A DNA stretch of 60,485 nt, the filler included. It is 4 parts of 4 records of this genome, joined end to end, with 100 filler letters (N's around TTAATTAATTAA, not from the genome) between each part and the next. Parts side by side here need not be neighbours in the genome. Positions count along the whole stretch, not along the records: positions 1 to 16,725 come from SRR2962707_4945; 3 more parts are not named here. One strand, given 5' to 3'. Positions 1-60,485 of the stretch are shown here, in pieces. Made by a program: the position numbers and the translations under genes. The notes below the pieces were generated by a model. That model saw nothing but the letters and a program-made list of their open reading frames with translations. It did no database searches and was not told the origin of the DNA. Every line of letters begins with the position of its first letter. Positions within the stretch are counted from its first letter, which is position 1.

Positions 1-348
1 ATTGACTATTGCCGGGTGCGGATCGGGCATTTGAAAAACGAAGAACTGCATTTGCTGTTTCTGGATCGTAAAAACCGGCTGATTGCCGATGAATGCCATC
101 AACGCGGCACGGTCGATCATACCCCGGTCTATCCGCGCGAAGTCATCAAACGCGCGCTTGAGCTGCATGCATCCGCGATCATACTGGTCCACAATCATCC
201 CAGCGGGGACGCCACCCCGTCACGCGGTGATATCGAGATGACGCGCAAGATCGTTGATGCCGCCAAGGCGATGGAGATTGCGGTGCATGACCACATCATC
301 ATCAGTCAGGCGGGATATAATTCGTTTAAGACCCTTGGCTTGATTTAA
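1..348 (+). CDS. radC: RadC/JAB-domain protein, C-terminal part (5' truncated by window edge)
   Basis: E-x-[17 protein letters not shown] and JAMM motif [14 protein letters not shown]...DHIII; frame is open to position 1. Confidence 0.93.
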
Positions 349-394
349 GGCCGCCACCCTACAGCTCCCCCTATTTCCAACCGGGAAAATTACC

Positions 395-808
395 ATGCCC
401 CATATTGGTTTGATCACGCTTGTTGTACGCGATTACGACGCCGCCATTGCGTTTTATACCGACAAGGTCGGGTTTGAGCTTCTTGAAGATACCGATCTTG
501 GTGATGGCAAACGCTGGGTGATTGTTGGCCCGAAGGGGGCACAGGAAACCCGCATTTTGCTGGCCCGTGCAAGCGGCGAGCGCCAAACATGCATCATCGG
601 CGATCAAACGGGTGGCCGGGTCGGATTTTTCCTCAATACCGATGATTTTGCCCGCGATTATGACCGCATGCGCCAAGCCGGCGTGCCATTTCTCGAACAG
701 CCACGCCATGAACTCTATGGCACGGTGGCGGTATTTGAAGACCTGTATGGCAACAAGTGGGATTTGCTGGAACTGAAAACCAAGCCCACAACCGATCTGG
801 CACGATAA
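395..808 (+). CDS. VOC (glyoxalase/bleomycin resistance) family protein
   Basis: TLVVRDYDAAIAFY N-terminus, KRWV, C-terminal YGTVAVFEDLYGNKWDLLE. Confidence 0.9.
   Translation: MPHIGLITLVVRDYDAAIAFYTDKVGFELLEDTDLGDGKRWVIVGPKGAQETRILLARASGERQTCIIGDQTGGRVGFFLNTDDFARDYDRMRQAGVPFLEQPRHELYGTVAVFEDLYGNKWDLLELKTKPTTDLAR
716..775 (+). repeat. Direct repeat copy 1 (3' part of the VOC gene)
   Basis: TATGGCACGGTGGCGGTATTTGAAGACCT (29 nt) is identical at 716 and 3335; similarity continues to about 60 nt. Confidence 0.9.
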
Positions 809-954
809 GATCTTTGGCCAATCAAAGTGCGACATAGCCACAAAACAAGCCCAAGCCGGCAGAAACAGAAAAGCCTGGTCGGCCATTGGAAATGACCGAC
901 CAGGCAACAGTGACATGTGCTGTTTGTATTGTTGGTTGATGAGAGTATCGAGGA

Positions 955-1428
955 TCAAATCCTGCCTTCGGCAACCAGTTCGCGTGTACGCTTTAATGTG
1001 GATAAAAGGGCGGCTGCGTAGCCCTTATCGCTGTCGAACTGTGCCTGCTCTGCCTGTTCCTCCGGGCCGTTCGGTTCCTTGTCGCGCAGTCCGAGGTAGC
1101 AATAGAATTTGAGCTGAAGGTCGCCCGCCTCATCCTCGAACAATTCGTTGATGATGGCACCTTCACGCGGGCCAGTCGCCTGAAAGAAGGTGACTTTGCG
1201 TTGCGGTTCAAGCGTGATGATCTCACGCAGGTCGGCACCGCCGATCGTGACGTCGCGGACGAAGTGCGTGGCACTTTCCTCTGTGACGTCGCAGCGGGTG
1301 CAGAGGCCTGCCGGGAGGAATTGGCGCGCATCACGGGCCTTCAGTTCGAGGCCTTTCCAAACCTGCGCGCGCGTGAGTTTTGCCTCGCCTTGCGGGTTCA
1401 CCGGGACGGTGGCAGTCGAATAGATCAT
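955..1428 (-). CDS. SRPBCC/START-fold protein (AtaL-like/DUF1857)
   Basis: LTRAQVWKGLELKARDA...F pattern; 157 aa; co-oriented directly downstream of the NmrA gene. Confidence 0.75.
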   Translation of the reverse strand: MIYSTATVPVNPQGEAKLTRAQVWKGLELKARDARQFLPAGLCTRCDVTEESATHFVRDVTIGGADLREIITLEPQRKVTFFQATGPREGAIINELFEDEAGDLQLKFYCYLGLRDKEPNGPEEQAEQAQFDSDKGYAAALLSTLKRTRELVAEGRI

Positions 1429-1467
1429 GTCGATGGTCCTTTTTCGGTGGTGTTGGAATGGAGGCTG

Positions 1468-2331
1468 TCAGCCAGCAATCTGCGCAACATAGTCACGATA
1501 GGAGCGCAGCGGACGGCCAAGCATTGATGTCAACCTGTCGACGTCGCCAGCATCCGGAAGCATGCCATCGGTCAGGAAACGCTCCGCCATCAAGCGCATG
1601 TCGAATGCCATCCAACTTGGCATAAACTGACGCAAGTTCTGTTCGAACCCGGCGGTATCGTTGCCGGGAAAGGCGATTGCACGACCAAGGACATCGCCCC
1701 AAATCGTGGCGGCATCGTTGCCGGTCAGCGTGTCCGGACCAACGAGATTAATGCGGTTGAGCGGCAACGGGGTTGCTGACTGTTCGCGACGGATCAATTC
1801 GAGTGCGGCAATTTCGCCGACATCACGTGCGTCGATCATCGCAAGGCCCTTCTCGCCAATCGGCATCGGATAGATGCCATAATTGGTAACCACATCCTTG
1901 ATCGTGATCTCGTTATCCATGTAATAGGCCGGGCGCAGAATGGTCGCACCAAGACCCATGTGTTCGATCATCCGCTCTACGCCAAACTTCCCGGCAAAAT
2001 GCGGCACGTTGACGTAGATATCGCTGTGGATTACCGACAGGTATACAATCCGCTCAATCCCGGCCTCACGGGCAAGGTTGAGAGCAATCAGCGCCTGCGT
2101 GTATTCGTCGGCAACAACCCCGTTTAGCAGGAACAGGGTGGAGACGCCCGACATGGCGTGCCGCAGTGAGTCTACGTCAAGCAGATCCCCTTGGACGACT
2201 TCCACGCTGATCGGGAAACTCGCTTTAGACGGATCACGGACCAGCGCACGTACATCGGCACCACGGTTCACAAGTTGTTCGACGACATTACGACCGACAT
2301 TTCCAGTCGCACCGGTGATTAGAATGGTCAT
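1468..2331 (-). CDS. NmrA-like / atypical SDR NAD(P)H-binding protein
   Basis: ILITGATGNVG Rossmann motif, TILRPAYYM, IDARDVG. Confidence 0.9.
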   Translation of the reverse strand: MTILITGATGNVGRNVVEQLVNRGADVRALVRDPSKASFPISVEVVQGDLLDVDSLRHAMSGVSTLFLLNGVVADEYTQALIALNLAREAGIERIVYLSVIHSDIYVNVPHFAGKFGVERMIEHMGLGATILRPAYYMDNEITIKDVVTNYGIYPMPIGEKGLAMIDARDVGEIAALELIRREQSATPLPLNRINLVGPDTLTGNDAATIWGDVLGRAIAFPGNDTAGFEQNLRQFMPSWMAFDMRLMAERFLTDGMLPDAGDVDRLTSMLGRPLRSYRDYVAQIAG

Positions 2332-2417
2332 GGCTTCTCTCCTTGGTTGAGCAATTTGACTGCCCCCAATTTAATGATCCACATTGATGCGAATAGACGC
2401 TATATTTAGACAGATCG

Positions 2418-2430
2418 TCTCACTGGTGGA
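2418..2430. promoter_or_regulatory. Putative LysR T-N11-A box in the divergent nmrA/lysR intergenic region
   Basis: TCTCACTGGTGGA with partial dyad, immediately before the lysR ATG at 2435. Confidence 0.35.
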
Positions 2431-2434
2431 ACAT

Positions 2435-3328
2435 ATGAATCTTCTTGCCCTTGCCGATTTCAATCTGGTTGCCCGCCACGAAGGGTTTGGAAAAGCGTCG
2501 CGCGCCACCGGCCGCCCAAAAGCGACACTGTCGCGACGCGTCGCAGAGCTTGAGGCGAGCCTTGAGCTGCGCTTGTTCGAGCGCGGCGCACGGATACTAA
2601 AGCTGACAGAGGAAGGAAGAGCCCTGTTCGAGCGGACGAGCCAGTTGTTCACCGAACTCGACGAAACAACTGCGGCAATCGCCTCTGGTGGACGCGAACC
2701 GAGGGGACGGCTTCGGATCAGTGCGCCGCTACTGTTTTCGCAGACTGCGATGGGTAAGTTGGCCGCAGACTTTGCCCTTAAGTATCCGAGGGTCCAGCTT
2801 GAAGTCACGACCGAAGATCGGCCCGTCGATATGATCGAGGAAGCCTATGATCTGGTGATAAGGGTCAACCCGGAGCCCGATGAAAGTCTGGTTGGAAGAG
2901 CTTTCCTTCATGACCGACTGGTGATCGTTGCCAGCCCTGATCTGACGCCACCAGTAGACGGCTCCGCCGTTCCGGCTGTCGTGCGGGGCCAAGTCCGCCA
3001 GGACGAAATCTGGAATGTGAAAACGCCGAAGGGCCCATCAAAGATCGTGGTCAACCCGGTGCTGAGCCTGTCGTCACTGGTCATGGTCCGGGATGCCGTA
3101 CGCAAAGGGGTTGGCGCCGGACGACTTCCAGTGTCCCTCGTCGGTCACGATATTGGCGACGGCACGCTGGTGCAGTGGGGCGATGTTGACGGGAATGAAA
3201 TCACCTTGTGGGCGCTCTACCCGTCTCGCCGATTGCTAAGCGCGCGCGTGTCGGCATTCCTCGACTTTTTACGAGAGGCCTTTCCCAAAGGAACACCCGA
3301 TGAGCTCGCGGCCTATGTGGGAAAATAA
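2435..3328 (+). CDS. LysR-family transcriptional regulator (CrgA-like)
   Basis: N-terminal HTH (F..VA..GFGKASRA...KATLSRRVAELE), PRGRLRISAP, substrate-binding domain; divergent from nmrA; start chosen at MNLLAL. Confidence 0.93.
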   Translation: MNLLALADFNLVARHEGFGKASRATGRPKATLSRRVAELEASLELRLFERGARILKLTEEGRALFERTSQLFTELDETTAAIASGGREPRGRLRISAPLLFSQTAMGKLAADFALKYPRVQLEVTTEDRPVDMIEEAYDLVIRVNPEPDESLVGRAFLHDRLVIVASPDLTPPVDGSAVPAVVRGQVRQDEIWNVKTPKGPSKIVVNPVLSLSSLVMVRDAVRKGVGAGRLPVSLVGHDIGDGTLVQWGDVDGNEITLWALYPSRRLLSARVSAFLDFLREAFPKGTPDELAAYVGK

Positions 3329-3331
3329 AGG

Positions 3332-3395
3332 CCATATGGCACGGTGGCGGTATTTGAAGACCTTATATGACAACAAGTGGGATTTTCTTGAGCTC
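3332..3395 (+). pseudogene. Frameshifted remnant of a VOC gene 3' end (direct repeat copy 2)
   Basis: Reads PYGTVAVFEDL, then +1 nt, then YDNKWDFLEL; most differences from copy 1 fall at third codon positions. Confidence 0.8.
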
Positions 3396-3412
3396 GGCAC
3401 ATAAGCCTGTAG

Positions 3413-3787
3413 TTACCCAACCACCTTGTGTCCACGGCCAGCCATACAGTTTCCAATAATCTCTTCACGTTTTTCGATATTTTCGTAGGCGGCTGATCCA
3501 GCGCCAAGAGCTGCACCGATCCCAAGACCGACGAGCAACCCTTCCCAACTATTCGAAATAGCTCCGACGACACCACCCAGCGCGGCACCAATCGTGGCGT
3601 CGGTTTTGGCTTTCCCGCCGAGATATTCACTTTGTTTGGAGAGTCCCCGGCATTCGCCAAGATCGACCTGATATTTTTCATCACGCGGTCCATCAACAAC
3701 AGGTTCGTATTCGCTCCCGGTGCCACTGCACGCAGACAGAACAAGAATGGTAAGCGGGAGAACAAGGCGCAATTGCACACGGATCAT
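3413..3787 (-). CDS. Glycine-zipper lipoprotein
   Basis: Lipobox LSAC; GAALGGVVGA...GIGAALGAG zipper; C-terminal CMAGRGHKV. Confidence 0.8.
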   Translation of the reverse strand: MIRVQLRLVLPLTILVLSACSGTGSEYEPVVDGPRDEKYQVDLGECRGLSKQSEYLGGKAKTDATIGAALGGVVGAISNSWEGLLVGLGIGAALGAGSAAYENIEKREEIIGNCMAGRGHKVVG

Positions 3788-3928
3788 CGCAGTAATCCTG
3801 AAAAAAGGACGGACCGGCGGTTGGATAGAAGCTTGGTAAACCGGCCCGTCAGGTCGGCAAAGCAGGATTGCTCGCCAACACGTTATGGAGACATGAGGGG
3901 TGAGACGATAAAGAAGCTTCCTTAGCCC

Positions 3929-4783
3929 CTAGAAGCTGTAAACAAGACCGATACCGGCACTGAAAACATAATCCTCATCAATGATCGGGCTGTCGGTATA
4001 CTGGTCTGGCAGATACTGGAAACCGTGGGTTCCAATCAGGGTGATTTGCTCCGTCAACGGGTAGGTGACGGTGAAATCGATATATGGAATGAAGGCTGCA
4101 TCTGGCGCATAATATGCCCGGTCGCTACGAACTTCCTTGCGACGAACACCAACCATGTGATCAACAAGTTTATCGCTTTGCCAGGTAACGCCGCCGCCCC
4201 AGCTGAAACTCACGTCCCCCCATTGCTCCGGGACGACATAAGATACATCCACCTGATGACCATCATGGGCGTCGTTAACATCGGTAAGATAGTTGGTAAT
4301 TAACGCACCGCGCCAGATGTTGGCAGAGAAACCAAGACCGGCCTCAAATGCCATGTCCCGTTCTTCCATCCCGCGAAGATAATTGCCATCGCCGTTATCA
4401 AACGGTTCGGTCCGAACTGACCCGATCAGCGACGCGCTAAAGACATCGTTTTTAAAGAACTTGATGTCGATACCATCCACACCGATATGCATGCGTTCAG
4501 AATCATAAGCAGCAATCGGCAGCAGACCAAGCTCAACATCATCAGTCCCGCGATATGGATTATTTGATGCACCACCGAATGCACCAATTTGCCAGCTTCC
4601 GTCGAACCATGGGTCGACGGCACCGCCGGTTTTCGGGTTGACCTGATCGCGGAGAATTTCCTTTGTCGCCTGCTGGGCCTGCGCAGGAGACGCGAACAAC
4701 ATCAGAAGTGCCATAAGACACAACGCCACCCCGACGACCACCATACTGTCACCGGCACGACGCAAAACGTAATTTTCAGACAT
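3929..4783 (-). CDS. mipA: MipA/OmpV family outer-membrane beta-barrel (copy 1)
   Basis: Signal peptide AQA, NPYRG...LP, YLRGM.ERD, YTDSPII, terminal YSF beta-signal. Confidence 0.85.
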   Translation of the reverse strand: MSENYVLRRAGDSMVVVGVALCLMALLMLFASPAQAQQATKEILRDQVNPKTGGAVDPWFDGSWQIGAFGGASNNPYRGTDDVELGLLPIAAYDSERMHIGVDGIDIKFFKNDVFSASLIGSVRTEPFDNGDGNYLRGMEERDMAFEAGLGFSANIWRGALITNYLTDVNDAHDGHQVDVSYVVPEQWGDVSFSWGGGVTWQSDKLVDHMVGVRRKEVRSDRAYYAPDAAFIPYIDFTVTYPLTEQITLIGTHGFQYLPDQYTDSPIIDEDYVFSAGIGLVYSF

Positions 4784-4840
4784 CTATTTAAACACCTTGA
4801 GATTGGAAGGTGTGCAGAAGCTGCCTGATAACGTTTTGTT

Positions 4841-4906
4841 TGGCGACCGGCCCTATATCCTCGAACCGGATATCAATAATCTCAGGGTACGAATGATCAT
4901 TCTCAC
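4841..4906. promoter_or_regulatory. Conserved upstream boxes of mipA copy 1 (candidate AraC operator)
   Basis: TGGCGACCG-N4-TATAT-N2-TCGAAC (4841-4866) and GTACGAATGATCATTCTCAC (4887-4906) align without gaps to 14398-14463. Confidence 0.65.
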
Positions 4907-4921
4907 CGGCTAAGAATTTGA

Positions 4922-6133
4922 TTATTTTGAATTTTCAATGCGATACGCGCTTGGTGTTTTGCCGGTGATTTTTTTAAAGGCCAGATTGAAAGTTGACTTG
5001 GAATTGAAGCCGACACTGGTCGCAATATCGAGAACCGTGCGATCCGGCTCATCAATCAGAAGTATCGACGCCTCTTTGGTGCGGACTTCATTGACGAAAT
5101 CAAAGAAGCTTTTGCCGAGATGCTGATTAAGAACATGGGACAACTGGTTTGGCGTGGCCCCGACCATATTCGCAAGTTTGGGCATCGATAAAAGCGGATC
5201 AAACATCGTATCGGTGCTATCCACAATACGCGTCAGGCGTTCGCGAATACGCACGACGTCATCATCTTCAAGAAGTGATTTCCGCATGTCGGCCACAACA
5301 GGTGAAATCGCGCCCTTCCCAGCTGAGGTAACCGATCCATCTGATTCCTGAGGATCGCTTTCCTGCCATTCGGCTTGAACGAACAAGGCGGGGTTCGATG
5401 CCAAAAGATGACACATCCGGAAAAATACGACGGCAAAACTGCCCTGAACAAGGGTGGTCAGCCATGTTCCATCGTCAACAAAGACGTCGATGACGGACGT
5501 CATGGTGAAAATCAGGAAAATAACGGTAATGCCGATCAGGATCTCAAGCGTCCAGCGCCGCAAGGCCAACTGATCCGCACCAAGCTGTTCACCAGCCTGT
5601 CGCAGATACCCAAGGGCGACTTTCCATATCTTGGGCATATAGGCAAAAAGCTGGACATAAAGCCCGATAAAGACAGTCATCAGGAGAACTGACAGCCAGA
5701 TGTGCTGATCAATGGCAACATCGATTTCGACATCGGTGCCATGAATGATTTCTGGCACGAACTGATCAAACAGAATCCACACCACTCCGGACGTTGCCAC
5801 CAGAACCGGAAGCAGAACCACGAAATGATAGATTGGTCGACGTACCGGCCGGTCTGCAATTTCGCGAAAATACAGATAAATGGACGGCACGAAGGCAAAG
5901 GTCATCGACATGAAAACCGGTGCCATCAACAGCATCCATTTGGGAGTCAGCAAAACGTCGGTGATGTCTTCGATAAAGCTTAGACAGGATGCAAAGGCAA
6001 AGACCATCAGCCAACGGTTGGCGCGAAATGCGCGCTTGCCCTCGTGCCGGAGCAGCAACATCAGAAATCCTGCCTGTGCCAACCCCACAATGGCAATGAT
6101 CATCAGTACAAGTTTGGGGATTTCTGTGGTCAT
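4922..6133 (-). CDS. Membrane-anchored AraC/XylS regulator (multi-TM N-terminus, C-terminal HTH), paralog 1
   Basis: About 6-7 hydrophobic segments; C-terminal FFDFVNEVR...IATSVGFNSKSTFNLAFKKITGKTPSAYR. Confidence 0.9.
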   Translation of the reverse strand: MTTEIPKLVLMIIAIVGLAQAGFLMLLLRHEGKRAFRANRWLMVFAFASCLSFIEDITDVLLTPKWMLLMAPVFMSMTFAFVPSIYLYFREIADRPVRRPIYHFVVLLPVLVATSGVVWILFDQFVPEIIHGTDVEIDVAIDQHIWLSVLLMTVFIGLYVQLFAYMPKIWKVALGYLRQAGEQLGADQLALRRWTLEILIGITVIFLIFTMTSVIDVFVDDGTWLTTLVQGSFAVVFFRMCHLLASNPALFVQAEWQESDPQESDGSVTSAGKGAISPVVADMRKSLLEDDDVVRIRERLTRIVDSTDTMFDPLLSMPKLANMVGATPNQLSHVLNQHLGKSFFDFVNEVRTKEASILLIDEPDRTVLDIATSVGFNSKSTFNLAFKKITGKTPSAYRIENSK

Positions 6134-6164
6134 TCTGCTATGTCCGGTTTGGATATCACAAATC

Positions 6165-7379
6165 TTAGTTTCCGCTCGGAGTGATTGGCGTCAACCCGAA
6201 GCGTGTAGACAGATCCAGACCATCCGGTTTGGTGATGGCCTGGGTGCGATAGTGACTGGGTGTCATACCGGTAACGCGCTTGAAAGCAAGGTTGAATGTC
6301 GATTTGGAGTTAAAGCCTACCTCCATTGCGATATCAATGATCGTGCGGTCGTGCTCGGCGCATAACAGCCCTGCCGCCCTGTGAACACGCACGCTATTGA
6401 CGAATTCAAAGAAGGATTGGCCCAACACATTGTTCAGCGTATGGGATAACTGATTGGGGGTAACACCGATCCGGGTGGCAAGTTTGGGCATCGTCAAAAG
6501 CGGATCAAACAATGTTTGTCCGTCGCCGGCAACCTGCTCCAGCCGTTTGCAAATCTGCGCGGTCTGATACTCATCCATCACCGAACGACGTTCCGGGCGC
6601 AGATCATTTATCCCCGTTTGTTCATGGGCGTTCCCTGTCCGGAAAGGCTGACTTGCCAGCAGGAAATTCAGACGCAGCAGAACAAGCACAAATCCAAGAT
6701 TGACCAGCATATTTGACCAGTGCATGTCGCGTGACACCATCTGCAACAACTGTGACAGGACAAATGCCACCAGTGCAGAGTGCAGACACAAAACCACGCC
6801 ACGTACCCATCGACGCCGCAGCAGACTGTCGTGATCGCCCTTGGCCTTGAGCATTTTTGTATATCGATGCGCCACCCGACTAAGAGCAATGTGATAAACT
6901 GACACAAAAACAAACAGCCCAACAAGCAACCCGGTCGCCACCAGGCTGAGGTCAAAATCCGTATCAAAGGTGATGTGCAGCGGGTCACCGCCAAACAGCC
7001 GGTCACCGTAACGAATGAAAACCATCACCATCATTGCCGCCACGGCACAACAGGCCAAAGGTACCGCCAGCATATGGAGCCAGGGCCTATCTGGTAGATC
7101 CCCCGACATTTCCCGAAAATAGAGATACACCGCAGGGGCAAGCGCAAAATAGGCGCTGAAAAGAAGCGGTTCGAGCAAAAGCGCCACCGCAGTACCACCC
7201 AGCAGCAGAACAATGTCGCGGGCAAATGACATCGACAATGCCAACAGGAAAATACCCATCCAGCGGTTCACGTGCCAGGCACTTGTTCCTTCATTACGCA
7301 GAACCAGCAGCAAAAGGCCCGCCTGGACCATCCCGGTCACAGAGATCATGAATGACAGGATATCGATGGTCTCAAACAT
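6165..7379 (-). CDS. Membrane-anchored AraC/XylS regulator, paralog 2
   Basis: Same architecture; IAMEVGFNSKSTFNLAFKRVTGMTPSHYR. Confidence 0.9.
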   Translation of the reverse strand: MFETIDILSFMISVTGMVQAGLLLLVLRNEGTSAWHVNRWMGIFLLALSMSFARDIVLLLGGTAVALLLEPLLFSAYFALAPAVYLYFREMSGDLPDRPWLHMLAVPLACCAVAAMMVMVFIRYGDRLFGGDPLHITFDTDFDLSLVATGLLVGLFVFVSVYHIALSRVAHRYTKMLKAKGDHDSLLRRRWVRGVVLCLHSALVAFVLSQLLQMVSRDMHWSNMLVNLGFVLVLLRLNFLLASQPFRTGNAHEQTGINDLRPERRSVMDEYQTAQICKRLEQVAGDGQTLFDPLLTMPKLATRIGVTPNQLSHTLNNVLGQSFFEFVNSVRVHRAAGLLCAEHDRTIIDIAMEVGFNSKSTFNLAFKRVTGMTPSHYRTQAITKPDGLDLSTRFGLTPITPSGN

Positions 7380-7821
7380 GTTGGGTCATGCCGCTCAGAG
7401 GTTGGTTTTCTGTACGCAGTAACCCGTACCGCGTAAAATCATGTTTCTCAACGCTTAAGTGACCGCCTTGCGCTTTGGTGCCCGATTCGCAAGATTGAAG
7501 TCCCCTCAAAGCCTTGAATGTGAAGTATTTCACATCAAAAATACAACTTTTCCGGGTTACATCACATTTCCCTGAATATCGAATGGTGACCTGATATCCA
7601 AATTGTCACCCGTGTCGTGCATGTTTAGATTATCAGTCAACTCACGCAGTTTACGCAAATTTCCGCTATGAAATGGACAATATTGCGCAAAATTCCACCA
7701 TTTGTTTCATCAATGTGAAATCACGACTTGCAGTTGACGCATGGCAGCCTCAGTATTTTTGCGTACGTACTTTCAGGGAGTACGTCACAACAAATCAAAA
7801 TTGTTGAGGGAGACATTTCAC

Positions 7822-9456
7822 ATGTCACAAAATGCGATGACCACAAAGGGTCTCGTGAGCGGACTGATAAAGTCGTCACGGGCCTTTGTGCTGGGGACCG
7901 CCTTGATTGCCGGGTCGATGACCATGTTGTCCTCCACCCACGCGCAAGCCGAAAAGATTCTGCGGGTCGGGAATGATGGCGAACCACAATCCATGGACCC
8001 ACATTTCATCTCGACCGTTCAGACCAGCCGTGTTTCCGATGATATGTCACTGGGTCTTCTGACATATGGCCCGGATGGGCAGCCGGTCCCCGGAGCGGCC
8101 GAAAGCTGGACCGTTTCAGACGACGGGATGACATATACCTTTAAAATCCGCGATCATAACTGGTCAGATGGCACTCCGGTCACCGCACAGGACTTCATCG
8201 CAGGGTGGCAACGCCTTCTTGATCCGGCACTGGGTGCTGAATATGCGTCGCTTTTGTACATCATTGAAGGTGCCGAAGACGTCAACACCGGCAAAGATGG
8301 CGCGAAACTCGCGGCAACTGCCGTTGACGACCATACCCTTAAGGTCAAACTGACGGCACCAGCCCCTTATTTTCTGGCACAATTGACCCATCAGACCGCC
8401 TTTGCCATTCCCCGTCATACGGTGGAAAAATATGGCAAGGACTGGGTAAAGCCGGAAAACATCGTCGTGAATGGCCCTTACAAACTGGTTGAATGGGTTC
8501 CGAACGTTCATACCAAACTGGTCAAAAACGAAGAATTTTATGACGCCAAGAACGTTCCGATCGACGAGGTCATTTATTACGCCTACGAAGATCGCACCGC
8601 GATGCAAAACCGGTTCCGCGCCAATGAACTTGACGTCGCACGTGACATCGCATCCGAACAAATTTCCTGGTTGCGTGACAATCTGAGCGACAGCCTGCGC
8701 ATCGCGCCCTATGCGGGCATTTATTATTACGCGATCCGAACCGACAAAGAAAAGTTCGCCGATCCACGCGTGCGCAAGGCACTTTCGCTTGCCATCAACC
8801 GCGAAGCCATCACCGATGCGGTTCTGAAAACCGGTGAACTTCCGGCATATTCCTTCGTGCCACCGGGAACGGGCAACTATACCGAACCGGCCTATGTTTC
8901 ATGGAAAGACCTGCCCTATGGCGAGAAGGTCGCAGAAGCCAAGAAACTGATGGCAGAGGCAGGCTATGGGCCGGACAATCCATTGAAATTCACCCTGCGC
9001 TACAACACGTCGGAAAACCACAAACGCATCGCGATTGCGGCGCAAAACATGTGGAAACAGATCGGTGTCGAAGCGGACCTGTTTAACACCGAAGGCAAAA
9101 TCCATTATGCCGACCTGAAAGTTGGTGATTTCGAAGTCGCCCGCGCAGGCTGGATTGCCGATTACAACGATGCACAGAACTTCCTGTTCCTTGGTGAAGA
9201 ACGCACCGGCCCGCTGAATTATGCCGCGTTCGATAACCCACGCTATAACGAACTCATGCTGGACGCCGAAAACGAAGGCGACCTGAAAAAGCGTGCAGAC
9301 CTGATGCATCAGGCCGAAGCCATCATGATGGAGGCCCAGCCCTACATCCCGATTTACTACTATGTCTCGAAACAGCTTGTATCGCCAAAGATCAAGGGCT
9401 GGATCGATAATGCCCCGGATCGTCACCTGACCCGCTGGCTCGACATCGCCGAGTAA
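7822..9456 (+). CDS. oppA: Oligopeptide ABC transporter substrate-binding protein
   Basis: Signal peptide, EPQSMDP, GAAESWTVSDDG.TYTFKIR, NGPYKL, RAGWIADY; GAGGGAG RBS before ATG 7822. Confidence 0.95.
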   Translation: MSQNAMTTKGLVSGLIKSSRAFVLGTALIAGSMTMLSSTHAQAEKILRVGNDGEPQSMDPHFISTVQTSRVSDDMSLGLLTYGPDGQPVPGAAESWTVSDDGMTYTFKIRDHNWSDGTPVTAQDFIAGWQRLLDPALGAEYASLLYIIEGAEDVNTGKDGAKLAATAVDDHTLKVKLTAPAPYFLAQLTHQTAFAIPRHTVEKYGKDWVKPENIVVNGPYKLVEWVPNVHTKLVKNEEFYDAKNVPIDEVIYYAYEDRTAMQNRFRANELDVARDIASEQISWLRDNLSDSLRIAPYAGIYYYAIRTDKEKFADPRVRKALSLAINREAITDAVLKTGELPAYSFVPPGTGNYTEPAYVSWKDLPYGEKVAEAKKLMAEAGYGPDNPLKFTLRYNTSENHKRIAIAAQNMWKQIGVEADLFNTEGKIHYADLKVGDFEVARAGWIADYNDAQNFLFLGEERTGPLNYAAFDNPRYNELMLDAENEGDLKKRADLMHQAEAIMMEAQPYIPIYYYVSKQLVSPKIKGWIDNAPDRHLTRWLDIAE

Positions 9457-9469
9457 ATTTCGCCTTGGT

Positions 9470-9511
9470 ATCGCAGGCTTTGAAGGCGTCCTCCCGCCCA
9501 AGGCCTGCGAT
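9470..9511 (+). other. Intercistronic stem-loop between oppA and oppB
   Basis: ATCGCAGG...CCTGCGAT inverted repeat with no U-tract; typical mRNA-stabilising or attenuating hairpin. Confidence 0.45.
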
Positions 9512-9537
9512 CACCCCGACGGGGATGAGAGAGAAAT

Positions 9538-10461
9538 ATGTTATCTTACGCCATTCGGCGCCTGCTGATAGCGATCCCGACACTGTTCATCGTGATCACA
9601 GTGGCCTTTTTCATGATGCGTATTGCACCGGGCGGCCCGTTCGATCAGGAACGCGCACTTCCGCCCGAAATCGAAAAGAATATCAAGGCGGCCTATGACC
9701 TTGATAAACCGCTGATCGAACAATACGGCATCTATATCGGCAAGCTTTTGCAGGGTGACTTTGGCCCTTCGATCAAGATCCGCGACTTTTCCGTTGCTGA
9801 ACTGATCATGGCCGGCGCGCCTGCATCCATGCAGCTTGGATTAAGTGCAATTGCCCTGGCCCTTGTATTCGGGATCGGGTTTGGCACCTATGCCGCCCTT
9901 CGACAAAACAGTGCGGTTGATTTTGCCGTGATGGGAATTGCCATGATCGGCATCGCCATCCCGAACTTTGTCATGGCGCCGTTGCTGTCGCTTGTTTTTG
10001 GATTGTATCTTGCGATCCTGCCGACCGCAGGGTGGGGAGACGGCGAAATCCAGTACAAGATTTTGCCGATCATTGCCCTTGCCCTGCCCCAGATTGCCTA
10101 TATCGCGCGCCTGACGCGCGGATCCATGGTCGAAGTGCTGCATTCCAATTATATCCGCACGGCACGCGCCAAGGGACTGCGCGAAAAGTTGGTGGTGAAC
10201 CGTCATGCGATCAAGGGCGCGCTTTTGCCAGTGATTTCCTATCTTGGCCCCGCGACCGCGGCAGTGATGACCGGCTCGGTTGTGATTGAAAGCATCTTTG
10301 GTGTGCCCGGTATTGGCACCTATTTCATCAAGGCCGCATTAAATCGCGACTATCCGTTGGTGATGGGGGTGGTGATTGTCTATGCGGTGATGATCATCAT
10401 GCTGAATTTCCTGGTCGACATGGTTTACGGCCTTCTTGATCCCAAACTGAAGTCACCCTGA
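9538..10461 (+). CDS. oppB: Oligopeptide ABC transporter permease
   Basis: RIAPGGPFDQER, EAA-type YIRTARAKGL, NRDYPLV. Confidence 0.96.
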   Translation: MLSYAIRRLLIAIPTLFIVITVAFFMMRIAPGGPFDQERALPPEIEKNIKAAYDLDKPLIEQYGIYIGKLLQGDFGPSIKIRDFSVAELIMAGAPASMQLGLSAIALALVFGIGFGTYAALRQNSAVDFAVMGIAMIGIAIPNFVMAPLLSLVFGLYLAILPTAGWGDGEIQYKILPIIALALPQIAYIARLTRGSMVEVLHSNYIRTARAKGLREKLVVNRHAIKGALLPVISYLGPATAAVMTGSVVIESIFGVPGIGTYFIKAALNRDYPLVMGVVIVYAVMIIMLNFLVDMVYGLLDPKLKSP

Positions 10462-11369
10462 TGATGAATAAATCCGAAAAAACAGCACTGCTGCAATCCG
10501 CAGGTGCGACCAAGGAAATCGAAGGGCGCAGCCTGTGGCGTGATGCCCGCATCCGCCTGTTTCGCAACAAGGCCGCTGTCGGGTCGATGATCATTCTGGG
10601 GATTATCACCCTGCTTGCGATCATTGCGCCGCTTTTGAGCCCATATGCCTATGACCAGATCGACTGGGGATATATTCAGGAAGGTCCGAACTGGGAAAAC
10701 GGCCATATTTTTGGCACCGATGGCAATGGACGCGATCTGTTTGTCCGTGTGCTGTATGGCGCGCGCGTGTCATTGGCCGTCGGGCTTCTGGCAACAGCCG
10801 TGTCGCTGATCATTGGGGTGACATATGGGGCCATCGCCGGATATTTCGGCGGCAAGATCGACAGCATCATGATGCGGTTTGTCGATGTGCTGTATTCCCT
10901 GCCCTTCATGTTTTTTGTCATCATGTTGATGGTGGTGTTTGGCCGAAACATCTTTTTGATTTTTGTCGCCCTCGGCGCGGTTGAATGGTTGACCATGGCG
11001 CGCATTGTCCGGGGGCAGACACTTTCGCTGCGGCGGCGTGAATTCATTGAGGCCGCCCATGCCACGGGTGTTTCGAACTTCAAAATCATTTTCCGCCATG
11101 TGATCCCCAACGTTCTGGGGCCGGTGATTGTCTATATGACACTGACCATTCCCCAAGTGATCCTGACGGAAAGTTTCCTGTCGTTCCTTGGACTCGGTGT
11201 GCAGGAGCCCCTGACCAGTTGGGGTGTTCTGATTTCCGAAGGCGCAAAAGTGATCGAAGCATCGACCTGGATGCTGATTTATCCGGCGGTGTTCCTGGCA
11301 CTGACACTGTTCTGTTTCAATTTCATCGGCGATGGCCTGCGCGATGCGCTGGACCCGAAAGACAGATAG
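10461..11369 (+). CDS. oppC: Oligopeptide ABC transporter permease
   Basis: FGTDGNGRDL, EFIEAA, ESFLSFLGLG, GDGLRDALDPK. Confidence 0.96.
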   Translation: MMNKSEKTALLQSAGATKEIEGRSLWRDARIRLFRNKAAVGSMIILGIITLLAIIAPLLSPYAYDQIDWGYIQEGPNWENGHIFGTDGNGRDLFVRVLYGARVSLAVGLLATAVSLIIGVTYGAIAGYFGGKIDSIMMRFVDVLYSLPFMFFVIMLMVVFGRNIFLIFVALGAVEWLTMARIVRGQTLSLRRREFIEAAHATGVSNFKIIFRHVIPNVLGPVIVYMTLTIPQVILTESFLSFLGLGVQEPLTSWGVLISEGAKVIEASTWMLIYPAVFLALTLFCFNFIGDGLRDALDPKDR

Positions 11370-11388
11370 GACAGGAAGGAAACACATC

Positions 11389-12363
11389 ATGACAACCAAC
11401 CATATTCTGACTGTCGAAAACCTTTCTACGCGGTTTCAAACCCCGGACGGTGAAGTTGAGGCGGTCAACAACGTCAATTTCCACATTGATCCGGGCGAAA
11501 CGCTTGGCGTTGTCGGGGAATCGGGATCGGGCAAAACCCAGATTTTCCTGTCCCTGATGGGGCTTTTGGCCAAGAACGGCACATCAACCGGATCGGTTCG
11601 CTACAAGGATAAGGAAATCCTCAATCTGCGGTCCCGCGACTTGAACAAAATCCGCGGTGTCTCGATGTCGATGATCTTTCAGGACCCGATGACATCGCTC
11701 AACCCGTTTTTGAAAATCTCCCGACAAATGACAGAGGTTCTTGTTGAACATCGCGGCATGTCCGAGGCAGATGCCCTAAACCGTGCCGTTGCGATGCTTG
11801 ACCGTGTTGGCATCCCCGGTGCGGCCCAGCGTGTTCACATGTATCCCCATGAATTTTCCGGTGGCATGCGGCAACGCGTGATGATTGCCATGGCGCTTTT
11901 GTGTGATCCGGAAGTTCTGATTGCCGATGAGCCGACCACCGCCCTTGATGTCACGGTACAGGCACAGATCCTTGATCTGTTGCGCGATCTGCAAAAGGAC
12001 TTCAACACCGCCACGGTCATGATCACCCACGATCTGGGTGTGGTGGCTGGCCTGTGTGATCGGGTGATGGTGATGTATGGCGGGCGGGTTGTTGAAACCG
12101 GTACCGTGCGCGACATTTTCTATGACAGTCATCACCCCTATACCGAGGGACTGTTGAAATCGATGCCGCGCATTGATCGCGCCAATGAAGACAGCATGTT
12201 CGCCATTCCCGGCCAGCCGCCCAATCTTCAGAACCTGCCGACTGGTTGTGCCTATCAGGAACGGTGTGGCTATGTCATTGATCGATGCTGTGTGGAACGC
12301 CCGTTGCTCAAAGGTTTTGGGGATGGCCGGGCCAGCGCATGTTTCCGGGAGGACGGGCAATGA
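11389..12363 (+). CDS. oppD: Oligopeptide ABC transporter ATPase
   Basis: GESGSGKT, FSGGMRQR, ADEPTTALD, C-terminal Cys motif. Confidence 0.95.
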   Translation: MTTNHILTVENLSTRFQTPDGEVEAVNNVNFHIDPGETLGVVGESGSGKTQIFLSLMGLLAKNGTSTGSVRYKDKEILNLRSRDLNKIRGVSMSMIFQDPMTSLNPFLKISRQMTEVLVEHRGMSEADALNRAVAMLDRVGIPGAAQRVHMYPHEFSGGMRQRVMIAMALLCDPEVLIADEPTTALDVTVQAQILDLLRDLQKDFNTATVMITHDLGVVAGLCDRVMVMYGGRVVETGTVRDIFYDSHHPYTEGLLKSMPRIDRANEDSMFAIPGQPPNLQNLPTGCAYQERCGYVIDRCCVERPLLKGFGDGRASACFREDGQ

Positions 12364-13373
12364 CGGTCATGACAGCACCAGACAAACGCGACAACGCCCC
12401 GATCCTGTCAGTTCGCGATCTTAAGGTTCATTTCCCGATACCCGGCAAAGGCCTGTTCGCCAAGGACCGCCCGCTTAAGGCTGTCGACGGGGTGAATTTT
12501 GACCTGTTTCCGGGTGAAACGCTGGGCGTGGTTGGGGAATCGGGCTGCGGCAAATCGACACTGGGCCGGGCGATTTTGCAATTGATTGCCCCGTCGGGCG
12601 GACAGGTCGCATGGCTTGGCAAAAACATTGTTGGCATTCCGCACCGCGATATGCAGCCCCTGCGCCGTGATTTTCAGATCATTTTTCAGGATCCGCTGGC
12701 CTGTCTTAATCCGCGCATGACGATCGGCGAAATCATTGCCGAGCCGCTGGTCACCCACAAACCCAAATTGGGCAAGGATGAAATCAAGACACGCGTCAAA
12801 CGCATGATGGCGCGCGTTGGCCTTTTGCCGCAAATGATCAACCGTTATCCGCATGAATTTTCCGGTGGCCAATGCCAGCGTATCGGCATTGCACGCGCAA
12901 TGATCCTTGAACCCAAACTGATTGTTTGTGATGAACCGGTTTCCGCCCTTGATGTGTCGATCCAGGCGCAGATCGTCAATCTGTTGCAGGAATTGCAGCG
13001 CGAATTTGACCTGTCGCTGATTTTCATCAGCCATGATTTGTCAATTGTGCGCCATATCTGTCACCGCATTATGGTGCTGTATCTTGGCAATGTGATGGAG
13101 CTTGCGGATCGTGACAGCATCTATGCCGCGCCAAGACACCCCTATACCAAGGCGCTGATTTCAGCCGTACCAATCCCCGACCCAGAGATTGAACGCAACA
13201 AGGAACGCATTGTCCTGACCGGCGATTTGCCAAGTCCGCTGTCGCCGCCATCAGGATGTGTGTTTCGAACGCGTTGCCCGTTTGCACAGGAAAAATGCGC
13301 AACGGACGTGCCGAAAATTGATCGTGTTTCGGAAACTCAGGAGGTCGCCTGTCATTTCCACGACAGCATTTGA
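12360..13373 (+). CDS. oppF: Oligopeptide ABC transporter ATPase
   Basis: GESGCGKS, FSGGQCQR, CDEPVSALD, PSGCVFRTRC; ATGA overlap with oppD. Confidence 0.95.
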   Translation: MTVMTAPDKRDNAPILSVRDLKVHFPIPGKGLFAKDRPLKAVDGVNFDLFPGETLGVVGESGCGKSTLGRAILQLIAPSGGQVAWLGKNIVGIPHRDMQPLRRDFQIIFQDPLACLNPRMTIGEIIAEPLVTHKPKLGKDEIKTRVKRMMARVGLLPQMINRYPHEFSGGQCQRIGIARAMILEPKLIVCDEPVSALDVSIQAQIVNLLQELQREFDLSLIFISHDLSIVRHICHRIMVLYLGNVMELADRDSIYAAPRHPYTKALISAVPIPDPEIERNKERIVLTGDLPSPLSPPSGCVFRTRCPFAQEKCATDVPKIDRVSETQEVACHFHDSI

Positions 13374-13407
13374 ATAACAAGCCGACCACAATTGCACCCT
13401 GAAACTT

Positions 13408-13439
13408 AACGGACCGTCTTGCGACGGTCCGTTTTTTTT
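13408..13439 (+). terminator. Rho-independent terminator of the opp operon
   Basis: AACGGACCGTC-TTGC-GACGGTCCGTT followed by a T-run. Confidence 0.9.
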
Positions 13440-13488
13440 GTGCAGATTGCCCGTTTGATCATCCCGATCTGATGTCCATTCTGGAAAA

Positions 13489-14340
13489 TCAGAACGTATA
13501 GACAAGCCCAAGACCGGCACTGAGAACGTAATCATCATCAATGATCGGGCTGTCGGTATATTCATCTGACAGATAGATGAACCCGCCGGTGCCAATGATA
13601 TTGAGGCTTTCGGTCAGCGGATAGGCGACGGTCACATCAAGATGCGGCAGGAAGGTTGCATCCGGAGCATAGTATGCCCGGTCGCTGCGGACTTCAGCGC
13701 GCGAAACACCCGTTCCATAATCAACCAGGTTTTCGCTTTGCCACGTAACACCGGCACCCCACTCAAAGTTGACATCCCCTAATTGCAACGGCACGAAATA
13801 GGATACATCAACTTCATGACCGTTATGGGTATCGGCAACATCGGTAAGATAGCTTCCAATCAGTTCGCCGCGCCATAACCGCGTGCTAAAGCCAATACCA
13901 ACATCATATCCCATGTCGGTATCCTTCATTCCTCTCAGGTAGTTGCTATCACCTGACTCAAATGGTCCATCACGGAAGCCACCGATCACGGACAGACTGG
14001 CAAAATCATTTTGCCAGGCTTTGATGTCAATCCCGTCGATCCCGATATGCATCCGCTCCGCATCATATGCAAGAAGTGGAAGCCCGCCTAAATCGGTACT
14101 GTCCGCTCCGCGATAAGGATTGCTTTCTATTTGTCCAAATGCACCAAATTGCCAGTCCCCGCCAAGCCACGGGTCCTCGCTGTCGGCATTTGGGTTAACC
14201 TGTTCACGCAGAATTTCTCTTCTGCCTTGTTGGGCATGAACCGGACCGGCAATCATCAAAATGATCGCCATCGTACAAAGCCCCAGACCGGTAAGAAGCA
14301 TGATATCACCGGAGCGGCGTAAAACGTGATTGAAAGACAT
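13489..14340 (-). CDS. mipA: MipA/OmpV family outer-membrane beta-barrel (copy 2)
   Basis: Clear paralog of 3929-4783 (EILREQVNP, NPYRG, EVRSDRAYYAPDA, YTDSPII, YTF); start set at MSFNHVLRR by alignment with copy 1. Confidence 0.85.
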   Translation of the reverse strand: MSFNHVLRRSGDIMLLTGLGLCTMAIILMIAGPVHAQQGRREILREQVNPNADSEDPWLGGDWQFGAFGQIESNPYRGADSTDLGGLPLLAYDAERMHIGIDGIDIKAWQNDFASLSVIGGFRDGPFESGDSNYLRGMKDTDMGYDVGIGFSTRLWRGELIGSYLTDVADTHNGHEVDVSYFVPLQLGDVNFEWGAGVTWQSENLVDYGTGVSRAEVRSDRAYYAPDATFLPHLDVTVAYPLTESLNIIGTGGFIYLSDEYTDSPIIDDDYVLSAGLGLVYTF

Positions 14341-14397
14341 GTATCGGAACACCCTGAAATTGGTTGATGCGCCGACACTGCCCCGAAGCCCCGAACC

Positions 14398-14463
14398 TGG
14401 CGTCCGTTGTTATATGGTCGTACGCATCAGGCGCCCACGGATGGTACGAATGCGCATTCGTAC
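14398..14463. promoter_or_regulatory. Conserved upstream boxes of mipA copy 2, including a perfect 20-bp palindrome
   Basis: TGGCGTCCG-N4-TATAT-N2-TCGTAC (14398-14423); GTACGAATGCGCATTCGTAC (14444-14463). Confidence 0.7.
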
Positions 14464-14466
14464 GCC

Positions 14467-15684
14467 TTAGTCGTTTGGTTTATCAACGTTTTCATGACGA
14501 TACTTACTTGGCGTCAATCCCGTGATCGTCTTGAATGCAAGGTTGAAAGTCGATTTCGAATTGAAGCCAACACTGGTCGCAATATCGAGGACAGTACGTT
14601 CCGATTCGCTGACCAGAAGGCGCTCTGCCTCATTAATCCGAACTTCATTGACGAAATCGAAGAAATTTTTGTCCAGATGCTTATTCAGCACGAAAGAAAG
14701 TTGATTGGGAGTTACCCCCACCGCCGCAGCCAGTTTTGGCATGGTCAGAAGCGGGTCGAACATCACATTGCGGCTTGCAACGATTTTCTCAAGCCGGTTT
14801 CGAATGCGCATGACATTGTCCTCATCGACAATCATGCGCAGCATCCGTGCCTGTTCACCGCCATCATCCCGGCCCGTATCTGGCGGTGTCGCGGCATCAC
14901 CGGGCACACCTTCCGCACCGGTTTCCGTTTGGACAAACAGCGCAGGGTTCTGCGCAATCACCTGACACATACGGAAAAACACAAGAACGAACGCCGCCTT
15001 TACGCCAAGCGACAGCCACTCGGCCTGCGAAACAAAAAGATCAAACAACTGGGTCACGGTGAAAACGGTAAACAGTATCGTCATCCCAACAAGAAGTTCT
15101 ATCACCCAGCGACGCAGCCGTTCGCTGTCAACCTGAAGCTGCCAGTCCGCCTGTCGCAGGTAACGCCGGGCCCGTCGCCAGATGCCCGTCATGTAAACCG
15201 CAAACAGCGTGCAAAACAGGATGACGATCGCAAGCAGCACCATATCTGCCAAACCACTCGACGAGAACGTAATCTGCAAGCCGACATCACGCACATGTCC
15301 CTCATCGGCGATCATACGCGAACGCTTGAAATAGATCATAAGCCCGATTGCTGCAGCTACGGGCACCAGGACAAGGAAATGCCGATATGGCCGTGATGCC
15401 GGGTCGCCGGAAATTTCGCGGAAATACAGGTAGATTGACGGAATGAAGGCAAAAAAGAACGGCGCAAAAACCGGCACAAGATACAGGTTAACAAGCGGAC
15501 TGATGATCGGATCGAACGTATCATCGACAAAACTCATACCGACCGAAAACCCAAACACCATCAGCCAGCGATTGGCCTTAAACGCCCGTTTTCCTTCATC
15601 CATCAGCAGGACAATCAGGAAAATCGCCTGAGCGGCTCCAAGCACCGAAACGATCAGAAAAAGAATATCGAGTGTTTCAAACAT
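14467..15684 (-). CDS. Membrane-anchored AraC/XylS regulator, paralog 3
   Basis: MFETLDIL start matches paralog 2 (alternative start 15699); EGKRAFKANRWL as in paralog 1; C-terminal AraC HTH. Confidence 0.9.
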   Translation of the reverse strand: MFETLDILFLIVSVLGAAQAIFLIVLLMDEGKRAFKANRWLMVFGFSVGMSFVDDTFDPIISPLVNLYLVPVFAPFFFAFIPSIYLYFREISGDPASRPYRHFLVLVPVAAAIGLMIYFKRSRMIADEGHVRDVGLQITFSSSGLADMVLLAIVILFCTLFAVYMTGIWRRARRYLRQADWQLQVDSERLRRWVIELLVGMTILFTVFTVTQLFDLFVSQAEWLSLGVKAAFVLVFFRMCQVIAQNPALFVQTETGAEGVPGDAATPPDTGRDDGGEQARMLRMIVDEDNVMRIRNRLEKIVASRNVMFDPLLTMPKLAAAVGVTPNQLSFVLNKHLDKNFFDFVNEVRINEAERLLVSESERTVLDIATSVGFNSKSTFNLAFKTITGLTPSKYRHENVDKPND

Positions 15685-15863
15685 CCTTACGTCCGTCATG
15701 GCGGTTCGGTATTCTAGCGTCTGAACCCAATTGAATATGCGTCGGACCAAGCAGAACGCTGGCCCCTGAAACGAACGCACCGGTCAGGAATACGTCAGTG
15801 TGCGCCGTGCGACAACAAACATTTGCAAGACATTTGCCGCTGTCACATCCCGAAACAGTCCCG

Positions 15864-16724
15864 TTACGATGACAGAAACTGACTGACATCCACTTCGTCG
15901 CACTGATCGGGGCGCAGGTATTTTTTACCGTAAACAAGGTAGGTGCCACTGACCAGAAACAGCTCGAACAGGTCATTGTCGATCTGCCCCTTGTCGCGCA
16001 TATCGCCAAGGATCGAAATGCATTCAGATAAAAGTTTGGGCCGTTTATACGGGCGATCAACCGCGGTGAGTGCTTCGAAAATGTCGGCAATCACCATGAC
16101 CTTTTCAAGGATGCCCATGTCATCGCCGGTCATGCCGTGCGGATACCCTGATCCATCCATTTTTTCATGGTGATTGCCCGCAATAGCAGGAATACGTTGC
16201 AGTTCGCGCGGATAGGGCAATTGGGCAAGCATATCCTGCGTTACGACAACGTGATCATTGATCACCTGTCGTTCTTCGGATGTCAGGGTGCCGTGCGGGA
16301 TCGACAGATTATAAAGCTCCCCACGGTTAAAGCCGAGATACACCTGATCTTCGCGGTCCATCAGCAAGGTTTCTGTGCCCGCTTCGCGTAGGCTTACCAG
16401 ATCCGCATCGGTCAGCCGTTGATTTTCCGACCACGACAGCCCCACCGTTCGATCAAAATGGCGCACCCATGTCAGTTCGGCAATATCGTGCAGGGCATAG
16501 ATGGTGTCGGTATCAAGTTCCGTATCGCCAATATTGGCATCGGCGACCATCGAAAACTGATTTTCCAGCTCGGCAACCTTTTGCTTGAAATCGGCATCGC
16601 AGGCATCGGCGTCTTCGCCCGCCAGTTTGCGTTTAAGCATATCGATTTCGGCATCCCGGCGCAGGACTTCAAACCGGGTGCGGATTTCGTGAATACGGTT
16701 ATGGATGGTTTCAAGCTTGGTCGC
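15864..16724 (-). CDS. HD-GYP domain phosphohydrolase, C-terminal part (truncated at contig end)
   Basis: ATKLETIHNRIHEIR, GTLTSEER, HHEKMDGSGYP, IADIFEALT..DRPYK. Confidence 0.9.
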   Translation of the reverse strand, partial: ATKLETIHNRIHEIRTRFEVLRRDAEIDMLKRKLAGEDADACDADFKQKVAELENQFSMVADANIGDTELDTDTIYALHDIAELTWVRHFDRTVGLSWSENQRLTDADLVSLREAGTETLLMDREDQVYLGFNRGELYNLSIPHGTLTSEERQVINDHVVVTQDMLAQLPYPRELQRIPAIAGNHHEKMDGSGYPHGMTGDDMGILEKVMVIADIFEALTAVDRPYKRPKLLSECISILGDMRDKGQIDNDLFELFLVSGTYLVYGKKYLRPDQCDEVDVSQFLSS

Positions 16725-16725
16725 C

Positions 16726-16825
16726 NNNNNNNNNNNNNNNNNNNNNNNNNNNNNNNNNNNNNNNNNNNNTTAATTAATTAANNNNNNNNNNNNNNNNNNN
16801 NNNNNNNNNNNNNNNNNNNNNNNNN
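16726..16825. other. Artificial contig spacer
   Basis: 44 N + TTAATTAATTAA (stops in all six frames) + 44 N. Confidence 0.99.
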
Positions 16826-16855
16826 CCGTGGGTTCGAATCCCACCCTCTCCGCCA
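16826..16855 (+). tRNA. 3' end of a tRNA (probably tRNA-Ser), truncated by the contig start
   Basis: GTGGGTTCGAATCCCAC T-arm plus CCTCTCC-G-CCA; G discriminator and acceptor resemble tRNA-Ser; anticodon not visible. Confidence 0.7.
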
Positions 16856-16895
16856 CTAAAAAGGCCCCCTTTTTGGGGGCCTTTTTAGTGGCGGA
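16849..16895. terminator. Perfect 21-bp hairpin overlapping the tRNA CCA end
   Basis: TCCGCCACTAAAAAGGCCCCC-TTTTT-GGGGGCCTTTTTAGTGGCGGA. Confidence 0.6.
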
Positions 16896-16918
16896 AGATG
16901 GTTGCGGCGAAAACCCAT

Positions 16919-17034
16919 GTTCGACAAAACGCGGCAAGCGTTTTGGGGCGAGCGGCCCCGCCGCTCGATCCGCAGGCCGTCAGGCCAAGGACGAAAACAG
17001 GCCAAAGCCTGTTTTCGCCAATCCCACCCTCTCC
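16919..17034 (+). repeat. tRNA-linked structured repeat ending in a partial copy of the tRNA 3' end
   Basis: GTTCGA, four hairpins, then AATCCCACCCTCTCC (17020-17034), identical to the tRNA 3' sequence. Confidence 0.7.
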
Positions 17035-17206
17035 TTGCCCTTGCGCTCCGGCTTCAATCGGCAGGCCACTTGCTTCCAGTGGTTTGTGGATTAAAAAAGG
17101 AATGTGTCAATGAATGCAGATATATAGAGAAATTTCTTAGGTTTGGTGTGGGCCGAACGCGCTATGTATTAGGGCGAAGATGTCCGTTTGGGTGCTGCGA
17201 GGGGAA

Positions 17207-17542
17207 ATGGAATTTTTCAAGAAAGCTGGTATTGCGGCGATGATGATACTGGGCGGCTGCACGATGACGCTGCCGGTAAGTGGAATCGTTCAGAATTCGG
17301 ATGAAACCTTCACCGGTATTGCTACCGGGGGCATGGACGGGGCGGGAACCCTTTCGATCGTTTCGAACAAAGGTCCTACGTGTGAGGGGAACTTCGTCTA
17401 CGTGACCTCCAGGACCGGTGAGGGCGTGTTCAAGTGTTCGGACGGTCGCTCGGGGCCTTTCCGGTTTGTATCCACCGGCATGAAGGGCACGGGGCAGGGT
17501 AGCCTCGGCGGCGAGGCATTCACATTTACCTTTGGTTCTTGA
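17207..17542 (+). CDS. Small hypothetical lipoprotein (Gly/Thr-rich, beta-strand pattern, Cys pair)
   Basis: GAGGGG RBS; MEFFKK + hydrophobic stretch + LGGC lipobox; two further Cys. Confidence 0.75.
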   Translation: MEFFKKAGIAAMMILGGCTMTLPVSGIVQNSDETFTGIATGGMDGAGTLSIVSNKGPTCEGNFVYVTSRTGEGVFKCSDGRSGPFRFVSTGMKGTGQGSLGGEAFTFTFGS

Positions 17543-17641
17543 TGCTTTGGTGGCCTCTCGCCGTACTTCCTCGACCCTGTGTTGAAGCTGATCGAGACAC
17601 GGAAGTCGTTGCGATGGTTCCGGGCGCTTATTTAGAGCGTT

Positions 17642-17656
17642 CCACCCTCTCCGCCA
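17642..17656 (+). repeat. att-like direct repeat of the tRNA 3' end
   Basis: CCACCCTCTCCGCCA is identical to 16841-16855. Confidence 0.8.
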
Positions 17657-17877
17657 TAATCGCTTGACAGGTTTCGGCCCGATGCCGGACGTTGACCCCC
17701 GATCCTGACACAATGGCATGGGGGTGCCAGACGATGTTCAAGCGCGTCAATCCGAGAAAACTCGCGCCGTCTGCCGTCACGGGCATCACGAACTATTTCT
17801 AGCGCCACGAAGTGAAGAGTGAAGTGGTCAAACTCGCCGAGTAGAACGCGAGCATCCCGGCGCCGGGGCGGAGGACG

Positions 17878-18645
17878 ATGCGGACGGAAATCGGTTCAGT
17901 TGAAAATTATGCGCTCAAGGCCATGCATGTCCGTTCATGGGCAGCGATCCTGTGCGGGCCCGGCGGGGTGGAGGAGCGGCTTGGTGCCTGTGCGGACGAG
18001 AAGGATATTCCCGCCGGACTTCGCCGCCGTCTCGGGCCGCTCGGCCGGATGGGTGTTGCCTGCGGCCTCGGTGTCGCGCCGGAAGGCGATGCCGATATCG
18101 TTTTCTGTTCGCGGCATGGCGATATTTCTCTCACACATCAATTGCTGACGGCGCTGGTCGAAGGCGAGCCCATGTCGCCCGCCGGATTTTCCATGTCGGT
18201 GCACAACACGGTGCCGGGCGTGCTTGACCTCGCGCGCAAGGCGCGGATCGGTCACACGGCAATTGCGGCAGGCGCGCAGACGCTATCGGCGGGACTTGCC
18301 GAAGCCTGGCTCCGGCTTGCCGCGCGGCCTCATCTCAGTGTCGTGCTTGTTTATGCGGAGATGCCGCTCCCCGAGCTTTACGATCAGTTCTCCGACAGCG
18401 ATCTCGGTGGAACGGCATTTGCGCTCCGTCTCTCGGCACGGGCGGGCGATGACGTCCGCTTCTCTTTCGGGCCGGATGACGGAAAGGTTCAATCGGAGAC
18501 CCCGCTTCTCGACGCGCCGTATGCAGAGTTTCTTGCGCGCATGCTCGTCGAGAAACTGCGGGCTCCGGTTTCGCAAGCGGAACTCCGGTGGCGGTCGCAG
18601 GGATTTCTCTGGTCGTTCGGGAGTTCTGCCGATGCAGCGTCTTGA
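17878..18645 (+). CDS. Beta-ketoacyl synthase chain-length factor (ApeC-like)
   Basis: LRRRL, SRHG, SPAGFSMSVHN motifs; truncated KS N-terminal fold. Confidence 0.85.
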   Translation: MRTEIGSVENYALKAMHVRSWAAILCGPGGVEERLGACADEKDIPAGLRRRLGPLGRMGVACGLGVAPEGDADIVFCSRHGDISLTHQLLTALVEGEPMSPAGFSMSVHNTVPGVLDLARKARIGHTAIAAGAQTLSAGLAEAWLRLAARPHLSVVLVYAEMPLPELYDQFSDSDLGGTAFALRLSARAGDDVRFSFGPDDGKVQSETPLLDAPYAEFLARMLVEKLRAPVSQAELRWRSQGFLWSFGSSADAAS

Positions 18646-19408
18646 TTATCTCTGGCGCCTGTTCGGGACTGCTCTGTCTTTCGCCGCCTTCGGCATCGGC
18701 GGTCTCGTTCTCTCGCTGATTGTCTTCCCGCTCATCAATCTTTTCATACGCGATCGGAGGAAGCGCGCGGTCCATGCGCAAAGGCTTGTGCACGGTGCTT
18801 TCCGGCTGCACCGAAATTTCATGATCGTCATGGGCGTCATGGAGTGGGAGACGCACAATGCCGAAGCGCTGGCGAATGACGAAGGCGTCCTTGTGGTCGC
18901 GAACCACCCGACGCTGCTCGATGTCGTGCTTCTCATGTCGCTGATGAACCGCTCGCAGTGCATCGTGAAGGCGTCCCTTGCCCGCAATCCCTTCATGCGC
19001 GGCGCGGTTGCGGCGACCGGCTACATTCTCAACGACGAAGACCCGGAAAAACTGGTGACGGATTGCGTCGATGCGCTCGCGCAGGGAAACAATCTCATCG
19101 TCTTTCCCGAAGGCTCGCGGACGGTGCCGGGCGCGCCGGTCAAGCTGCAGCGCGGCGTCGCCAATATCGCGATCCGGGGCAAGGCGCCCATTCGTCTCGT
19201 TTCCATAAAGTGCGAGCCGCCGACCCTCATGAAAGGGCAGAAATGGTACGAGATTCCACCCCGTCGCATGCATTTCACGATCCGGGTGCAGGGATTGGTT
19301 GAAACAGAGCCTTATATGAGTGAATCTGTCCCTTCGATTGCCGCGAGGCGTCTGAATGGGGACCTTGCTGAGTGGCTTGGGGGGGAAGTGGGGCATGGAC
19401 CGGCTTGA
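18632..19408 (+). CDS. PlsC-type lysophospholipid acyltransferase (ApeD-like)
   Basis: NHPTLLD (HX4D) and FPEGSR. Confidence 0.9.
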   Translation: MQRLDYLWRLFGTALSFAAFGIGGLVLSLIVFPLINLFIRDRRKRAVHAQRLVHGAFRLHRNFMIVMGVMEWETHNAEALANDEGVLVVANHPTLLDVVLLMSLMNRSQCIVKASLARNPFMRGAVAATGYILNDEDPEKLVTDCVDALAQGNNLIVFPEGSRTVPGAPVKLQRGVANIAIRGKAPIRLVSIKCEPPTLMKGQKWYEIPPRRMHFTIRVQGLVETEPYMSESVPSIAARRLNGDLAEWLGGEVGHGPA

Positions 19409-19664
19409 AGATCGTATTCGGCGTCTCATTGTCGAGACGTTGAATCTGGAAGATATTTCGGCAGACGATATTGGTGAAGACGAGGCGCTCTTCGGAGAAG
19501 GGCTGGGGCTGGATTCCATCGACGCGCTCGAAATCGGCATAGAAATCCAGAAGACCTTCGGAGTGAAGATCGACTCCAAGGATGAAAATCTCGCCAGCTA
19601 TTTTTCAAGCGTCAAGGAGCTGGCGCGTTTCGTGTCCCGGCAGCAGCAGGAGCAGGCGGTATGA
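19395..19664 (+). CDS. Acyl carrier protein (ApeE-like)
   Basis: LFGEGLGLDSIDALE phosphopantetheine site. Confidence 0.92.
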   Translation: MDRLEDRIRRLIVETLNLEDISADDIGEDEALFGEGLGLDSIDALEIGIEIQKTFGVKIDSKDENLASYFSSVKELARFVSRQQQEQAV

Positions 19665-19912
19665 CACGGGACGAAATCTACGAAACGCTGAAAGGCTTTC
19701 TCGTCGAGCTCTTCGAAATCCCCGAGGATCGGATTTCACTCGATGCCCATCTCGCGGACGATCTCGATCTCGACAGCATCGACGCGGTGGATCTCATCCT
19801 CAAGTTGCAGGAGTTCATCGGCCGCAAGGTTTCGGCCGAACAGTTCCGGTCGGTGCGGACGGTGCGTGATGTCATCGACCAGGTTAATGAGCTCCTCGAA
19901 CAGGCGGCCTGA
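19661..19912 (+). CDS. Acyl carrier protein (ApeF-like)
   Basis: DLDLDSIDAVDL...FRSVRTV. Confidence 0.92.
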   Translation: MTRDEIYETLKGFLVELFEIPEDRISLDAHLADDLDLDSIDAVDLILKLQEFIGRKVSAEQFRSVRTVRDVIDQVNELLEQAA

Positions 19913-20468
19913 CTTCTGGGGCACTGCGCTTACCGGCGTGATGTTGCTCGTGCCTGTCGCGACGGTGCTCGGGCTTCGCTTCGTGGGTGCCTGGCCCGTG
20001 GTGATCCTTCTTCTCGCCTGCATTGCGGCCCGTCTTCTCGTGCCGCGCGCGATGCCGGTCCCGGTGACGATGACTGTCTGTCTCATCGCCGTTGCGCTTG
20101 CCGTGCTTGCGGTCAGCACCATTTCGCCGGACCTCGCCGCGCGCCTCTACCCGGTATTCATGAGCGCAACCATGCTTGTCGCCTTCGCTGCCACTCTCTG
20201 GAAGCCGCCCAGCATGATCGAGCGTTTCGCGCGGATCGTGGAGCCGGACCTCGATGCGCGCGGCGTTGCCTATACGCGCCGCGTGACGATGGTCTGGATC
20301 GCCTTCTTCGCATTGAACGGGCTTGTCGCGTTGTGGACGGTCGTGCGAGGCGACCTCTTCTGGTGGGGCCTTTATAACGGGCTCATCAGCTATCTTCTCG
20401 CGGGCACCCTCTTTGCCGTCGAGTTCGTCGTTCGCCAGCGTGTTCGCAGCCGGAGCGGATCGGCATGA
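19887..20468 (+). CDS. Membrane protein (ApeG/COG4648-like)
   Basis: Multiple TM segments; RLYPV, IERFAR, YTRRVT.VW..FF..NG, YNGLISY. Confidence 0.85.
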   Translation: MSSSNRRPDFWGTALTGVMLLVPVATVLGLRFVGAWPVVILLLACIAARLLVPRAMPVPVTMTVCLIAVALAVLAVSTISPDLAARLYPVFMSATMLVAFAATLWKPPSMIERFARIVEPDLDARGVAYTRRVTMVWIAFFALNGLVALWTVVRGDLFWWGLYNGLISYLLAGTLFAVEFVVRQRVRSRSGSA

Positions 20469-22117
20469 CGGCGGACATCTGGTCTTTCCTTTCAAATGCG
20501 GAAAGCGCCGCGCCGGTCGCGCGTCGCGGTGCACAGGATATTTCCGCAGGTGCGCTTCGCGCGGCCGCGCTGTCGCTCGCGGAAGATCTGCGGAAAGAAA
20601 AAGGCGCCGTCTTTCTCTATTGCGAGGATGCCGCACATTTCACAGCGGGGCTTCTTGGTGCGTTGATCGCCCGGCGCGAGATTCTTCTGCCCGCGCATTC
20701 CGCGCCGGCCTATCTCGCCGAGATCGGCGCCGGCCCGCAGAACTTCGTGAGCGACCTCTCCGCGTTTGATGGCAAACATGTCTCCATCGCGGAAGACGGC
20801 AATACCGGCGCCTTGCCCACCATTCCCGATGGACGTATCGGCTTTTTCACATCCGGCACGTCCGGCGATCCGAAACTCTGCATAAAGGCGATGTCTCAGC
20901 TTTCGGCGGAAGTCGCGGTCCTGCGCGATCTGTGGGGCGCTCCGGCGGGCACGGTCGTTGGAACCGTCTCGCACCAGCATATCTATGGGCTTCTTTTTCG
21001 CGTGCTCTGGCCGCTTGCCTCCGGGTCTGTGTTCTTCTCCCGCGTTCACGAAACCTGGGAGAGCGTCGCCGAAAGCGCGGGAGAGCACAGCACGATTGTT
21101 TCCAGTCCCGCGCATCTCGGCCGGATTCCGCCTGCGGTGGCGTTGCGGCACACGCCTGCCTTCATCTTCTCGTCCGGCGGGCCGCTCTCGCCCGAGGCGG
21201 CGCGGGGCGCGCATGTGCAGTTCGGCTGCCTGCCGACGGAAGTTCTCGGCAGCACGGAGACGGGCGGCGTTGCATGGCGCCAGCAGGCGGAGCCGGAGAC
21301 CGCGTGGACGCCGCTCCCTCGCGTCGAAGTGTCCAGAGACGCCGATGGCGCGCTCACGGTCCTCTCCCCGTTCACCGGCTCGCCCGAGCCGGTGCCGATG
21401 GGCGATGCCGTCGAGTTTCTCGATGATGGCCGCTTCCGCCTCAAAGGCAGGCTCGACCGTATCGTCAAGGTCGAGGGCAAACGCGTTTCCCTGCCGCGTG
21501 TCGAGGAAGCCTTGCGGGAGCTGCCGGGGATCGACGATGCGGTGGCGGTCGATTTGCCGGAACGCGGCGGTACGCTTGGCGCCGTTGTCGTGTTGAGTGC
21601 CGGGGAACGGGACGCCTTGTCCGCTCTTGGGCGGTTCCGCTATTCGCGGAAATTGCGCGCCGCGCTTCGGGGCCGTCTCGAGCCGATGGAGCTGCCGCGC
21701 TTCTGGCGTTTCGCCGCCGAGGTTCCGCAGAACAGTCAGGGCAAGAGAATTGCCGCCGTCATCCGGTCGCTGTTCCGTTCGCCCGAACTGCCGCAGATCG
21801 AAGCGGAGCATCGCGACGGCGACAAGGTTGAATTTGATCTCCTGCTTCAGCCGGAGCTCAGATGGTTCGAGGGGCATTTCCCGGACCGGCCCATTCTCCC
21901 GGGTGTCGCGCAACTCCACATCGCCTCCGTTCTCGCGGAAAGAATTTGGGGTATCGAGTTTCCCGGCCATGACATGTCCCGCGTCAAGTTCCGGCACGTG
22001 ATGCAGCCGGGAGAGCGCGTGTCGCTTTCGCTTGTCTGCCGCGAGCGGCGGCTCGACTTTCAATATGTGAGCGGTGGCGAAGTCGTTGCGAGCGGCACGG
22101 TCAGGGGTCTTGAGTGA
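20465..22117 (+). CDS. Acyl-ACP/CoA synthetase (ApeH-like) fused to a hotdog dehydratase (ApeI-like)
   Basis: FTSGTSGDPK, HIYGLLF, GSTETGG, GRLDRIVKVEGKR; C-terminal FEGHFPDRPILPGVAQ. Confidence 0.88.
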   Translation: MTADIWSFLSNAESAAPVARRGAQDISAGALRAAALSLAEDLRKEKGAVFLYCEDAAHFTAGLLGALIARREILLPAHSAPAYLAEIGAGPQNFVSDLSAFDGKHVSIAEDGNTGALPTIPDGRIGFFTSGTSGDPKLCIKAMSQLSAEVAVLRDLWGAPAGTVVGTVSHQHIYGLLFRVLWPLASGSVFFSRVHETWESVAESAGEHSTIVSSPAHLGRIPPAVALRHTPAFIFSSGGPLSPEAARGAHVQFGCLPTEVLGSTETGGVAWRQQAEPETAWTPLPRVEVSRDADGALTVLSPFTGSPEPVPMGDAVEFLDDGRFRLKGRLDRIVKVEGKRVSLPRVEEALRELPGIDDAVAVDLPERGGTLGAVVVLSAGERDALSALGRFRYSRKLRAALRGRLEPMELPRFWRFAAEVPQNSQGKRIAAVIRSLFRSPELPQIEAEHRDGDKVEFDLLLQPELRWFEGHFPDRPILPGVAQLHIASVLAERIWGIEFPGHDMSRVKFRHVMQPGERVSLSLVCRERRLDFQYVSGGEVVASGTVRGLE

Positions 22118-23841
22118 GCGGCTTCAATCCGTGCGCCATCGTTCCGACCTACAGGCATGTCCCTGCCTTGCGCGGCGTTGTGGAAAGGCTTGTGGCCGAA
22201 GGGTTGTCCGTCATTGTCGTCGATGACGGCAATGCGCCGGAGATTGCGGCGCAGATCGCGCAAATATGCGCCGCCATCGACGGCGTGAATTTTCTGCGGC
22301 GCGAAACGAATGGCGGCAAGGGCGCCGCCGTTCTCGACGGCATTGCCTGGGCAGACGCGCATGGTTTCACTCATGCGCTTCAGGTCGACGCCGATGGCCA
22401 GCACGACATTTCCCGCATCGGCGATCTTCTCGCTCTCGCCCGCGCAGAGCCCGAAGCCCTCGTTACCGGCGAACCCGTTTACGACGAAACGATCCCGCGG
22501 AGCCGCCGCATCGCGCGCTGGATCACGCATTTCTGGGTGGCGGTCAACACGCTCACCTTCCGCTACATCGACAGCATGTGCGGCTTTCGCGTCTATCCGG
22601 TCGCCGCGACACGAGACGTAGCGCGCGCGCATCGCCTTGCGCAGCGCATGGCATTCGACACGGAAGTTTTGGTGCGTCTCGTCTGGCGGGGAACGAAAGT
22701 GGTCAGCCTGCCGGTCGCCGTGATCTATCCGCCGGGCAACCATTCCAACTTTGCGCTCTGGGACGACAATCTTCGTATCTCCGGCATGCACGCAAAGCTC
22801 TTCTTCATTATGCTTGCGCGGTTGCCGTTCCTTCTCGTCTCCCGCTTGCGGCAGCCGGCGCAAAATCCGTCCCGGCACTGGGCGCGCATTTCCGAGCGCG
22901 GCGGTTATGCCGGGTTGTGGTTTCTCGGCGCCGTCTATCGCCTGTTCGGCCGCCGGGCCTGTCTTGCCGCCGTGTCGCCGGTCGTTCTCTTCTTCTTTCT
23001 GACAGGCGCGGAGCAAAGACGCGGCTCGCTGTCCTATCTCGCCCATGCGCATCGTGCGGGGTTTATCGCGGAGCGGCCCGGCTGGTGGCTTTCCTTCCGT
23101 CACTTCACGGCCTTCGCGTCTTCCGCCGTCGACAAGCTCGCGGCCTGGACGGGAAACATTCCCGCGTCCGATGTCGACGGGGTGGACGGGGGCGATTTCG
23201 CCGCCGTCAAGGAAAGCGGCAAGGGCGCGCTCGTTCTCACCGCGCATTTCGGCAACCCGGAAGTCCTGCGCGCCATTGCGACGCTCGGCGAGCGCTTCCG
23301 CGTCATGGTCCTTGTCCATACGGTTCATGCCGCGCGCTTCAACCGCCTCATCAACGAGTTCTCCGCCTCGTCCGTCGTCCGCGTCGTGCAGGTGACGTCC
23401 GTCGGCCCGGACACCGCGATCCTCTTGCAGGAGGCGGTCGAGCGGGGCGAGTGGGTTGTCGTGGCGGGCGACCGGGTGCCCGTCAGCGGCAATGAGCGGA
23501 TCAGTTGGGCGCCTTTCCTCGGCGAACTTGCGCCCTTTCCGCAGGGACCGCACATTCTTGCCGCGCTTCTCAAATGCCCGGTCTATCTCCTCCTCTGCCT
23601 GCGCGAAGGGTCGCGCCACCGGGTTCACTTCGAGTGGATGGCGGATCGGATCGTCTTGCCGCGCCGGGACAGGGAAGGGGCGCTTGCCGCTTCCGTCGCC
23701 GATTATGCCCGCCATCTCGAAAGTCATTTGCGTGCGGCGCCGCTACAATGGTTCAACTTTTTCGATTTCTGGCATCCGGCAGGGCTCAGGCCACCTTCCG
23801 CCGCCGAGCTGCCGAAGACAGACAGGACAGGCGTTTCGTGA
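22114..23841 (+). CDS. GT2 glycosyltransferase + LpxL-like acyltransferase fusion (ApeJ-like)
   Basis: VVDDG, NGGKG, QVDADGQH, CGFRVYP; C-terminal AHFGN, GDR, QWFNFFDFW. Confidence 0.9.
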   Translation: MSGFNPCAIVPTYRHVPALRGVVERLVAEGLSVIVVDDGNAPEIAAQIAQICAAIDGVNFLRRETNGGKGAAVLDGIAWADAHGFTHALQVDADGQHDISRIGDLLALARAEPEALVTGEPVYDETIPRSRRIARWITHFWVAVNTLTFRYIDSMCGFRVYPVAATRDVARAHRLAQRMAFDTEVLVRLVWRGTKVVSLPVAVIYPPGNHSNFALWDDNLRISGMHAKLFFIMLARLPFLLVSRLRQPAQNPSRHWARISERGGYAGLWFLGAVYRLFGRRACLAAVSPVVLFFFLTGAEQRRGSLSYLAHAHRAGFIAERPGWWLSFRHFTAFASSAVDKLAAWTGNIPASDVDGVDGGDFAAVKESGKGALVLTAHFGNPEVLRAIATLGERFRVMVLVHTVHAARFNRLINEFSASSVVRVVQVTSVGPDTAILLQEAVERGEWVVVAGDRVPVSGNERISWAPFLGELAPFPQGPHILAALLKCPVYLLLCLREGSRHRVHFEWMADRIVLPRRDREGALAASVADYARHLESHLRAAPLQWFNFFDFWHPAGLRPPSAAELPKTDRTGVS

Positions 23842-25385
23842 CGGGTGAAGTGATTTTTGGCGGGCGGGATCTCACGATAGAGGAGGTTCATGCGCTGGCC
23901 ACGGGCAAGGCTACGGCGCGGCTGAGCGACGATCCGGGCTTTCGCGAGAGCATTACTCGCTCCGCCACGCATGTCGCGGAGACGCTCGCGCGCGACGGCG
24001 TCATCTATGGTGTGACGACGGGCTATGGCGATTCCGTCACGACGCCGGTGCCGCTCGATCTGGTGGCCGAGTTGCCGCTTCACCTCACACGCTTTCATGG
24101 CGTCGGCACAGGCCGCATTCTCACGCCGGAGGAAACGCGCGCTGTCATGGCCGCGCGGCTCGCCTCGCTGGTGCGGGGCTGGTCGGGCGTGAGCTTGGAG
24201 CTCGTCGAGCTTCTCTGCGAGATGCTTCGGCTGGACATCCTGCCGCTCATTCCGGCGGAAGGCTCGGTCGGCGCGAGCGGCGACCTGACGCCGCTCAGCT
24301 ATGTCGCGGGTGCGCTTGCGGGCGAGCGGCGCGTTCTCTTCAAGGGCCGCGAGATGATGTCGGCGGAGGCTTTCGCGGAGGCCGGGTTGAAACCCATTAT
24401 CCTCCGCCCGAAGGAAGCGCTCGCCGTGATGAACGGCACGGCCGTCATGTCCGGCCTTGCCGCTCTTGCCTTTTCGCGCGCGGTTTTTCTCTCCTCGCTC
24501 TCCACGCGCCTGACCTCGCTTGTCTCTCTTTCTCTCCTCGGCAATCCGTCTCATTTCGATGAGCGTCTTTTCGCGGCGAAGCCTCATCCCGGACAGACGA
24601 AGGTCGCGGCCCGTATTCGCGACGATCTTTCCGCCGTCGCCGCGCGCCATGCGCCGTCCCGCCTGCAGGACCGCTATTCGATCCGCTGCGCGCCGCATGT
24701 GATAGGCGTTCTGGAAGACATGATGCCTGCCTTCCGCGCGATGCTCGAAACCGAGATAAACAGCGCAAACGACAATCCGCTGATCGACCCGGAAAGCGGC
24801 GACATTCTCCACGGGGGTCACTTCTATGGCGGTCATGTCGCTTTCGTGATGGATTCGATGAAGAACCTCGTCGCGAATATCGCCGACTTGATGGACAGGC
24901 AGATGGCGCTTCTCGTCGATACGCGCTTCAACAACGGTCTGCCGTCCAATCTTTCGGGCGCGACAGGCCCGCGCGCCGCCCTCAGTCACGGCCTCAAGGC
25001 CTTGCAGATTGCGGCGTCGGCATGGACGGCGGAAGCGTTGAAACTCACCATGCCCGCAAGCGTCTTTTCGCGTTCGACCGAGTGCCACAATCAGGACAAG
25101 GTTTCGATGGGCACCATTGCCGCGCGCGATGCGCTGCGTGTGCTCGAACTGAGCGAGCAGGTCGCGGCAGCGCTGACGATCGCGGTCCGGCAGGGTCTCC
25201 GCCTCCGCCTTGAAAGCGGCAGCCTCTCGAAAGCCGATATCGGATCGTCCGCCACCACCTTCTTTGCAGAGATCGAAGAGGCGATCCCCTTCATCGAGGA
25301 AGACCGTACGCTCGATGTCCTGCTGAATGAGCTTTGCCGCCGGAACGAGACGGGTGCGTGGTCTCTCGACTGGCGGGAGGCGTAA
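23838..25385 (+). CDS. MIO-dependent aromatic amino acid ammonia-lyase (HAL/PAL/TAL family)
   Basis: YGVTTGYG, GSVGASGDL (ASG forming MIO), QDRYSIRC, NDNP, HNQDKVSMG; GTG start overlaps the upstream stop. Confidence 0.92.
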   Translation: MTGEVIFGGRDLTIEEVHALATGKATARLSDDPGFRESITRSATHVAETLARDGVIYGVTTGYGDSVTTPVPLDLVAELPLHLTRFHGVGTGRILTPEETRAVMAARLASLVRGWSGVSLELVELLCEMLRLDILPLIPAEGSVGASGDLTPLSYVAGALAGERRVLFKGREMMSAEAFAEAGLKPIILRPKEALAVMNGTAVMSGLAALAFSRAVFLSSLSTRLTSLVSLSLLGNPSHFDERLFAAKPHPGQTKVAARIRDDLSAVAARHAPSRLQDRYSIRCAPHVIGVLEDMMPAFRAMLETEINSANDNPLIDPESGDILHGGHFYGGHVAFVMDSMKNLVANIADLMDRQMALLVDTRFNNGLPSNLSGATGPRAALSHGLKALQIAASAWTAEALKLTMPASVFSRSTECHNQDKVSMGTIAARDALRVLELSEQVAAALTIAVRQGLRLRLESGSLSKADIGSSATTFFAEIEEAIPFIEEDRTLDVLLNELCRRNETGAWSLDWREA

Positions 25386-25386
25386 C

Positions 25387-25809
25387 ATGAAAGCCATCGT
25401 TACGGCCTCAGTTCCCTTCGATGTTCATTTCTACGATCTCGACCCAATGAACATCGTCTGGCACGGCAACTATTCGAAATATTTCGAACTCGGCCGCGTC
25501 GCGCTTCTCGGGAAAATCGGCTACGGCTATGGCGCCATGAAGGTGTCGGGATATGCCTGGCCGGTCATCGACATGCATATCCGCTACTATCGGGTGCTGG
25601 AACTCGGCCAGCGGGCGGAAGTCCAGGCCAGTATCGTCGAATGGGAAAACCGCCTCAAAATTGACTATCTGATCGCGGACATTGAAACGGGGCGCAAGAT
25701 CACGCGCGGGCATACGGTTCATGTCGCGCTCGATATAGAGACAAAGGAAATGCAATGGGAAACGCCGCCCATCCTGCGCGAAAAGCTCGCTCCATGGCTC
25801 GGGTCGTGA
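25387..25809 (+). CDS. 4HBT-like acyl-CoA/ACP thioesterase (ApeK-like)
   Basis: FYDLDPMNIVWHGNYSKYFE. Confidence 0.9.
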   Translation: MKAIVTASVPFDVHFYDLDPMNIVWHGNYSKYFELGRVALLGKIGYGYGAMKVSGYAWPVIDMHIRYYRVLELGQRAEVQASIVEWENRLKIDYLIADIETGRKITRGHTVHVALDIETKEMQWETPPILREKLAPWLGS

Positions 25810-26372
25810 AGCTCGCCGCGCTGCCGGTCCTGTTCGCTGCCGCCTTTTCCTCGGCGGCGACCGCCGCCACCTGTCCCTCCCCACGGGACATAGAGATCGG
25901 GGAGGTGGACCGGGCCTTCACACAGGAGCGTCACATAAAAGGCATGTCGAAGCCGCTTCTCTCCAGGGGACGGCTCACGGCAGACGAAGACCGCATCGTC
26001 TGGCACATGACCGAGCCTTTCGATGTCGAGACGGTGATCGCGCCCGGCGGCATCACCGAATCCGTCAATGGCGAGGCGCCGAGGCCGGTCGCCTCGGGGT
26101 CGGGAGAACTAGGCGGCGCCGTCGCGCGCTCCGCTGCCGCACTGATGCGCGGAAAATGGGATGAACTTTCGTCGCTCTTCGATGTCTCCGAACCGTCGAC
26201 GCGCGACGATGGCGACTGGCAGGTTCAGCTTTCCCCGCTCAACGAGCGCATGAAGCGGGCGGTCGGCTCGATCGAGGTGACTGGCTGCGAGGATGTGGAG
26301 CGCATCGAGATCGGCGCTGAGGGCGGAGACCGCCACATCGTCACCTTCCCGGCAGTCGAAGACGCGCCATGA
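25794..26372 (+). CDS. LolA-like periplasmic carrier (ApeL-like)
   Basis: Signal peptide; FTQERHIKGMSKPLLSRG...W....PF; alternative GTG start at 25806. Confidence 0.8.
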   Translation: MARVVKLAALPVLFAAAFSSAATAATCPSPRDIEIGEVDRAFTQERHIKGMSKPLLSRGRLTADEDRIVWHMTEPFDVETVIAPGGITESVNGEAPRPVASGSGELGGAVARSAAALMRGKWDELSSLFDVSEPSTRDDGDWQVQLSPLNERMKRAVGSIEVTGCEDVERIEIGAEGGDRHIVTFPAVEDAP

Positions 26373-28588
26373 CACTTTCCCGCTGGCCGGCCCTGCTTGT
26401 CGTTCTCGGCATTCTGGCCGCGCTGGCTTTTTCCGCTTCGCGCCTTTCCGGTTCGGTCGATACCGATATTCTCTCGCTTCTCCCCGCCGACACGCATGAC
26501 CCTGTTCTTGCCGCCGCCATGCGCCGGGCGAATGACGCGGCTTCCAACCGCGTGGTTTTCATTATCGAAGGCGGCAGCGCCGAAGAGCGGCAGGCAGCCA
26601 GTGCAGATCTTTCCGAGACGCTTGCCGCCACCGGCCGGTTCCGGTCGATGGACGATGAAGGCGAGGCGCTCTGGCGTTGGCTCTTTTCTCACCGCATGTC
26701 GCTTCTTTGCGAAGCGGATCGCGAAAGGCTCGAAGCAGGCCGCGGCGAAGCGATCGCCGAAGAAGCGCGCCGCCAGTGGTATGGCCCGGCGAGCGTTGGC
26801 TTCGGCGGGCTTGCCGCAGAAGACCCGCTTCTCCTCACCAACCGTCTTCTCGGTTGCGTGCTGTCCGGCGCGTCTGCGCAATCTGCCGCCGGCGCGGAAA
26901 TCGTGTCGGGCGCAATCGAGGGGTCGGTCTTCCGGCTCGACGTTCAAGACGATGTCGGCGGTGCCGTTCAGGACTGGCGCGAAAAATGGGAGCCGCGCGG
27001 GTTGTCGCTCTCCCGCGGCGGTGCGCTCTTTCATGCGGCCTATGGCGCAGCACAGGCGCGCTTTGAAGTGGCGCTCATCGGCGGCGTCACGCTCTGCCTT
27101 CTTCTCTTCCTTTACTGGACAATGTTCCGTTCGTTGCGCGCGCCCGCGCTCGCGCTTTTCATGGTCGCTTCCGCGCTTGCCACCGGCCTTGCCGTCGTGC
27201 TCGCCGTCTTCGGCAGTATTCATGTCATGGCGCTCGTCTTCGGCGCGGCGCTGATCGGCATGGTTGTCGACTACACGACCTATTATCTCGTCACCGGTCT
27301 TGGCGATGCGCCGGGCACGCCGGACGAGCGCCGCGCCCGGCTCTTCCGCCCGCTCACGCTCGGCATGCTCACATCGGCAGGTGCTTTCGCGGCGCTCCTC
27401 GTCTTTCCGGTTCCCGCGTTCCAGCAGGTTGCGCTTTTCGGCATGTCGGGGCTCGCGATGGCCTGGGCGGGAACGCTCTGGCTCGTGCCGCATCTCGAAG
27501 GCGGCCGCATCGAGACGGGGCCGGGCGCGATCCGTGTCGCGCATTATGCGGAAGTCTTGCTCGCCCGCGTGCCGCGCGCGCCTGTCATCTGGCTTGTCAC
27601 CGGGGCCGCTCTTCTCGCCGCACTTCTCGGCTGGCGCTACGGAGCGGTGCTCGACGATGTGCGCGGGCTGCAAGCGCCTTCGCCAGTCCTCGCCGCGGAA
27701 GAGGCGCATTTGCGCGACATTACCGGCTTTGCGCCGTCGACCGCCTTCATCCTTGTGCGCGGCTCCTCCGCCGATGCGGCTGTCCAAAGCGAGGAACGAT
27801 TGCTTGCCACCCTGCCGCCCGAAGACCGGGACGCCGTCGCCTTCGCCGCAAGCCGTATCGATCCCTCCGCCCCCCGCAGCCGGGAAACGGAAGCGCTCGT
27901 CCGGTCCCGTCTGCTTGACCCCCATCTCGATGCCTTCACTGCCGACCTCGGCTTAGTTTCTGCGGGGGCCTATGAGGCGGCTCCAGCGGAAGCGGCTGAC
28001 GTGCCGGCCATTGCCGCCTCGCTCCGGGGCGAGACGGACGGCACCGCCTGGTCCATCCTGCCTGTGAGGCGCGCCATCGCCCTGCCGGATGCGGGCACCG
28101 GGCAGGCCGCGCCCTGGACCCTCGTCGAACCGGCCTCGCTCTATTCCGGCCTTTTCGCGGAGTATCGCCGCCTCGCAACGCTCGCCGTTGCAGGCGCGCT
28201 CCTTGCCACCGGCCTTCTCCTGCTGTTGCTCGAAAGGCGGCTCCCGGTCCTGCGCGCGCTTCTTCCCGCCCTGCTGGCCACGCTCGCGACCCCGCCTCTC
28301 GTCATGGCGCTCGGTCTACCGTTTTCGTTCTTTTCGGCCATGGGCCTCTTCCTCGTCGTCGGCGCCGGTGTCGACTACGCGATCTTCCAGCGTGAGCCCT
28401 CGCATGAGAACAGCCGCTGGACGCGCACGGGCATCGTGCTCGCCGCGCTCATGACCTGCATATCCGTCGGAATGCTCGGTTTCAGTTCTGTCTTGCCCGT
28501 GAGAAGTTTCGGCGTCACCGTGGCCGTAGGGATATTTCTGTCGCTGATCCTGTCGCCGCTTGCGCGCGGAAGGGACCGGCAAGGTTAA
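26369..28588 (+). CDS. MMPL/RND-like exporter (ApeM-like)
   Basis: Two TM blocks with periplasmic loops; TDILSLLP, GMVVDY, GAGVDY. Confidence 0.88.
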   Translation: MTLSRWPALLVVLGILAALAFSASRLSGSVDTDILSLLPADTHDPVLAAAMRRANDAASNRVVFIIEGGSAEERQAASADLSETLAATGRFRSMDDEGEALWRWLFSHRMSLLCEADRERLEAGRGEAIAEEARRQWYGPASVGFGGLAAEDPLLLTNRLLGCVLSGASAQSAAGAEIVSGAIEGSVFRLDVQDDVGGAVQDWREKWEPRGLSLSRGGALFHAAYGAAQARFEVALIGGVTLCLLLFLYWTMFRSLRAPALALFMVASALATGLAVVLAVFGSIHVMALVFGAALIGMVVDYTTYYLVTGLGDAPGTPDERRARLFRPLTLGMLTSAGAFAALLVFPVPAFQQVALFGMSGLAMAWAGTLWLVPHLEGGRIETGPGAIRVAHYAEVLLARVPRAPVIWLVTGAALLAALLGWRYGAVLDDVRGLQAPSPVLAAEEAHLRDITGFAPSTAFILVRGSSADAAVQSEERLLATLPPEDRDAVAFAASRIDPSAPRSRETEALVRSRLLDPHLDAFTADLGLVSAGAYEAAPAEAADVPAIAASLRGETDGTAWSILPVRRAIALPDAGTGQAAPWTLVEPASLYSGLFAEYRRLATLAVAGALLATGLLLLLLERRLPVLRALLPALLATLATPPLVMALGLPFSFFSAMGLFLVVGAGVDYAIFQREPSHENSRWTRTGIVLAALMTCISVGMLGFSSVLPVRSFGVTVAVGIFLSLILSPLARGRDRQG

Positions 28589-28603
28589 TGTTGGGGATGG
28601 GGT

Positions 28604-29827
28604 GTGATGCCTGACGTTGTGATTATCGGGGCCGGTCCGGCAGGATCGGTCGCGGCCGCGCTTCTGGCAAATGCCGGGTTCGAGGTCGAGGTTCTCGAGC
28701 GCGCGCATTTTCCGCGCTTTTCGATTGGCGAGAGCCTGCTGCCGCAAGCGATGGAGTGGATCGCCGAGGCCGGGCTTCTGCGCGATGTCGTGGAAGCCGG
28801 CTTCCAGCACAAGAACGGGGCGATGTTCCGCTGGGGCGAGCGCGAAGAAAGTTTCGATTTCCGCATGAAGAGCGCGCCCGGCTGGGGCACGACCTATCAG
28901 GTTCGCCGCGACAGGTTCGACGAGCTTCTTGCGCGCGGTGCGGTGCGCGAAGGCGCAAAGGTCAGTTTCGGGCAGACGGTAACGGCGATGCGGCCGGACG
29001 CTGTCCGCCCAAGCCTCACCGTCCGCGACGAGAAGGGAAACGAGCGCGACGTCAGCGCGCGCTTCGTTCTCGACGCGAGCGGCTTCGGCCGCGTGCTTGC
29101 GCGTATTCTCGATCTCGAAACGCCGACGAGTTTCCCGCAGCGCATGTCCGTCTTCACCCATGTGGAAGACAATATTGCGCCTGCGGATTATGACCGGAAC
29201 AAGATCCTCATCACGGTCAATCCGAACAACAGTCAGATCTGGTACTGGCTCATCCCGCTTGCCGAAGGGCTTTGCTCCATCGGCGTCGTGGGCGCGCCCG
29301 AACACATCAAGGCTTATGGGGCAACGCGCGAAGCGCAGCTTTCAGCCCTCATCGCGGAATCGGGATTGATGGCCGAGCTTCTCGTAAAGGCAAAGCGCGT
29401 GCGCGATGTCGGCGAGATTTCAGGCTATTCCGCGCGCGTGTCCTCGCTCACGGGGCCAGGCTATGCGTTGCTCGGCAATGCCGGCGAGTTTCTCGACCCG
29501 GTGTTCTCGTCTGGCGTCACCATCGCGCTCAAATCCGCTTCGCTCGCCGCGCATACGCTGATCCGTCAGCTTCACGGCGAGACGCCGGATTGGGACGCGG
29601 AGTTTTCCGCGCCGCTCAGCCGCGGTGTCGAAACCTTTCGCGCCTATGTCAGTGGCTGGTATGACGGCACACTGCAGAAAATCATTTTCAACCAGCCTGC
29701 AGCCGATGTTGGCCAGGTCAAGGCGATGATAACGTCCGTCCTTGCGGGCTATGCGTGGGACGACGAAAACCCCTTCGTCCGCAATCCGCAGAAATATCTC
29801 GGTATGGTGGAAGAGTTGTGCGGATAG
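28604..29827 (+). CDS. FAD-dependent oxidoreductase, flavin-dependent halogenase-like
   Basis: GAGPAG, FPRFSIGESLLP, GFQHKNGA, WYWLIP (WxWxIP), FLDPVFSSGV. Confidence 0.85.
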   Translation: MMPDVVIIGAGPAGSVAAALLANAGFEVEVLERAHFPRFSIGESLLPQAMEWIAEAGLLRDVVEAGFQHKNGAMFRWGEREESFDFRMKSAPGWGTTYQVRRDRFDELLARGAVREGAKVSFGQTVTAMRPDAVRPSLTVRDEKGNERDVSARFVLDASGFGRVLARILDLETPTSFPQRMSVFTHVEDNIAPADYDRNKILITVNPNNSQIWYWLIPLAEGLCSIGVVGAPEHIKAYGATREAQLSALIAESGLMAELLVKAKRVRDVGEISGYSARVSSLTGPGYALLGNAGEFLDPVFSSGVTIALKSASLAAHTLIRQLHGETPDWDAEFSAPLSRGVETFRAYVSGWYDGTLQKIIFNQPAADVGQVKAMITSVLAGYAWDDENPFVRNPQKYLGMVEELCG

Positions 29828-30390
29828 GTGCGTTTGTTCTTCTGGCATTGTTTGCCGTTTCCGGTTGTGCCGCCGCGCCGGACGCCCTGCCGCTGCGCGA
29901 GGAGCTTGCGCCGGGGGTGTTCCTCACGCTGCCTGAAGCGCACCCTTTCGGCCCGGGCATCGCGGCGACCCAACTCGTCGAGGCGGATTACGGCACCCGT
30001 CATGACCGCTTCCAGGCCAATATCGAAAGCTCCTCTCAGCGTTTCGTGCTTGTCATGACGGTTCTCTCGGGCCCGCAACTCATGACGGTGGAATGGCACG
30101 AGGGCGCGGTGGTCGTTCGCAGGGGCATCGTTCCGGCGGCTTTCGACGCGGAGCGCATTCTCGCCGATTTCATGTTCGTCTATGCGGATGAGGCCGTGCT
30201 CCGGCAAGCGGTGTCCGGCGGCGATCTTGTCGTGTCGGGAAGCGGCGCCCGTCGTATTTTCCGCAATGGCGAGTTGCTTGTCGAAGCCGTCCGGCCCAGC
30301 GGAAACCCGTGGGACGGGGAGGCGCGGCTCACCAATTTCGTCTACGATTACGAGCTTTCCATCACCAGCCATTCGGCAAGCCCGCAATGA
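29818..30390 (+). CDS. DUF3261-like lipoprotein (ApeN-like)
   Basis: Lipobox VSGC; ILADF, YDYELSI; position in the cluster. Confidence 0.7.
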   Translation: MRIGAFVLLALFAVSGCAAAPDALPLREELAPGVFLTLPEAHPFGPGIAATQLVEADYGTRHDRFQANIESSSQRFVLVMTVLSGPQLMTVEWHEGAVVVRRGIVPAAFDAERILADFMFVYADEAVLRQAVSGGDLVVSGSGARRIFRNGELLVEAVRPSGNPWDGEARLTNFVYDYELSITSHSASPQ

Positions 30391-31562
30391 CCGGCACATC
30401 CGTCTATATCGCTGGCGCTTCCGCCGCCAACGCCCTCGGTTCCGACTGGAATAGCGTGGCCGATGCGCTGTTCGCGGGCGAGCGTTCCGGCCTCGCACAA
30501 ACGGCCGTGCTGAGCGATGGCCGCATGCCGCCGGTCGGCCGCCTGCGCGCGGAGCCGGGCGCGCTTCCCTCGCATCTCGGTGAATGGGAAAGCCGGAACA
30601 ACAGGCTCGTCCATCACTGTCTTCTTCCGCTTCTTCCCGCGATCGAGGAGGCCTGCGCGCGCTTCGGCACGTCGCGCCTCGGCGTCGTCATCGGAACGAG
30701 CACGTCCGGCATCGAAAGCTGGGAGACGGCATTGCCGCGCCGTCTTGCCGATGGCGTCTGGCCGAACGACTTCCGCTTTCCCCGCCATGAACTTGGCGAC
30801 CCCGCCGCCTTCGTTGCCGCCGCCACCGGCATTGCCGGTCCGTGCTACGCGGTCTCCACCGCCTGCACCTCCGGTGCGAAGGCGATGGTCAGCGCGGCGC
30901 GGCTCATTCAGGTTGGGCTCTGCGACGCCGTGGTGACGGGCGGCGTCGACACGCTGTGCGGGCTCACGCTTAACGGCTTCTCCGTTCTCGACTCCGTTTC
31001 CGCGGAGCGCTGCAATCCCTTCAGCATCAATCGCGACGGCATCAATATCGGCGACGGCGGCGCGCTCTTTCTTCTGACGCGCGACGCCTCCGAAATCCGC
31101 ATCGCCGGCTGGGGCGAAAGTTCGGACGCGCATCACCTGAGCGCGCCGGACCCGGAAGGCGGCGGCGCGGAACTCGCCATCGGCGAAGCGCTTTCCCATG
31201 CCGGCATCGGCGCAGATGACATCGCCTATATCAATCTCCACGGCACGGCGACGCGCCTCAACGATGCCATGGAGGCGCAGGTCACGCATCGCCTCTTCGG
31301 TGGCGACACGCCGTGCAGTTCCACCAAGGCGCTCACCGGCCACATGCTCGGCGCGGCGGGCTCGGGCGAAGCCGCCTTCATTGCGATGGCGCTTCAGCGC
31401 CGTCTCGCGCCGCCGCACATCTGGGACGGCGAAGCGGACCCGGATCTCCCCGCGCTGCGTTTCACGGACAAGACCGGCGAGCGCGTCGACGGCCGCTACA
31501 TGATGAGCTGTTCCTATGCCTTCGGCGGGAACAACATGGCGCTCATTCTGGGGCGGGAGTAG
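30387..31562 (+). CDS. Beta-ketoacyl-ACP synthase (ApeO-like)
   Basis: STACTSG catalytic Cys, NLHGTAT, TGHMLGA, AFGGNN. Confidence 0.93.
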   Translation: MTGTSVYIAGASAANALGSDWNSVADALFAGERSGLAQTAVLSDGRMPPVGRLRAEPGALPSHLGEWESRNNRLVHHCLLPLLPAIEEACARFGTSRLGVVIGTSTSGIESWETALPRRLADGVWPNDFRFPRHELGDPAAFVAAATGIAGPCYAVSTACTSGAKAMVSAARLIQVGLCDAVVTGGVDTLCGLTLNGFSVLDSVSAERCNPFSINRDGINIGDGGALFLLTRDASEIRIAGWGESSDAHHLSAPDPEGGGAELAIGEALSHAGIGADDIAYINLHGTATRLNDAMEAQVTHRLFGGDTPCSSTKALTGHMLGAAGSGEAAFIAMALQRRLAPPHIWDGEADPDLPALRFTDKTGERVDGRYMMSCSYAFGGNNMALILGRE

Positions 31563-31566
31563 CACC

Positions 31567-32028
31567 ATGACCGAGACCCTTCCCCCCGCCGGAGAGCTCG
31601 TCCGCCATAGCGGCACCATGCTGCTCATCGGCCGTTTGACAGAAGCATCGGAAACACACGCCGTGTCCGAGGTGGCGATCACCGAAAGCTCGACCTTCTA
31701 CCGCGAAGGCCGCGGCGTGCCCGCCTATGTCGGCCTCGAATACATGGCGCAGACCATCGCCGCTTATGACGGCGTCGAAAGACGGCGGACGGGCGCGCCG
31801 CCCGAGATCGGCTTTCTGCTCGGCACACGCCGCTACAATGCCGCCCGTCCCTGGTTCGAGGCGGGCGAGACGCTGCGCATTCGCGTCGACATGACCTTCA
31901 ACGACAGCGGCATGGCCGCTTTCGACGGCGTCATCATAGTCGCAAACGAAGAACGCGCCCGCGCGTCCATCAATGTCTACAGGCCCGAAAGCGGCGGCTT
32001 CGGCACTCTCGCGGAGGCGGTGCGATGA
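31567..32028 (+). CDS. Hotdog dehydratase partner (ApeP-like)
   Basis: H...M.LI, GLEYMAQTIAA, GFLLGTR. Confidence 0.87.
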   Translation: MTETLPPAGELVRHSGTMLLIGRLTEASETHAVSEVAITESSTFYREGRGVPAYVGLEYMAQTIAAYDGVERRRTGAPPEIGFLLGTRRYNAARPWFEAGETLRIRVDMTFNDSGMAAFDGVIIVANEERARASINVYRPESGGFGTLAEAVR

Positions 32029-32762
32029 GCGGCGCGAAGCCACGGCCCGTTCTCGTCACCGGCGCGAGCAAGGGAATAGGCCGCGCGATCGCGCTGCGCG
32101 TCGCGCGAGACGGCTTTCCCGTCACGGTCCATTACGGGTCGGACGAGGCAGGCGCGGAAGAGACGCTTCGCATGATCGAAGGCGAGGGCGGTGCTGGCCG
32201 CATCCTCGGCTTCGATATTTCGGATCGGGACGCTTCGCTTGCCGCGCTCGAAGCGGACCTCGACACAAACGGCCCTTACTGGGGCGTCGTCCTCAATGCC
32301 GGCATCGCGCGCGACAATGCCTTCCCCGCGCTCACCGGTGAGGATTGGGACAGCGTCGTCGATACCAATCTCGGCGGCTTCTTCAATGTCGTCCATCCGC
32401 TCGTCATGCCGATGATCCGGCGGCGCGACGGCGGGCGCATCGTCACCATCTCGTCGGTTTCGGGCATCACGGGCAATCGCGGCCAGGTGAATTACAGCGC
32501 CGCCAAGGCCGGCATCATCGGCGCGACCAAGGCGCTCGCCGTCGAGCTCGCGACACGGAAGATCACCGTCAATTGCGTCGCGCCCGGCGTCATCGAAACG
32601 GCGATGATCGAGGAAGCGCCGGTCGATGAAATCCTGAAAATGATTCCGATGCAGCGTCTCGGCAAGCCGGAGGAAATTTCCGGCATCGTTGCTTTCATCC
32701 TGTCGGAGGAAGCGTCCTACATGACGAGGCAGGTGATTTCGGTAAACGGGGGAATGTGCTGA
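32025..32762 (+). CDS. fabG: 3-oxoacyl-ACP reductase (ApeQ-like)
   Basis: TGASKGIG, NAGI, YSAAK, VNCVAPG. Confidence 0.93.
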   Translation: MSGAKPRPVLVTGASKGIGRAIALRVARDGFPVTVHYGSDEAGAEETLRMIEGEGGAGRILGFDISDRDASLAALEADLDTNGPYWGVVLNAGIARDNAFPALTGEDWDSVVDTNLGGFFNVVHPLVMPMIRRRDGGRIVTISSVSGITGNRGQVNYSAAKAGIIGATKALAVELATRKITVNCVAPGVIETAMIEEAPVDEILKMIPMQRLGKPEEISGIVAFILSEEASYMTRQVISVNGGMC

Positions 32763-33985
32763 TGCGCCGCGTCGTGGTCACAGGCATGGCGGGGGTGACG
32801 CCGCTCGGCGATACGTGGGGCGAGATTTCCGCGGAGATGGAAGCCGGCCGCACCGGCATCCGCTACATCGAGGAATGGGACAGGCTCGGCGATCTGAAGA
32901 CGCGGCTTGGTGCGCCGTCGTCGCAGTTCGAGCATGAGAAAGTTTACCCCCGCAAGAAGATGCGCTCCATGGGCCGTGTCGCCGCCCTCGGCGTGCGTTC
33001 CGCCGAGCGCGCGCTCGAACAGGCGGGGTTGCTCGACGATCCGGTGCTGACCTCCGGCCGCACGGGCGTCGCCTTCGGCTCTTCCTACGGTTCGACAGAG
33101 CCCACAAAGGGCTTCGTCCATTTCATGGATACGGGCGAGGCAACCGGCCTTTCCGCCATGAGCTACATCAAGATGATGAGCCACACGGCGGCGGTAAACA
33201 TCGGTATCTTTTTCGGTCTGCAGGGCCGCGTCATCACCACGTCGTCCGCCTGCACTTCCGGATCGCAAGCCGTCGGCTATTCCTGCGAGGCGATCGCTCA
33301 TGGCCATGCCGACGTCATGATCGCGGGCGGCGCGGAAGAACTTTGCCCTACGATGGCCATTGTCTTCGACACGCTTTTCGCGACGAGTTGTCTGAACGAC
33401 GCGCCCCACACCGCACCGCGCCCCTACGACCGGGACCGCGACGGACTCGTGATAGGCGAGGGCGGGGCGGCGCTCATCCTCGAGGAGCGCGAACATGCGT
33501 TGGCGCGCGGCGCGACCATATATGCAGAGATCGTCGGCTTCGGGACCAACATGGACGGCTCGCATGTCACCGATCCGAAATCGGAAACGATGGGCGAGGC
33601 GCTCAATCTCGCGCTCGGCAATGCCGGGCTCCCGGCGGACGCCATCGGCTTCGTCTCCGGTCACGGCACGGCGACCATCCAGGGCGACGTCGCCGAAAGC
33701 ATCGCCACCTCCCGCATCCTCGGCCCCGCCGCGCCGATCCATTCGCTGAAAGGCTATTTCGGCCACACGCTCGGCGCCTGCGGCGCCATCGAGGCCTGGC
33801 TCACCATCGAGATGATGCGCGAAAAGCGCTTCGCGCCGAACGTGAACCTCGTCAATGTCGACGAGAAGTGCGGCGAACTCGATTACGTCACCGGCTCCTT
33901 CCGCGCCCTCGACACCGAATTCGCCATGTCCAACAACTTCGCCTTCGGCGGCGTCAACACCTCGCTGATCTTCAAGCGGGCGTGA
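32756..33985 (+). CDS. Beta-ketoacyl-ACP synthase II-like (ApeR-like)
   Basis: RRVVVTG, SSACTSG, GHGTAT, GHTLGACG, NNFAFGG. Confidence 0.93.
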   Translation: MLMRRVVVTGMAGVTPLGDTWGEISAEMEAGRTGIRYIEEWDRLGDLKTRLGAPSSQFEHEKVYPRKKMRSMGRVAALGVRSAERALEQAGLLDDPVLTSGRTGVAFGSSYGSTEPTKGFVHFMDTGEATGLSAMSYIKMMSHTAAVNIGIFFGLQGRVITTSSACTSGSQAVGYSCEAIAHGHADVMIAGGAEELCPTMAIVFDTLFATSCLNDAPHTAPRPYDRDRDGLVIGEGGAALILEEREHALARGATIYAEIVGFGTNMDGSHVTDPKSETMGEALNLALGNAGLPADAIGFVSGHGTATIQGDVAESIATSRILGPAAPIHSLKGYFGHTLGACGAIEAWLTIEMMREKRFAPNVNLVNVDEKCGELDYVTGSFRALDTEFAMSNNFAFGGVNTSLIFKRA

Positions 33986-34045
33986 CATTTCAGGAAAATT
34001 GGCGACACACACGGCATTAATCTCAGGCCTGCCCCAATCTTTGTC

Positions 34046-34076
34046 TTGACCCTCACGCTGCGTAGGGGGGTACCAA
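34046..34076 (+). promoter_or_regulatory. MerR-type promoter/operator (19-bp spacer with dyad)
   Basis: TTGACC, spacer with imperfect dyad CCCTCACGC-T-GCGTAGGG, candidate -10 TACCAA; resembles the tipA operator CCTCACGTCACGTGAGG. Confidence 0.7.
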
Positions 34077-34106
34077 CCTGGCGAGCGGACATCGTTGGAG
34101 AGCGAG

Positions 34107-34877
34107 ATGGCGGATTATACAGTCAGTGAGGTAGCGGCAATGGCGGGTGTTTCTGTCCGCACGCTGCACCACTACCACGAGATCGGCCTTCTTCATCCCG
34201 CCTATGTCGGAGTGAACGGCTACCGTTACTATGGTGGCGAGGCGTTGTTGCGTTTGCAGCAAATACTGATCCACCGAGAGTTGGGATTCCCGCTCTCCGA
34301 AATCAAAGCCATCCTCGATGCGCCGGATTTCGACCGTCTGACCATGCTCAGAAGCCAGCGTGAGCGCATCGCCCGAGACGTCGGCCGCTTCACGGAAATG
34401 CTGAAGACGATTGACCGCTCGATCACTCAAGTTGAAGGAGATCGCTCCATGAAGGACGCGGAATTGTATTCGGGTATCGTCGATCCGATGAAGCAGGCCG
34501 AATATGAGGCGTGGCTGGAACAGAAATATGGCCCTGAAACCAAAGCGCATATCGAAGCCAGCCGCAGGAAGATGGAAAACCTCGGTCAAGCCGAACGAGA
34601 GGCAATGATGTCTGAATTGAAGGACATCGAACAGGAACTCGCAAAGGCGCTCAGGAACGAAGTGTCGCCTCAATCTCGATCGCTTGATCCGTTGATCGAG
34701 CGTCATCGGGCGTGGGTTGCTTCAAGCTGGGGCAAGGAGTGCACGCCGGAAATGTATGCCGGACTTGCCGACAATTATGAGCATCCCGATTTCAAGGCCC
34801 GCTATGAGGCCATCGAGAAAGGGTTCTCCGAATATCTTTGCACTGCGATGCGCAGTTGGGCCGTGCGCCAGGGCTGA
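34107..34877 (+). CDS. MerR-family regulator with TipAS-like effector domain (TipA/Mta-like)
   Basis: YTVSEVA..AGVSVRTLHHY.EIGLL.P, NGYRYY; C-terminal YAGLADNY..PDF..RYE. Confidence 0.9.
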   Translation: MADYTVSEVAAMAGVSVRTLHHYHEIGLLHPAYVGVNGYRYYGGEALLRLQQILIHRELGFPLSEIKAILDAPDFDRLTMLRSQRERIARDVGRFTEMLKTIDRSITQVEGDRSMKDAELYSGIVDPMKQAEYEAWLEQKYGPETKAHIEASRRKMENLGQAEREAMMSELKDIEQELAKALRNEVSPQSRSLDPLIERHRAWVASSWGKECTPEMYAGLADNYEHPDFKARYEAIEKGFSEYLCTAMRSWAVRQG

Positions 34878-34972
34878 TCGGAGAAAGCGCGTCGCTAATC
34901 GAAGAGAGCAAGAAAACGCAGCCCCCGGATTTCTCCGGGGACGGCGCAAATTCGTCAGGCTCTAAAAGCCCG

Positions 34973-35224
<252 letters not shown>

Positions 35225-35226
35225 GT

Positions 35227-35326
35227 NNNNNNNNNNNNNNNNNNNNNNNNNNNNNNNNNNNNNNNNNNNNTTAATTAATTAANNNNNNNNNNNNNNNNNN
35301 NNNNNNNNNNNNNNNNNNNNNNNNNN
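35227..35326. other. Artificial contig spacer
   Basis: 44 N + TTAATTAATTAA + 44 N. Confidence 0.99.
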
Positions 35327-35396
35327 ATTGTGCAAATGCAACAATCGCCAATTGGCGCTTTATCACACAGAAACCGCTTTTTTTATAAGGTCCTTC

Positions 35397-35648
35397 ATGT
35401 CGACATCTTCAAGTGATGATTTTGATGTAATTTTGGATGCGCGGGGCTTGATTTGCCCGATGCCCGTACTCAAGGCGAAAAAAGCCCTCCGGGATGTTCC
35501 TGCGGGCGGTGTGCTTAAGGTTATGGCCACAGACCCGGGATCGGTAGCGGATATGAAAGCATTTTGTGAGATGACCGGAAACCGGTTGCGATCTTCTGAG
35601 CAATCCGATGACGTTTTCATTTATCACATTGAAAAAGTCGCCCCCTGA
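35397..35648 (+). CDS. tusA: TusA/SirA-family sulfur carrier
   Basis: LDARGLICPMPVL, ATDPGS. Confidence 0.85.
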   Translation: MSTSSSDDFDVILDARGLICPMPVLKAKKALRDVPAGGVLKVMATDPGSVADMKAFCEMTGNRLRSSEQSDDVFIYHIEKVAP

Positions 35649-35731
35649 TCCGGCATCGCACAATCCCATCAATGCTGAACATCTGTGCATCTGTCTGACA
35701 ATGCTAAACGCCCCTGAGAAAGACGATTTCT

Positions 35732-36214
35732 ATGCAAGACGCCCCACAAAAACTGACATGGGTTTCCTGTCGTTTTGACGAGATGACCCCGCATCAGGTT
35801 TACAGCCTGCTAAAGTTGCGTCAGCAAATCTTTATCATCGAACAGGAATGCATTTTCCCCGAGATTGATGGTCTTGATCCGCTGTGTGATCACATCATTG
35901 CCCTTGATGGGGAGACTGTTCTCGCTGCCGTTCGCATCGTCGGACCGGGCATTGATCCTGATCATGTAGAACAAGGCGACCGACCTGCCATTGGCCGTGT
36001 CGTGGCAAGTGAAGTTTTGCGCGGGAAGGGGATGGGGCGCCAATTGATGACCCATGCGATTGACCATTGCGAACAAAAGTTTTCAGGCAAGGCGATCTAT
36101 CTTAATGCGCAGCTGTATCTAAAGAAGTTCTACCAAGACCTTGGCTTTATTCAGTTTGGCGAGGTGTACGAGGAAGACGGCATTCCTCACATTTGTATGG
36201 AACGCCCGGCGTAA
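35732..36214 (+). CDS. elaA: GNAT acetyltransferase, ElaA-like
   Basis: LR..IFIIEQEC, IGRVV....RGKGMG, AQLYL..FY, EDGIPH. Confidence 0.85.
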   Translation: MQDAPQKLTWVSCRFDEMTPHQVYSLLKLRQQIFIIEQECIFPEIDGLDPLCDHIIALDGETVLAAVRIVGPGIDPDHVEQGDRPAIGRVVASEVLRGKGMGRQLMTHAIDHCEQKFSGKAIYLNAQLYLKKFYQDLGFIQFGEVYEEDGIPHICMERPA

Positions 36215-36267
36215 TCTGCTTCTTGATACATTGATATGGGTTTGCGAATTGCGCTGATTGTGAGGGA

Positions 36268-37653
36268 TCAGCGCAAGCCGGTCGTTGTCATCCCGGTAAA
36301 GAATTCCAGTTGCCAGTTCATGTCATCTTCGCTAAGCGGGTATTGATTGCCGTTGCGTGGATTAAGCGTCTGACTGGGCGGGACGTGGCCCAATTTGACC
36401 TGAATTTTAACGGCAAGGTCGGCAGGTAACCCCGCTTTCCAAGTCAGGGCCACAACCCCTTTGGCCGAATGGGTATTGAGCACCTTTGTCACAGCTTCCG
36501 GGGGAATGCCAGCAAGAACGGAAAGGGCCGCACGGGCGAATTTCACATCATTGGCGGCAAGAGCTTTGGCGACTTCCTTGTCTGTCAGCTTCTTTTTGGC
36601 ATGCATGGCAACTGCTTTGTCATAGGCTGGTTCTTCTTCCTCTTCTCCGGCAGCCGCCGTTGCCGCATCCTTACCATCGGCTTTGCCTTTGGCTGGTTCA
36701 GCCGGTGCGCCTTTTGGGGCTTTCTTCTTGGGCTCTTCGGCGGGTGCTTCGCGTTTTTCGAACTCGCCAGATGCAATTCGGCGCTGGACGACTTCGCGCA
36801 CGGCCTCAAGCTGATCTTTCTTAAGGTCCTTGCGCCGTTCAAGTACGCTGATCAGGTTTTCTGCAACAAACCGGGCAAGTTTACCCGCCGCAGTTGGTGG
36901 CAGTTCCGGGCGCTCGACTAAGGGTTGGTGCCATTCTGGATAATCGGGGGCACGGTCAATCAGTTGATCAAGGGTTTCTTCGCGGATTTGTGCCGAACGG
37001 TTGCCCAAAAGATGCGAAATCGCGTCTTTGTCACTGCTTGCAGCAATGGCGTCGGCCAGTTTTTCTCCGACATTGCGTCGACGCGAGACAAAGCTCAGCG
37101 CGCCGCGACCAGAACTCCCCTCGATGATTTCAAGAAGGTCGTCTTCGCTTAGAACCGGCGAATATTGCAAGACCGGACCACACACGACACTTTCCGCATC
37201 ACGCGCTAGCTGCTGAATGATCGGCTGCGGTGCGTCGGCGATGTCTTTAAGTGTCTGGGAAATAACCTGACGAACATGGACGGCCTGATCGCGCGCCAGT
37301 TTATCAAGTGCCTCATAGGTCATGCGGCGGAGTTTGTCGCTTTCGTTTGGCGTCAGGCCAGCCGAAAGGTGGGCGATTTTTTCGGCAAGGCTGCCACGAA
37401 CGCTGTCATCTGTATCGTCGGTTAGAAAGACGTCAGCTTGTACCGGCGTTGCTTCGTTGGCGGCAATATGCCGACGCACCGAAGAATCGGTGTCGTTGGC
37501 AAGGAAATACAGGATTTCAGGGCGCGTATCATGGCGCTGGGCAAGCGTTCCGCGCACACCGGCATCGGGACTTGCCGCCATTTCCTTGGCTTCGTCGTAG
37601 GTGATGGGGGTTTCGCGTCGCTTGGTAAATACCCGCTGCAAAAATCCCTTCAT
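36268..37653 (-). CDS. DUF2336-domain helical-repeat protein
   Basis: LARD....V..PVLQYSPVLSEDDL, LLGNRSAQI, VALTWKAGL; N-terminal LA.D....VR repeats. Confidence 0.75.
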   Translation of the reverse strand: MKGFLQRVFTKRRETPITYDEAKEMAASPDAGVRGTLAQRHDTRPEILYFLANDTDSSVRRHIAANEATPVQADVFLTDDTDDSVRGSLAEKIAHLSAGLTPNESDKLRRMTYEALDKLARDQAVHVRQVISQTLKDIADAPQPIIQQLARDAESVVCGPVLQYSPVLSEDDLLEIIEGSSGRGALSFVSRRRNVGEKLADAIAASSDKDAISHLLGNRSAQIREETLDQLIDRAPDYPEWHQPLVERPELPPTAAGKLARFVAENLISVLERRKDLKKDQLEAVREVVQRRIASGEFEKREAPAEEPKKKAPKGAPAEPAKGKADGKDAATAAAGEEEEEPAYDKAVAMHAKKKLTDKEVAKALAANDVKFARAALSVLAGIPPEAVTKVLNTHSAKGVVALTWKAGLPADLAVKIQVKLGHVPPSQTLNPRNGNQYPLSEDDMNWQLEFFTGMTTTGLR

Positions 37654-37665
37654 CGGGCATTCCTC

Positions 37666-39390
37666 CTAATCTTCGATCTTAGCCGAATTGGTTGTACCGG
37701 GGGCAGATGCAATGCCAAAGCGGCCCTTGCCGAGTTTTTTAACTTGATACATCGTTTGGTCAGCACGCTGCACAAGGAGTTCCAAATCTTCTTTCGAACC
37801 GGCTTCATGCACGGCAATCCCCACTGATATGCCCAGCGGATGGTCCTTGTCACCGGAATACTTCGAAAGTATGGCGCTTTCTTTCATCAGTGTCTTGGCA
37901 CGATTTGAGGCGGCCGCCACATCAGCACCTTCAAGCCATAAGACAAATTCGTCGCCACCCAGCCGCGCAACCAGATCTGATGGGCGGACATTTTCTTCGA
38001 GCACCTTGGTTAAGGCCAGAATGGCTTCATCACCAACCTGATGGCCGTGGATGTCGTTGACCATTTTGAAGTTGTCCATATCGACATACATCAACGATGC
38101 TGGCTCAAGGTCGCGTTGCAGGCGGCTGTGACGGCGTTTGAGTTCATCAAAGAATGCCCGGCGGTTCAGAAGTCCAGTCATACCATCTGTACGTGACAAG
38201 GTCAGAATGCGTTCATGCTGAATTGCCTGTTCGATGGCGATGCCGATTTGATCAGCAACTTCCGTCATGATCGCACGTTCGCCGTCATTGGGGTCCGGAT
38301 GATTACTATCAAACAGGAAGATGACTGCTCCATTGTTACGCTGGTGATAGTGGCAGGGCAGGGCAAAGACATGCCAGGTGTCAATCTGGGCGTCGAAAAC
38401 TTCGCTCGATTGCTGGAGTTTCGCTAGTGCCTGTCTGGAAATCTCGTTTGCGTCTTTGTTGTCATCACCTGCTGCGATCTCCAGTTCGTTGGTTTCATCA
38501 TTGCGTTTGAAAATAACACAATTTGCGCAGGCCAGTGCGCGTGTGCTGGCCTCCGATGCGCCCTTAAGAACCATCAACGGATCAATTTCATCACGCATGG
38601 TCCGCACGATATAGGTCATCAGTCGATCACGGTTTCGCGCGATTGACACTTCGCTTTCGCGGCGGCGTTGTTCGGTGATGTCATGTGCAAGCCCGCGGGT
38701 GCCGATCCATTTTCCTTCCCGCGAATAAACCGGTGTTGACGATACCGCAAGACAGGCATCATTGCCGTTTGACCGGCGCAACCATACCGGAACATCGCGC
38801 ACGGCCTTCTGGGTGCGGAACACGTGCTCGGCATCCTGATCGGCGATATCAAGAATGAAATGACGTGGAAAGCGGTCGACGATTTCTTCGGCGCGATAGC
38901 CAAGTGCGCCGCGCGGCGAAACAAAGATAAACTTGCCGTTCTCGTCGGTTTCCCAAGCAAATGCGGACGATACTTCGACAATGTCGCGATACCGTTGGCG
39001 CGAATCAATCAGGGCTTCGCGCAGGTTGCGGTCCATGCTGACATCGCGCGGCAGGAGCATCACATGGTTGTTGGTCGTCGGAAGCGCTGTTAACTCAAGT
39101 GTGGCCGTGCCGCGCTGAACTTCAAAGGTCAACATTTCAACCACACCGCCGGGTGTAGTTAACGCGCGGCGGATCAGTTGGTAAATTTCGGGAAACAACC
39201 CGTCGCGAATACCATTGGCAAAACCAACCGCATTCTTATTGGCAAACAATGGAACGCCATGCGCGTCCATGACAATCACTGGTGCTTCGGCATCTGCCAT
39301 GACCTTTGGATCAAGCGCAAAGACTTCTGCGTCGTAACCTGTCAGGTCGTCACTATTATGGTCGATGGGGGCAGGATGACGGGTGTTCAT
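37666..39390 (-). CDS. PAS-GAF-GGDEF diguanylate cyclase
   Basis: PAS (FAWETD..GKFIFVS), GAF-like segment, DGMTGLLNRR, RPSD I-site, intact GGDEF. Confidence 0.92.
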   Translation of the reverse strand: MNTRHPAPIDHNSDDLTGYDAEVFALDPKVMADAEAPVIVMDAHGVPLFANKNAVGFANGIRDGLFPEIYQLIRRALTTPGGVVEMLTFEVQRGTATLELTALPTTNNHVMLLPRDVSMDRNLREALIDSRQRYRDIVEVSSAFAWETDENGKFIFVSPRGALGYRAEEIVDRFPRHFILDIADQDAEHVFRTQKAVRDVPVWLRRSNGNDACLAVSSTPVYSREGKWIGTRGLAHDITEQRRRESEVSIARNRDRLMTYIVRTMRDEIDPLMVLKGASEASTRALACANCVIFKRNDETNELEIAAGDDNKDANEISRQALAKLQQSSEVFDAQIDTWHVFALPCHYHQRNNGAVIFLFDSNHPDPNDGERAIMTEVADQIGIAIEQAIQHERILTLSRTDGMTGLLNRRAFFDELKRRHSRLQRDLEPASLMYVDMDNFKMVNDIHGHQVGDEAILALTKVLEENVRPSDLVARLGGDEFVLWLEGADVAAASNRAKTLMKESAILSKYSGDKDHPLGISVGIAVHEAGSKEDLELLVQRADQTMYQVKKLGKGRFGIASAPGTTNSAKIED

Positions 39391-41264
39391 GATCGTCCTC
39401 CTGAAACTGTTTGACTACGATCTGTATTGCTTGAGCCCATTTCAAGGTCGCTGTTGGTTGGAGTACTGCCAATGGTTACCGGCGGGCCAAGGTAGTACCC
39501 TTGACCATAATCAATCCCAAGCTCGCAGACCATCTCGTAACTGGCCTGATCATGGATCATTTCTGCAATCGTATGAATGCCAAGATCACGGCAAAGAAGG
39601 GCCGTTGCCTTAAGGAATGCGCGGCCTTTGGGGTTGGCAAGCGCTGTACGCATTGCACCGCCGTCAAACTTGATGATGTCGACGTCAAGGGCGCTCAGAT
39701 ATTCAAAATTGGCCGCCCCGGCGCCAAAATCATCAAGGCAAATTTCGTGACCGCGTGCGCGCAGTTTCTGCAGGCCATTGTTCACGTCCTTAAGCCCACG
39801 AATGCGCGATGTTTCGGTTACTTCAAACAGAACATGTTCCGATTTAATATCATACTGATCGAGGAGACTGATCAAATCAGGCAAGAAATCAGCTTGTTCA
39901 AGCGAATGCCCCGAAAGGTTAACCGCCACCGGGTAGGGGATTTTATCAGGGGTGTCACGTACATGGTCGAGAACCTTGCGGCTCATCGCCAGATCAAATT
40001 CTGTAATCAGGCCCGTGCCCTCGGCAAAGTGAATGATCTGATCAACAGCAAGCGGGCTACTGCCATTTGTGAAGCGTGCCAGGGCTTCGAAATGGTGCAT
40101 TTCCTGACTGCCCAAATGAACAATCGGTTGCAGGGCGACAGCAAATGAACCGTTTTCAACGATCTCACGAAAGGCGCGAACGGATTTCAATGTTTCCTGA
40201 ATAAGGTGTGGCAAGCTGGCCGACAGGCGTTCGGCCGATACATCGCTTTGGCTTCGGTGTTGCATACGGTTAAGCGCATAGGCAACCGCACGCGTTAGGT
40301 TGGTTTCACGATCATTGTCACCACCGACAAAGCTTTCTGTGGGGTCAAATTGATGAAAATTTCGCGCACTTTCATAGTCGCTGCCAAACATATCCTTGTT
40401 AGATGATATGGTCTTCTGCTTGCTTGTGACGGTTTCTGCCATGCCGTTGGTCAGAGACAATAACGCATCTGTCGTTTCACCCGTAGTGGCATCACCCAGA
40501 TCAACCCGCAATGCGCTGGCATAGGCAACGATCCTGCGTTCAAGTTCGATCATCGGTTCATCAACCGGGTGGATCCTGTCTGACGGGCTTGTACTGGCCG
40601 ATGCGAACAAGTTCGATGATTGCATGGTGCGCATGCCAATCAAATGGGCTAATTCGCTGGTTGCGGCTGTTTCGGCCTGTGATCGCGATGCAGCCAGATT
40701 TTCAAGCACCACCAGTGCTTCGCTGTGATATTTCGACGATATTTGATCAAGATTTCGAGAAGCCGACAGCGAGTCTGATCCGCGTTTTTGTTCTTGAACC
40801 GCACTTTGCAAGATCAATCGATCAATGCCCGAGCGCGCACGCGGGCGGATGGCCCGGTGGCGTGCTGCAATGTAATATCGGCTAGCTGGATTGGCGATCA
40901 TGTAACCGCTCAGTGACAGCGGCACGATATCCTGTACCGGAGTGCCATCTGCATCGAACAGTTGGAAATCAAGATCAAGCTCTTCGAGCCGTTTTAGGCC
41001 AGACCCGCTGTGCAGGTAAGCCCGCAACAGTGGGCGTTCCGACTTCACAACAAGCTTTTCAAGCGCTTCGCCAATCAGACGATCCGGAGTGCAGCCCAAA
41101 AGGCTTTCAGTGGCACCGGCAACAAACAGTACATATCCGTTTTCATCAACTTCCAGCAGCATGTCTGCCCAGCAAAATGCCATGGCAGCCAAAAGGTCCT
41201 GGTCATTTATTTCCGCTGAATAGCCAACGCTGTCTGTCATTGAGGACCCATCATCAAAAAACAC
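39387..41264 (-). CDS. PAS + EAL c-di-GMP phosphodiesterase
   Basis: QPIV, EALAR, NLS, EVTE, DDFGAG, KFD, AE, QGY all present. Confidence 0.9.
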   Translation of the reverse strand: MFFDDGSSMTDSVGYSAEINDQDLLAAMAFCWADMLLEVDENGYVLFVAGATESLLGCTPDRLIGEALEKLVVKSERPLLRAYLHSGSGLKRLEELDLDFQLFDADGTPVQDIVPLSLSGYMIANPASRYYIAARHRAIRPRARSGIDRLILQSAVQEQKRGSDSLSASRNLDQISSKYHSEALVVLENLAASRSQAETAATSELAHLIGMRTMQSSNLFASASTSPSDRIHPVDEPMIELERRIVAYASALRVDLGDATTGETTDALLSLTNGMAETVTSKQKTISSNKDMFGSDYESARNFHQFDPTESFVGGDNDRETNLTRAVAYALNRMQHRSQSDVSAERLSASLPHLIQETLKSVRAFREIVENGSFAVALQPIVHLGSQEMHHFEALARFTNGSSPLAVDQIIHFAEGTGLITEFDLAMSRKVLDHVRDTPDKIPYPVAVNLSGHSLEQADFLPDLISLLDQYDIKSEHVLFEVTETSRIRGLKDVNNGLQKLRARGHEICLDDFGAGAANFEYLSALDVDIIKFDGGAMRTALANPKGRAFLKATALLCRDLGIHTIAEMIHDQASYEMVCELGIDYGQGYYLGPPVTIGSTPTNSDLEMGSSNTDRSQTVSGGRS

Positions 41265-41552
41265 CTGATCAAACTAGGTGCGATACTACCTGTATATATT
41301 AAATAACAATCCTATAGGGGATATGAAGGATTTGCACATTATTCGCCAAAAAATCAGACAAAAACCCAGAATATCAGAAGTTGCTATGCTCGATTATTGC
41401 CGCTCAGGTTTCTGAACGGGACAATACGTCTAGACTCTCGCGTGTGATCAGTCAGGTCTCGACGTTTGATATGGGGGCTTTGGCAATGGAATACGGTGAA
41501 GGGACGAAGATTTTTATCACTCAGGCAGGACACGCAAATCGTGCTTGGAGGG

Positions 41553-42248
41553 TCAGGCGGCGTTATGATCGGTTTGGGCGGGTTTTTGATTGTTGCGGCC
41601 TGCGTGCTTGTTTTTATACATGTCTTTGTCAGCATCGCTTATCAGGTCGGAAATGTCATTCTTGGTGGTATAGACCGAAAACCCGAAACTGGCCTGAATA
41701 CGAAGTGGCGTACCATGCCAGATCAGCGGGAAGCGTGCCGTTGCCTGTTGAAGTTGTTTAAGGCGTTTTTCTGCGGCATCGGGGTCGCTTCCGGTCATGA
41801 GAATGGCAAACTCGTCGCCACCAAACCGTGCAACAAAATCATCAGCCCGGGTATGAGTTCGCAGGTTTTGACCAAAATGACGCAAGACTGCGTCGCCCGC
41901 CGCGTGGCCGTGCTCGTCATTTACCTGTTTGAAACCATCAAGATCGGCGATCACCATAAGGCCTTTTTCGCCACTGCGCGCCGAGCGGGCAAGAGCTTCG
42001 CGGGTGCGGCGCATAAAGCCGCGACGGTTATACAGGCCGGTGAGTTCGTCGGTTTCGACCATTAGCTCAAGCTGGCGAATGCGGTTTTGCTGCTGGTCCA
42101 GCCGGGCTTGCATGTCACGCGCCAGATCAACCAGAGTCGACAGTGCGTCGCTTTGCTCGGATTCCTCCGTCGCGCGATTGTTAATCGCAGTCTGTTGCTG
42201 AAATTCTTCAGCAAGTTCTGTCAGAAATTCGATTTGCGACTTTTCCAT
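41553..42248 (-). CDS. Coiled-coil + GGDEF diguanylate cyclase
   Basis: TDELTGLYNRR, DLDGFKQVND.HGH, RADD I-site, GGDEF; start uncertain (42248 or 42269 region). Confidence 0.9.
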   Translation of the reverse strand: MEKSQIEFLTELAEEFQQQTAINNRATEESEQSDALSTLVDLARDMQARLDQQQNRIRQLELMVETDELTGLYNRRGFMRRTREALARSARSGEKGLMVIADLDGFKQVNDEHGHAAGDAVLRHFGQNLRTHTRADDFVARFGGDEFAILMTGSDPDAAEKRLKQLQQATARFPLIWHGTPLRIQASFGFSVYTTKNDISDLISDADKDMYKNKHAGRNNQKPAQTDHNAA

Positions 42249-42394
42249 AACCCGTCTGGTAACCCATGACATCAGATTGCGAAACCCGTAAAAGGATGAA
42301 TACCTTTTTACAGCTGGCTGCGTTACAAGAACCTTAACGCGACACGAAAGAGTTTGTGACGAAGAACAATCGTTCACTCACAGGAGATTGAAGA

Positions 42395-42703
42395 ATGAAG
42401 ACCGGTTTAATGGCAGGACTTTCAGGGAAAATTGCGATTCTCACAGTCGCAGTCGCATTGTCGGCCTGTTCATTTATACAAAAGAATAATTTCACCATTA
42501 CCGGTGAAATTACCGATCAGGGGCAAGAATGCGTAACTTTCCGTGCCGATGACGGTACATTGTATGCGTTGGCGAACAAGGCAACGAAATTCCGCCCGGG
42601 CGATAAGGTGCGTGTCACGGGACATGAAGCCTTGATGACAACCTGCACCGAGGCGTCGACGCTTATTGTTGATAAGATCGTTCTGCTTGTGCCTGCGAAA
42701 TAA
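42395..42703 (+). CDS. Small lipoprotein, OB-fold-like (DUF5818-like)
   Basis: Lipobox LSAC; GQEC..FRADDG..YAL, GDKVRVTG, TTC. Confidence 0.65.
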   Translation: MKTGLMAGLSGKIAILTVAVALSACSFIQKNNFTITGEITDQGQECVTFRADDGTLYALANKATKFRPGDKVRVTGHEALMTTCTEASTLIVDKIVLLVPAK

Positions 42704-42727
42704 ATCGGGACTTTGTCCCGCCATCGT

Positions 42728-43483
42728 TTACGGACGGATGGCGAAACAATCGGTGCCGTCAGCAATAAGCTGACGGCATTTTTCGTCGGCGGTTACCTGA
42801 TTGGGAAAGCCCCCCAGACGAAGGCGATGAAAAATGCCTTTGCTTCCCAGGTCCGCCGTGGTGATTTCGCGCGGGTGGAATTGGGCCAAGTCGGGGTATC
42901 GGATACGAAAACTGGCCCAATATGTTTGCGCACTGATGGTGTCGTGAAAGGCGCCAAGTTGTATCTGATACTGGCCCGTTATCCGGCCAAGCGATGCGTT
43001 CTCAACGGATGGTGACGGTGTGGCTGCGACTGTCACAGTTTGCATCGGGGCAGGGCGTTTGACTGCCGGTGTTTTTTGGGGCGCCGAAGAGACTTTTGGT
43101 TTCTTAGGGGCCTGCTTGGTCGCGCGGGGGGCTGTGCCGCTTATTGTTTGATGATATTGCGCTGCTAACGACGGAATTTCTTCAACAAACTCTGCTGAGT
43201 CGATGATTGGAATGGTTCCGGGCAGCAGGCTTACCGGCTGTTTGGGATCGCGCACAGTCGAGGCATGCACAGGAAGGTCTGTTGGAATGGCGTCAATCCC
43301 GCTGATTGGTGCATCATCAGAATTTTGCTGTGCAAGGGCCGCGTGTGGAGTGGCAATAATCATCACAGATAATGAAATTATGCAGGCTTTGCCGAGGTCG
43401 ATAAACCCCCGCCATAAAACCACGCAACGGTTATGCGAAGCGGGCTTCGCATAAGGTGGTCTATGGCGGATGGGTTCTGACAT
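42728..43483 (-). CDS. SPOR-domain peptidoglycan-binding protein
   Basis: TM/signal segment, Pro/Lys-rich linker, YQIQLGAF...HRLRLGGF...C..L...G.DC. Confidence 0.85.
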   Translation of the reverse strand: MSEPIRHRPPYAKPASHNRCVVLWRGFIDLGKACIISLSVMIIATPHAALAQQNSDDAPISGIDAIPTDLPVHASTVRDPKQPVSLLPGTIPIIDSAEFVEEIPSLAAQYHQTISGTAPRATKQAPKKPKVSSAPQKTPAVKRPAPMQTVTVAATPSPSVENASLGRITGQYQIQLGAFHDTISAQTYWASFRIRYPDLAQFHPREITTADLGSKGIFHRLRLGGFPNQVTADEKCRQLIADGTDCFAIRP

Positions 43484-43487
43484 TTTC

Positions 43488-45119
43488 TTAACGCTCTCCC
43501 CGTGGCGGATAGGCATATCTGTCACGCAATATAATGTCATTCTGGCGCAACCGTTCCATGGCTTTGCCGTAAACACTTTCGGACGGATATTGCCCGTCGG
43601 CACGATCCCCCGATGGCATGCCGCTTAGAAGTTCAATCGCATCATTGATGTGTTCAATGGTCCAGATGTTGAATTTTCCCTGACGGATGGCCTGCACTAC
43701 TTCCTCGCGCAGAACAACATTTTCGGCGTTTGGTTGGGGGATGATAACGCCCTGATCGCCGGTAAAGCCCTGATCGGCGCAAATGCGATAGAAACCTTCG
43801 ATCTTATGCGAAATACCGCCAACCGGCTGAGCTTCGCCAAACTGGTTCATCGAGCCAGTTACGCCGATGTTTTGACGCATCGGAATGTTGGCAATCGACG
43901 AAATGATCGCACAAAGCTCGGCCATTGACGCCGAATCGCCCTCGATCCCGCCGTAGTTTTGCTCGAACGTGACGTTACATGCGAACGAAAGTGGGAATTG
44001 CTGAGCAAAGCGTGATTTCAGGAACCCTTCGATTGTCATAACTGACTTTTGCTGAAGCGGACCCGACATATCCACCATGCGTTCAATGTTTAAAACACCA
44101 AGACTTCCGACATAGGAGCGTGCAGACACGCGCGCAGGCAGACCAAAGGCGTGATCGCCATAGTCCAGAACGGTGAGCGCGTTCACTTGACCGGCAACTG
44201 ATCCGTAACTGTCGATCAGGATTTCACGGCGCTGAACCCGTTCATGGGATTTGTCTTCAAGGCGGCTGTTGCGGTGTCGGCGTTCTTCAATGGCGCGGCG
44301 CACGTCGGCTGCACGAATGCTGTCACGGCCATCGGTTTTGGCAAGTGCTCCGGCTTCGGTGCCGACATCTTCCACCCGTTCGATCTGGGCGGTCAGTTTG
44401 TCGCGTTCGCCTGCCCAACGGGCGGCTTGACCAAGAAGTTGGCGAATGGCCCCGTTATCGACCGGAATGCCGGACCGTGACAAGGCGGACTCGCGCAAGA
44501 GCCCGGTATAGATCGATATGTTGCGACCCGCAGCAGGCATATCTGCGTCAATATCGGCCTTGACCCGGAAATGGTTTCGGAAATCGACATCCAGCGAGAA
44601 GAAGCTGTAATAGAATTTCGGGGCGCCAACGATTACGACCTTAAGATCAAGCGGGATCGGGCGCGGCTCTGGTGCACCTGCGGTCGGTGGTCCGCCCTTA
44701 TGGGTTTCTTCAATGCGGATTTCGCGGTCACGAAGGGCTGCCTTGAGGTAGCCCCAGCTGTCTTCATGTTCAAGCAGCGATTCGGCGCGCAAAACCAAAA
44801 CGCCACCATTAGCACGATGCAGCGCACCGGGCTTAATCAGGCTGAAATGCGGGTGCATCCCACCCCCCATTGGGCGATACTGGATTTGCCCGAAAAGGTT
44901 GTCATAGCTTGGGCTTGGTTCCAGCACGACATCGGGGTGGGTGTCGCGTGAATGATCGATTAAAAGATTAACCGCATAGCGATCATCCACGGTTTCGGGG
45001 ATCTTGCCATCGCCACTTTCAATAGCGGGCTGATCGCTTTCTTCTTCAAAGGCATCAATATTATCAAGGATGTCTTTTTCAAGTGCTTCAAACCATGCCT
45101 TCAGGCCGGGGCTTGTGAA
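43488..45119 (-). CDS. Lon-like (LonB/YcbZ-type) protease, 5' truncated at contig end
   Basis: GALHRANGG, GQVNAL, FEQNYGGIEGDSAS (Ser), VGGISHKIEGF (Lys). Confidence 0.9.
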   Translation of the reverse strand, partial: FTSPGLKAWFEALEKDILDNIDAFEEESDQPAIESGDGKIPETVDDRYAVNLLIDHSRDTHPDVVLEPSPSYDNLFGQIQYRPMGGGMHPHFSLIKPGALHRANGGVLVLRAESLLEHEDSWGYLKAALRDREIRIEETHKGGPPTAGAPEPRPIPLDLKVVIVGAPKFYYSFFSLDVDFRNHFRVKADIDADMPAAGRNISIYTGLLRESALSRSGIPVDNGAIRQLLGQAARWAGERDKLTAQIERVEDVGTEAGALAKTDGRDSIRAADVRRAIEERRHRNSRLEDKSHERVQRREILIDSYGSVAGQVNALTVLDYGDHAFGLPARVSARSYVGSLGVLNIERMVDMSGPLQQKSVMTIEGFLKSRFAQQFPLSFACNVTFEQNYGGIEGDSASMAELCAIISSIANIPMRQNIGVTGSMNQFGEAQPVGGISHKIEGFYRICADQGFTGDQGVIIPQPNAENVVLREEVVQAIRQGKFNIWTIEHINDAIELLSGMPSGDRADGQYPSESVYGKAMERLRQNDIILRDRYAYPPRGER

Positions 45120-45120
45120 T

Positions 45121-45220
45121 NNNNNNNNNNNNNNNNNNNNNNNNNNNNNNNNNNNNNNNNNNNNTTAATTAATTAANNNNNNNNNNNNNNNNNNNNNNNN
45201 NNNNNNNNNNNNNNNNNNNN
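45121..45220. other. Artificial contig spacer
   Basis: 44 N + TTAATTAATTAA + 44 N. Confidence 0.99.
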
Positions 45221-45374
45221 TTGTTTTTTTAATTTACTCAAATCCCATAAGTTTAAGTCAGCACTATCTTCTTTGTAGCAATCACGGTAATAACTCAGTA
45301 CGTTTTGCTTACTCACATTTAAATTCCATTTCGATTTACGCGCTATCGTTAAGTTGTGCCAAGGGCTTTAAAAG

Positions 45375-45710
45375 TTAGGCTTTTTTCACAAACTTTGCAG
45401 TGACCATCATTTCGCCTACCCCATCAACTTTACAATCAAGTTGGTGATCTTTTGTGTCTTTGAGCCAGCGGATCACGGCTTTGGTGCCGATTTTTATAAC
45501 TTGTGAACTGCCTTTAATTTTTAAATCTTTGATCACAGTGATTTTATCGCCTTCTGCCAATAAGGTGCCATTAGCATCTTTGACTATAACTGTGTCTTCA
45601 TCACTATCACTTTTAGGGTCCCATTCGTGCGAACACTCAGGGCAAATCAATAAGCTTAGATCTTGATACACATATTCAGATTGGCATTTAGGGCAAGCAG
45701 GCAACGACAT
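45375..45710 (-). CDS. yjdM: Zinc-ribbon protein YjdM/PhnA
   Basis: CPKCQSEY.Y...ICPEC.HEW, KDANG.LL..GD...VIKDLK.KG. Confidence 0.92.
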
Positions 45711-45866
45711 AATAGCACTCTGTAAAAATCATTCTGCGGCTATGGTAATTGCTCAAGCAAAGTTTGTCTAACTGAATGCACCGATGAGCACGCTGGTGTT
45801 TATTACTTGGAAAATCCCTTTGATTATTCTAGTATCTAGTTGTCCAAGCTAATAATTTGTATATAA

Positions 45867-47228
45867 ATGAAATCATTTCCTTCGTTATATTTTGCCAACC
45901 TTTTCTTAATTATTGGCACCAGCCTACTAACCACCTATTTAGCCCTTTATTTAGGGCAGCATGGTACGTCAACCTTATGGATAGGTTTGATAACCTCATG
46001 TTATTACCTCGGCTTATTATTGGGGGCTAAGCTTGGCTATCACCTTATAAAGTCGGTCGGTCATATTCGAACCTTTACTGCCAGCACTGCCGCTGTAATA
46101 GCGTGTGTAGCAGCGCATGGGGTAAGTGATAACATCTATGTTTGGCTTGGCCTACGACTTTGTGTAGGCCTGGGTATGATGTGCAATTACATGGTGCTGG
46201 AAAGCTGGCTTAACGAACAAGCGGCTCCGGAGTCTCGTGGTAGAGTGTTTTCGTTTTATATGATCACCTCATATTTAGGCACTATTTTAGGCCAATTTGC
46301 TTTAGCTGAATTTCCAGAGTTAGGTTATGCGCCACTGTTTTTAGTTTGTATGGCGCTGGCTATTGGTATTATTCCAATTTCAATCACGCGTAGAATCCAC
46401 CCCAAGCCATTAAAGCCAATACAAGTAAGCCTGTTTGATTACTTTAAAAAAGTGCCACAATCTATGACTGCGGTGCATTTTGCGGGTATTATTAATGGTA
46501 GCTTTTACGGCCTTGCGCCTACTTTTGCAAAGCTATCAGGCTTTAGTTCGTCGGAAATTGCCATTTTTATGTCCGCCACTATTTTAGCCGGTTTATTAGC
46601 CCAATGGCCCATGGGAATGCTATCAGATAGAGTACGTCGCAGTGTGTTATTACGCAGTAATGCAGTTGCTATCTGCGTGGTCAGTCTTGCCTTGTTTTTA
46701 CTGCCTATTTCGCAAACACTCGCCTTTATACTGACATTTGTATTCGGCTTATTTGCTTTTACCTTATACCCGTTATCATCAGCGTTGGCTAACTCCCGTG
46801 TTGAAGATGAAGAGCGCGTTGGCGTATCTTCTGCATTGTTGGTTGCCTTTGGTGCAGGCGCAGCCCTTGGTTCAACCGCAAATGCGCAGATCATGAGTTA
46901 TTTTGGCCATCAAGCGTTATATGCGTCACTTGCTTCATTAACTGTGGTGATGTATTTATTACTTACCTTCATAAACTCAAAGCAAAAAGTAGAGCAACCA
47001 GAGTCGAGTGATTACGTGGTCGGTACGTCTGATGTCACCAATTCACCACTGGCTGCAACCATGGATCCACGGATTGAAGAGACCACCGCTCATGAACAAA
47101 TGCTGGTGGTCGATGACATTGATGATGAATATGAAGAAGATAACGATGCCGCACCGAAAGACAACGCACAAGGTGATCTTTTTAAAGATTTTCCCGAGCA
47201 AGAGCTAGCCAATGAGCTGAAAAAATAG
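45867..47228 (+). CDS. MFS transporter (YcaD-like) with an acidic C-terminal tail
   Basis: About 12 TM; VGHIR, ESWLN....RG, QWPMGMLSDR, LYP. Confidence 0.9.
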   Translation: MKSFPSLYFANLFLIIGTSLLTTYLALYLGQHGTSTLWIGLITSCYYLGLLLGAKLGYHLIKSVGHIRTFTASTAAVIACVAAHGVSDNIYVWLGLRLCVGLGMMCNYMVLESWLNEQAAPESRGRVFSFYMITSYLGTILGQFALAEFPELGYAPLFLVCMALAIGIIPISITRRIHPKPLKPIQVSLFDYFKKVPQSMTAVHFAGIINGSFYGLAPTFAKLSGFSSSEIAIFMSATILAGLLAQWPMGMLSDRVRRSVLLRSNAVAICVVSLALFLLPISQTLAFILTFVFGLFAFTLYPLSSALANSRVEDEERVGVSSALLVAFGAGAALGSTANAQIMSYFGHQALYASLASLTVVMYLLLTFINSKQKVEQPESSDYVVGTSDVTNSPLAATMDPRIEETTAHEQMLVVDDIDDEYEEDNDAAPKDNAQGDLFKDFPEQELANELKK

Positions 47229-47244
47229 CGATGTATTCTGCTCC

Positions 47245-47288
47245 AGTTAAGCAGGTAATAGTTTTTACCTGCTTAACTTATATTTTTT
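47245..47288 (+). terminator. Rho-independent terminator after the MFS gene
   Basis: AGTTAAGCAGGTAA-TAGTTT-TTACCTGCTTAACT followed by a T-rich tract. Confidence 0.7.
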
Positions 47289-47312
47289 AACTTACCTGTT
47301 TTAACTTACCTG
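47285..47312. repeat. 14-bp tandem duplication
   Basis: TTTTAACTTACCTG x2. Confidence 0.6.
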
Positions 47313-47383
47313 TTTCAGCTTCATTTTCAAATAACTCCTCAGTGCTATTAAGTGTAAGCTCTATTGCTTAGCAAAAGCCTTCA

Positions 47384-48979
47384 ATGTACCCTTTGTTAAC
47401 CTTTTTAGCTCAGTCAATCTCTATGTACAAGCGCAAACTTTTTTACTTTGGTCTAACCACCGCTTTTATTTTATTTTTGGCGCTACTGAGCACCGCAATC
47501 TCCGCTCATTTAACTCGCGAAAACTTGCAGCAAAGTAATATTGCTCAGTCATTATTGGTCGAACATGAAAAGCTCTCGAGCATTTCTTACCGGTTATTTA
47601 AGCAATTAACCGATGAAATTATTTTTGGCCAAAATGCTAACCAAGCCTATGTTCGTAAAAAGCAAAACCTGATCCAACAATCAATCAGTCAAATTAAAAA
47701 ACTAGAGATCGAACAGCGTAACGCGCTCGGCTTATCTTTTACCAAAGGTAGCATTGAAGACACCGATGAACTGGTACGACTCATTGATGAAATCACCGTT
47801 GAATTTAGAGCCGTAGTTAGTAGCGGTAATACAGCCCCTTTAAATCAGCAAGCGCAGCTAAAGCGTTTACTTGAGGTCACTATTGATGACCAATTTAGAG
47901 AAGCAATCAACTCTGCTGTAGCACGGCAAACCCGAGTGGTGGCAGCAATCAACGCCAAAATTGAGATGCTCAACACCACCATTTTATGGTTTGCAATTGG
48001 CTTAGGTGCGCTTTCTATTCCGTTAATCTTGTACGGTTGTTATTGGTTGTTTAACCAGCTTTATCAACCACTAATACTAATTGCTAACGCAACTAACTCG
48101 ATTGCGTTAGGCCATTATCAAAAACCAATTTCAGTAACGCTCGATGATGAATTTGAAGAACTCGCCACATCGATAAACCAACTTGCGCTGCGCCTGCAAG
48201 AGCACGAAAAAAACGCAATACAATCAAGAAAACAATTAGAACTTGAAGTTCAACAGCGTACCAGTGAACTCACTGAAGCCAACCTGCTACTTACTAAAAT
48301 TGATTCAAGGCGCCGCCAATTTATTGCTGATGTATCACATGAACTGCGTACACCACTGACCATCATTCGTGGCGAGGCACAAGTAACACTGCGCATGCAG
48401 TCTGTGTCGGTTGATGACTTTAACCAAACGTTACAGTCGATACTTGGGCAAGCACTCAGTTTAAGCCGCTTAGTAGATGATTTATTGCTATTAACGCGGG
48501 CTGAAATGAACCAAATAAACCTTGAGGTTACACCAACCACAATCATACCCTTGGTTGAGTCAGAGGTTGTCAAATGGCAAAAACTCAATGTAACTCGAAC
48601 GATCACATTCGACGCCGATGCAAACTTAAACGAACTACTTGTGACTATTGATACGCAAAGGATCCAACAAGTACTGGCGATTTTATTTGATAACGCAATT
48701 AAGTATTCAAAGTCAGATCAACCAATCGAAATTACGCTAGCTAAGGCCAACTCAATGCTCACCATTGCCATTAAAGATTATGGCGAAGGGATCTCAGCAG
48801 CTGAAGTTGACAATATTTTTGAGCGCTTTGTGCGTTTTAGTAAACATAGTGAGGGCTTAGGGCTTGGCCTACCAATCGCAAAAGCCATTGTTGAGGCTCA
48901 CGATGGCACAATCAGTGTTACCTCAACGCAAGGCCAAGGTTCGGTATTTTCTGTTGCTCTACCACTGGGATACACATAA
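47384..48979 (+). CDS. Sensor histidine kinase (2 TM, HAMP, HisKA, HATPase)
   Basis: SHELRTPLT, DNAIKYS, DYGEGI, GLGLGL; start may be 47423. Confidence 0.93.
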   Translation: MYPLLTFLAQSISMYKRKLFYFGLTTAFILFLALLSTAISAHLTRENLQQSNIAQSLLVEHEKLSSISYRLFKQLTDEIIFGQNANQAYVRKKQNLIQQSISQIKKLEIEQRNALGLSFTKGSIEDTDELVRLIDEITVEFRAVVSSGNTAPLNQQAQLKRLLEVTIDDQFREAINSAVARQTRVVAAINAKIEMLNTTILWFAIGLGALSIPLILYGCYWLFNQLYQPLILIANATNSIALGHYQKPISVTLDDEFEELATSINQLALRLQEHEKNAIQSRKQLELEVQQRTSELTEANLLLTKIDSRRRQFIADVSHELRTPLTIIRGEAQVTLRMQSVSVDDFNQTLQSILGQALSLSRLVDDLLLLTRAEMNQINLEVTPTTIIPLVESEVVKWQKLNVTRTITFDADANLNELLVTIDTQRIQQVLAILFDNAIKYSKSDQPIEITLAKANSMLTIAIKDYGEGISAAEVDNIFERFVRFSKHSEGLGLGLPIAKAIVEAHDGTISVTSTQGQGSVFSVALPLGYT

Positions 48980-49656
48980 TGAATATTTTACTCGCAGATG
49001 ACGAGCAACCGCTGTTAAATTTTCTCTCACGAGGATTACGTAGCGAAGGCTATGAATGCACCAGCATTAATGAATTACATGAAGTACTGCCATTTATTAA
49101 AAAAAATTCGCCGCAAATAGTGATACTCGATAGACTATTTGGCAACCAAGATAGTTTAACAATACTTGAGGTACTCAAAACTCTTCCTAATCCTCCTATG
49201 ATTTTGATGTTAACCGCATTAGATGAAGTACCCGAGCGGGTTAAAGGGCTGGAAATGGGCGCTGACGATTACTTGTGCAAACCTTTTGATTTTGATGAAC
49301 TATTAGCCCGTGTCCTCGCTTTAAAACGGCGTATGACAGCGCCACAACAGCAGAATCAAACAACGCTAAATATCGGCTCATTGACGCTGAATATTCAGCA
49401 ACGTATTGCCTTACTTAACGAGCAAGAATTACCACTGACTAAAATTGAGTTTGAGCTACTGCTGTATTTTGTTGAAAACCAAGACAAGGTATTGTCCCGT
49501 GAGCGGATACTGAGTAGGGTCTGGCAAACTTACAGTGAGCCCAATACCAATATTATTGATGTGTATGTCAGCCGACTCAGAAAGAAAATAGAAACGCAGC
49601 CCAATTTAGCTATTCAAACCTTGCGCGGCAATGGCTACCGAATGAGCTTAAGATAG
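48979..49656 (+). CDS. OmpR/PhoB-family response regulator
   Basis: LADDE, ILD, LTA, GADDYLCKPF, winged helix DVYVSRLRKK, RGNGY. Confidence 0.95.
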   Translation: MNILLADDEQPLLNFLSRGLRSEGYECTSINELHEVLPFIKKNSPQIVILDRLFGNQDSLTILEVLKTLPNPPMILMLTALDEVPERVKGLEMGADDYLCKPFDFDELLARVLALKRRMTAPQQQNQTTLNIGSLTLNIQQRIALLNEQELPLTKIEFELLLYFVENQDKVLSRERILSRVWQTYSEPNTNIIDVYVSRLRKKIETQPNLAIQTLRGNGYRMSLR

Positions 49657-49691
49657 CGCGAGCCGAGTGCTCGCGCATAAATTTTTTATGA

Positions 49692-50570
49692 TTACTGAGA
49701 GATAGGTGACAATAATTTAGGGTTTTGTACTAAGTTACGTACACCATGGGCGTGATCTTCATTAAATACATTATCATCACACCACTCGCTAACACTGTTT
49801 ATATCTACCACGGCGACAAGTGGCCGCACACTCCAACTTACCTGAATTGGTGATGCTTTTTCATTGTAAGCAGGGCCCGTGGTTGAGCCTAGATATTCAA
49901 CCGGGATCCCCATATTTGTCGGTATATTGGGTGCTTGATAATAACCATTAACTTGCTCAATTTCAGCAAGCTCACCAAAGTTAACAGCCTGTTTATCATT
50001 AGCCAGCACAATTACCTGTCCTTCGACACGAAAAGCAGGGTTCATCGTGCTATCCGCCAAACAAGCACCTAAAGTCGGCCCTGGGCTTACTTGTGCTGAC
50101 GAATACACAAAGTGTACCTCTAGAGTATCACCCACTTTTAATGAATCAGCTTTTGCAGCGCATACCTTACCCTCAACAGGCTTTAGTTGTGCTGCTGACA
50201 ACATGCCATCGTAGACGTAACCAGTATTATGCCCTTTGCCATCACCATTGCCTGCAAAGGTAGTAAACTCACCGCCTTTATGTTCAGCGTTTTTATGAAA
50301 ATGAATATTACATAAATTAAGATCACTACGACTGGGTGCCTTTGCAAAGCTACGTAAGTTGGTACCATAATATTGGTCGATATCACGCGGAGATTGTGGC
50401 CCAAAGCCTTTACCATGAGTATTTTTCTCAAGCACAGCTCGCTGCTCAGCAACCGCACTATCATTTATAGTCTCAGCACTGACAACTGCGCTGGTTACAA
50501 CCACTGTAGACACACTCATTAACCATGCACATTTTGCAAAAATTGCTGCTTTTTTTTGTTTCACTTTCAT
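49692..50570 (-). CDS. Exported delta-class carbonic anhydrase homolog
   Basis: Signal peptide; PQSPRDI, NLCNIHFHKNAEHK, GDTLEVHFVYSS, YLGSTTGP, VSWSV, HAHGVR. Confidence 0.8.
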   Translation of the reverse strand: MKVKQKKAAIFAKCAWLMSVSTVVVTSAVVSAETINDSAVAEQRAVLEKNTHGKGFGPQSPRDIDQYYGTNLRSFAKAPSRSDLNLCNIHFHKNAEHKGGEFTTFAGNGDGKGHNTGYVYDGMLSAAQLKPVEGKVCAAKADSLKVGDTLEVHFVYSSAQVSPGPTLGACLADSTMNPAFRVEGQVIVLANDKQAVNFGELAEIEQVNGYYQAPNIPTNMGIPVEYLGSTTGPAYNEKASPIQVSWSVRPLVAVVDINSVSEWCDDNVFNEDHAHGVRNLVQNPKLLSPISQ

Positions 50571-50711
50571 TTATGCCTTTAATAAAATTAATAAAGTCAT
50601 AGTATTGAAAGTATCTAAAAAAGACTTATCAGCAACATTAAAATAAGATTAAAAAAGTGAGTTTAAGCAAACCACCAGCACAGAGCCGTTTATTTGATAT
50701 AACACTGAACC

Positions 50712-50960
50712 TTAATGCGTTTTCTGCGGGCCGCGACGCACTAAGTCCTTGCCGTTTTCAAACACCTCTTGCGTTACCCAACGCCCTAGCAGCAACTTAT
50801 GGTCATCATCAAGTACCGCGACAAACGGACGACCATTAGTGTTATTGGTGGCTAACGCCACCCCCGCTACGTTCTTTAAACCTAGGCCACCATTATCAAT
50901 CAGTAATAAAAATGCTTCTAGTTCTTCAAGGGTGTCGATTAAATCGTTATCGTTGATCAT
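50712..50960 (-). CDS. Hypothetical protein (82 aa)
   Basis: Protein-like composition, AGAG RBS-like sequence upstream of MINDNDL; no family recognised. Confidence 0.65.
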   Translation of the reverse strand: MINDNDLIDTLEELEAFLLLIDNGGLGLKNVAGVALATNNTNGRPFVAVLDDDHKLLLGRWVTQEVFENGKDLVRRGPQKTH

Positions 50961-51113
50961 ATTATTTACTCTGTTACTTCTAATGCGTGAAGGATAACAG
51001 TTTGCTAGCATTGCCTCTAGGATTAGCCAACTATCGTTTTAATTTGCACTCACATTATAACAGTAGGATAGTAAGCAAAAGCCTACTCATTAGCAGATAT
51101 TTTTAGGACACAC

Positions 51114-52262
51114 ATGATCAAACTAATTTTAAGCACGAGCTTACTTTTATCCTCTTTTTCAACAATAAGTGCCTCTTTAACAGTTGAAGAACAGCGCATT
51201 GAAAAAGCCAGCACCGCCATGCCAGAGGTTTTAGCCGCATTTTCTAAAGAGATAACTCAATTTGAGCAACGCTGGAAAAACCTAAAAAGCTATAAACAGG
51301 CGACTGATTTAGTCCATGATTATTCAAGCCAACTATGGCTGGATGCAAAGCAACGTATCATAACAAGTAAAAGCTATGATGATCGCGAGCTTTACTGGGC
51401 ACGGTTACTTTCAAGTAAAACGATCCGCAACACAAAACCTGATTTTCCAATTACATCAGCAGAGCAAAGTACATTGCTAACACTGCTTGAAAATGGCAGT
51501 CGTGGCCGCACCGATTTAGCTTACTCGCAAAACACTAATAAAAAGATTTTACTAACGGGGTTTGATCCGTTTTTACTGGATAGAAATATCAATCAAAGCA
51601 ATCCTTCAGGCGTAGCGGCATTATTACTCGATGGCCAAGTGATCACCCACAATGGTATAACCGCTGAAATTAATACCGTGATGGTGCCTGTACGCTATGA
51701 GGACTTTGATCAAGGTATTATTGAGCAGCTGCTTGCGCCTTATTACGCAGTTAATAATGTAGATATGGTTGTTACTGTAAGCATGGGCGGTAAAGAATTT
51801 GATCTTGAGCGGTTTCCAGGTAAGCGCCGCAGCGTAACAGCGCCAGATAATGCTAATATCGTTTACGGTGGCACAGCAACAGCACCGTTGGTGCCAAGTC
51901 TTAATGACCGCCCATTACCCGGTAGTGAGTTTGTTCAATTTAGCTTACCTGTCTCGCAAATGCAGCAAGCCCAAGGGCAATTCAAGATAAACGATAACCA
52001 CAAAGTAATCACCCTTGAGAAAGCGTTTGAAGCAAAAACACTGGCAGAGCTTGAAGGAGCTATAGCTGTTAAAGGTGGCGGCGGTGGTTATCTGTCGAAC
52101 GAAATTTCGTATCGCAGTATTCGCCTGCGTGATGAGCTTAATTCGGATATTCCAACTGGCCATATCCACACCCCGCGTATCGCACAATTTGACCCCGCAA
52201 CTGAGGCCAAAATAGTGCAGCAAATTAAAGCAATGCTAGAGCAAAGTTTAGTCGCACTATAA
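51114..52262 (+). CDS. Secreted pyroglutamyl-peptidase I (C15)-like protein
   Basis: Signal peptide; ILLTGFDPF, NPSG, DLER, GGYLSNE, GHIHTP. Confidence 0.75.
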   Translation: MIKLILSTSLLLSSFSTISASLTVEEQRIEKASTAMPEVLAAFSKEITQFEQRWKNLKSYKQATDLVHDYSSQLWLDAKQRIITSKSYDDRELYWARLLSSKTIRNTKPDFPITSAEQSTLLTLLENGSRGRTDLAYSQNTNKKILLTGFDPFLLDRNINQSNPSGVAALLLDGQVITHNGITAEINTVMVPVRYEDFDQGIIEQLLAPYYAVNNVDMVVTVSMGGKEFDLERFPGKRRSVTAPDNANIVYGGTATAPLVPSLNDRPLPGSEFVQFSLPVSQMQQAQGQFKINDNHKVITLEKAFEAKTLAELEGAIAVKGGGGGYLSNEISYRSIRLRDELNSDIPTGHIHTPRIAQFDPATEAKIVQQIKAMLEQSLVAL

Positions 52263-52276
52263 AACCGACATTAAAA

Positions 52277-52331
52277 AACGGCTATTAGTAAACTAATAGC
52301 CGTTAGTAAGCCACCTACTCGGTGGCTTTTT
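52277..52331. terminator. Tandem hairpins between convergent genes (bidirectional termination)
   Basis: AACGGCTATTAGT-AA-ACTAATAGCCGTT preceded by an A-run; AAGCCACC-TACTC-GGTGGCTT followed by a T-run. Confidence 0.8.
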
Positions 52332-52337
52332 ATATTT

Positions 52338-53342
52338 TTAGTACAGTTCAAATACAGGTTTGCCGTTTTCATCGTATTTCACTGCAAATACCCGCGCATG
52401 ACGATTTGGATCGTAAAGCGGATCTTTAACTATTTCTGCAAGCGGACGAGTATCTGTTTTTGGCACTACACTTGGCTCACCAATAGCATCTTCATAATCA
52501 CGTGCATGATAAATACATAGCGGCGTTACATCGTCTTCTGCAACAGTAAAACAGTTATGACCTGGGCCAAAAATCTTCTTATCAACGTCTGTTTCAAGCA
52601 CTGGCATGCGTGTTTTAGTCCATGAGTTACGATCAAGTAAGTCAGCATTTTCATCTGCTTCCATATAACCCATACAATAACATGCGCCTGTGGCACTGGC
52701 TGAAAATGCAATAAAGATTTTGCCGTTGTGTTTTAATACCGCTGGGCCTTCGTTCACCCAAAAATCGACACGTTCCCAATCATAATCAGGAGTGGTCAGC
52801 ATAAACTGCACTGTTTTTAACTTGATTGGTGATTCCATCTCAGCTAAGTACAAGTTGGATGCTGCAAATTGCCCACCGGTTTTTTCAGCCCAACAAAAAT
52901 AGCGTTTGCCATTATTCTCAAAGATAGTCGCATCTAATGAAAAATCAGTGAATGACTTATCATCACCTTCAGCCGCTTGCATCATACCAAGCTCAACCCA
53001 CTCATCATTGAGCGGATCTTGGCCTTTGCACTCAAGTACATACGGACGCAGAGCCCAAATATCACCTTCTTCACTAGCAGCAAAATAGATATACCATTTG
53101 CCGTCTAAGTAATGAATTTCCGGTGCCCAAATATGACGACTCATAGGACCGCTTTCGTGCTTAAACCAAATATCAACCGTTTCTGCGTCTTTTAAACCAG
53201 CTAATGTTTTTGATTTTCTCAGCTCAATACGATCATACGTAGGCACTGAACCTGTAAAATAATAAAAGCCATCGTTGTGCTTATGCACAAATGGGTCGGC
53301 ACGCTGCTCTACTAACGGACTATTTGTTTGTATTGTCATCAC
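52338..53342 (-). CDS. GH43 glycoside hydrolase (alpha-L-arabinofuranosidase-like), no signal peptide
   Basis: QRADP (base Asp), WAPEIH, FSLDAT, VNEGP (acid Glu), GPGHN. Confidence 0.9.
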   Translation of the reverse strand: MMTIQTNSPLVEQRADPFVHKHNDGFYYFTGSVPTYDRIELRKSKTLAGLKDAETVDIWFKHESGPMSRHIWAPEIHYLDGKWYIYFAASEEGDIWALRPYVLECKGQDPLNDEWVELGMMQAAEGDDKSFTDFSLDATIFENNGKRYFCWAEKTGGQFAASNLYLAEMESPIKLKTVQFMLTTPDYDWERVDFWVNEGPAVLKHNGKIFIAFSASATGACYCMGYMEADENADLLDRNSWTKTRMPVLETDVDKKIFGPGHNCFTVAEDDVTPLCIYHARDYEDAIGEPSVVPKTDTRPLAEIVKDPLYDPNRHARVFAVKYDENGKPVFELY

Positions 53343-53506
53343 TCAACCTGATTGTTAATTTTGATTTGTATTATTTTATTACTTTTAATGTAAAAGACAA
53401 ATATAACACTATTTTTAACAAACTGTGAATGCAATTATAAACTAAAATGCCAAATCACTGGCGAACAAAAAAGCAGCATTAAGCAGCTTGATTTTGCAAC
53501 AGCTCG

Positions 53507-54640
53507 TTACGGTTTAGTTGATTTTGACTTTGCCATTGTTATGCGCAAATACCAGCGGTAACACCCTAGCCAAGCTAATGCTAAGCTTGCCAATGATACG
53601 ATAATCCACAGTATTTTCAGCGCCGTACCGCCAACACTGCCATTATGTAGTGGATGTAACCAGTTTTTGACTTGGTTACTTATTCCTTGCTGGTTAAGAT
53701 CAAATAGCTTAACCACCTCACCTGAGTGCGAGTTAATATCAATATAACTATGCGGAAAGCGAGTTGATTTATCGCCGGCTACTTGCATACGTAGTCGATA
53801 ATAGCCTTGGTTTACGCTAGGGGTTTCTATCCATGCGAGGCGTGCATTTGGCAGTTGTGTTTGTGCTATGTTGACAGCCTGACTAACACTGATTTGTGGC
53901 TGCTGAAACGTTATTGTTGCTGTGGGTCTATTAGCCGTTGTAACTTCATCAAGCGTCCACCCCAAAATAGCATTGGTCTCTTTAGGCAAAGCGAGCATTA
54001 CACCTGTGAGCGTAACAACAAGTAACGGCAACAATGCCAGTAAACCAATGGTTTTATGCCAATCGTATAAAAGCCCTAACAAAGCCGCTCGGCGTTTAAA
54101 ACGTAATTGCTTGATCCAAAAGCCTGGCTTTGGCCACCATGCAATTAAGCCACTGAGCAATAACAGTACGCAGCCAAGGCCAAGGTAACCGACAATAATG
54201 GTTCCTGTGCTACCGAGTAATAAAGCAAAATGGAGGTTATATAACCAAGTAACTAAGTAATCCCCCCAAAATGACTGCCTAAGCAATATATTGCCATCGG
54301 CTGACAGCCACACCATCATAGGAGCAAATCCCTGCCCTTGCGTTTCCTGCGGGTTATAATACCGCGCCGGAATAAATTGCTGCTCAGGCGTTACTTCAAA
54401 ACGCCACGGCCCCAATTTATCAGGGTACTGTGTGCGTAAAGTACTTAGTGCCGTATTGTAATCCGCTGGTTGCTGCACTGAGCTTGCAAGTTCGGGGTGT
54501 AGCCAAGTATCAATTTGCGGGTAATAAACCAATACAGCCCCAGACAAGCATAGCATCACAAAAACAATGCCAACGCTCAGCCCTAACCAAAGGTGCACGC
54601 GCCTTGCCAGTTTACGCCATGTCAGACGTTGCTTATTCAT
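53507..54640 (-). CDS. PepSY-associated TM helix protein
   Basis: HLWLGL, LHFALL, SGLIAWWP, DWHKTIG, LHNG. Confidence 0.9.
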   Translation of the reverse strand: MNKQRLTWRKLARRVHLWLGLSVGIVFVMLCLSGAVLVYYPQIDTWLHPELASSVQQPADYNTALSTLRTQYPDKLGPWRFEVTPEQQFIPARYYNPQETQGQGFAPMMVWLSADGNILLRQSFWGDYLVTWLYNLHFALLLGSTGTIIVGYLGLGCVLLLLSGLIAWWPKPGFWIKQLRFKRRAALLGLLYDWHKTIGLLALLPLLVVTLTGVMLALPKETNAILGWTLDEVTTANRPTATITFQQPQISVSQAVNIAQTQLPNARLAWIETPSVNQGYYRLRMQVAGDKSTRFPHSYIDINSHSGEVVKLFDLNQQGISNQVKNWLHPLHNGSVGGTALKILWIIVSLASLALAWLGCYRWYLRITMAKSKSTKP

Positions 54641-56685
54641 TAATACTTAAACTTGATGGCAGCAGATACAGCACGACCTTGTCCTGGACTATGCAATGTT
54701 TGCGAGCCATCCCACCAAACATATTCGTAATATTCATCGGTTAAATTATCAATTTGTGCACTTAACATCAGCGCCGAGTTAACTTCATACCTTGCTTTTA
54801 AGCCTAATTGAGTAAAATCACCATAGCGTCCTTGACTATTACTTGGTGTTAATTCGTAATCAGATTGCGCACGCAGTGTTGCAGCCAGATTTAATTGACT
54901 AGTGAACTGGTAATCTATTCCTGCGGTGAATAAGCGATTAGGAATATGATCAATATCATTACCTGCATACTCTGGTGTACTTGGATCAGGGGTGTCTATT
55001 TTAGCTTGCTGCCACGCAAGTGCGCCCCATAACGAAAGTTTATTGGTAGGATTCCACGATGCTTGAACATCAACACCTTTGCGTTTAGTTGCCCCTAAAT
55101 TATCAAAATCCCCGAGCGGATCATTCAATTTACGCTTAAATTCACCAGTCGCTGTTTGCTGCCATAAAGCAATCCGTATTTCACTATCTCGACTTGGCTT
55201 CCATTTCACACCAGATTCCAGCCCTTCGTTTATTGAAGGGTCTAGATCATTTTGCCTCGCACCAATCAAATAAGCACCAGAGTTTGTGCCAATCTGATAC
55301 GTTTTCCCCCAGTTAGCAAAAATGGTTAGTTGTTCAGCAGGCATAATTGCGAGCGATAATTTTGGCTGCTTAATTGCGCCATAATCGTTAATTTCAGCAT
55401 GCTCGTCGGTTAACGCGTTATAAAAACCACCATCGATCCAATCAACCCGTAAAGCTGGCGTAATACGTAACCACTTAGTCGGCTCAATCATAGTTTGTAC
55501 ATAAAGCCCTTGTACTGACAGATCAAAGTTTTGATCACGTGTTTGCTCAACAATCACTCGCTCGTCGGTTAAATACCGTTTTGATACCACATCTTGTTTC
55601 TCTATACTTGCTCCTACTTCAAACAAAAGCGTATTCAAAGCAGCGACTTTAGGCGTATAAGTTAACGATGTGCTTGCACCATAGTGTTTCTCTTTACTAA
55701 AACGGTTTTGCTGCGAGGCTTGCGCTGAAAATTTAACAAACCGGTCGTCTTCATATTCATTTAACCAAGTAAGGGCATTAAAATGAGTTTCTTCAGCTAA
55801 CTGGCTCTCTAACCCTAAACTGTATTGGCTGATGCTGCGGGAATCTTTATCTGTTTCATTGTAGGCATTACTAACATCAGGTGTTGAGTAAGCAACATCT
55901 GCGGTTAAATAACCAGGTTCTTCAGCGTTCGCTTCATAATGACGAGCACTTGCAGTGACCTCTGTATCGCTTGAAATATCATATCCCCACTTTCCTGAGA
56001 TACTTTTTTTATCAAGCGCTGAATGATCACGATAGCCCTCTTTTTCACGATAACCTATTGCGTAATTTTGTTTAAACTTGTCGCTTTCAATGCCTAATGC
56101 AGCTTCTCCTTGATACGCACCAAAACTGCCAGCAGTTAGACGACCATCTATATAATTGCCACCACTACGGGTTGCAAATGCGACATTACCGGCAATATTA
56201 TTCAGCCCATAACGGGGATCATTAGTACCACGTATAACTTCTACCGCATCTATTTCAATAGGGAAAATCATGTCAATGAACGGCATATTGCCATCATTAG
56301 TGTTGGCAGGAATGCCATCAATTAACAGCTTAATTGCATTCACAGAGCCTTCACCGTTAAAGCCCCGAAACGACAACTTGCCACTGGTAGTGCCTTGATT
56401 AAACTCAGTCAACATAACACCAGGCATTTTACCCACTAACTGCCATGCATAATCAAAATCGGTATTTTGAGCGACCTCTGCCGACATTCTATCAACAGAA
56501 GTAAGTGCTCTGGAGCTGTCTATGAATCGTGTGCCAACAACACTAATTGTATCGCCCACAACAAAACTGGTGTCCCCTAATTTTTTAGTTGGATTAGACT
56601 TTGCCTGCGGCTGGACGTGTGCATTTGCTGAATAGGTAACGAGTAAAGAAAGAACAGTAACAACAGGCAAAAATTGCTGTGCCAT
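54640..56685 (-). CDS. TonB-dependent receptor
   Basis: Signal peptide, DTISVVG TonB box, plug (RGF...LLIDGIP, VEVIRG), DNLTDEYY, terminal FKY. Confidence 0.93.
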   Translation of the reverse strand: MAQQFLPVVTVLSLLVTYSANAHVQPQAKSNPTKKLGDTSFVVGDTISVVGTRFIDSSRALTSVDRMSAEVAQNTDFDYAWQLVGKMPGVMLTEFNQGTTSGKLSFRGFNGEGSVNAIKLLIDGIPANTNDGNMPFIDMIFPIEIDAVEVIRGTNDPRYGLNNIAGNVAFATRSGGNYIDGRLTAGSFGAYQGEAALGIESDKFKQNYAIGYREKEGYRDHSALDKKSISGKWGYDISSDTEVTASARHYEANAEEPGYLTADVAYSTPDVSNAYNETDKDSRSISQYSLGLESQLAEETHFNALTWLNEYEDDRFVKFSAQASQQNRFSKEKHYGASTSLTYTPKVAALNTLLFEVGASIEKQDVVSKRYLTDERVIVEQTRDQNFDLSVQGLYVQTMIEPTKWLRITPALRVDWIDGGFYNALTDEHAEINDYGAIKQPKLSLAIMPAEQLTIFANWGKTYQIGTNSGAYLIGARQNDLDPSINEGLESGVKWKPSRDSEIRIALWQQTATGEFKRKLNDPLGDFDNLGATKRKGVDVQASWNPTNKLSLWGALAWQQAKIDTPDPSTPEYAGNDIDHIPNRLFTAGIDYQFTSQLNLAATLRAQSDYELTPSNSQGRYGDFTQLGLKARYEVNSALMLSAQIDNLTDEYYEYVWWDGSQTLHSPGQGRAVSAAIKFKY

Positions 56686-56761
56686 GACAACTCCGAATAT
56701 AAACTAGGATAGTATTAAAATTTATTCGTAATATTATACAAGCTAAGCACGTTTCACAGGG

Positions 56762-56778
56762 TGTGACATATTGTCGCA
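56762..56778. promoter_or_regulatory. Palindromic operator upstream of the TonB receptor (RegA/PrrA/RoxR-like)
   Basis: TGTGACA-TAT-TGTCGCA near-perfect inverted repeat about 80 bp upstream of the start codon. Confidence 0.5.
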
Positions 56779-57005
56779 GCCTTCATTTACAGCAAAGATA
56801 ACTAAGCATCACGAGTAACGCATAAACAGTTAAAGTCATAAAATTAAACTTACGAAATAATTAACATTTGTTCACAAAATAATTTTTTAATCACCTCCGT
56901 TTTCGTACCAAATATAGATAAATTAATCATTAAATATCAATGAAATAAGATTTACCAGCACTTAAAACCTAGCATAAGCCAGCTTAATTTTATTTTTCAA
57001 GGCAT

Positions 57006-57035
57006 TTGACAGCGTTGTCAACTGCGTGCTAGCTT
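57006..57035 (+). promoter_or_regulatory. Chitinase promoter with a LacI-type NagR-like operator over the -35
   Basis: TTGACAGCGTTGTCAA palindrome beginning with TTGACA; candidate extended -10 TGcTAGCTT. Confidence 0.7.
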
Positions 57036-57132
57036 TGGTTAAATGTTAAATAAATGATAACTAAAAGTTACTTAAAACTGAGTGTCCAACTCGCTAACGT
57101 TGCCCTAAAAAATTAAAGTAAGGAAAGTAAAA

Positions 57133-59736
57133 ATGAAGAGCCGCCTGATTGGGTTTAAACCCAGTAAAACGTTTATTGCTGTATCACTTGCTACTAGCGC
57201 TGTTATTTCAAGCAACGCGTTTGCAGCGAGTTGTGACGGCATAAACACTTACCCAGACTTCCCACAATTAGATTGGCAAGGCAGCCCTAGCCACGCCAAC
57301 GCAGGGGATTTAATGCAGCATGAAAACAGTGCTTACAAAGCGAAGTGGTATACAAATTCAATTCCAGGGAGTGATGGTAGTTGGGCCTTCGAACATCAAT
57401 GTGGAGATCCTACGGATCCAACTGACCCTACAGATCCAACCGACCCTACAGATCCCACCATTCCAACAGACCCGAAACTAGGTGAGATATGTAAAGACTA
57501 CAGTATTTGGAGCCAAGGTACTGTCGCTAAAGCTGGCGATACACTGGTGAATGATGAATATATCGCTTACACCGCTAAATGGGAAACATCTTCACGCCCA
57601 GGTAGCGATGACACCTGGAACTGGCAAGTAAATTGCGACGGTACTGAACAAGGCACAGCACCACTGCTTTCATTACCCAATGCCAATGATCCGGTTAATT
57701 TAGAAATGCCTGGTTGGCCTAGTGACTTTGTGGTTGCAAGCCCAGCATCTTCGGCGCCAGCTCATCTTAGCGTTAATCTAATTAGCAGTGCTGATTTAGC
57801 GGATATCACTAAACTTACTAATGATTTTGTTGCTGCCATTGGCCAAGCTGCACAAGCTGGCACTACATCTATCATTCTACAAAGCAATGTTCTTGATAAT
57901 ATTACCTTAGATAAAGGCGTCTCTTTAGGGACGATAAGTGTTAAACAAGCTTTAACTGATGCCTTAGCAACAACAAATAAAAGCGGCAGTATCAACGTTG
58001 CCGACATTGACGCCTTAACCGATGACGCCATGGGTTGGGCGCAGGCACAAAACTTAATCATGACAGCAATCGCACCTAATGCGACTTTTGGTTGGTCATT
58101 AAGCATTGGTGACTTTGCTTTTGATACTCATTCAGGTAAGCGCTCAGTATGGAATGCAGCGTCAAAGGATACAGCTGACTTACTTGATACCTTATCGCTG
58201 TATAAAGGTGCATCTAAAGCAGATTTTATTGCCTTTACTAAATCAAGTAGCTCCGCAAGCTTAACTAGCGATCAATGGCATAACGCCCTTGAATACGTAA
58301 AACAAGTAACCGATTTTGTACAAGCACCGGCGATGCTGTCATCAGTACCGACTGCACAGGCTGCAACTTACTTTATGGGTAACACTTTAGGCGAAAGTAA
58401 TATCCGCAAAGCCGCGCACAGTAATCTATTTGCTATCTTATTTGATACTGACAGCACTGATTTAACAAATAAAATAGCCAGCTATCAGAGCAGCCCTGTG
58501 CCTCTTTATTATGTTGGTACACCTGCTAATGTCTCATCTCTAACTAGTATCGCATCATTGAACAGTGATTTAACTAATGCTGAAACAGTGATGGACAGTG
58601 AAGTCTTCTTGTATGAAACACCCAATTCAACTTGGGTTCCTTCAACTATTTATAAATGGGCTGACTTTTTAACAGGCTTAAACTCAATGCATAACGTGGG
58701 TGTTGCTGGTGAAAAGTTCTGGCTAATTGACAGCTCAGCAGACGATGCCACCAATGCTATTTACGCTAAAGTAGCTATTGCAGCGTTTTTATCACAAAGC
58801 ATGCAAGAAACCATACGTTTCGATGCCTGTGATGAGAACAATTGGTCAGAGGTAAAATACGGCGCAGCCGTCGACTACCCAATGACCGCCAGCTGTGGTC
58901 AATTAGGGCAAAAATATGCTGATTACGGTACTAATCCGGTTTCAGGAAACGATCATCCATACTCATGCCCACGCGATGAAAAGATGGAGCAAACAGCCAC
59001 CACACATGCTAAATGGTATGGCGCACCAGCCCCCATATTTGTGGCTCCCGATGCCGTACTTGCAGAGCAAGGTTTATTAGTTAATGGCAAAGTAGGTCGT
59101 TGGACCAATGCCGGCCACTGTAATACCGTACCAACCGCTATCGATACCTCTAAACAAGTTTACGAGCGCGACGAATGTAAGCAATACGTAGGTCAAAAAG
59201 CCGGCAGCTTTATTTGGGATGGTAGTGATGAAAGTGTGCAAGGCTGTGGCTGGTGGGGTCGTGGTGTAATTCAAACCACAGGCCGTCAAAACTTCGGTAC
59301 TTTAAATCACTTTGTTGGCCGCTCACATGTTGACCCTGATACCATTGGCACAACCATTGACGGCGTAACTGTTGCAGCTGCACCAGAAAGTCCGCTATAC
59401 GCAGACTTAGATTTATGTTCAAACCCAGGACTGGTTTGTAGCTCAGAAGAACATAAAGAAATTAAGTGGATTGCCGGTTTATTCTTCTGGGTTAATTCAG
59501 TACAAGCCTATGACAATACAGGTGGCCCATACGCCGGTTGGGACTACTACACAGAGCTGAAAAACTATGTGGATGGTGGCTTACAAGGCACCGCCTTTGT
59601 GGATGCGGTATCTGGTATTGTAAACCGTGGTTGCCCTGATGATCATTGCCCAGTGAGTGGTGAAGTACACGCGATTGAAGAGCGCCGCGCTAACTTTAAA
59701 CTAGTACTACAAAAACTGGGATTAAATCCGCTTTAA
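57133..59736 (+). CDS. Secreted multidomain chitinase: two CBM5/12-like modules, unexplained middle domain, C-terminal GH19
   Basis: Signal peptide; YKAKWYT..PG...W and YTAKWET..PG...W; AAFLSQSMQET and WGRGVIQTTGRQNF GH19 motifs; GIVN. Confidence 0.85.
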   Translation: MKSRLIGFKPSKTFIAVSLATSAVISSNAFAASCDGINTYPDFPQLDWQGSPSHANAGDLMQHENSAYKAKWYTNSIPGSDGSWAFEHQCGDPTDPTDPTDPTDPTDPTIPTDPKLGEICKDYSIWSQGTVAKAGDTLVNDEYIAYTAKWETSSRPGSDDTWNWQVNCDGTEQGTAPLLSLPNANDPVNLEMPGWPSDFVVASPASSAPAHLSVNLISSADLADITKLTNDFVAAIGQAAQAGTTSIILQSNVLDNITLDKGVSLGTISVKQALTDALATTNKSGSINVADIDALTDDAMGWAQAQNLIMTAIAPNATFGWSLSIGDFAFDTHSGKRSVWNAASKDTADLLDTLSLYKGASKADFIAFTKSSSSASLTSDQWHNALEYVKQVTDFVQAPAMLSSVPTAQAATYFMGNTLGESNIRKAAHSNLFAILFDTDSTDLTNKIASYQSSPVPLYYVGTPANVSSLTSIASLNSDLTNAETVMDSEVFLYETPNSTWVPSTIYKWADFLTGLNSMHNVGVAGEKFWLIDSSADDATNAIYAKVAIAAFLSQSMQETIRFDACDENNWSEVKYGAAVDYPMTASCGQLGQKYADYGTNPVSGNDHPYSCPRDEKMEQTATTHAKWYGAPAPIFVAPDAVLAEQGLLVNGKVGRWTNAGHCNTVPTAIDTSKQVYERDECKQYVGQKAGSFIWDGSDESVQGCGWWGRGVIQTTGRQNFGTLNHFVGRSHVDPDTIGTTIDGVTVAAAPESPLYADLDLCSNPGLVCSSEEHKEIKWIAGLFFWVNSVQAYDNTGGPYAGWDYYTELKNYVDGGLQGTAFVDAVSGIVNRGCPDDHCPVSGEVHAIEERRANFKLVLQKLGLNPL
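57406..57474 (+). repeat. Coding (Asp-Pro-Thr)n linker repeat
   Basis: DPTDPTDPTDPTDPTDPTIPTDP, degenerate 9-nt units. Confidence 0.9.
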
Positions 59737-59769
59737 GCGAAACATTAAACAATCCTACAACAACACCAT

Positions 59770-59806
59770 AATATGCCCGCTAATTAAAAATTAGCGGGCA
59801 TATTTA
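59770..59806 (+). terminator. Rho-independent terminator after the chitinase
   Basis: AATATGCCCGCTAATT-AAA-AATTAGCGGGCATATT. Confidence 0.8.
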
Positions 59807-59952
59807 TCCTTCCCTGACTTTGAGAGTTATATCTAAATCGCATGACCCATTTATAGCCTTTTTTTGGTACTCAAAAACCACAGCAAGGTCGTCTTCAAGA
59901 CTACTTACAAATAGGTTAAATTGCAGTTTTTTACATTTCATCATATCTTCCC

Positions 59953-59982
59953 TCGACATTGTAAAAAAAACAACGTTATACT
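59953..59982 (+). promoter_or_regulatory. Sigma70-like promoter of the leader ORF/TonB receptor unit
   Basis: TCGACA-N18-TATACT just upstream of ATG 59991. Confidence 0.5.
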
Positions 59983-59990
59983 ATCACCTA

Positions 59991-60290
59991 ATGAAATACA
60001 TGAATTTACACTCGCTCAGACATAATAAAACACTCTTAAAATATTTAATGGTGTGTTTGCTGCTGTTTAGTGTTTTTTCACCGTGGCACTCAACCGTGCA
60101 CGCAGTGCAAAATAGCACTGAATGCCAACTCTGCATAAATTCGTTTGATTTTGACGATTTTTTATCCCCTACCGCCAGCGTTTTTGAACCTGAAACAAAC
60201 CTATACGGTGCTGTTTTAACTGTTCTGCCCTCTTTATTTGGCGGATCAGTTGTAACCACTGGAAACCGCGATCCACCGAGTACGCTTTAA
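59991..60290 (+). CDS. DUF2946/CruR-like leader protein (TM/signal, HxxxH, CxxC, C-terminal RDPP)
   Basis: Hydrophobic N-terminal segment, WHSTVH, CQLC, GNRDPPSTL-stop; start 59991 or 60000. Confidence 0.75.
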   Translation: MKYMNLHSLRHNKTLLKYLMVCLLLFSVFSPWHSTVHAVQNSTECQLCINSFDFDDFLSPTASVFEPETNLYGAVLTVLPSLFGGSVVTTGNRDPPSTL

Positions 60291-60374
60291 AATTTACTAT
60301 TAAAAATCGTTTTACACAGACTGTTTGTCATCAGGCAAACAGCCCGTTTTAGTGCAAATTTTAGAGATAAAATA

Positions 60375-60485
60375 ATGAAAATTAAGTATTCACCATTAGT
60401 TTTAGCGGTATTAACTGCTATCAGTTCACATGCCATGGCAGCAGAGAAACAAATTCAAAAAGATGAAAGCGATTTAGAAAAAATT
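60375..60485 (+). CDS. N-terminus of a probable TonB-dependent receptor (truncated by window end)
   Basis: MKIKYSPLVLAVLTAISSHAMA-AEKQIQKDESDLEKI: Sec signal followed by the start of a TonB-box-like LEKI; GAGA RBS. Confidence 0.6.
   Translation, partial: MKIKYSPLVLAVLTAISSHAMAAEKQIQKDESDLEKI

Follow-up and report, generated by a model that had tools for sequence, protein, structure and literature searches.

Multi-pass AraC-type regulators adjoin MipA/OmpV barrel genes and a conserved operator-like element in Thalassospira: a candidate one-component signalling module

A previous study on the genome of Saccharophagus degradans described HTH_AraC proteins with six to seven transmembrane (TM) segments that lie beside their presumed targets and have undergone paralog expansion. 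The neighbours were cellulases and the proposed signal was an extracellular polysaccharide (PMC2386152), whereas the regulators described herein lack an extracytoplasmic domain. A second study counted transmembrane transcription regulators (TTRs) across prokaryotes, 27% of which have three or more TM regions (PMC10269533). In both papers, a DNA-binding domain is fused to membrane helices, as in the present regulators, and the membrane-bound AraC architecture is therefore already catalogued (PMC2386152, PMC10269533). However, the accessible parts of these papers give counts and neighbours only, with neither a cis-element nor a MipA partner, both of which are present here. Neither the pairing of MipA with a TM-AraC nor the operator was found in print. 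To our knowledge, there is no functional study of the multi-pass AraC regulator family.

MipA and OmpV barrels have been described together with two-component systems. In Pseudomonas aeruginosa, MipA binds polymyxins and is needed for the full output of ParRS, and a two-component system adjoins mipA "in most cases" (PMC10936184). In Vibrio cholerae, ompV shares a transcript with carRS and is required for the induction of vexAB (PMC12012098). The lumen of both barrels is electronegative (PMC10936184, PMC12012098). In the MipA-MipB/ParRS and carRS-ompV-virK systems, as far as the accessible parts of these papers go, a MipA/OmpV barrel lies beside, and is controlled by, an envelope-stress signalling system. 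The present locus has the same layout, with control being proposed, and its MipA proteins are likewise acidic (net charge -20 over the last 225 residues of MipA1, and -24 for MipA2). The ParRS and CarRS systems consist of a histidine kinase and a response regulator, whereas the locus has one-component AraC proteins with seven predicted TM segments; no MipB or VirK homologue was found in the module. The word "AraC" is absent from the accessible part of the P. aeruginosa paper (PMC10936184).

Two other membrane-embedded one-component regulators of envelope genes are BcrR of Enterococcus faecalis and HigX of Caulobacter (PMC13384398, as far as its accessible part goes). Compared by description, they resemble the present regulators, as predicted, in being multi-pass membrane proteins with a cytoplasmic HTH that regulate from the membrane; the DNA-binding families and the helix numbers differ. 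BcrR reportedly senses a membrane-active peptide antibiotic directly. With AraC, XylS, RhaS and MarA, the present regulators share a two-HTH domain and repeated half-sites near the target promoter, but where classical AraC/XylS proteins have an N-terminal ligand/dimerisation domain, they have a 7-TM bundle that matches no Pfam model.

The window, i.e., the whole stretch of DNA analysed, comprises 60,485 bases, and the modules lie on its SRR2962707_4945 part (block 1, positions 1 to 16,725), from Thalassospira. The minus strand of block 1 carries araC-araC-mipA-lipoprotein and araC-mipA, with three TM-AraC paralogs and two MipA (PF06629) paralogs. All six genes were recovered at or near where the initial annotation had placed them, and their coordinates bear out the order it gave. 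The features are as follows.

6165..7379, minus strand: araC_A, 404-aa 7-TM/AraC-HTH protein, first gene of the tandem pair; HTH_18 84.5 bits.
4922..6133, minus strand: araC_B, 403-aa 7-TM/AraC-HTH protein, mipA1 directly downstream; HTH_18 77 bits.
14467..15684, minus strand: araC_C, 405-aa 7-TM/AraC-HTH protein, mipA2 directly downstream; HTH_18 75.1 bits.
3929..4783, minus strand: mipA1, 284-aa MipA/OmpV-family outer-membrane barrel; PF06629 135.6 bits.
13489..14352, minus strand: mipA2, MipA/OmpV-family barrel; PF06629 135.5 bits; likelier start, ATG at 14340.
3413..3787, minus strand: lipoprotein gene, 124 aa, lipobox LSAC and a glycine-rich segment.
3808..3850, minus strand: terminator-like hairpin between mipA1 and the lipoprotein gene, 11-bp stem then U6; folding -25 kcal/mol, z -2.95.
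13408..13433, no strand assigned: strong hairpin where the ABC operon and mipA2 converge, z -3.37, T-run on the plus strand and A-run on the other side.
7741..13373, plus strand: Opp-like peptide ABC operon (SBP_bac_5, two permeases, two ATPases) that separates the modules; context only.
15864..16724, minus strand: GAF-HD_5 gene upstream of araC_C, of which the contig joint leaves just the 3' part; HD_5 114 bits.

The araC_A gene, whose product has seven hydrophobic segments and a long branch in the family tree, is divergent from the ABC operon; that operon comes nearest to OppA (E 1e-121, below the cut-off). A protein 100% identical to AraC_B is assigned to Thalassospira lohafexi by its source. 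The araC_C reading frame is open up to 15780, and alignment favours a start at M33. The two modules were at first described as a duplication. Their paralogy stands (identity is 49% between AraC_B and AraC_C, 36% between AraC_B and AraC_A, and 62% between the two MipA proteins), but a recent duplication in this genome does not, because the nearest relative of each araC is in another Thalassospira (69% and 74% identity) rather than in the window, and the araC and mipA trees are incongruent within the genus.

Pfam, hydropathy and AlphaFold agree with the initial description of three paralogous regulators, each with TM helices and a C-terminal AraC HTH. The three score 75-84.5 bits with HTH_18 (cut-off 33.6) and 35-41 bits with HTH_AraC (cut-off 26.6), which places them in the AraC/XylS family, and the recognition region, described as near-identical, is the same in all three (GFNSKSTFNLAFK). 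Hydropathy gives seven TM segments, and the positive-inside rule predicts the N-terminus outside and the C-terminus inside; by this predicted topology, TM and DNA-binding domains share one polypeptide, which is what defines a TTR. An AlphaFold model of AraC_B (pLDDT 77.9) has seven long helices, a linker (residues 252-286, disordered, pLDDT below 50) and the HTH domain. Its best Foldseek matches are AraC DNA-binding domains (6swi, E 9e-5; also superposed on 3oou and 2k9s). Weak matches to class A GPCRs follow from rank 13 on (E 0.007-0.016, query TM-score 0.31-0.40), at the level of a generic helix bundle (rmsd mostly 6-9 A, and 6-19 A across the whole list). The bundle has no sequence relative in the PDB, and the N-terminal halves of the three proteins match no Pfam model at E 0.01 or better, including 7TMR-DISM, HisKA_7TM and 5TMR-LYT; HisKA_7TM was matched in one of 68 relatives (E 0.006). 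The family of this N-terminal domain comprises 830 clusters at 50% identity in the searched library.

As initially noted, the TM halves have diverged more than the HTH halves (pairwise identities of 43/29/31% versus 73/59/58%; linker, 12-24%). The periplasmic loops, of 5, 19 and 8 residues, are the least conserved parts (0.23, compared to 0.41 for TM helices and cytoplasmic loops), and of the invariant polar or aromatic residues of the TM domain (Q20, Y88, H103, Y165 and W194), the last four are located at the cytoplasmic face. A periplasmic or membrane ligand had been suggested; with loops this short and variable, the periplasmic site finds no support, and the membrane part of the suggestion is retained. 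Alternatively, the TM domain may be mainly an anchor that sequesters the regulator, with cleavage of the linker or release from the membrane freeing a soluble HTH fragment to act on mipA. The disordered, poorly conserved linker would suit this, as would the araC of Novispirillum, in which a frameshift in the linker places the TM and HTH parts in different frames, and the six of 68 scanned relatives without HTH_18 (some library representatives, of 243-309 residues, contain the TM domain alone, and may be cut-off ORFs). We nonetheless regard it as unlikely: invariant polar and aromatic residues, in a domain as conserved as the cytoplasmic loops, would be superfluous in a mere anchor, the fusion is retained in the other 62 relatives, and no protease gene lies alongside the module in the window or the compared loci.

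The co-occurrence of the two genes was counted in four Thalassospira genomes plus Novispirillum itersonii, and in metagenome loci of this MipA subfamily (20 fetched, two cut at a contig end, and 18 assessable). A TM-AraC gene lies immediately upstream of mipA in five of seven genomic cases (exceptions, L083 and L084) and likewise in 14 of 18 metagenomic ones (exceptions, L128, L129, L131 and L134). The adjacency had been expected to fail outside this lineage if it were meaningless; it extends to Novispirillum and one further alphaproteobacterium (G363), but is still lineage-restricted, since in a sample of 401 alphaproteobacterial genomes a TM-AraC accompanies just two of the 30 best MipA loci, one being Thalassospira itself. 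This confinement to a few alphaproteobacterial lineages would be expected if the adjacency were an accident of synteny without regulatory meaning. Such an accident is highly improbable, given that the pair occurs in three lineages and at least four surroundings (ABC operon, GAF-HD, PadR-RND pump and the Novispirillum context), that one library ORF (P0126) fuses MipA, TM domain and HTH, and that the spacer carries a conserved element, unique per genome where present. The AraC-linked MipAs also form one clade (support 100/99), apart from those linked to a histidine kinase/response regulator. By these comparisons, the pairing is not a matter of chance. At several loci (L122, L124-L127), one mipA is preceded by an array of two or three divergent TM-AraC genes, which fits the early idea of several sensors converging on one shared operator. 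The Opp-like operon is a neighbour in L003, L083, L084, L115-L117, L119 and L120 as well, and GAF-HD adjoins this mipA clade in L081-L084; in the L084 protein, residues 298-583 match the GAF-HD_5 fragment of the window at 86% identity.

Each araC-mipA spacer contains GAATGNNCATTC, followed after 41-42 nt by CGGACGCC. At one mismatch or fewer, GAATGNNCATTC has two matches in the window, both within these spacers (252 nt in total). The sites are as follows.

4891..4902, minus strand: palindrome GAATGATCATTC, 19 nt past the araC_B stop; operator-like, in the mipA1 promoter, position conserved in relatives.
4842..4849, minus strand: box 2, CGGTCGCC; 41 nt separate it from the palindrome upstream, and 58 nt from the mipA1 start.
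14444..14463, minus strand: perfect 20-bp palindrome GTACGAATGCGCATTCGTAC (core GAATGCGCATTC, 14448-14459), 7 nt past the araC_C stop.
14399..14424, minus strand: middle site CGTACG (14419-14424) and box 2 CGGACGCC (14399-14406), from the site scan.
6136..6146, minus strand: lone half-site of the family type, AACCGGACAT, in the 31-nt araC_A/araC_B spacer, weak (5/6 core matches).

In the mipA2 spacer, the right palindrome arm, the middle site and box 2 follow one another at intervals of 24 and 18 nt; no other 150-nt bin of the window is as rich in strict sites as the one around them (five). The palindrome, spacing and CGGACGCC are kept in seven Thalassospira mipA promoters; three Thalassospira genomes (G032, G033 and G035) have a single copy of this composite each, in front of mipA every time, and it is absent from G036, G034 and reversed-pattern controls. 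In 150 nt past the stops of 58 TM-AraC genes outside the Thalassospira clade, from other phyla, CGGACG is the top-enriched 6-mer (16/58 loci, versus 0/53 controls and 2/59 upstream stretches). The form CG[GT]ACG is found at 17 loci (37 sites, versus zero in controls and two in upstream stretches), with half-sites 18-22 nt apart; the strict half-site is limited to 17-19 of the 58 loci.

Another possibility is that the palindrome serves a different regulator, and that the TM-AraCs control other genes, for example the ABC operon, RND pumps or the genes that encode them, and merely travel with mipA. A classic AraC/XylS site is usually a paired direct repeat of ~17-20 bp rather than a short palindrome, and the palindromic form is unusual for this family. 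Moreover, the palindrome persists at four loci without an adjacent araC (L083, L128, L129 and L131), where it would be bound by a paralog working in trans or by some other protein, and in Thalassospira, paralogs are also found in divergent orientation to PadR-RND pumps and ahead of PEMT or LemA genes. On the other hand, the palindrome arms and box 2 carry the very half-site enriched past TM-AraC stops in unrelated phyla with unrelated downstream genes, the site starts -3 to +30 nt from the araC stop in Thalassospira (+67 nt in Novispirillum), and no palindrome precedes araC_A, araC_C or the ABC operon in the window scan. A genome that keeps the palindrome without an adjacent araC (G035) does hold araC paralogs. 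A different regulator thus seems quite unlikely. T. lucentensis HF2 (L084) lacks the adjacent araC, and its palindrome has two mismatches, which may reflect operator decay; searches there gave one full-length relative (L006 type) and one HTH-only match. Adjacency, clade and spacer site together support, by comparison, a functional tie between each TM-AraC and its adjoining mipA. Of the original claim that the AraC controls its cognate barrel, the tie thus holds, and we infer induction.

From the genes present, the predicted topology, the repeated finding of the pair side by side, and a site that is both conserved and unique, we infer DNA binding, direction of control and signal as follows. The reading that we favour, with some reserve, is that a one-component regulator embedded in the membrane works on the promoter that directly follows its gene, in the role that, in Pseudomonas, Vibrio and many other bacteria, falls to a two-component system next to mipA/ompV. 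The regulator would comprise a seven-helix membrane domain, a disordered linker of ~35 residues and a cytoplasmic AraC-type two-HTH domain, remain in the inner membrane, and bind repeated CG(G/T)AC(G) half-sites starting a few bases past its own stop codon; in Thalassospira, the target would be the palindrome, 41-42 nt and CGGACGCC. Activation of mipA transcription appears likelier than repression. No sigma-70-like promoter was called in either araC-mipA spacer, which fits activator dependence, while box 2, if at or after the transcription start, would suggest repression. Sensing would most likely take place inside the membrane or on its cytoplasmic side, the cue being the state of the lipids, a cationic or amphipathic compound, or some disturbance of the envelope. 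A sensor in a periplasmic domain is unlikely, and the output would be an acidic barrel of the MipA/OmpV type in the outer membrane. Probably, then, the TM-AraCs switch on the barrel in response to a membrane signal, and sensors that have diverged but share a recognition helix could, two or three together, converge on mipA promoters.

MipA/OmpV barrels were recently proposed as outer-membrane polymyxin co-sensors via two-component systems. If one MipA clade is wired to a membrane-embedded AraC, the barrel-plus-signalling-unit module would be more general than its kinase partner. A non-pathogenic marine bacterium with one protein, one promoter and one output would also be a simpler system for study, and could show how barrel and inner-membrane sensor communicate. 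The half-site just past the stop codon offers a testable rule for predicting targets of the widespread multi-pass AraC regulators. A more far-reaching reading, rather unlikely when taken as a whole, is that these proteins are a sizeable, unnamed family of seven-helix receptors, fused to a transcription factor, that read the membrane itself (lipids, amphiphiles or cationic peptides). Being tethered, they would act only in cis, on a promoter at their own stop codon with the half-site CG(G/T)ACG; Thalassospira arrays of two or three would converge on one acidic MipA barrel, which would capture the ligand at the outer membrane and modulate the receptors. This would amount to a trans-envelope peptide- or lipid-sensing circuit without a kinase.

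The two MipA proteins are paralogs, as first proposed, and far exceed the PF06629 cut-off (24.2 bits). Their N-terminal hydrophobic segments end in AQA (the signal peptide of MipA1) or AQQ, and their C-termini are YSF (MipA1) and YTF, as is typical of MipA/OmpV proteins. Against the Vibrio OmpV model (NCBIfam NF045789), they score 106 and 110 bits, compared to an equivalog cut-off of 400; judged by these profiles, they are family members and not OmpV orthologues. Their acidity is the one feature in line with a role as MltA scaffold or polymyxin-binding co-sensor, and feedback of the signal by MipA may be entertained purely by analogy with MipA-ParRS (PMC10936184) and OmpV-CarRS (PMC12012098), as described in the accessible parts of these papers. 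The neighbouring "glycine-zipper lipoprotein" retains its lipobox and glycine-rich segment, but not the zipper assignment (Gly-zipper_YMGG, PF13441, 19.6 bits versus a cut-off of 28.9). Among the compared loci, its homologues occur at just two, both from roseobacters (L040 and L044), directly 3' of a TM-AraC gene.

The araC-mipA module lies entirely within block 1 (1-16725), in two minus-strand groups separated by a plus-strand operon. The gene content and order claimed by the initial annotation were confirmed from the coordinates and from Pfam, with HTH_18/HTH_AraC matched in each of the three regulators and MipA (PF06629) in the two barrels, far over the cut-offs.

Genes of the module and of the operon between its groups
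6165-7379, minus strand: araC_A, first in transcription order in group 1
4922-6133, minus strand: araC_B, second in group 1
3929-4783, minus strand: mipA1, third in group 1
3413-3787, minus strand: lipoprotein gene, last in group 1
7741-13373, plus strand: Opp-like peptide ABC operon, between the two groups
15864-16724, minus strand: GAF-HD_5 gene, truncated, first in group 2
14467-15684, minus strand: araC_C, second in group 2
13489-14352, minus strand: mipA2, last in group 2

AraC_B is 100% identical to a protein named Thalassospira lohafexi by its source, and block 1 is therefore assigned to Thalassospira. The window is not continuous: spacers of the form N44-TTAATTAATTAA-N44 occupy 16726-16825, 35227-35326 and 45121-45220, and the four blocks have G+C contents of 53.1, 63.1, 52.5 and 41.6%. 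Horizontal transfer of blocks 2 and 4 was ruled out, the joints being artificial stop-codon spacers between contigs. Block 4 (45221-60485) is 99% identical to genome G001, which matches no other block and was rejected as kin; a search among relatives of G001 for the membrane domain of the regulators gave no match (0/31), and this genus is one without them. The spacers show that the assembly is a string of contigs, and it probably mixes organisms.

Each regulator has seven membrane segments by hydropathy, with the N-terminus outside and the HTH inside according to the distribution of charges. In the AlphaFold model of AraC_B (mean pLDDT 77.9), seven long helices are likewise followed by a disordered linker (252-286) and then by an AraC-type domain, which bears out the earlier description of about 6-7 helices fused to a C-terminal AraC HTH. 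The near-identical recognition region noted at that stage was also recovered, as GFNSKSTFNLAFK in AraC_A, AraC_B and AraC_C, and the membrane parts have indeed diverged more than the HTHs (pairwise identities of 43, 29 and 31% vs 73, 59 and 58%). In a single Foldseek run with the whole AraC_B model, AraC DNA-binding domains ranked top, and GPCR matches to the helix bundle were weak and generic.

A search of 1.84 billion proteins with a profile of the membrane domain alone retrieved 830 cluster representatives (E <=0.001); almost all the matches listed are 370-430 residues long. HTH_18 was present in 62 of the 68 relatives scanned, and in none of the 68 could the membrane part be assigned convincingly to a Pfam family. 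Similarly, a PDB sequence search with the profile gave no match at E <=10, and the nearest Protein Atlas clusters are unnamed and without a Pfam family. The architecture is widespread: of the 80 loci kept from 594 genomic relatives, the N-terminal part reaches 150 residues or more in 70, and at least 4 TM segments are predicted in 69 of these 70. One library ORF, P0190 (711 aa), joins the membrane domain and the HTH to a Ser/Thr protein kinase.

The initial annotation had proposed a periplasmic or membrane ligand. In an alignment of 71 sequences, the periplasmic loops are the least conserved part (0.23, vs 0.41 for both the helices and the cytoplasmic loops), and those of AraC_B are only 5, 19 and 8 residues long. 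Residues Y88, Y165 and W194 are invariant, and H103 and Q20 are retained in 70 of the 71; with the exception of Q20, all of these lie at the cytoplasmic face. Short, weakly conserved periplasmic loops together with conserved residues on the cytoplasmic side argue against a periplasmic ligand site and for sensing that would take place in the membrane or at its inner face. A complex prediction for the membrane domains of AraC_B and AraC_A, run without our own alignments, returned "weak support" (score 0.46; best control 0.00), with contacts agreeing by at least 88% between runs and a partner pLDDT of at least 76. Of 78 solved complexes 51 reach the mark used, as do 2 of 108 mismatched pairs, and at or below 0.60 it is reached by just 5 of the 78 complexes and by every one of the 4 passing mismatches; the prediction was not counted as evidence.

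Among the five genomes reached through the loci (four of Thalassospira and Novispirillum itersonii), a TM-AraC gene stands immediately upstream of 5 of 7 mipA genes, and in the two exceptions, L083 and L084, a GAF-HD gene adjoins mipA instead. A metagenome scan with the MipA subfamily yielded 20 loci, 2 of which end at a contig edge; TM-AraC is directly upstream of mipA in 14 of the 18 assessable loci and absent from that position in 4. Three tandem araC genes precede mipA in four of the 14 (L124-L127), and two in L122. The surroundings of the pair vary: it is found divergent from an ABC operon, before or after GAF-HD, divergent from a PadR-RND pump, and in a context of its own in Novispirillum. 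The pairing is less broad when MipA is taken as the starting point. In a sample of 401 genomes of the class, the subfamily was matched in 76 (including G276, flagged unpublished), and among the best 30 MipA loci of that sample a TM-AraC gene is upstream in 2, namely Thalassospira itself and G363; histidine-kinase or response-regulator genes lie beside 6 of the other 29. The adjacency extends beyond the genus to Novispirillum and G363, but few of the best MipA loci in the class sample show it.

A GAF-HD_5 gene regularly accompanies this mipA clade, whether or not an araC intervenes (window 15864-16724; L081-L084, L116, L128, L130 and L134), and adenylosuccinate lyase often adjoins it at these loci. 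Membrane AraC genes are arrayed in tandem at L011, L063 and L077 too, besides L122 and L124-L127; loci with such arrays come from Thalassospira-like metagenome contigs and from Flavobacterium and other Bacteroidota. Several Thalassospira TM-AraC paralogs (L005, L006, L007, L009 and L011) are divergent from a PadR-RND efflux operon and are followed by PEMT-like, LemA/DUF3137, mipA or second araC genes. In Novispirillum itersonii the araC before mipA (L010, 7968-9226) is split within the Pro/Ala-rich linker, its TM and HTH parts lying in different frames; the cause may be a frameshift or a sequencing error, or the gene may truly be split. A library ORF of 576 aa, P0126, fuses a MipA domain to the TM domain (without its first ~66 profile positions) and the HTH. 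This ORF may result from faulty gene calling, but even then mipA lies next to a distant TM-AraC.

The MipA tree unites the AraC-linked proteins in a single clade (support 100/99), separate from the kinase-linked ones, and the two araC-less loci are nested within it, which points to loss of araC. In the araC tree, AraC_B is nearest L081 and AraC_C nearest L003, and the two trees disagree in detail. The araC tree shows that the two modules of the window belong to old paralogous lineages; a recent tandem co-duplication of araC-mipA is ruled out by the trees, and the earlier term "duplicated module" does not hold in that sense.

Both araC-mipA spacers contain the palindrome GAATGNNCATTC (4891-4902 and 14448-14459), and these two are the sole matches in the window with one mismatch or fewer. 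Since a shuffle control gives ~3 matches expected anywhere in the window, the count is in itself uninformative, and it is the placement that tells: both sites fall inside spacers totalling 252 of 60,485 bases, for which we calculate a chance of about 2 in 100,000. Seven mipA promoters of Thalassospira carry CGGACGCC beyond the palindrome, with a gap of 41-42 nt between the two; in the L008/L009 lineage this gap is 30-31 nt. The palindrome starts -3 to +30 nt from the araC stop in Thalassospira loci and at +67 nt in Novispirillum. The composite pattern occurs exactly once per genome in three Thalassospira genomes, each time before mipA, and reversed-pattern controls gave none. A core, CG(G/T)AC, is common to the palindrome arms (CATTCGTAC or CATTCGGAC) and to box 2, the short conserved site downstream. 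L084 (T. lucentensis HF2) has lost the adjacent araC, and only one full-length relative was found in that genome; the palindrome there carries two mismatches. The candidate operator is well defined and testable. The spacer that separates araC_A from the ABC operon holds CGTACGTAC (7762-7770), in which two family-type cores form a palindrome; it is one weak candidate site.

An unbiased word count covered the 150 nt that follow the stop codon in 58 TM-AraC genes of other lineages (Bacteroidota, Leptospira, roseobacters, Photobacterium and others, within L012-L080). CGGACG was the top-enriched 6-mer, found in 16 loci vs none of 53 control stretches and 2 of 59 stretches upstream, and CG[GT]ACG gave 37 sites in 17 loci, often in twos or threes, 18-22 nt apart. 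Hyphobacterium, Photobacterium, Chitinophaga and roseobacters are among the groups in which the half-site directly follows the regulator gene. One half-site seems to be common to the family and placed at the start of the next gene, in keeping with the family's common recognition helix.

We propose that the regulator would remain bound to the inner membrane, bind the half-site repeats starting at the stop codon of its own gene, and control mipA. Activation appears more likely than repression, because AraC family members are mostly activators, because the sites precede the start codon by 43-68 nt plus the element's own length, and because no sigma-70-like promoter was called in the two araC-mipA spacers. 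With the tandem and triple arrays and the common operator, control by several inputs is plausible. Both MipA barrels carry a strong negative charge (net -20 and -24 across their final 225 residues), matching the electronegative lumen described for P. aeruginosa MipA and V. cholerae OmpV (PMC10936184, PMC12012098); with such a charge a cationic or amphipathic ligand is plausible. That MipA might report back to the regulator is suggested by analogy with those two systems only.

The products encoded just downstream of 46 TM-AraC genes of other lineages include 9 outer-membrane proteins, including an OMP_b-brl barrel in Paremcibacter, 7 acyl-CoA dehydrogenases or acyl-CoA synthetases, 4 DJ-1/PfpI proteins, 4 peptidases, 2 lipase- or esterase-like proteins and several membrane proteins. 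In the araC tree, Paremcibacter, G363 and Novispirillum fall in the sister group of the Thalassospira regulators. Frequent envelope and lipid functions fit a membrane-borne signal without proving one.

In earlier reports, membrane-bound AraC regulators with 6-7 helices were noted beside cellulase genes of Saccharophagus degradans in 2008 (PMC2386152), transmembrane transcription regulators were counted across prokaryotes (PMC10269533), and MipA/OmpV was described adjoining two-component systems (PMC10936184, PMC12012098). Whereas the partner of the barrel is normally a kinase, here it is a catalogued, functionally unstudied class of regulator. A search of the literature apart from supplements, among which Fig. 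S8 of PMC10936184 (mipA neighbours) and the tables of PMC10269533 may bear AraC neighbours or counts of AraC-type transmembrane regulators, found no paper on a TM-AraC/MipA pair, on the function of a 7-TM AraC or on the operator described here, and "AraC" is absent from the main text of PMC10936184. Overall, the initial observation stands, and its interpretation is partly supported by the recurrent adjacency, the clade and the spacer site, the periplasmic ligand site excepted.

The lipoprotein was rejected as a fixed member of the module, with 0 homologues at other Thalassospira loci, and its earlier glycine-zipper label is not upheld, the Gly-zipper Pfam score being under the cut-off. A terminator-like hairpin separates its gene from mipA1 in the window. 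Among the loci compared, homologues occur only in two roseobacter loci, directly after TM-AraC (L040, 8596-8955; L044, 8545-8904; 37.5% identity to the window lipoprotein). At both, an NmrA-like gene comes next (Pfam-shown in L040 only), and an NmrA-like gene is also nearby in the window, at 1468-2331.
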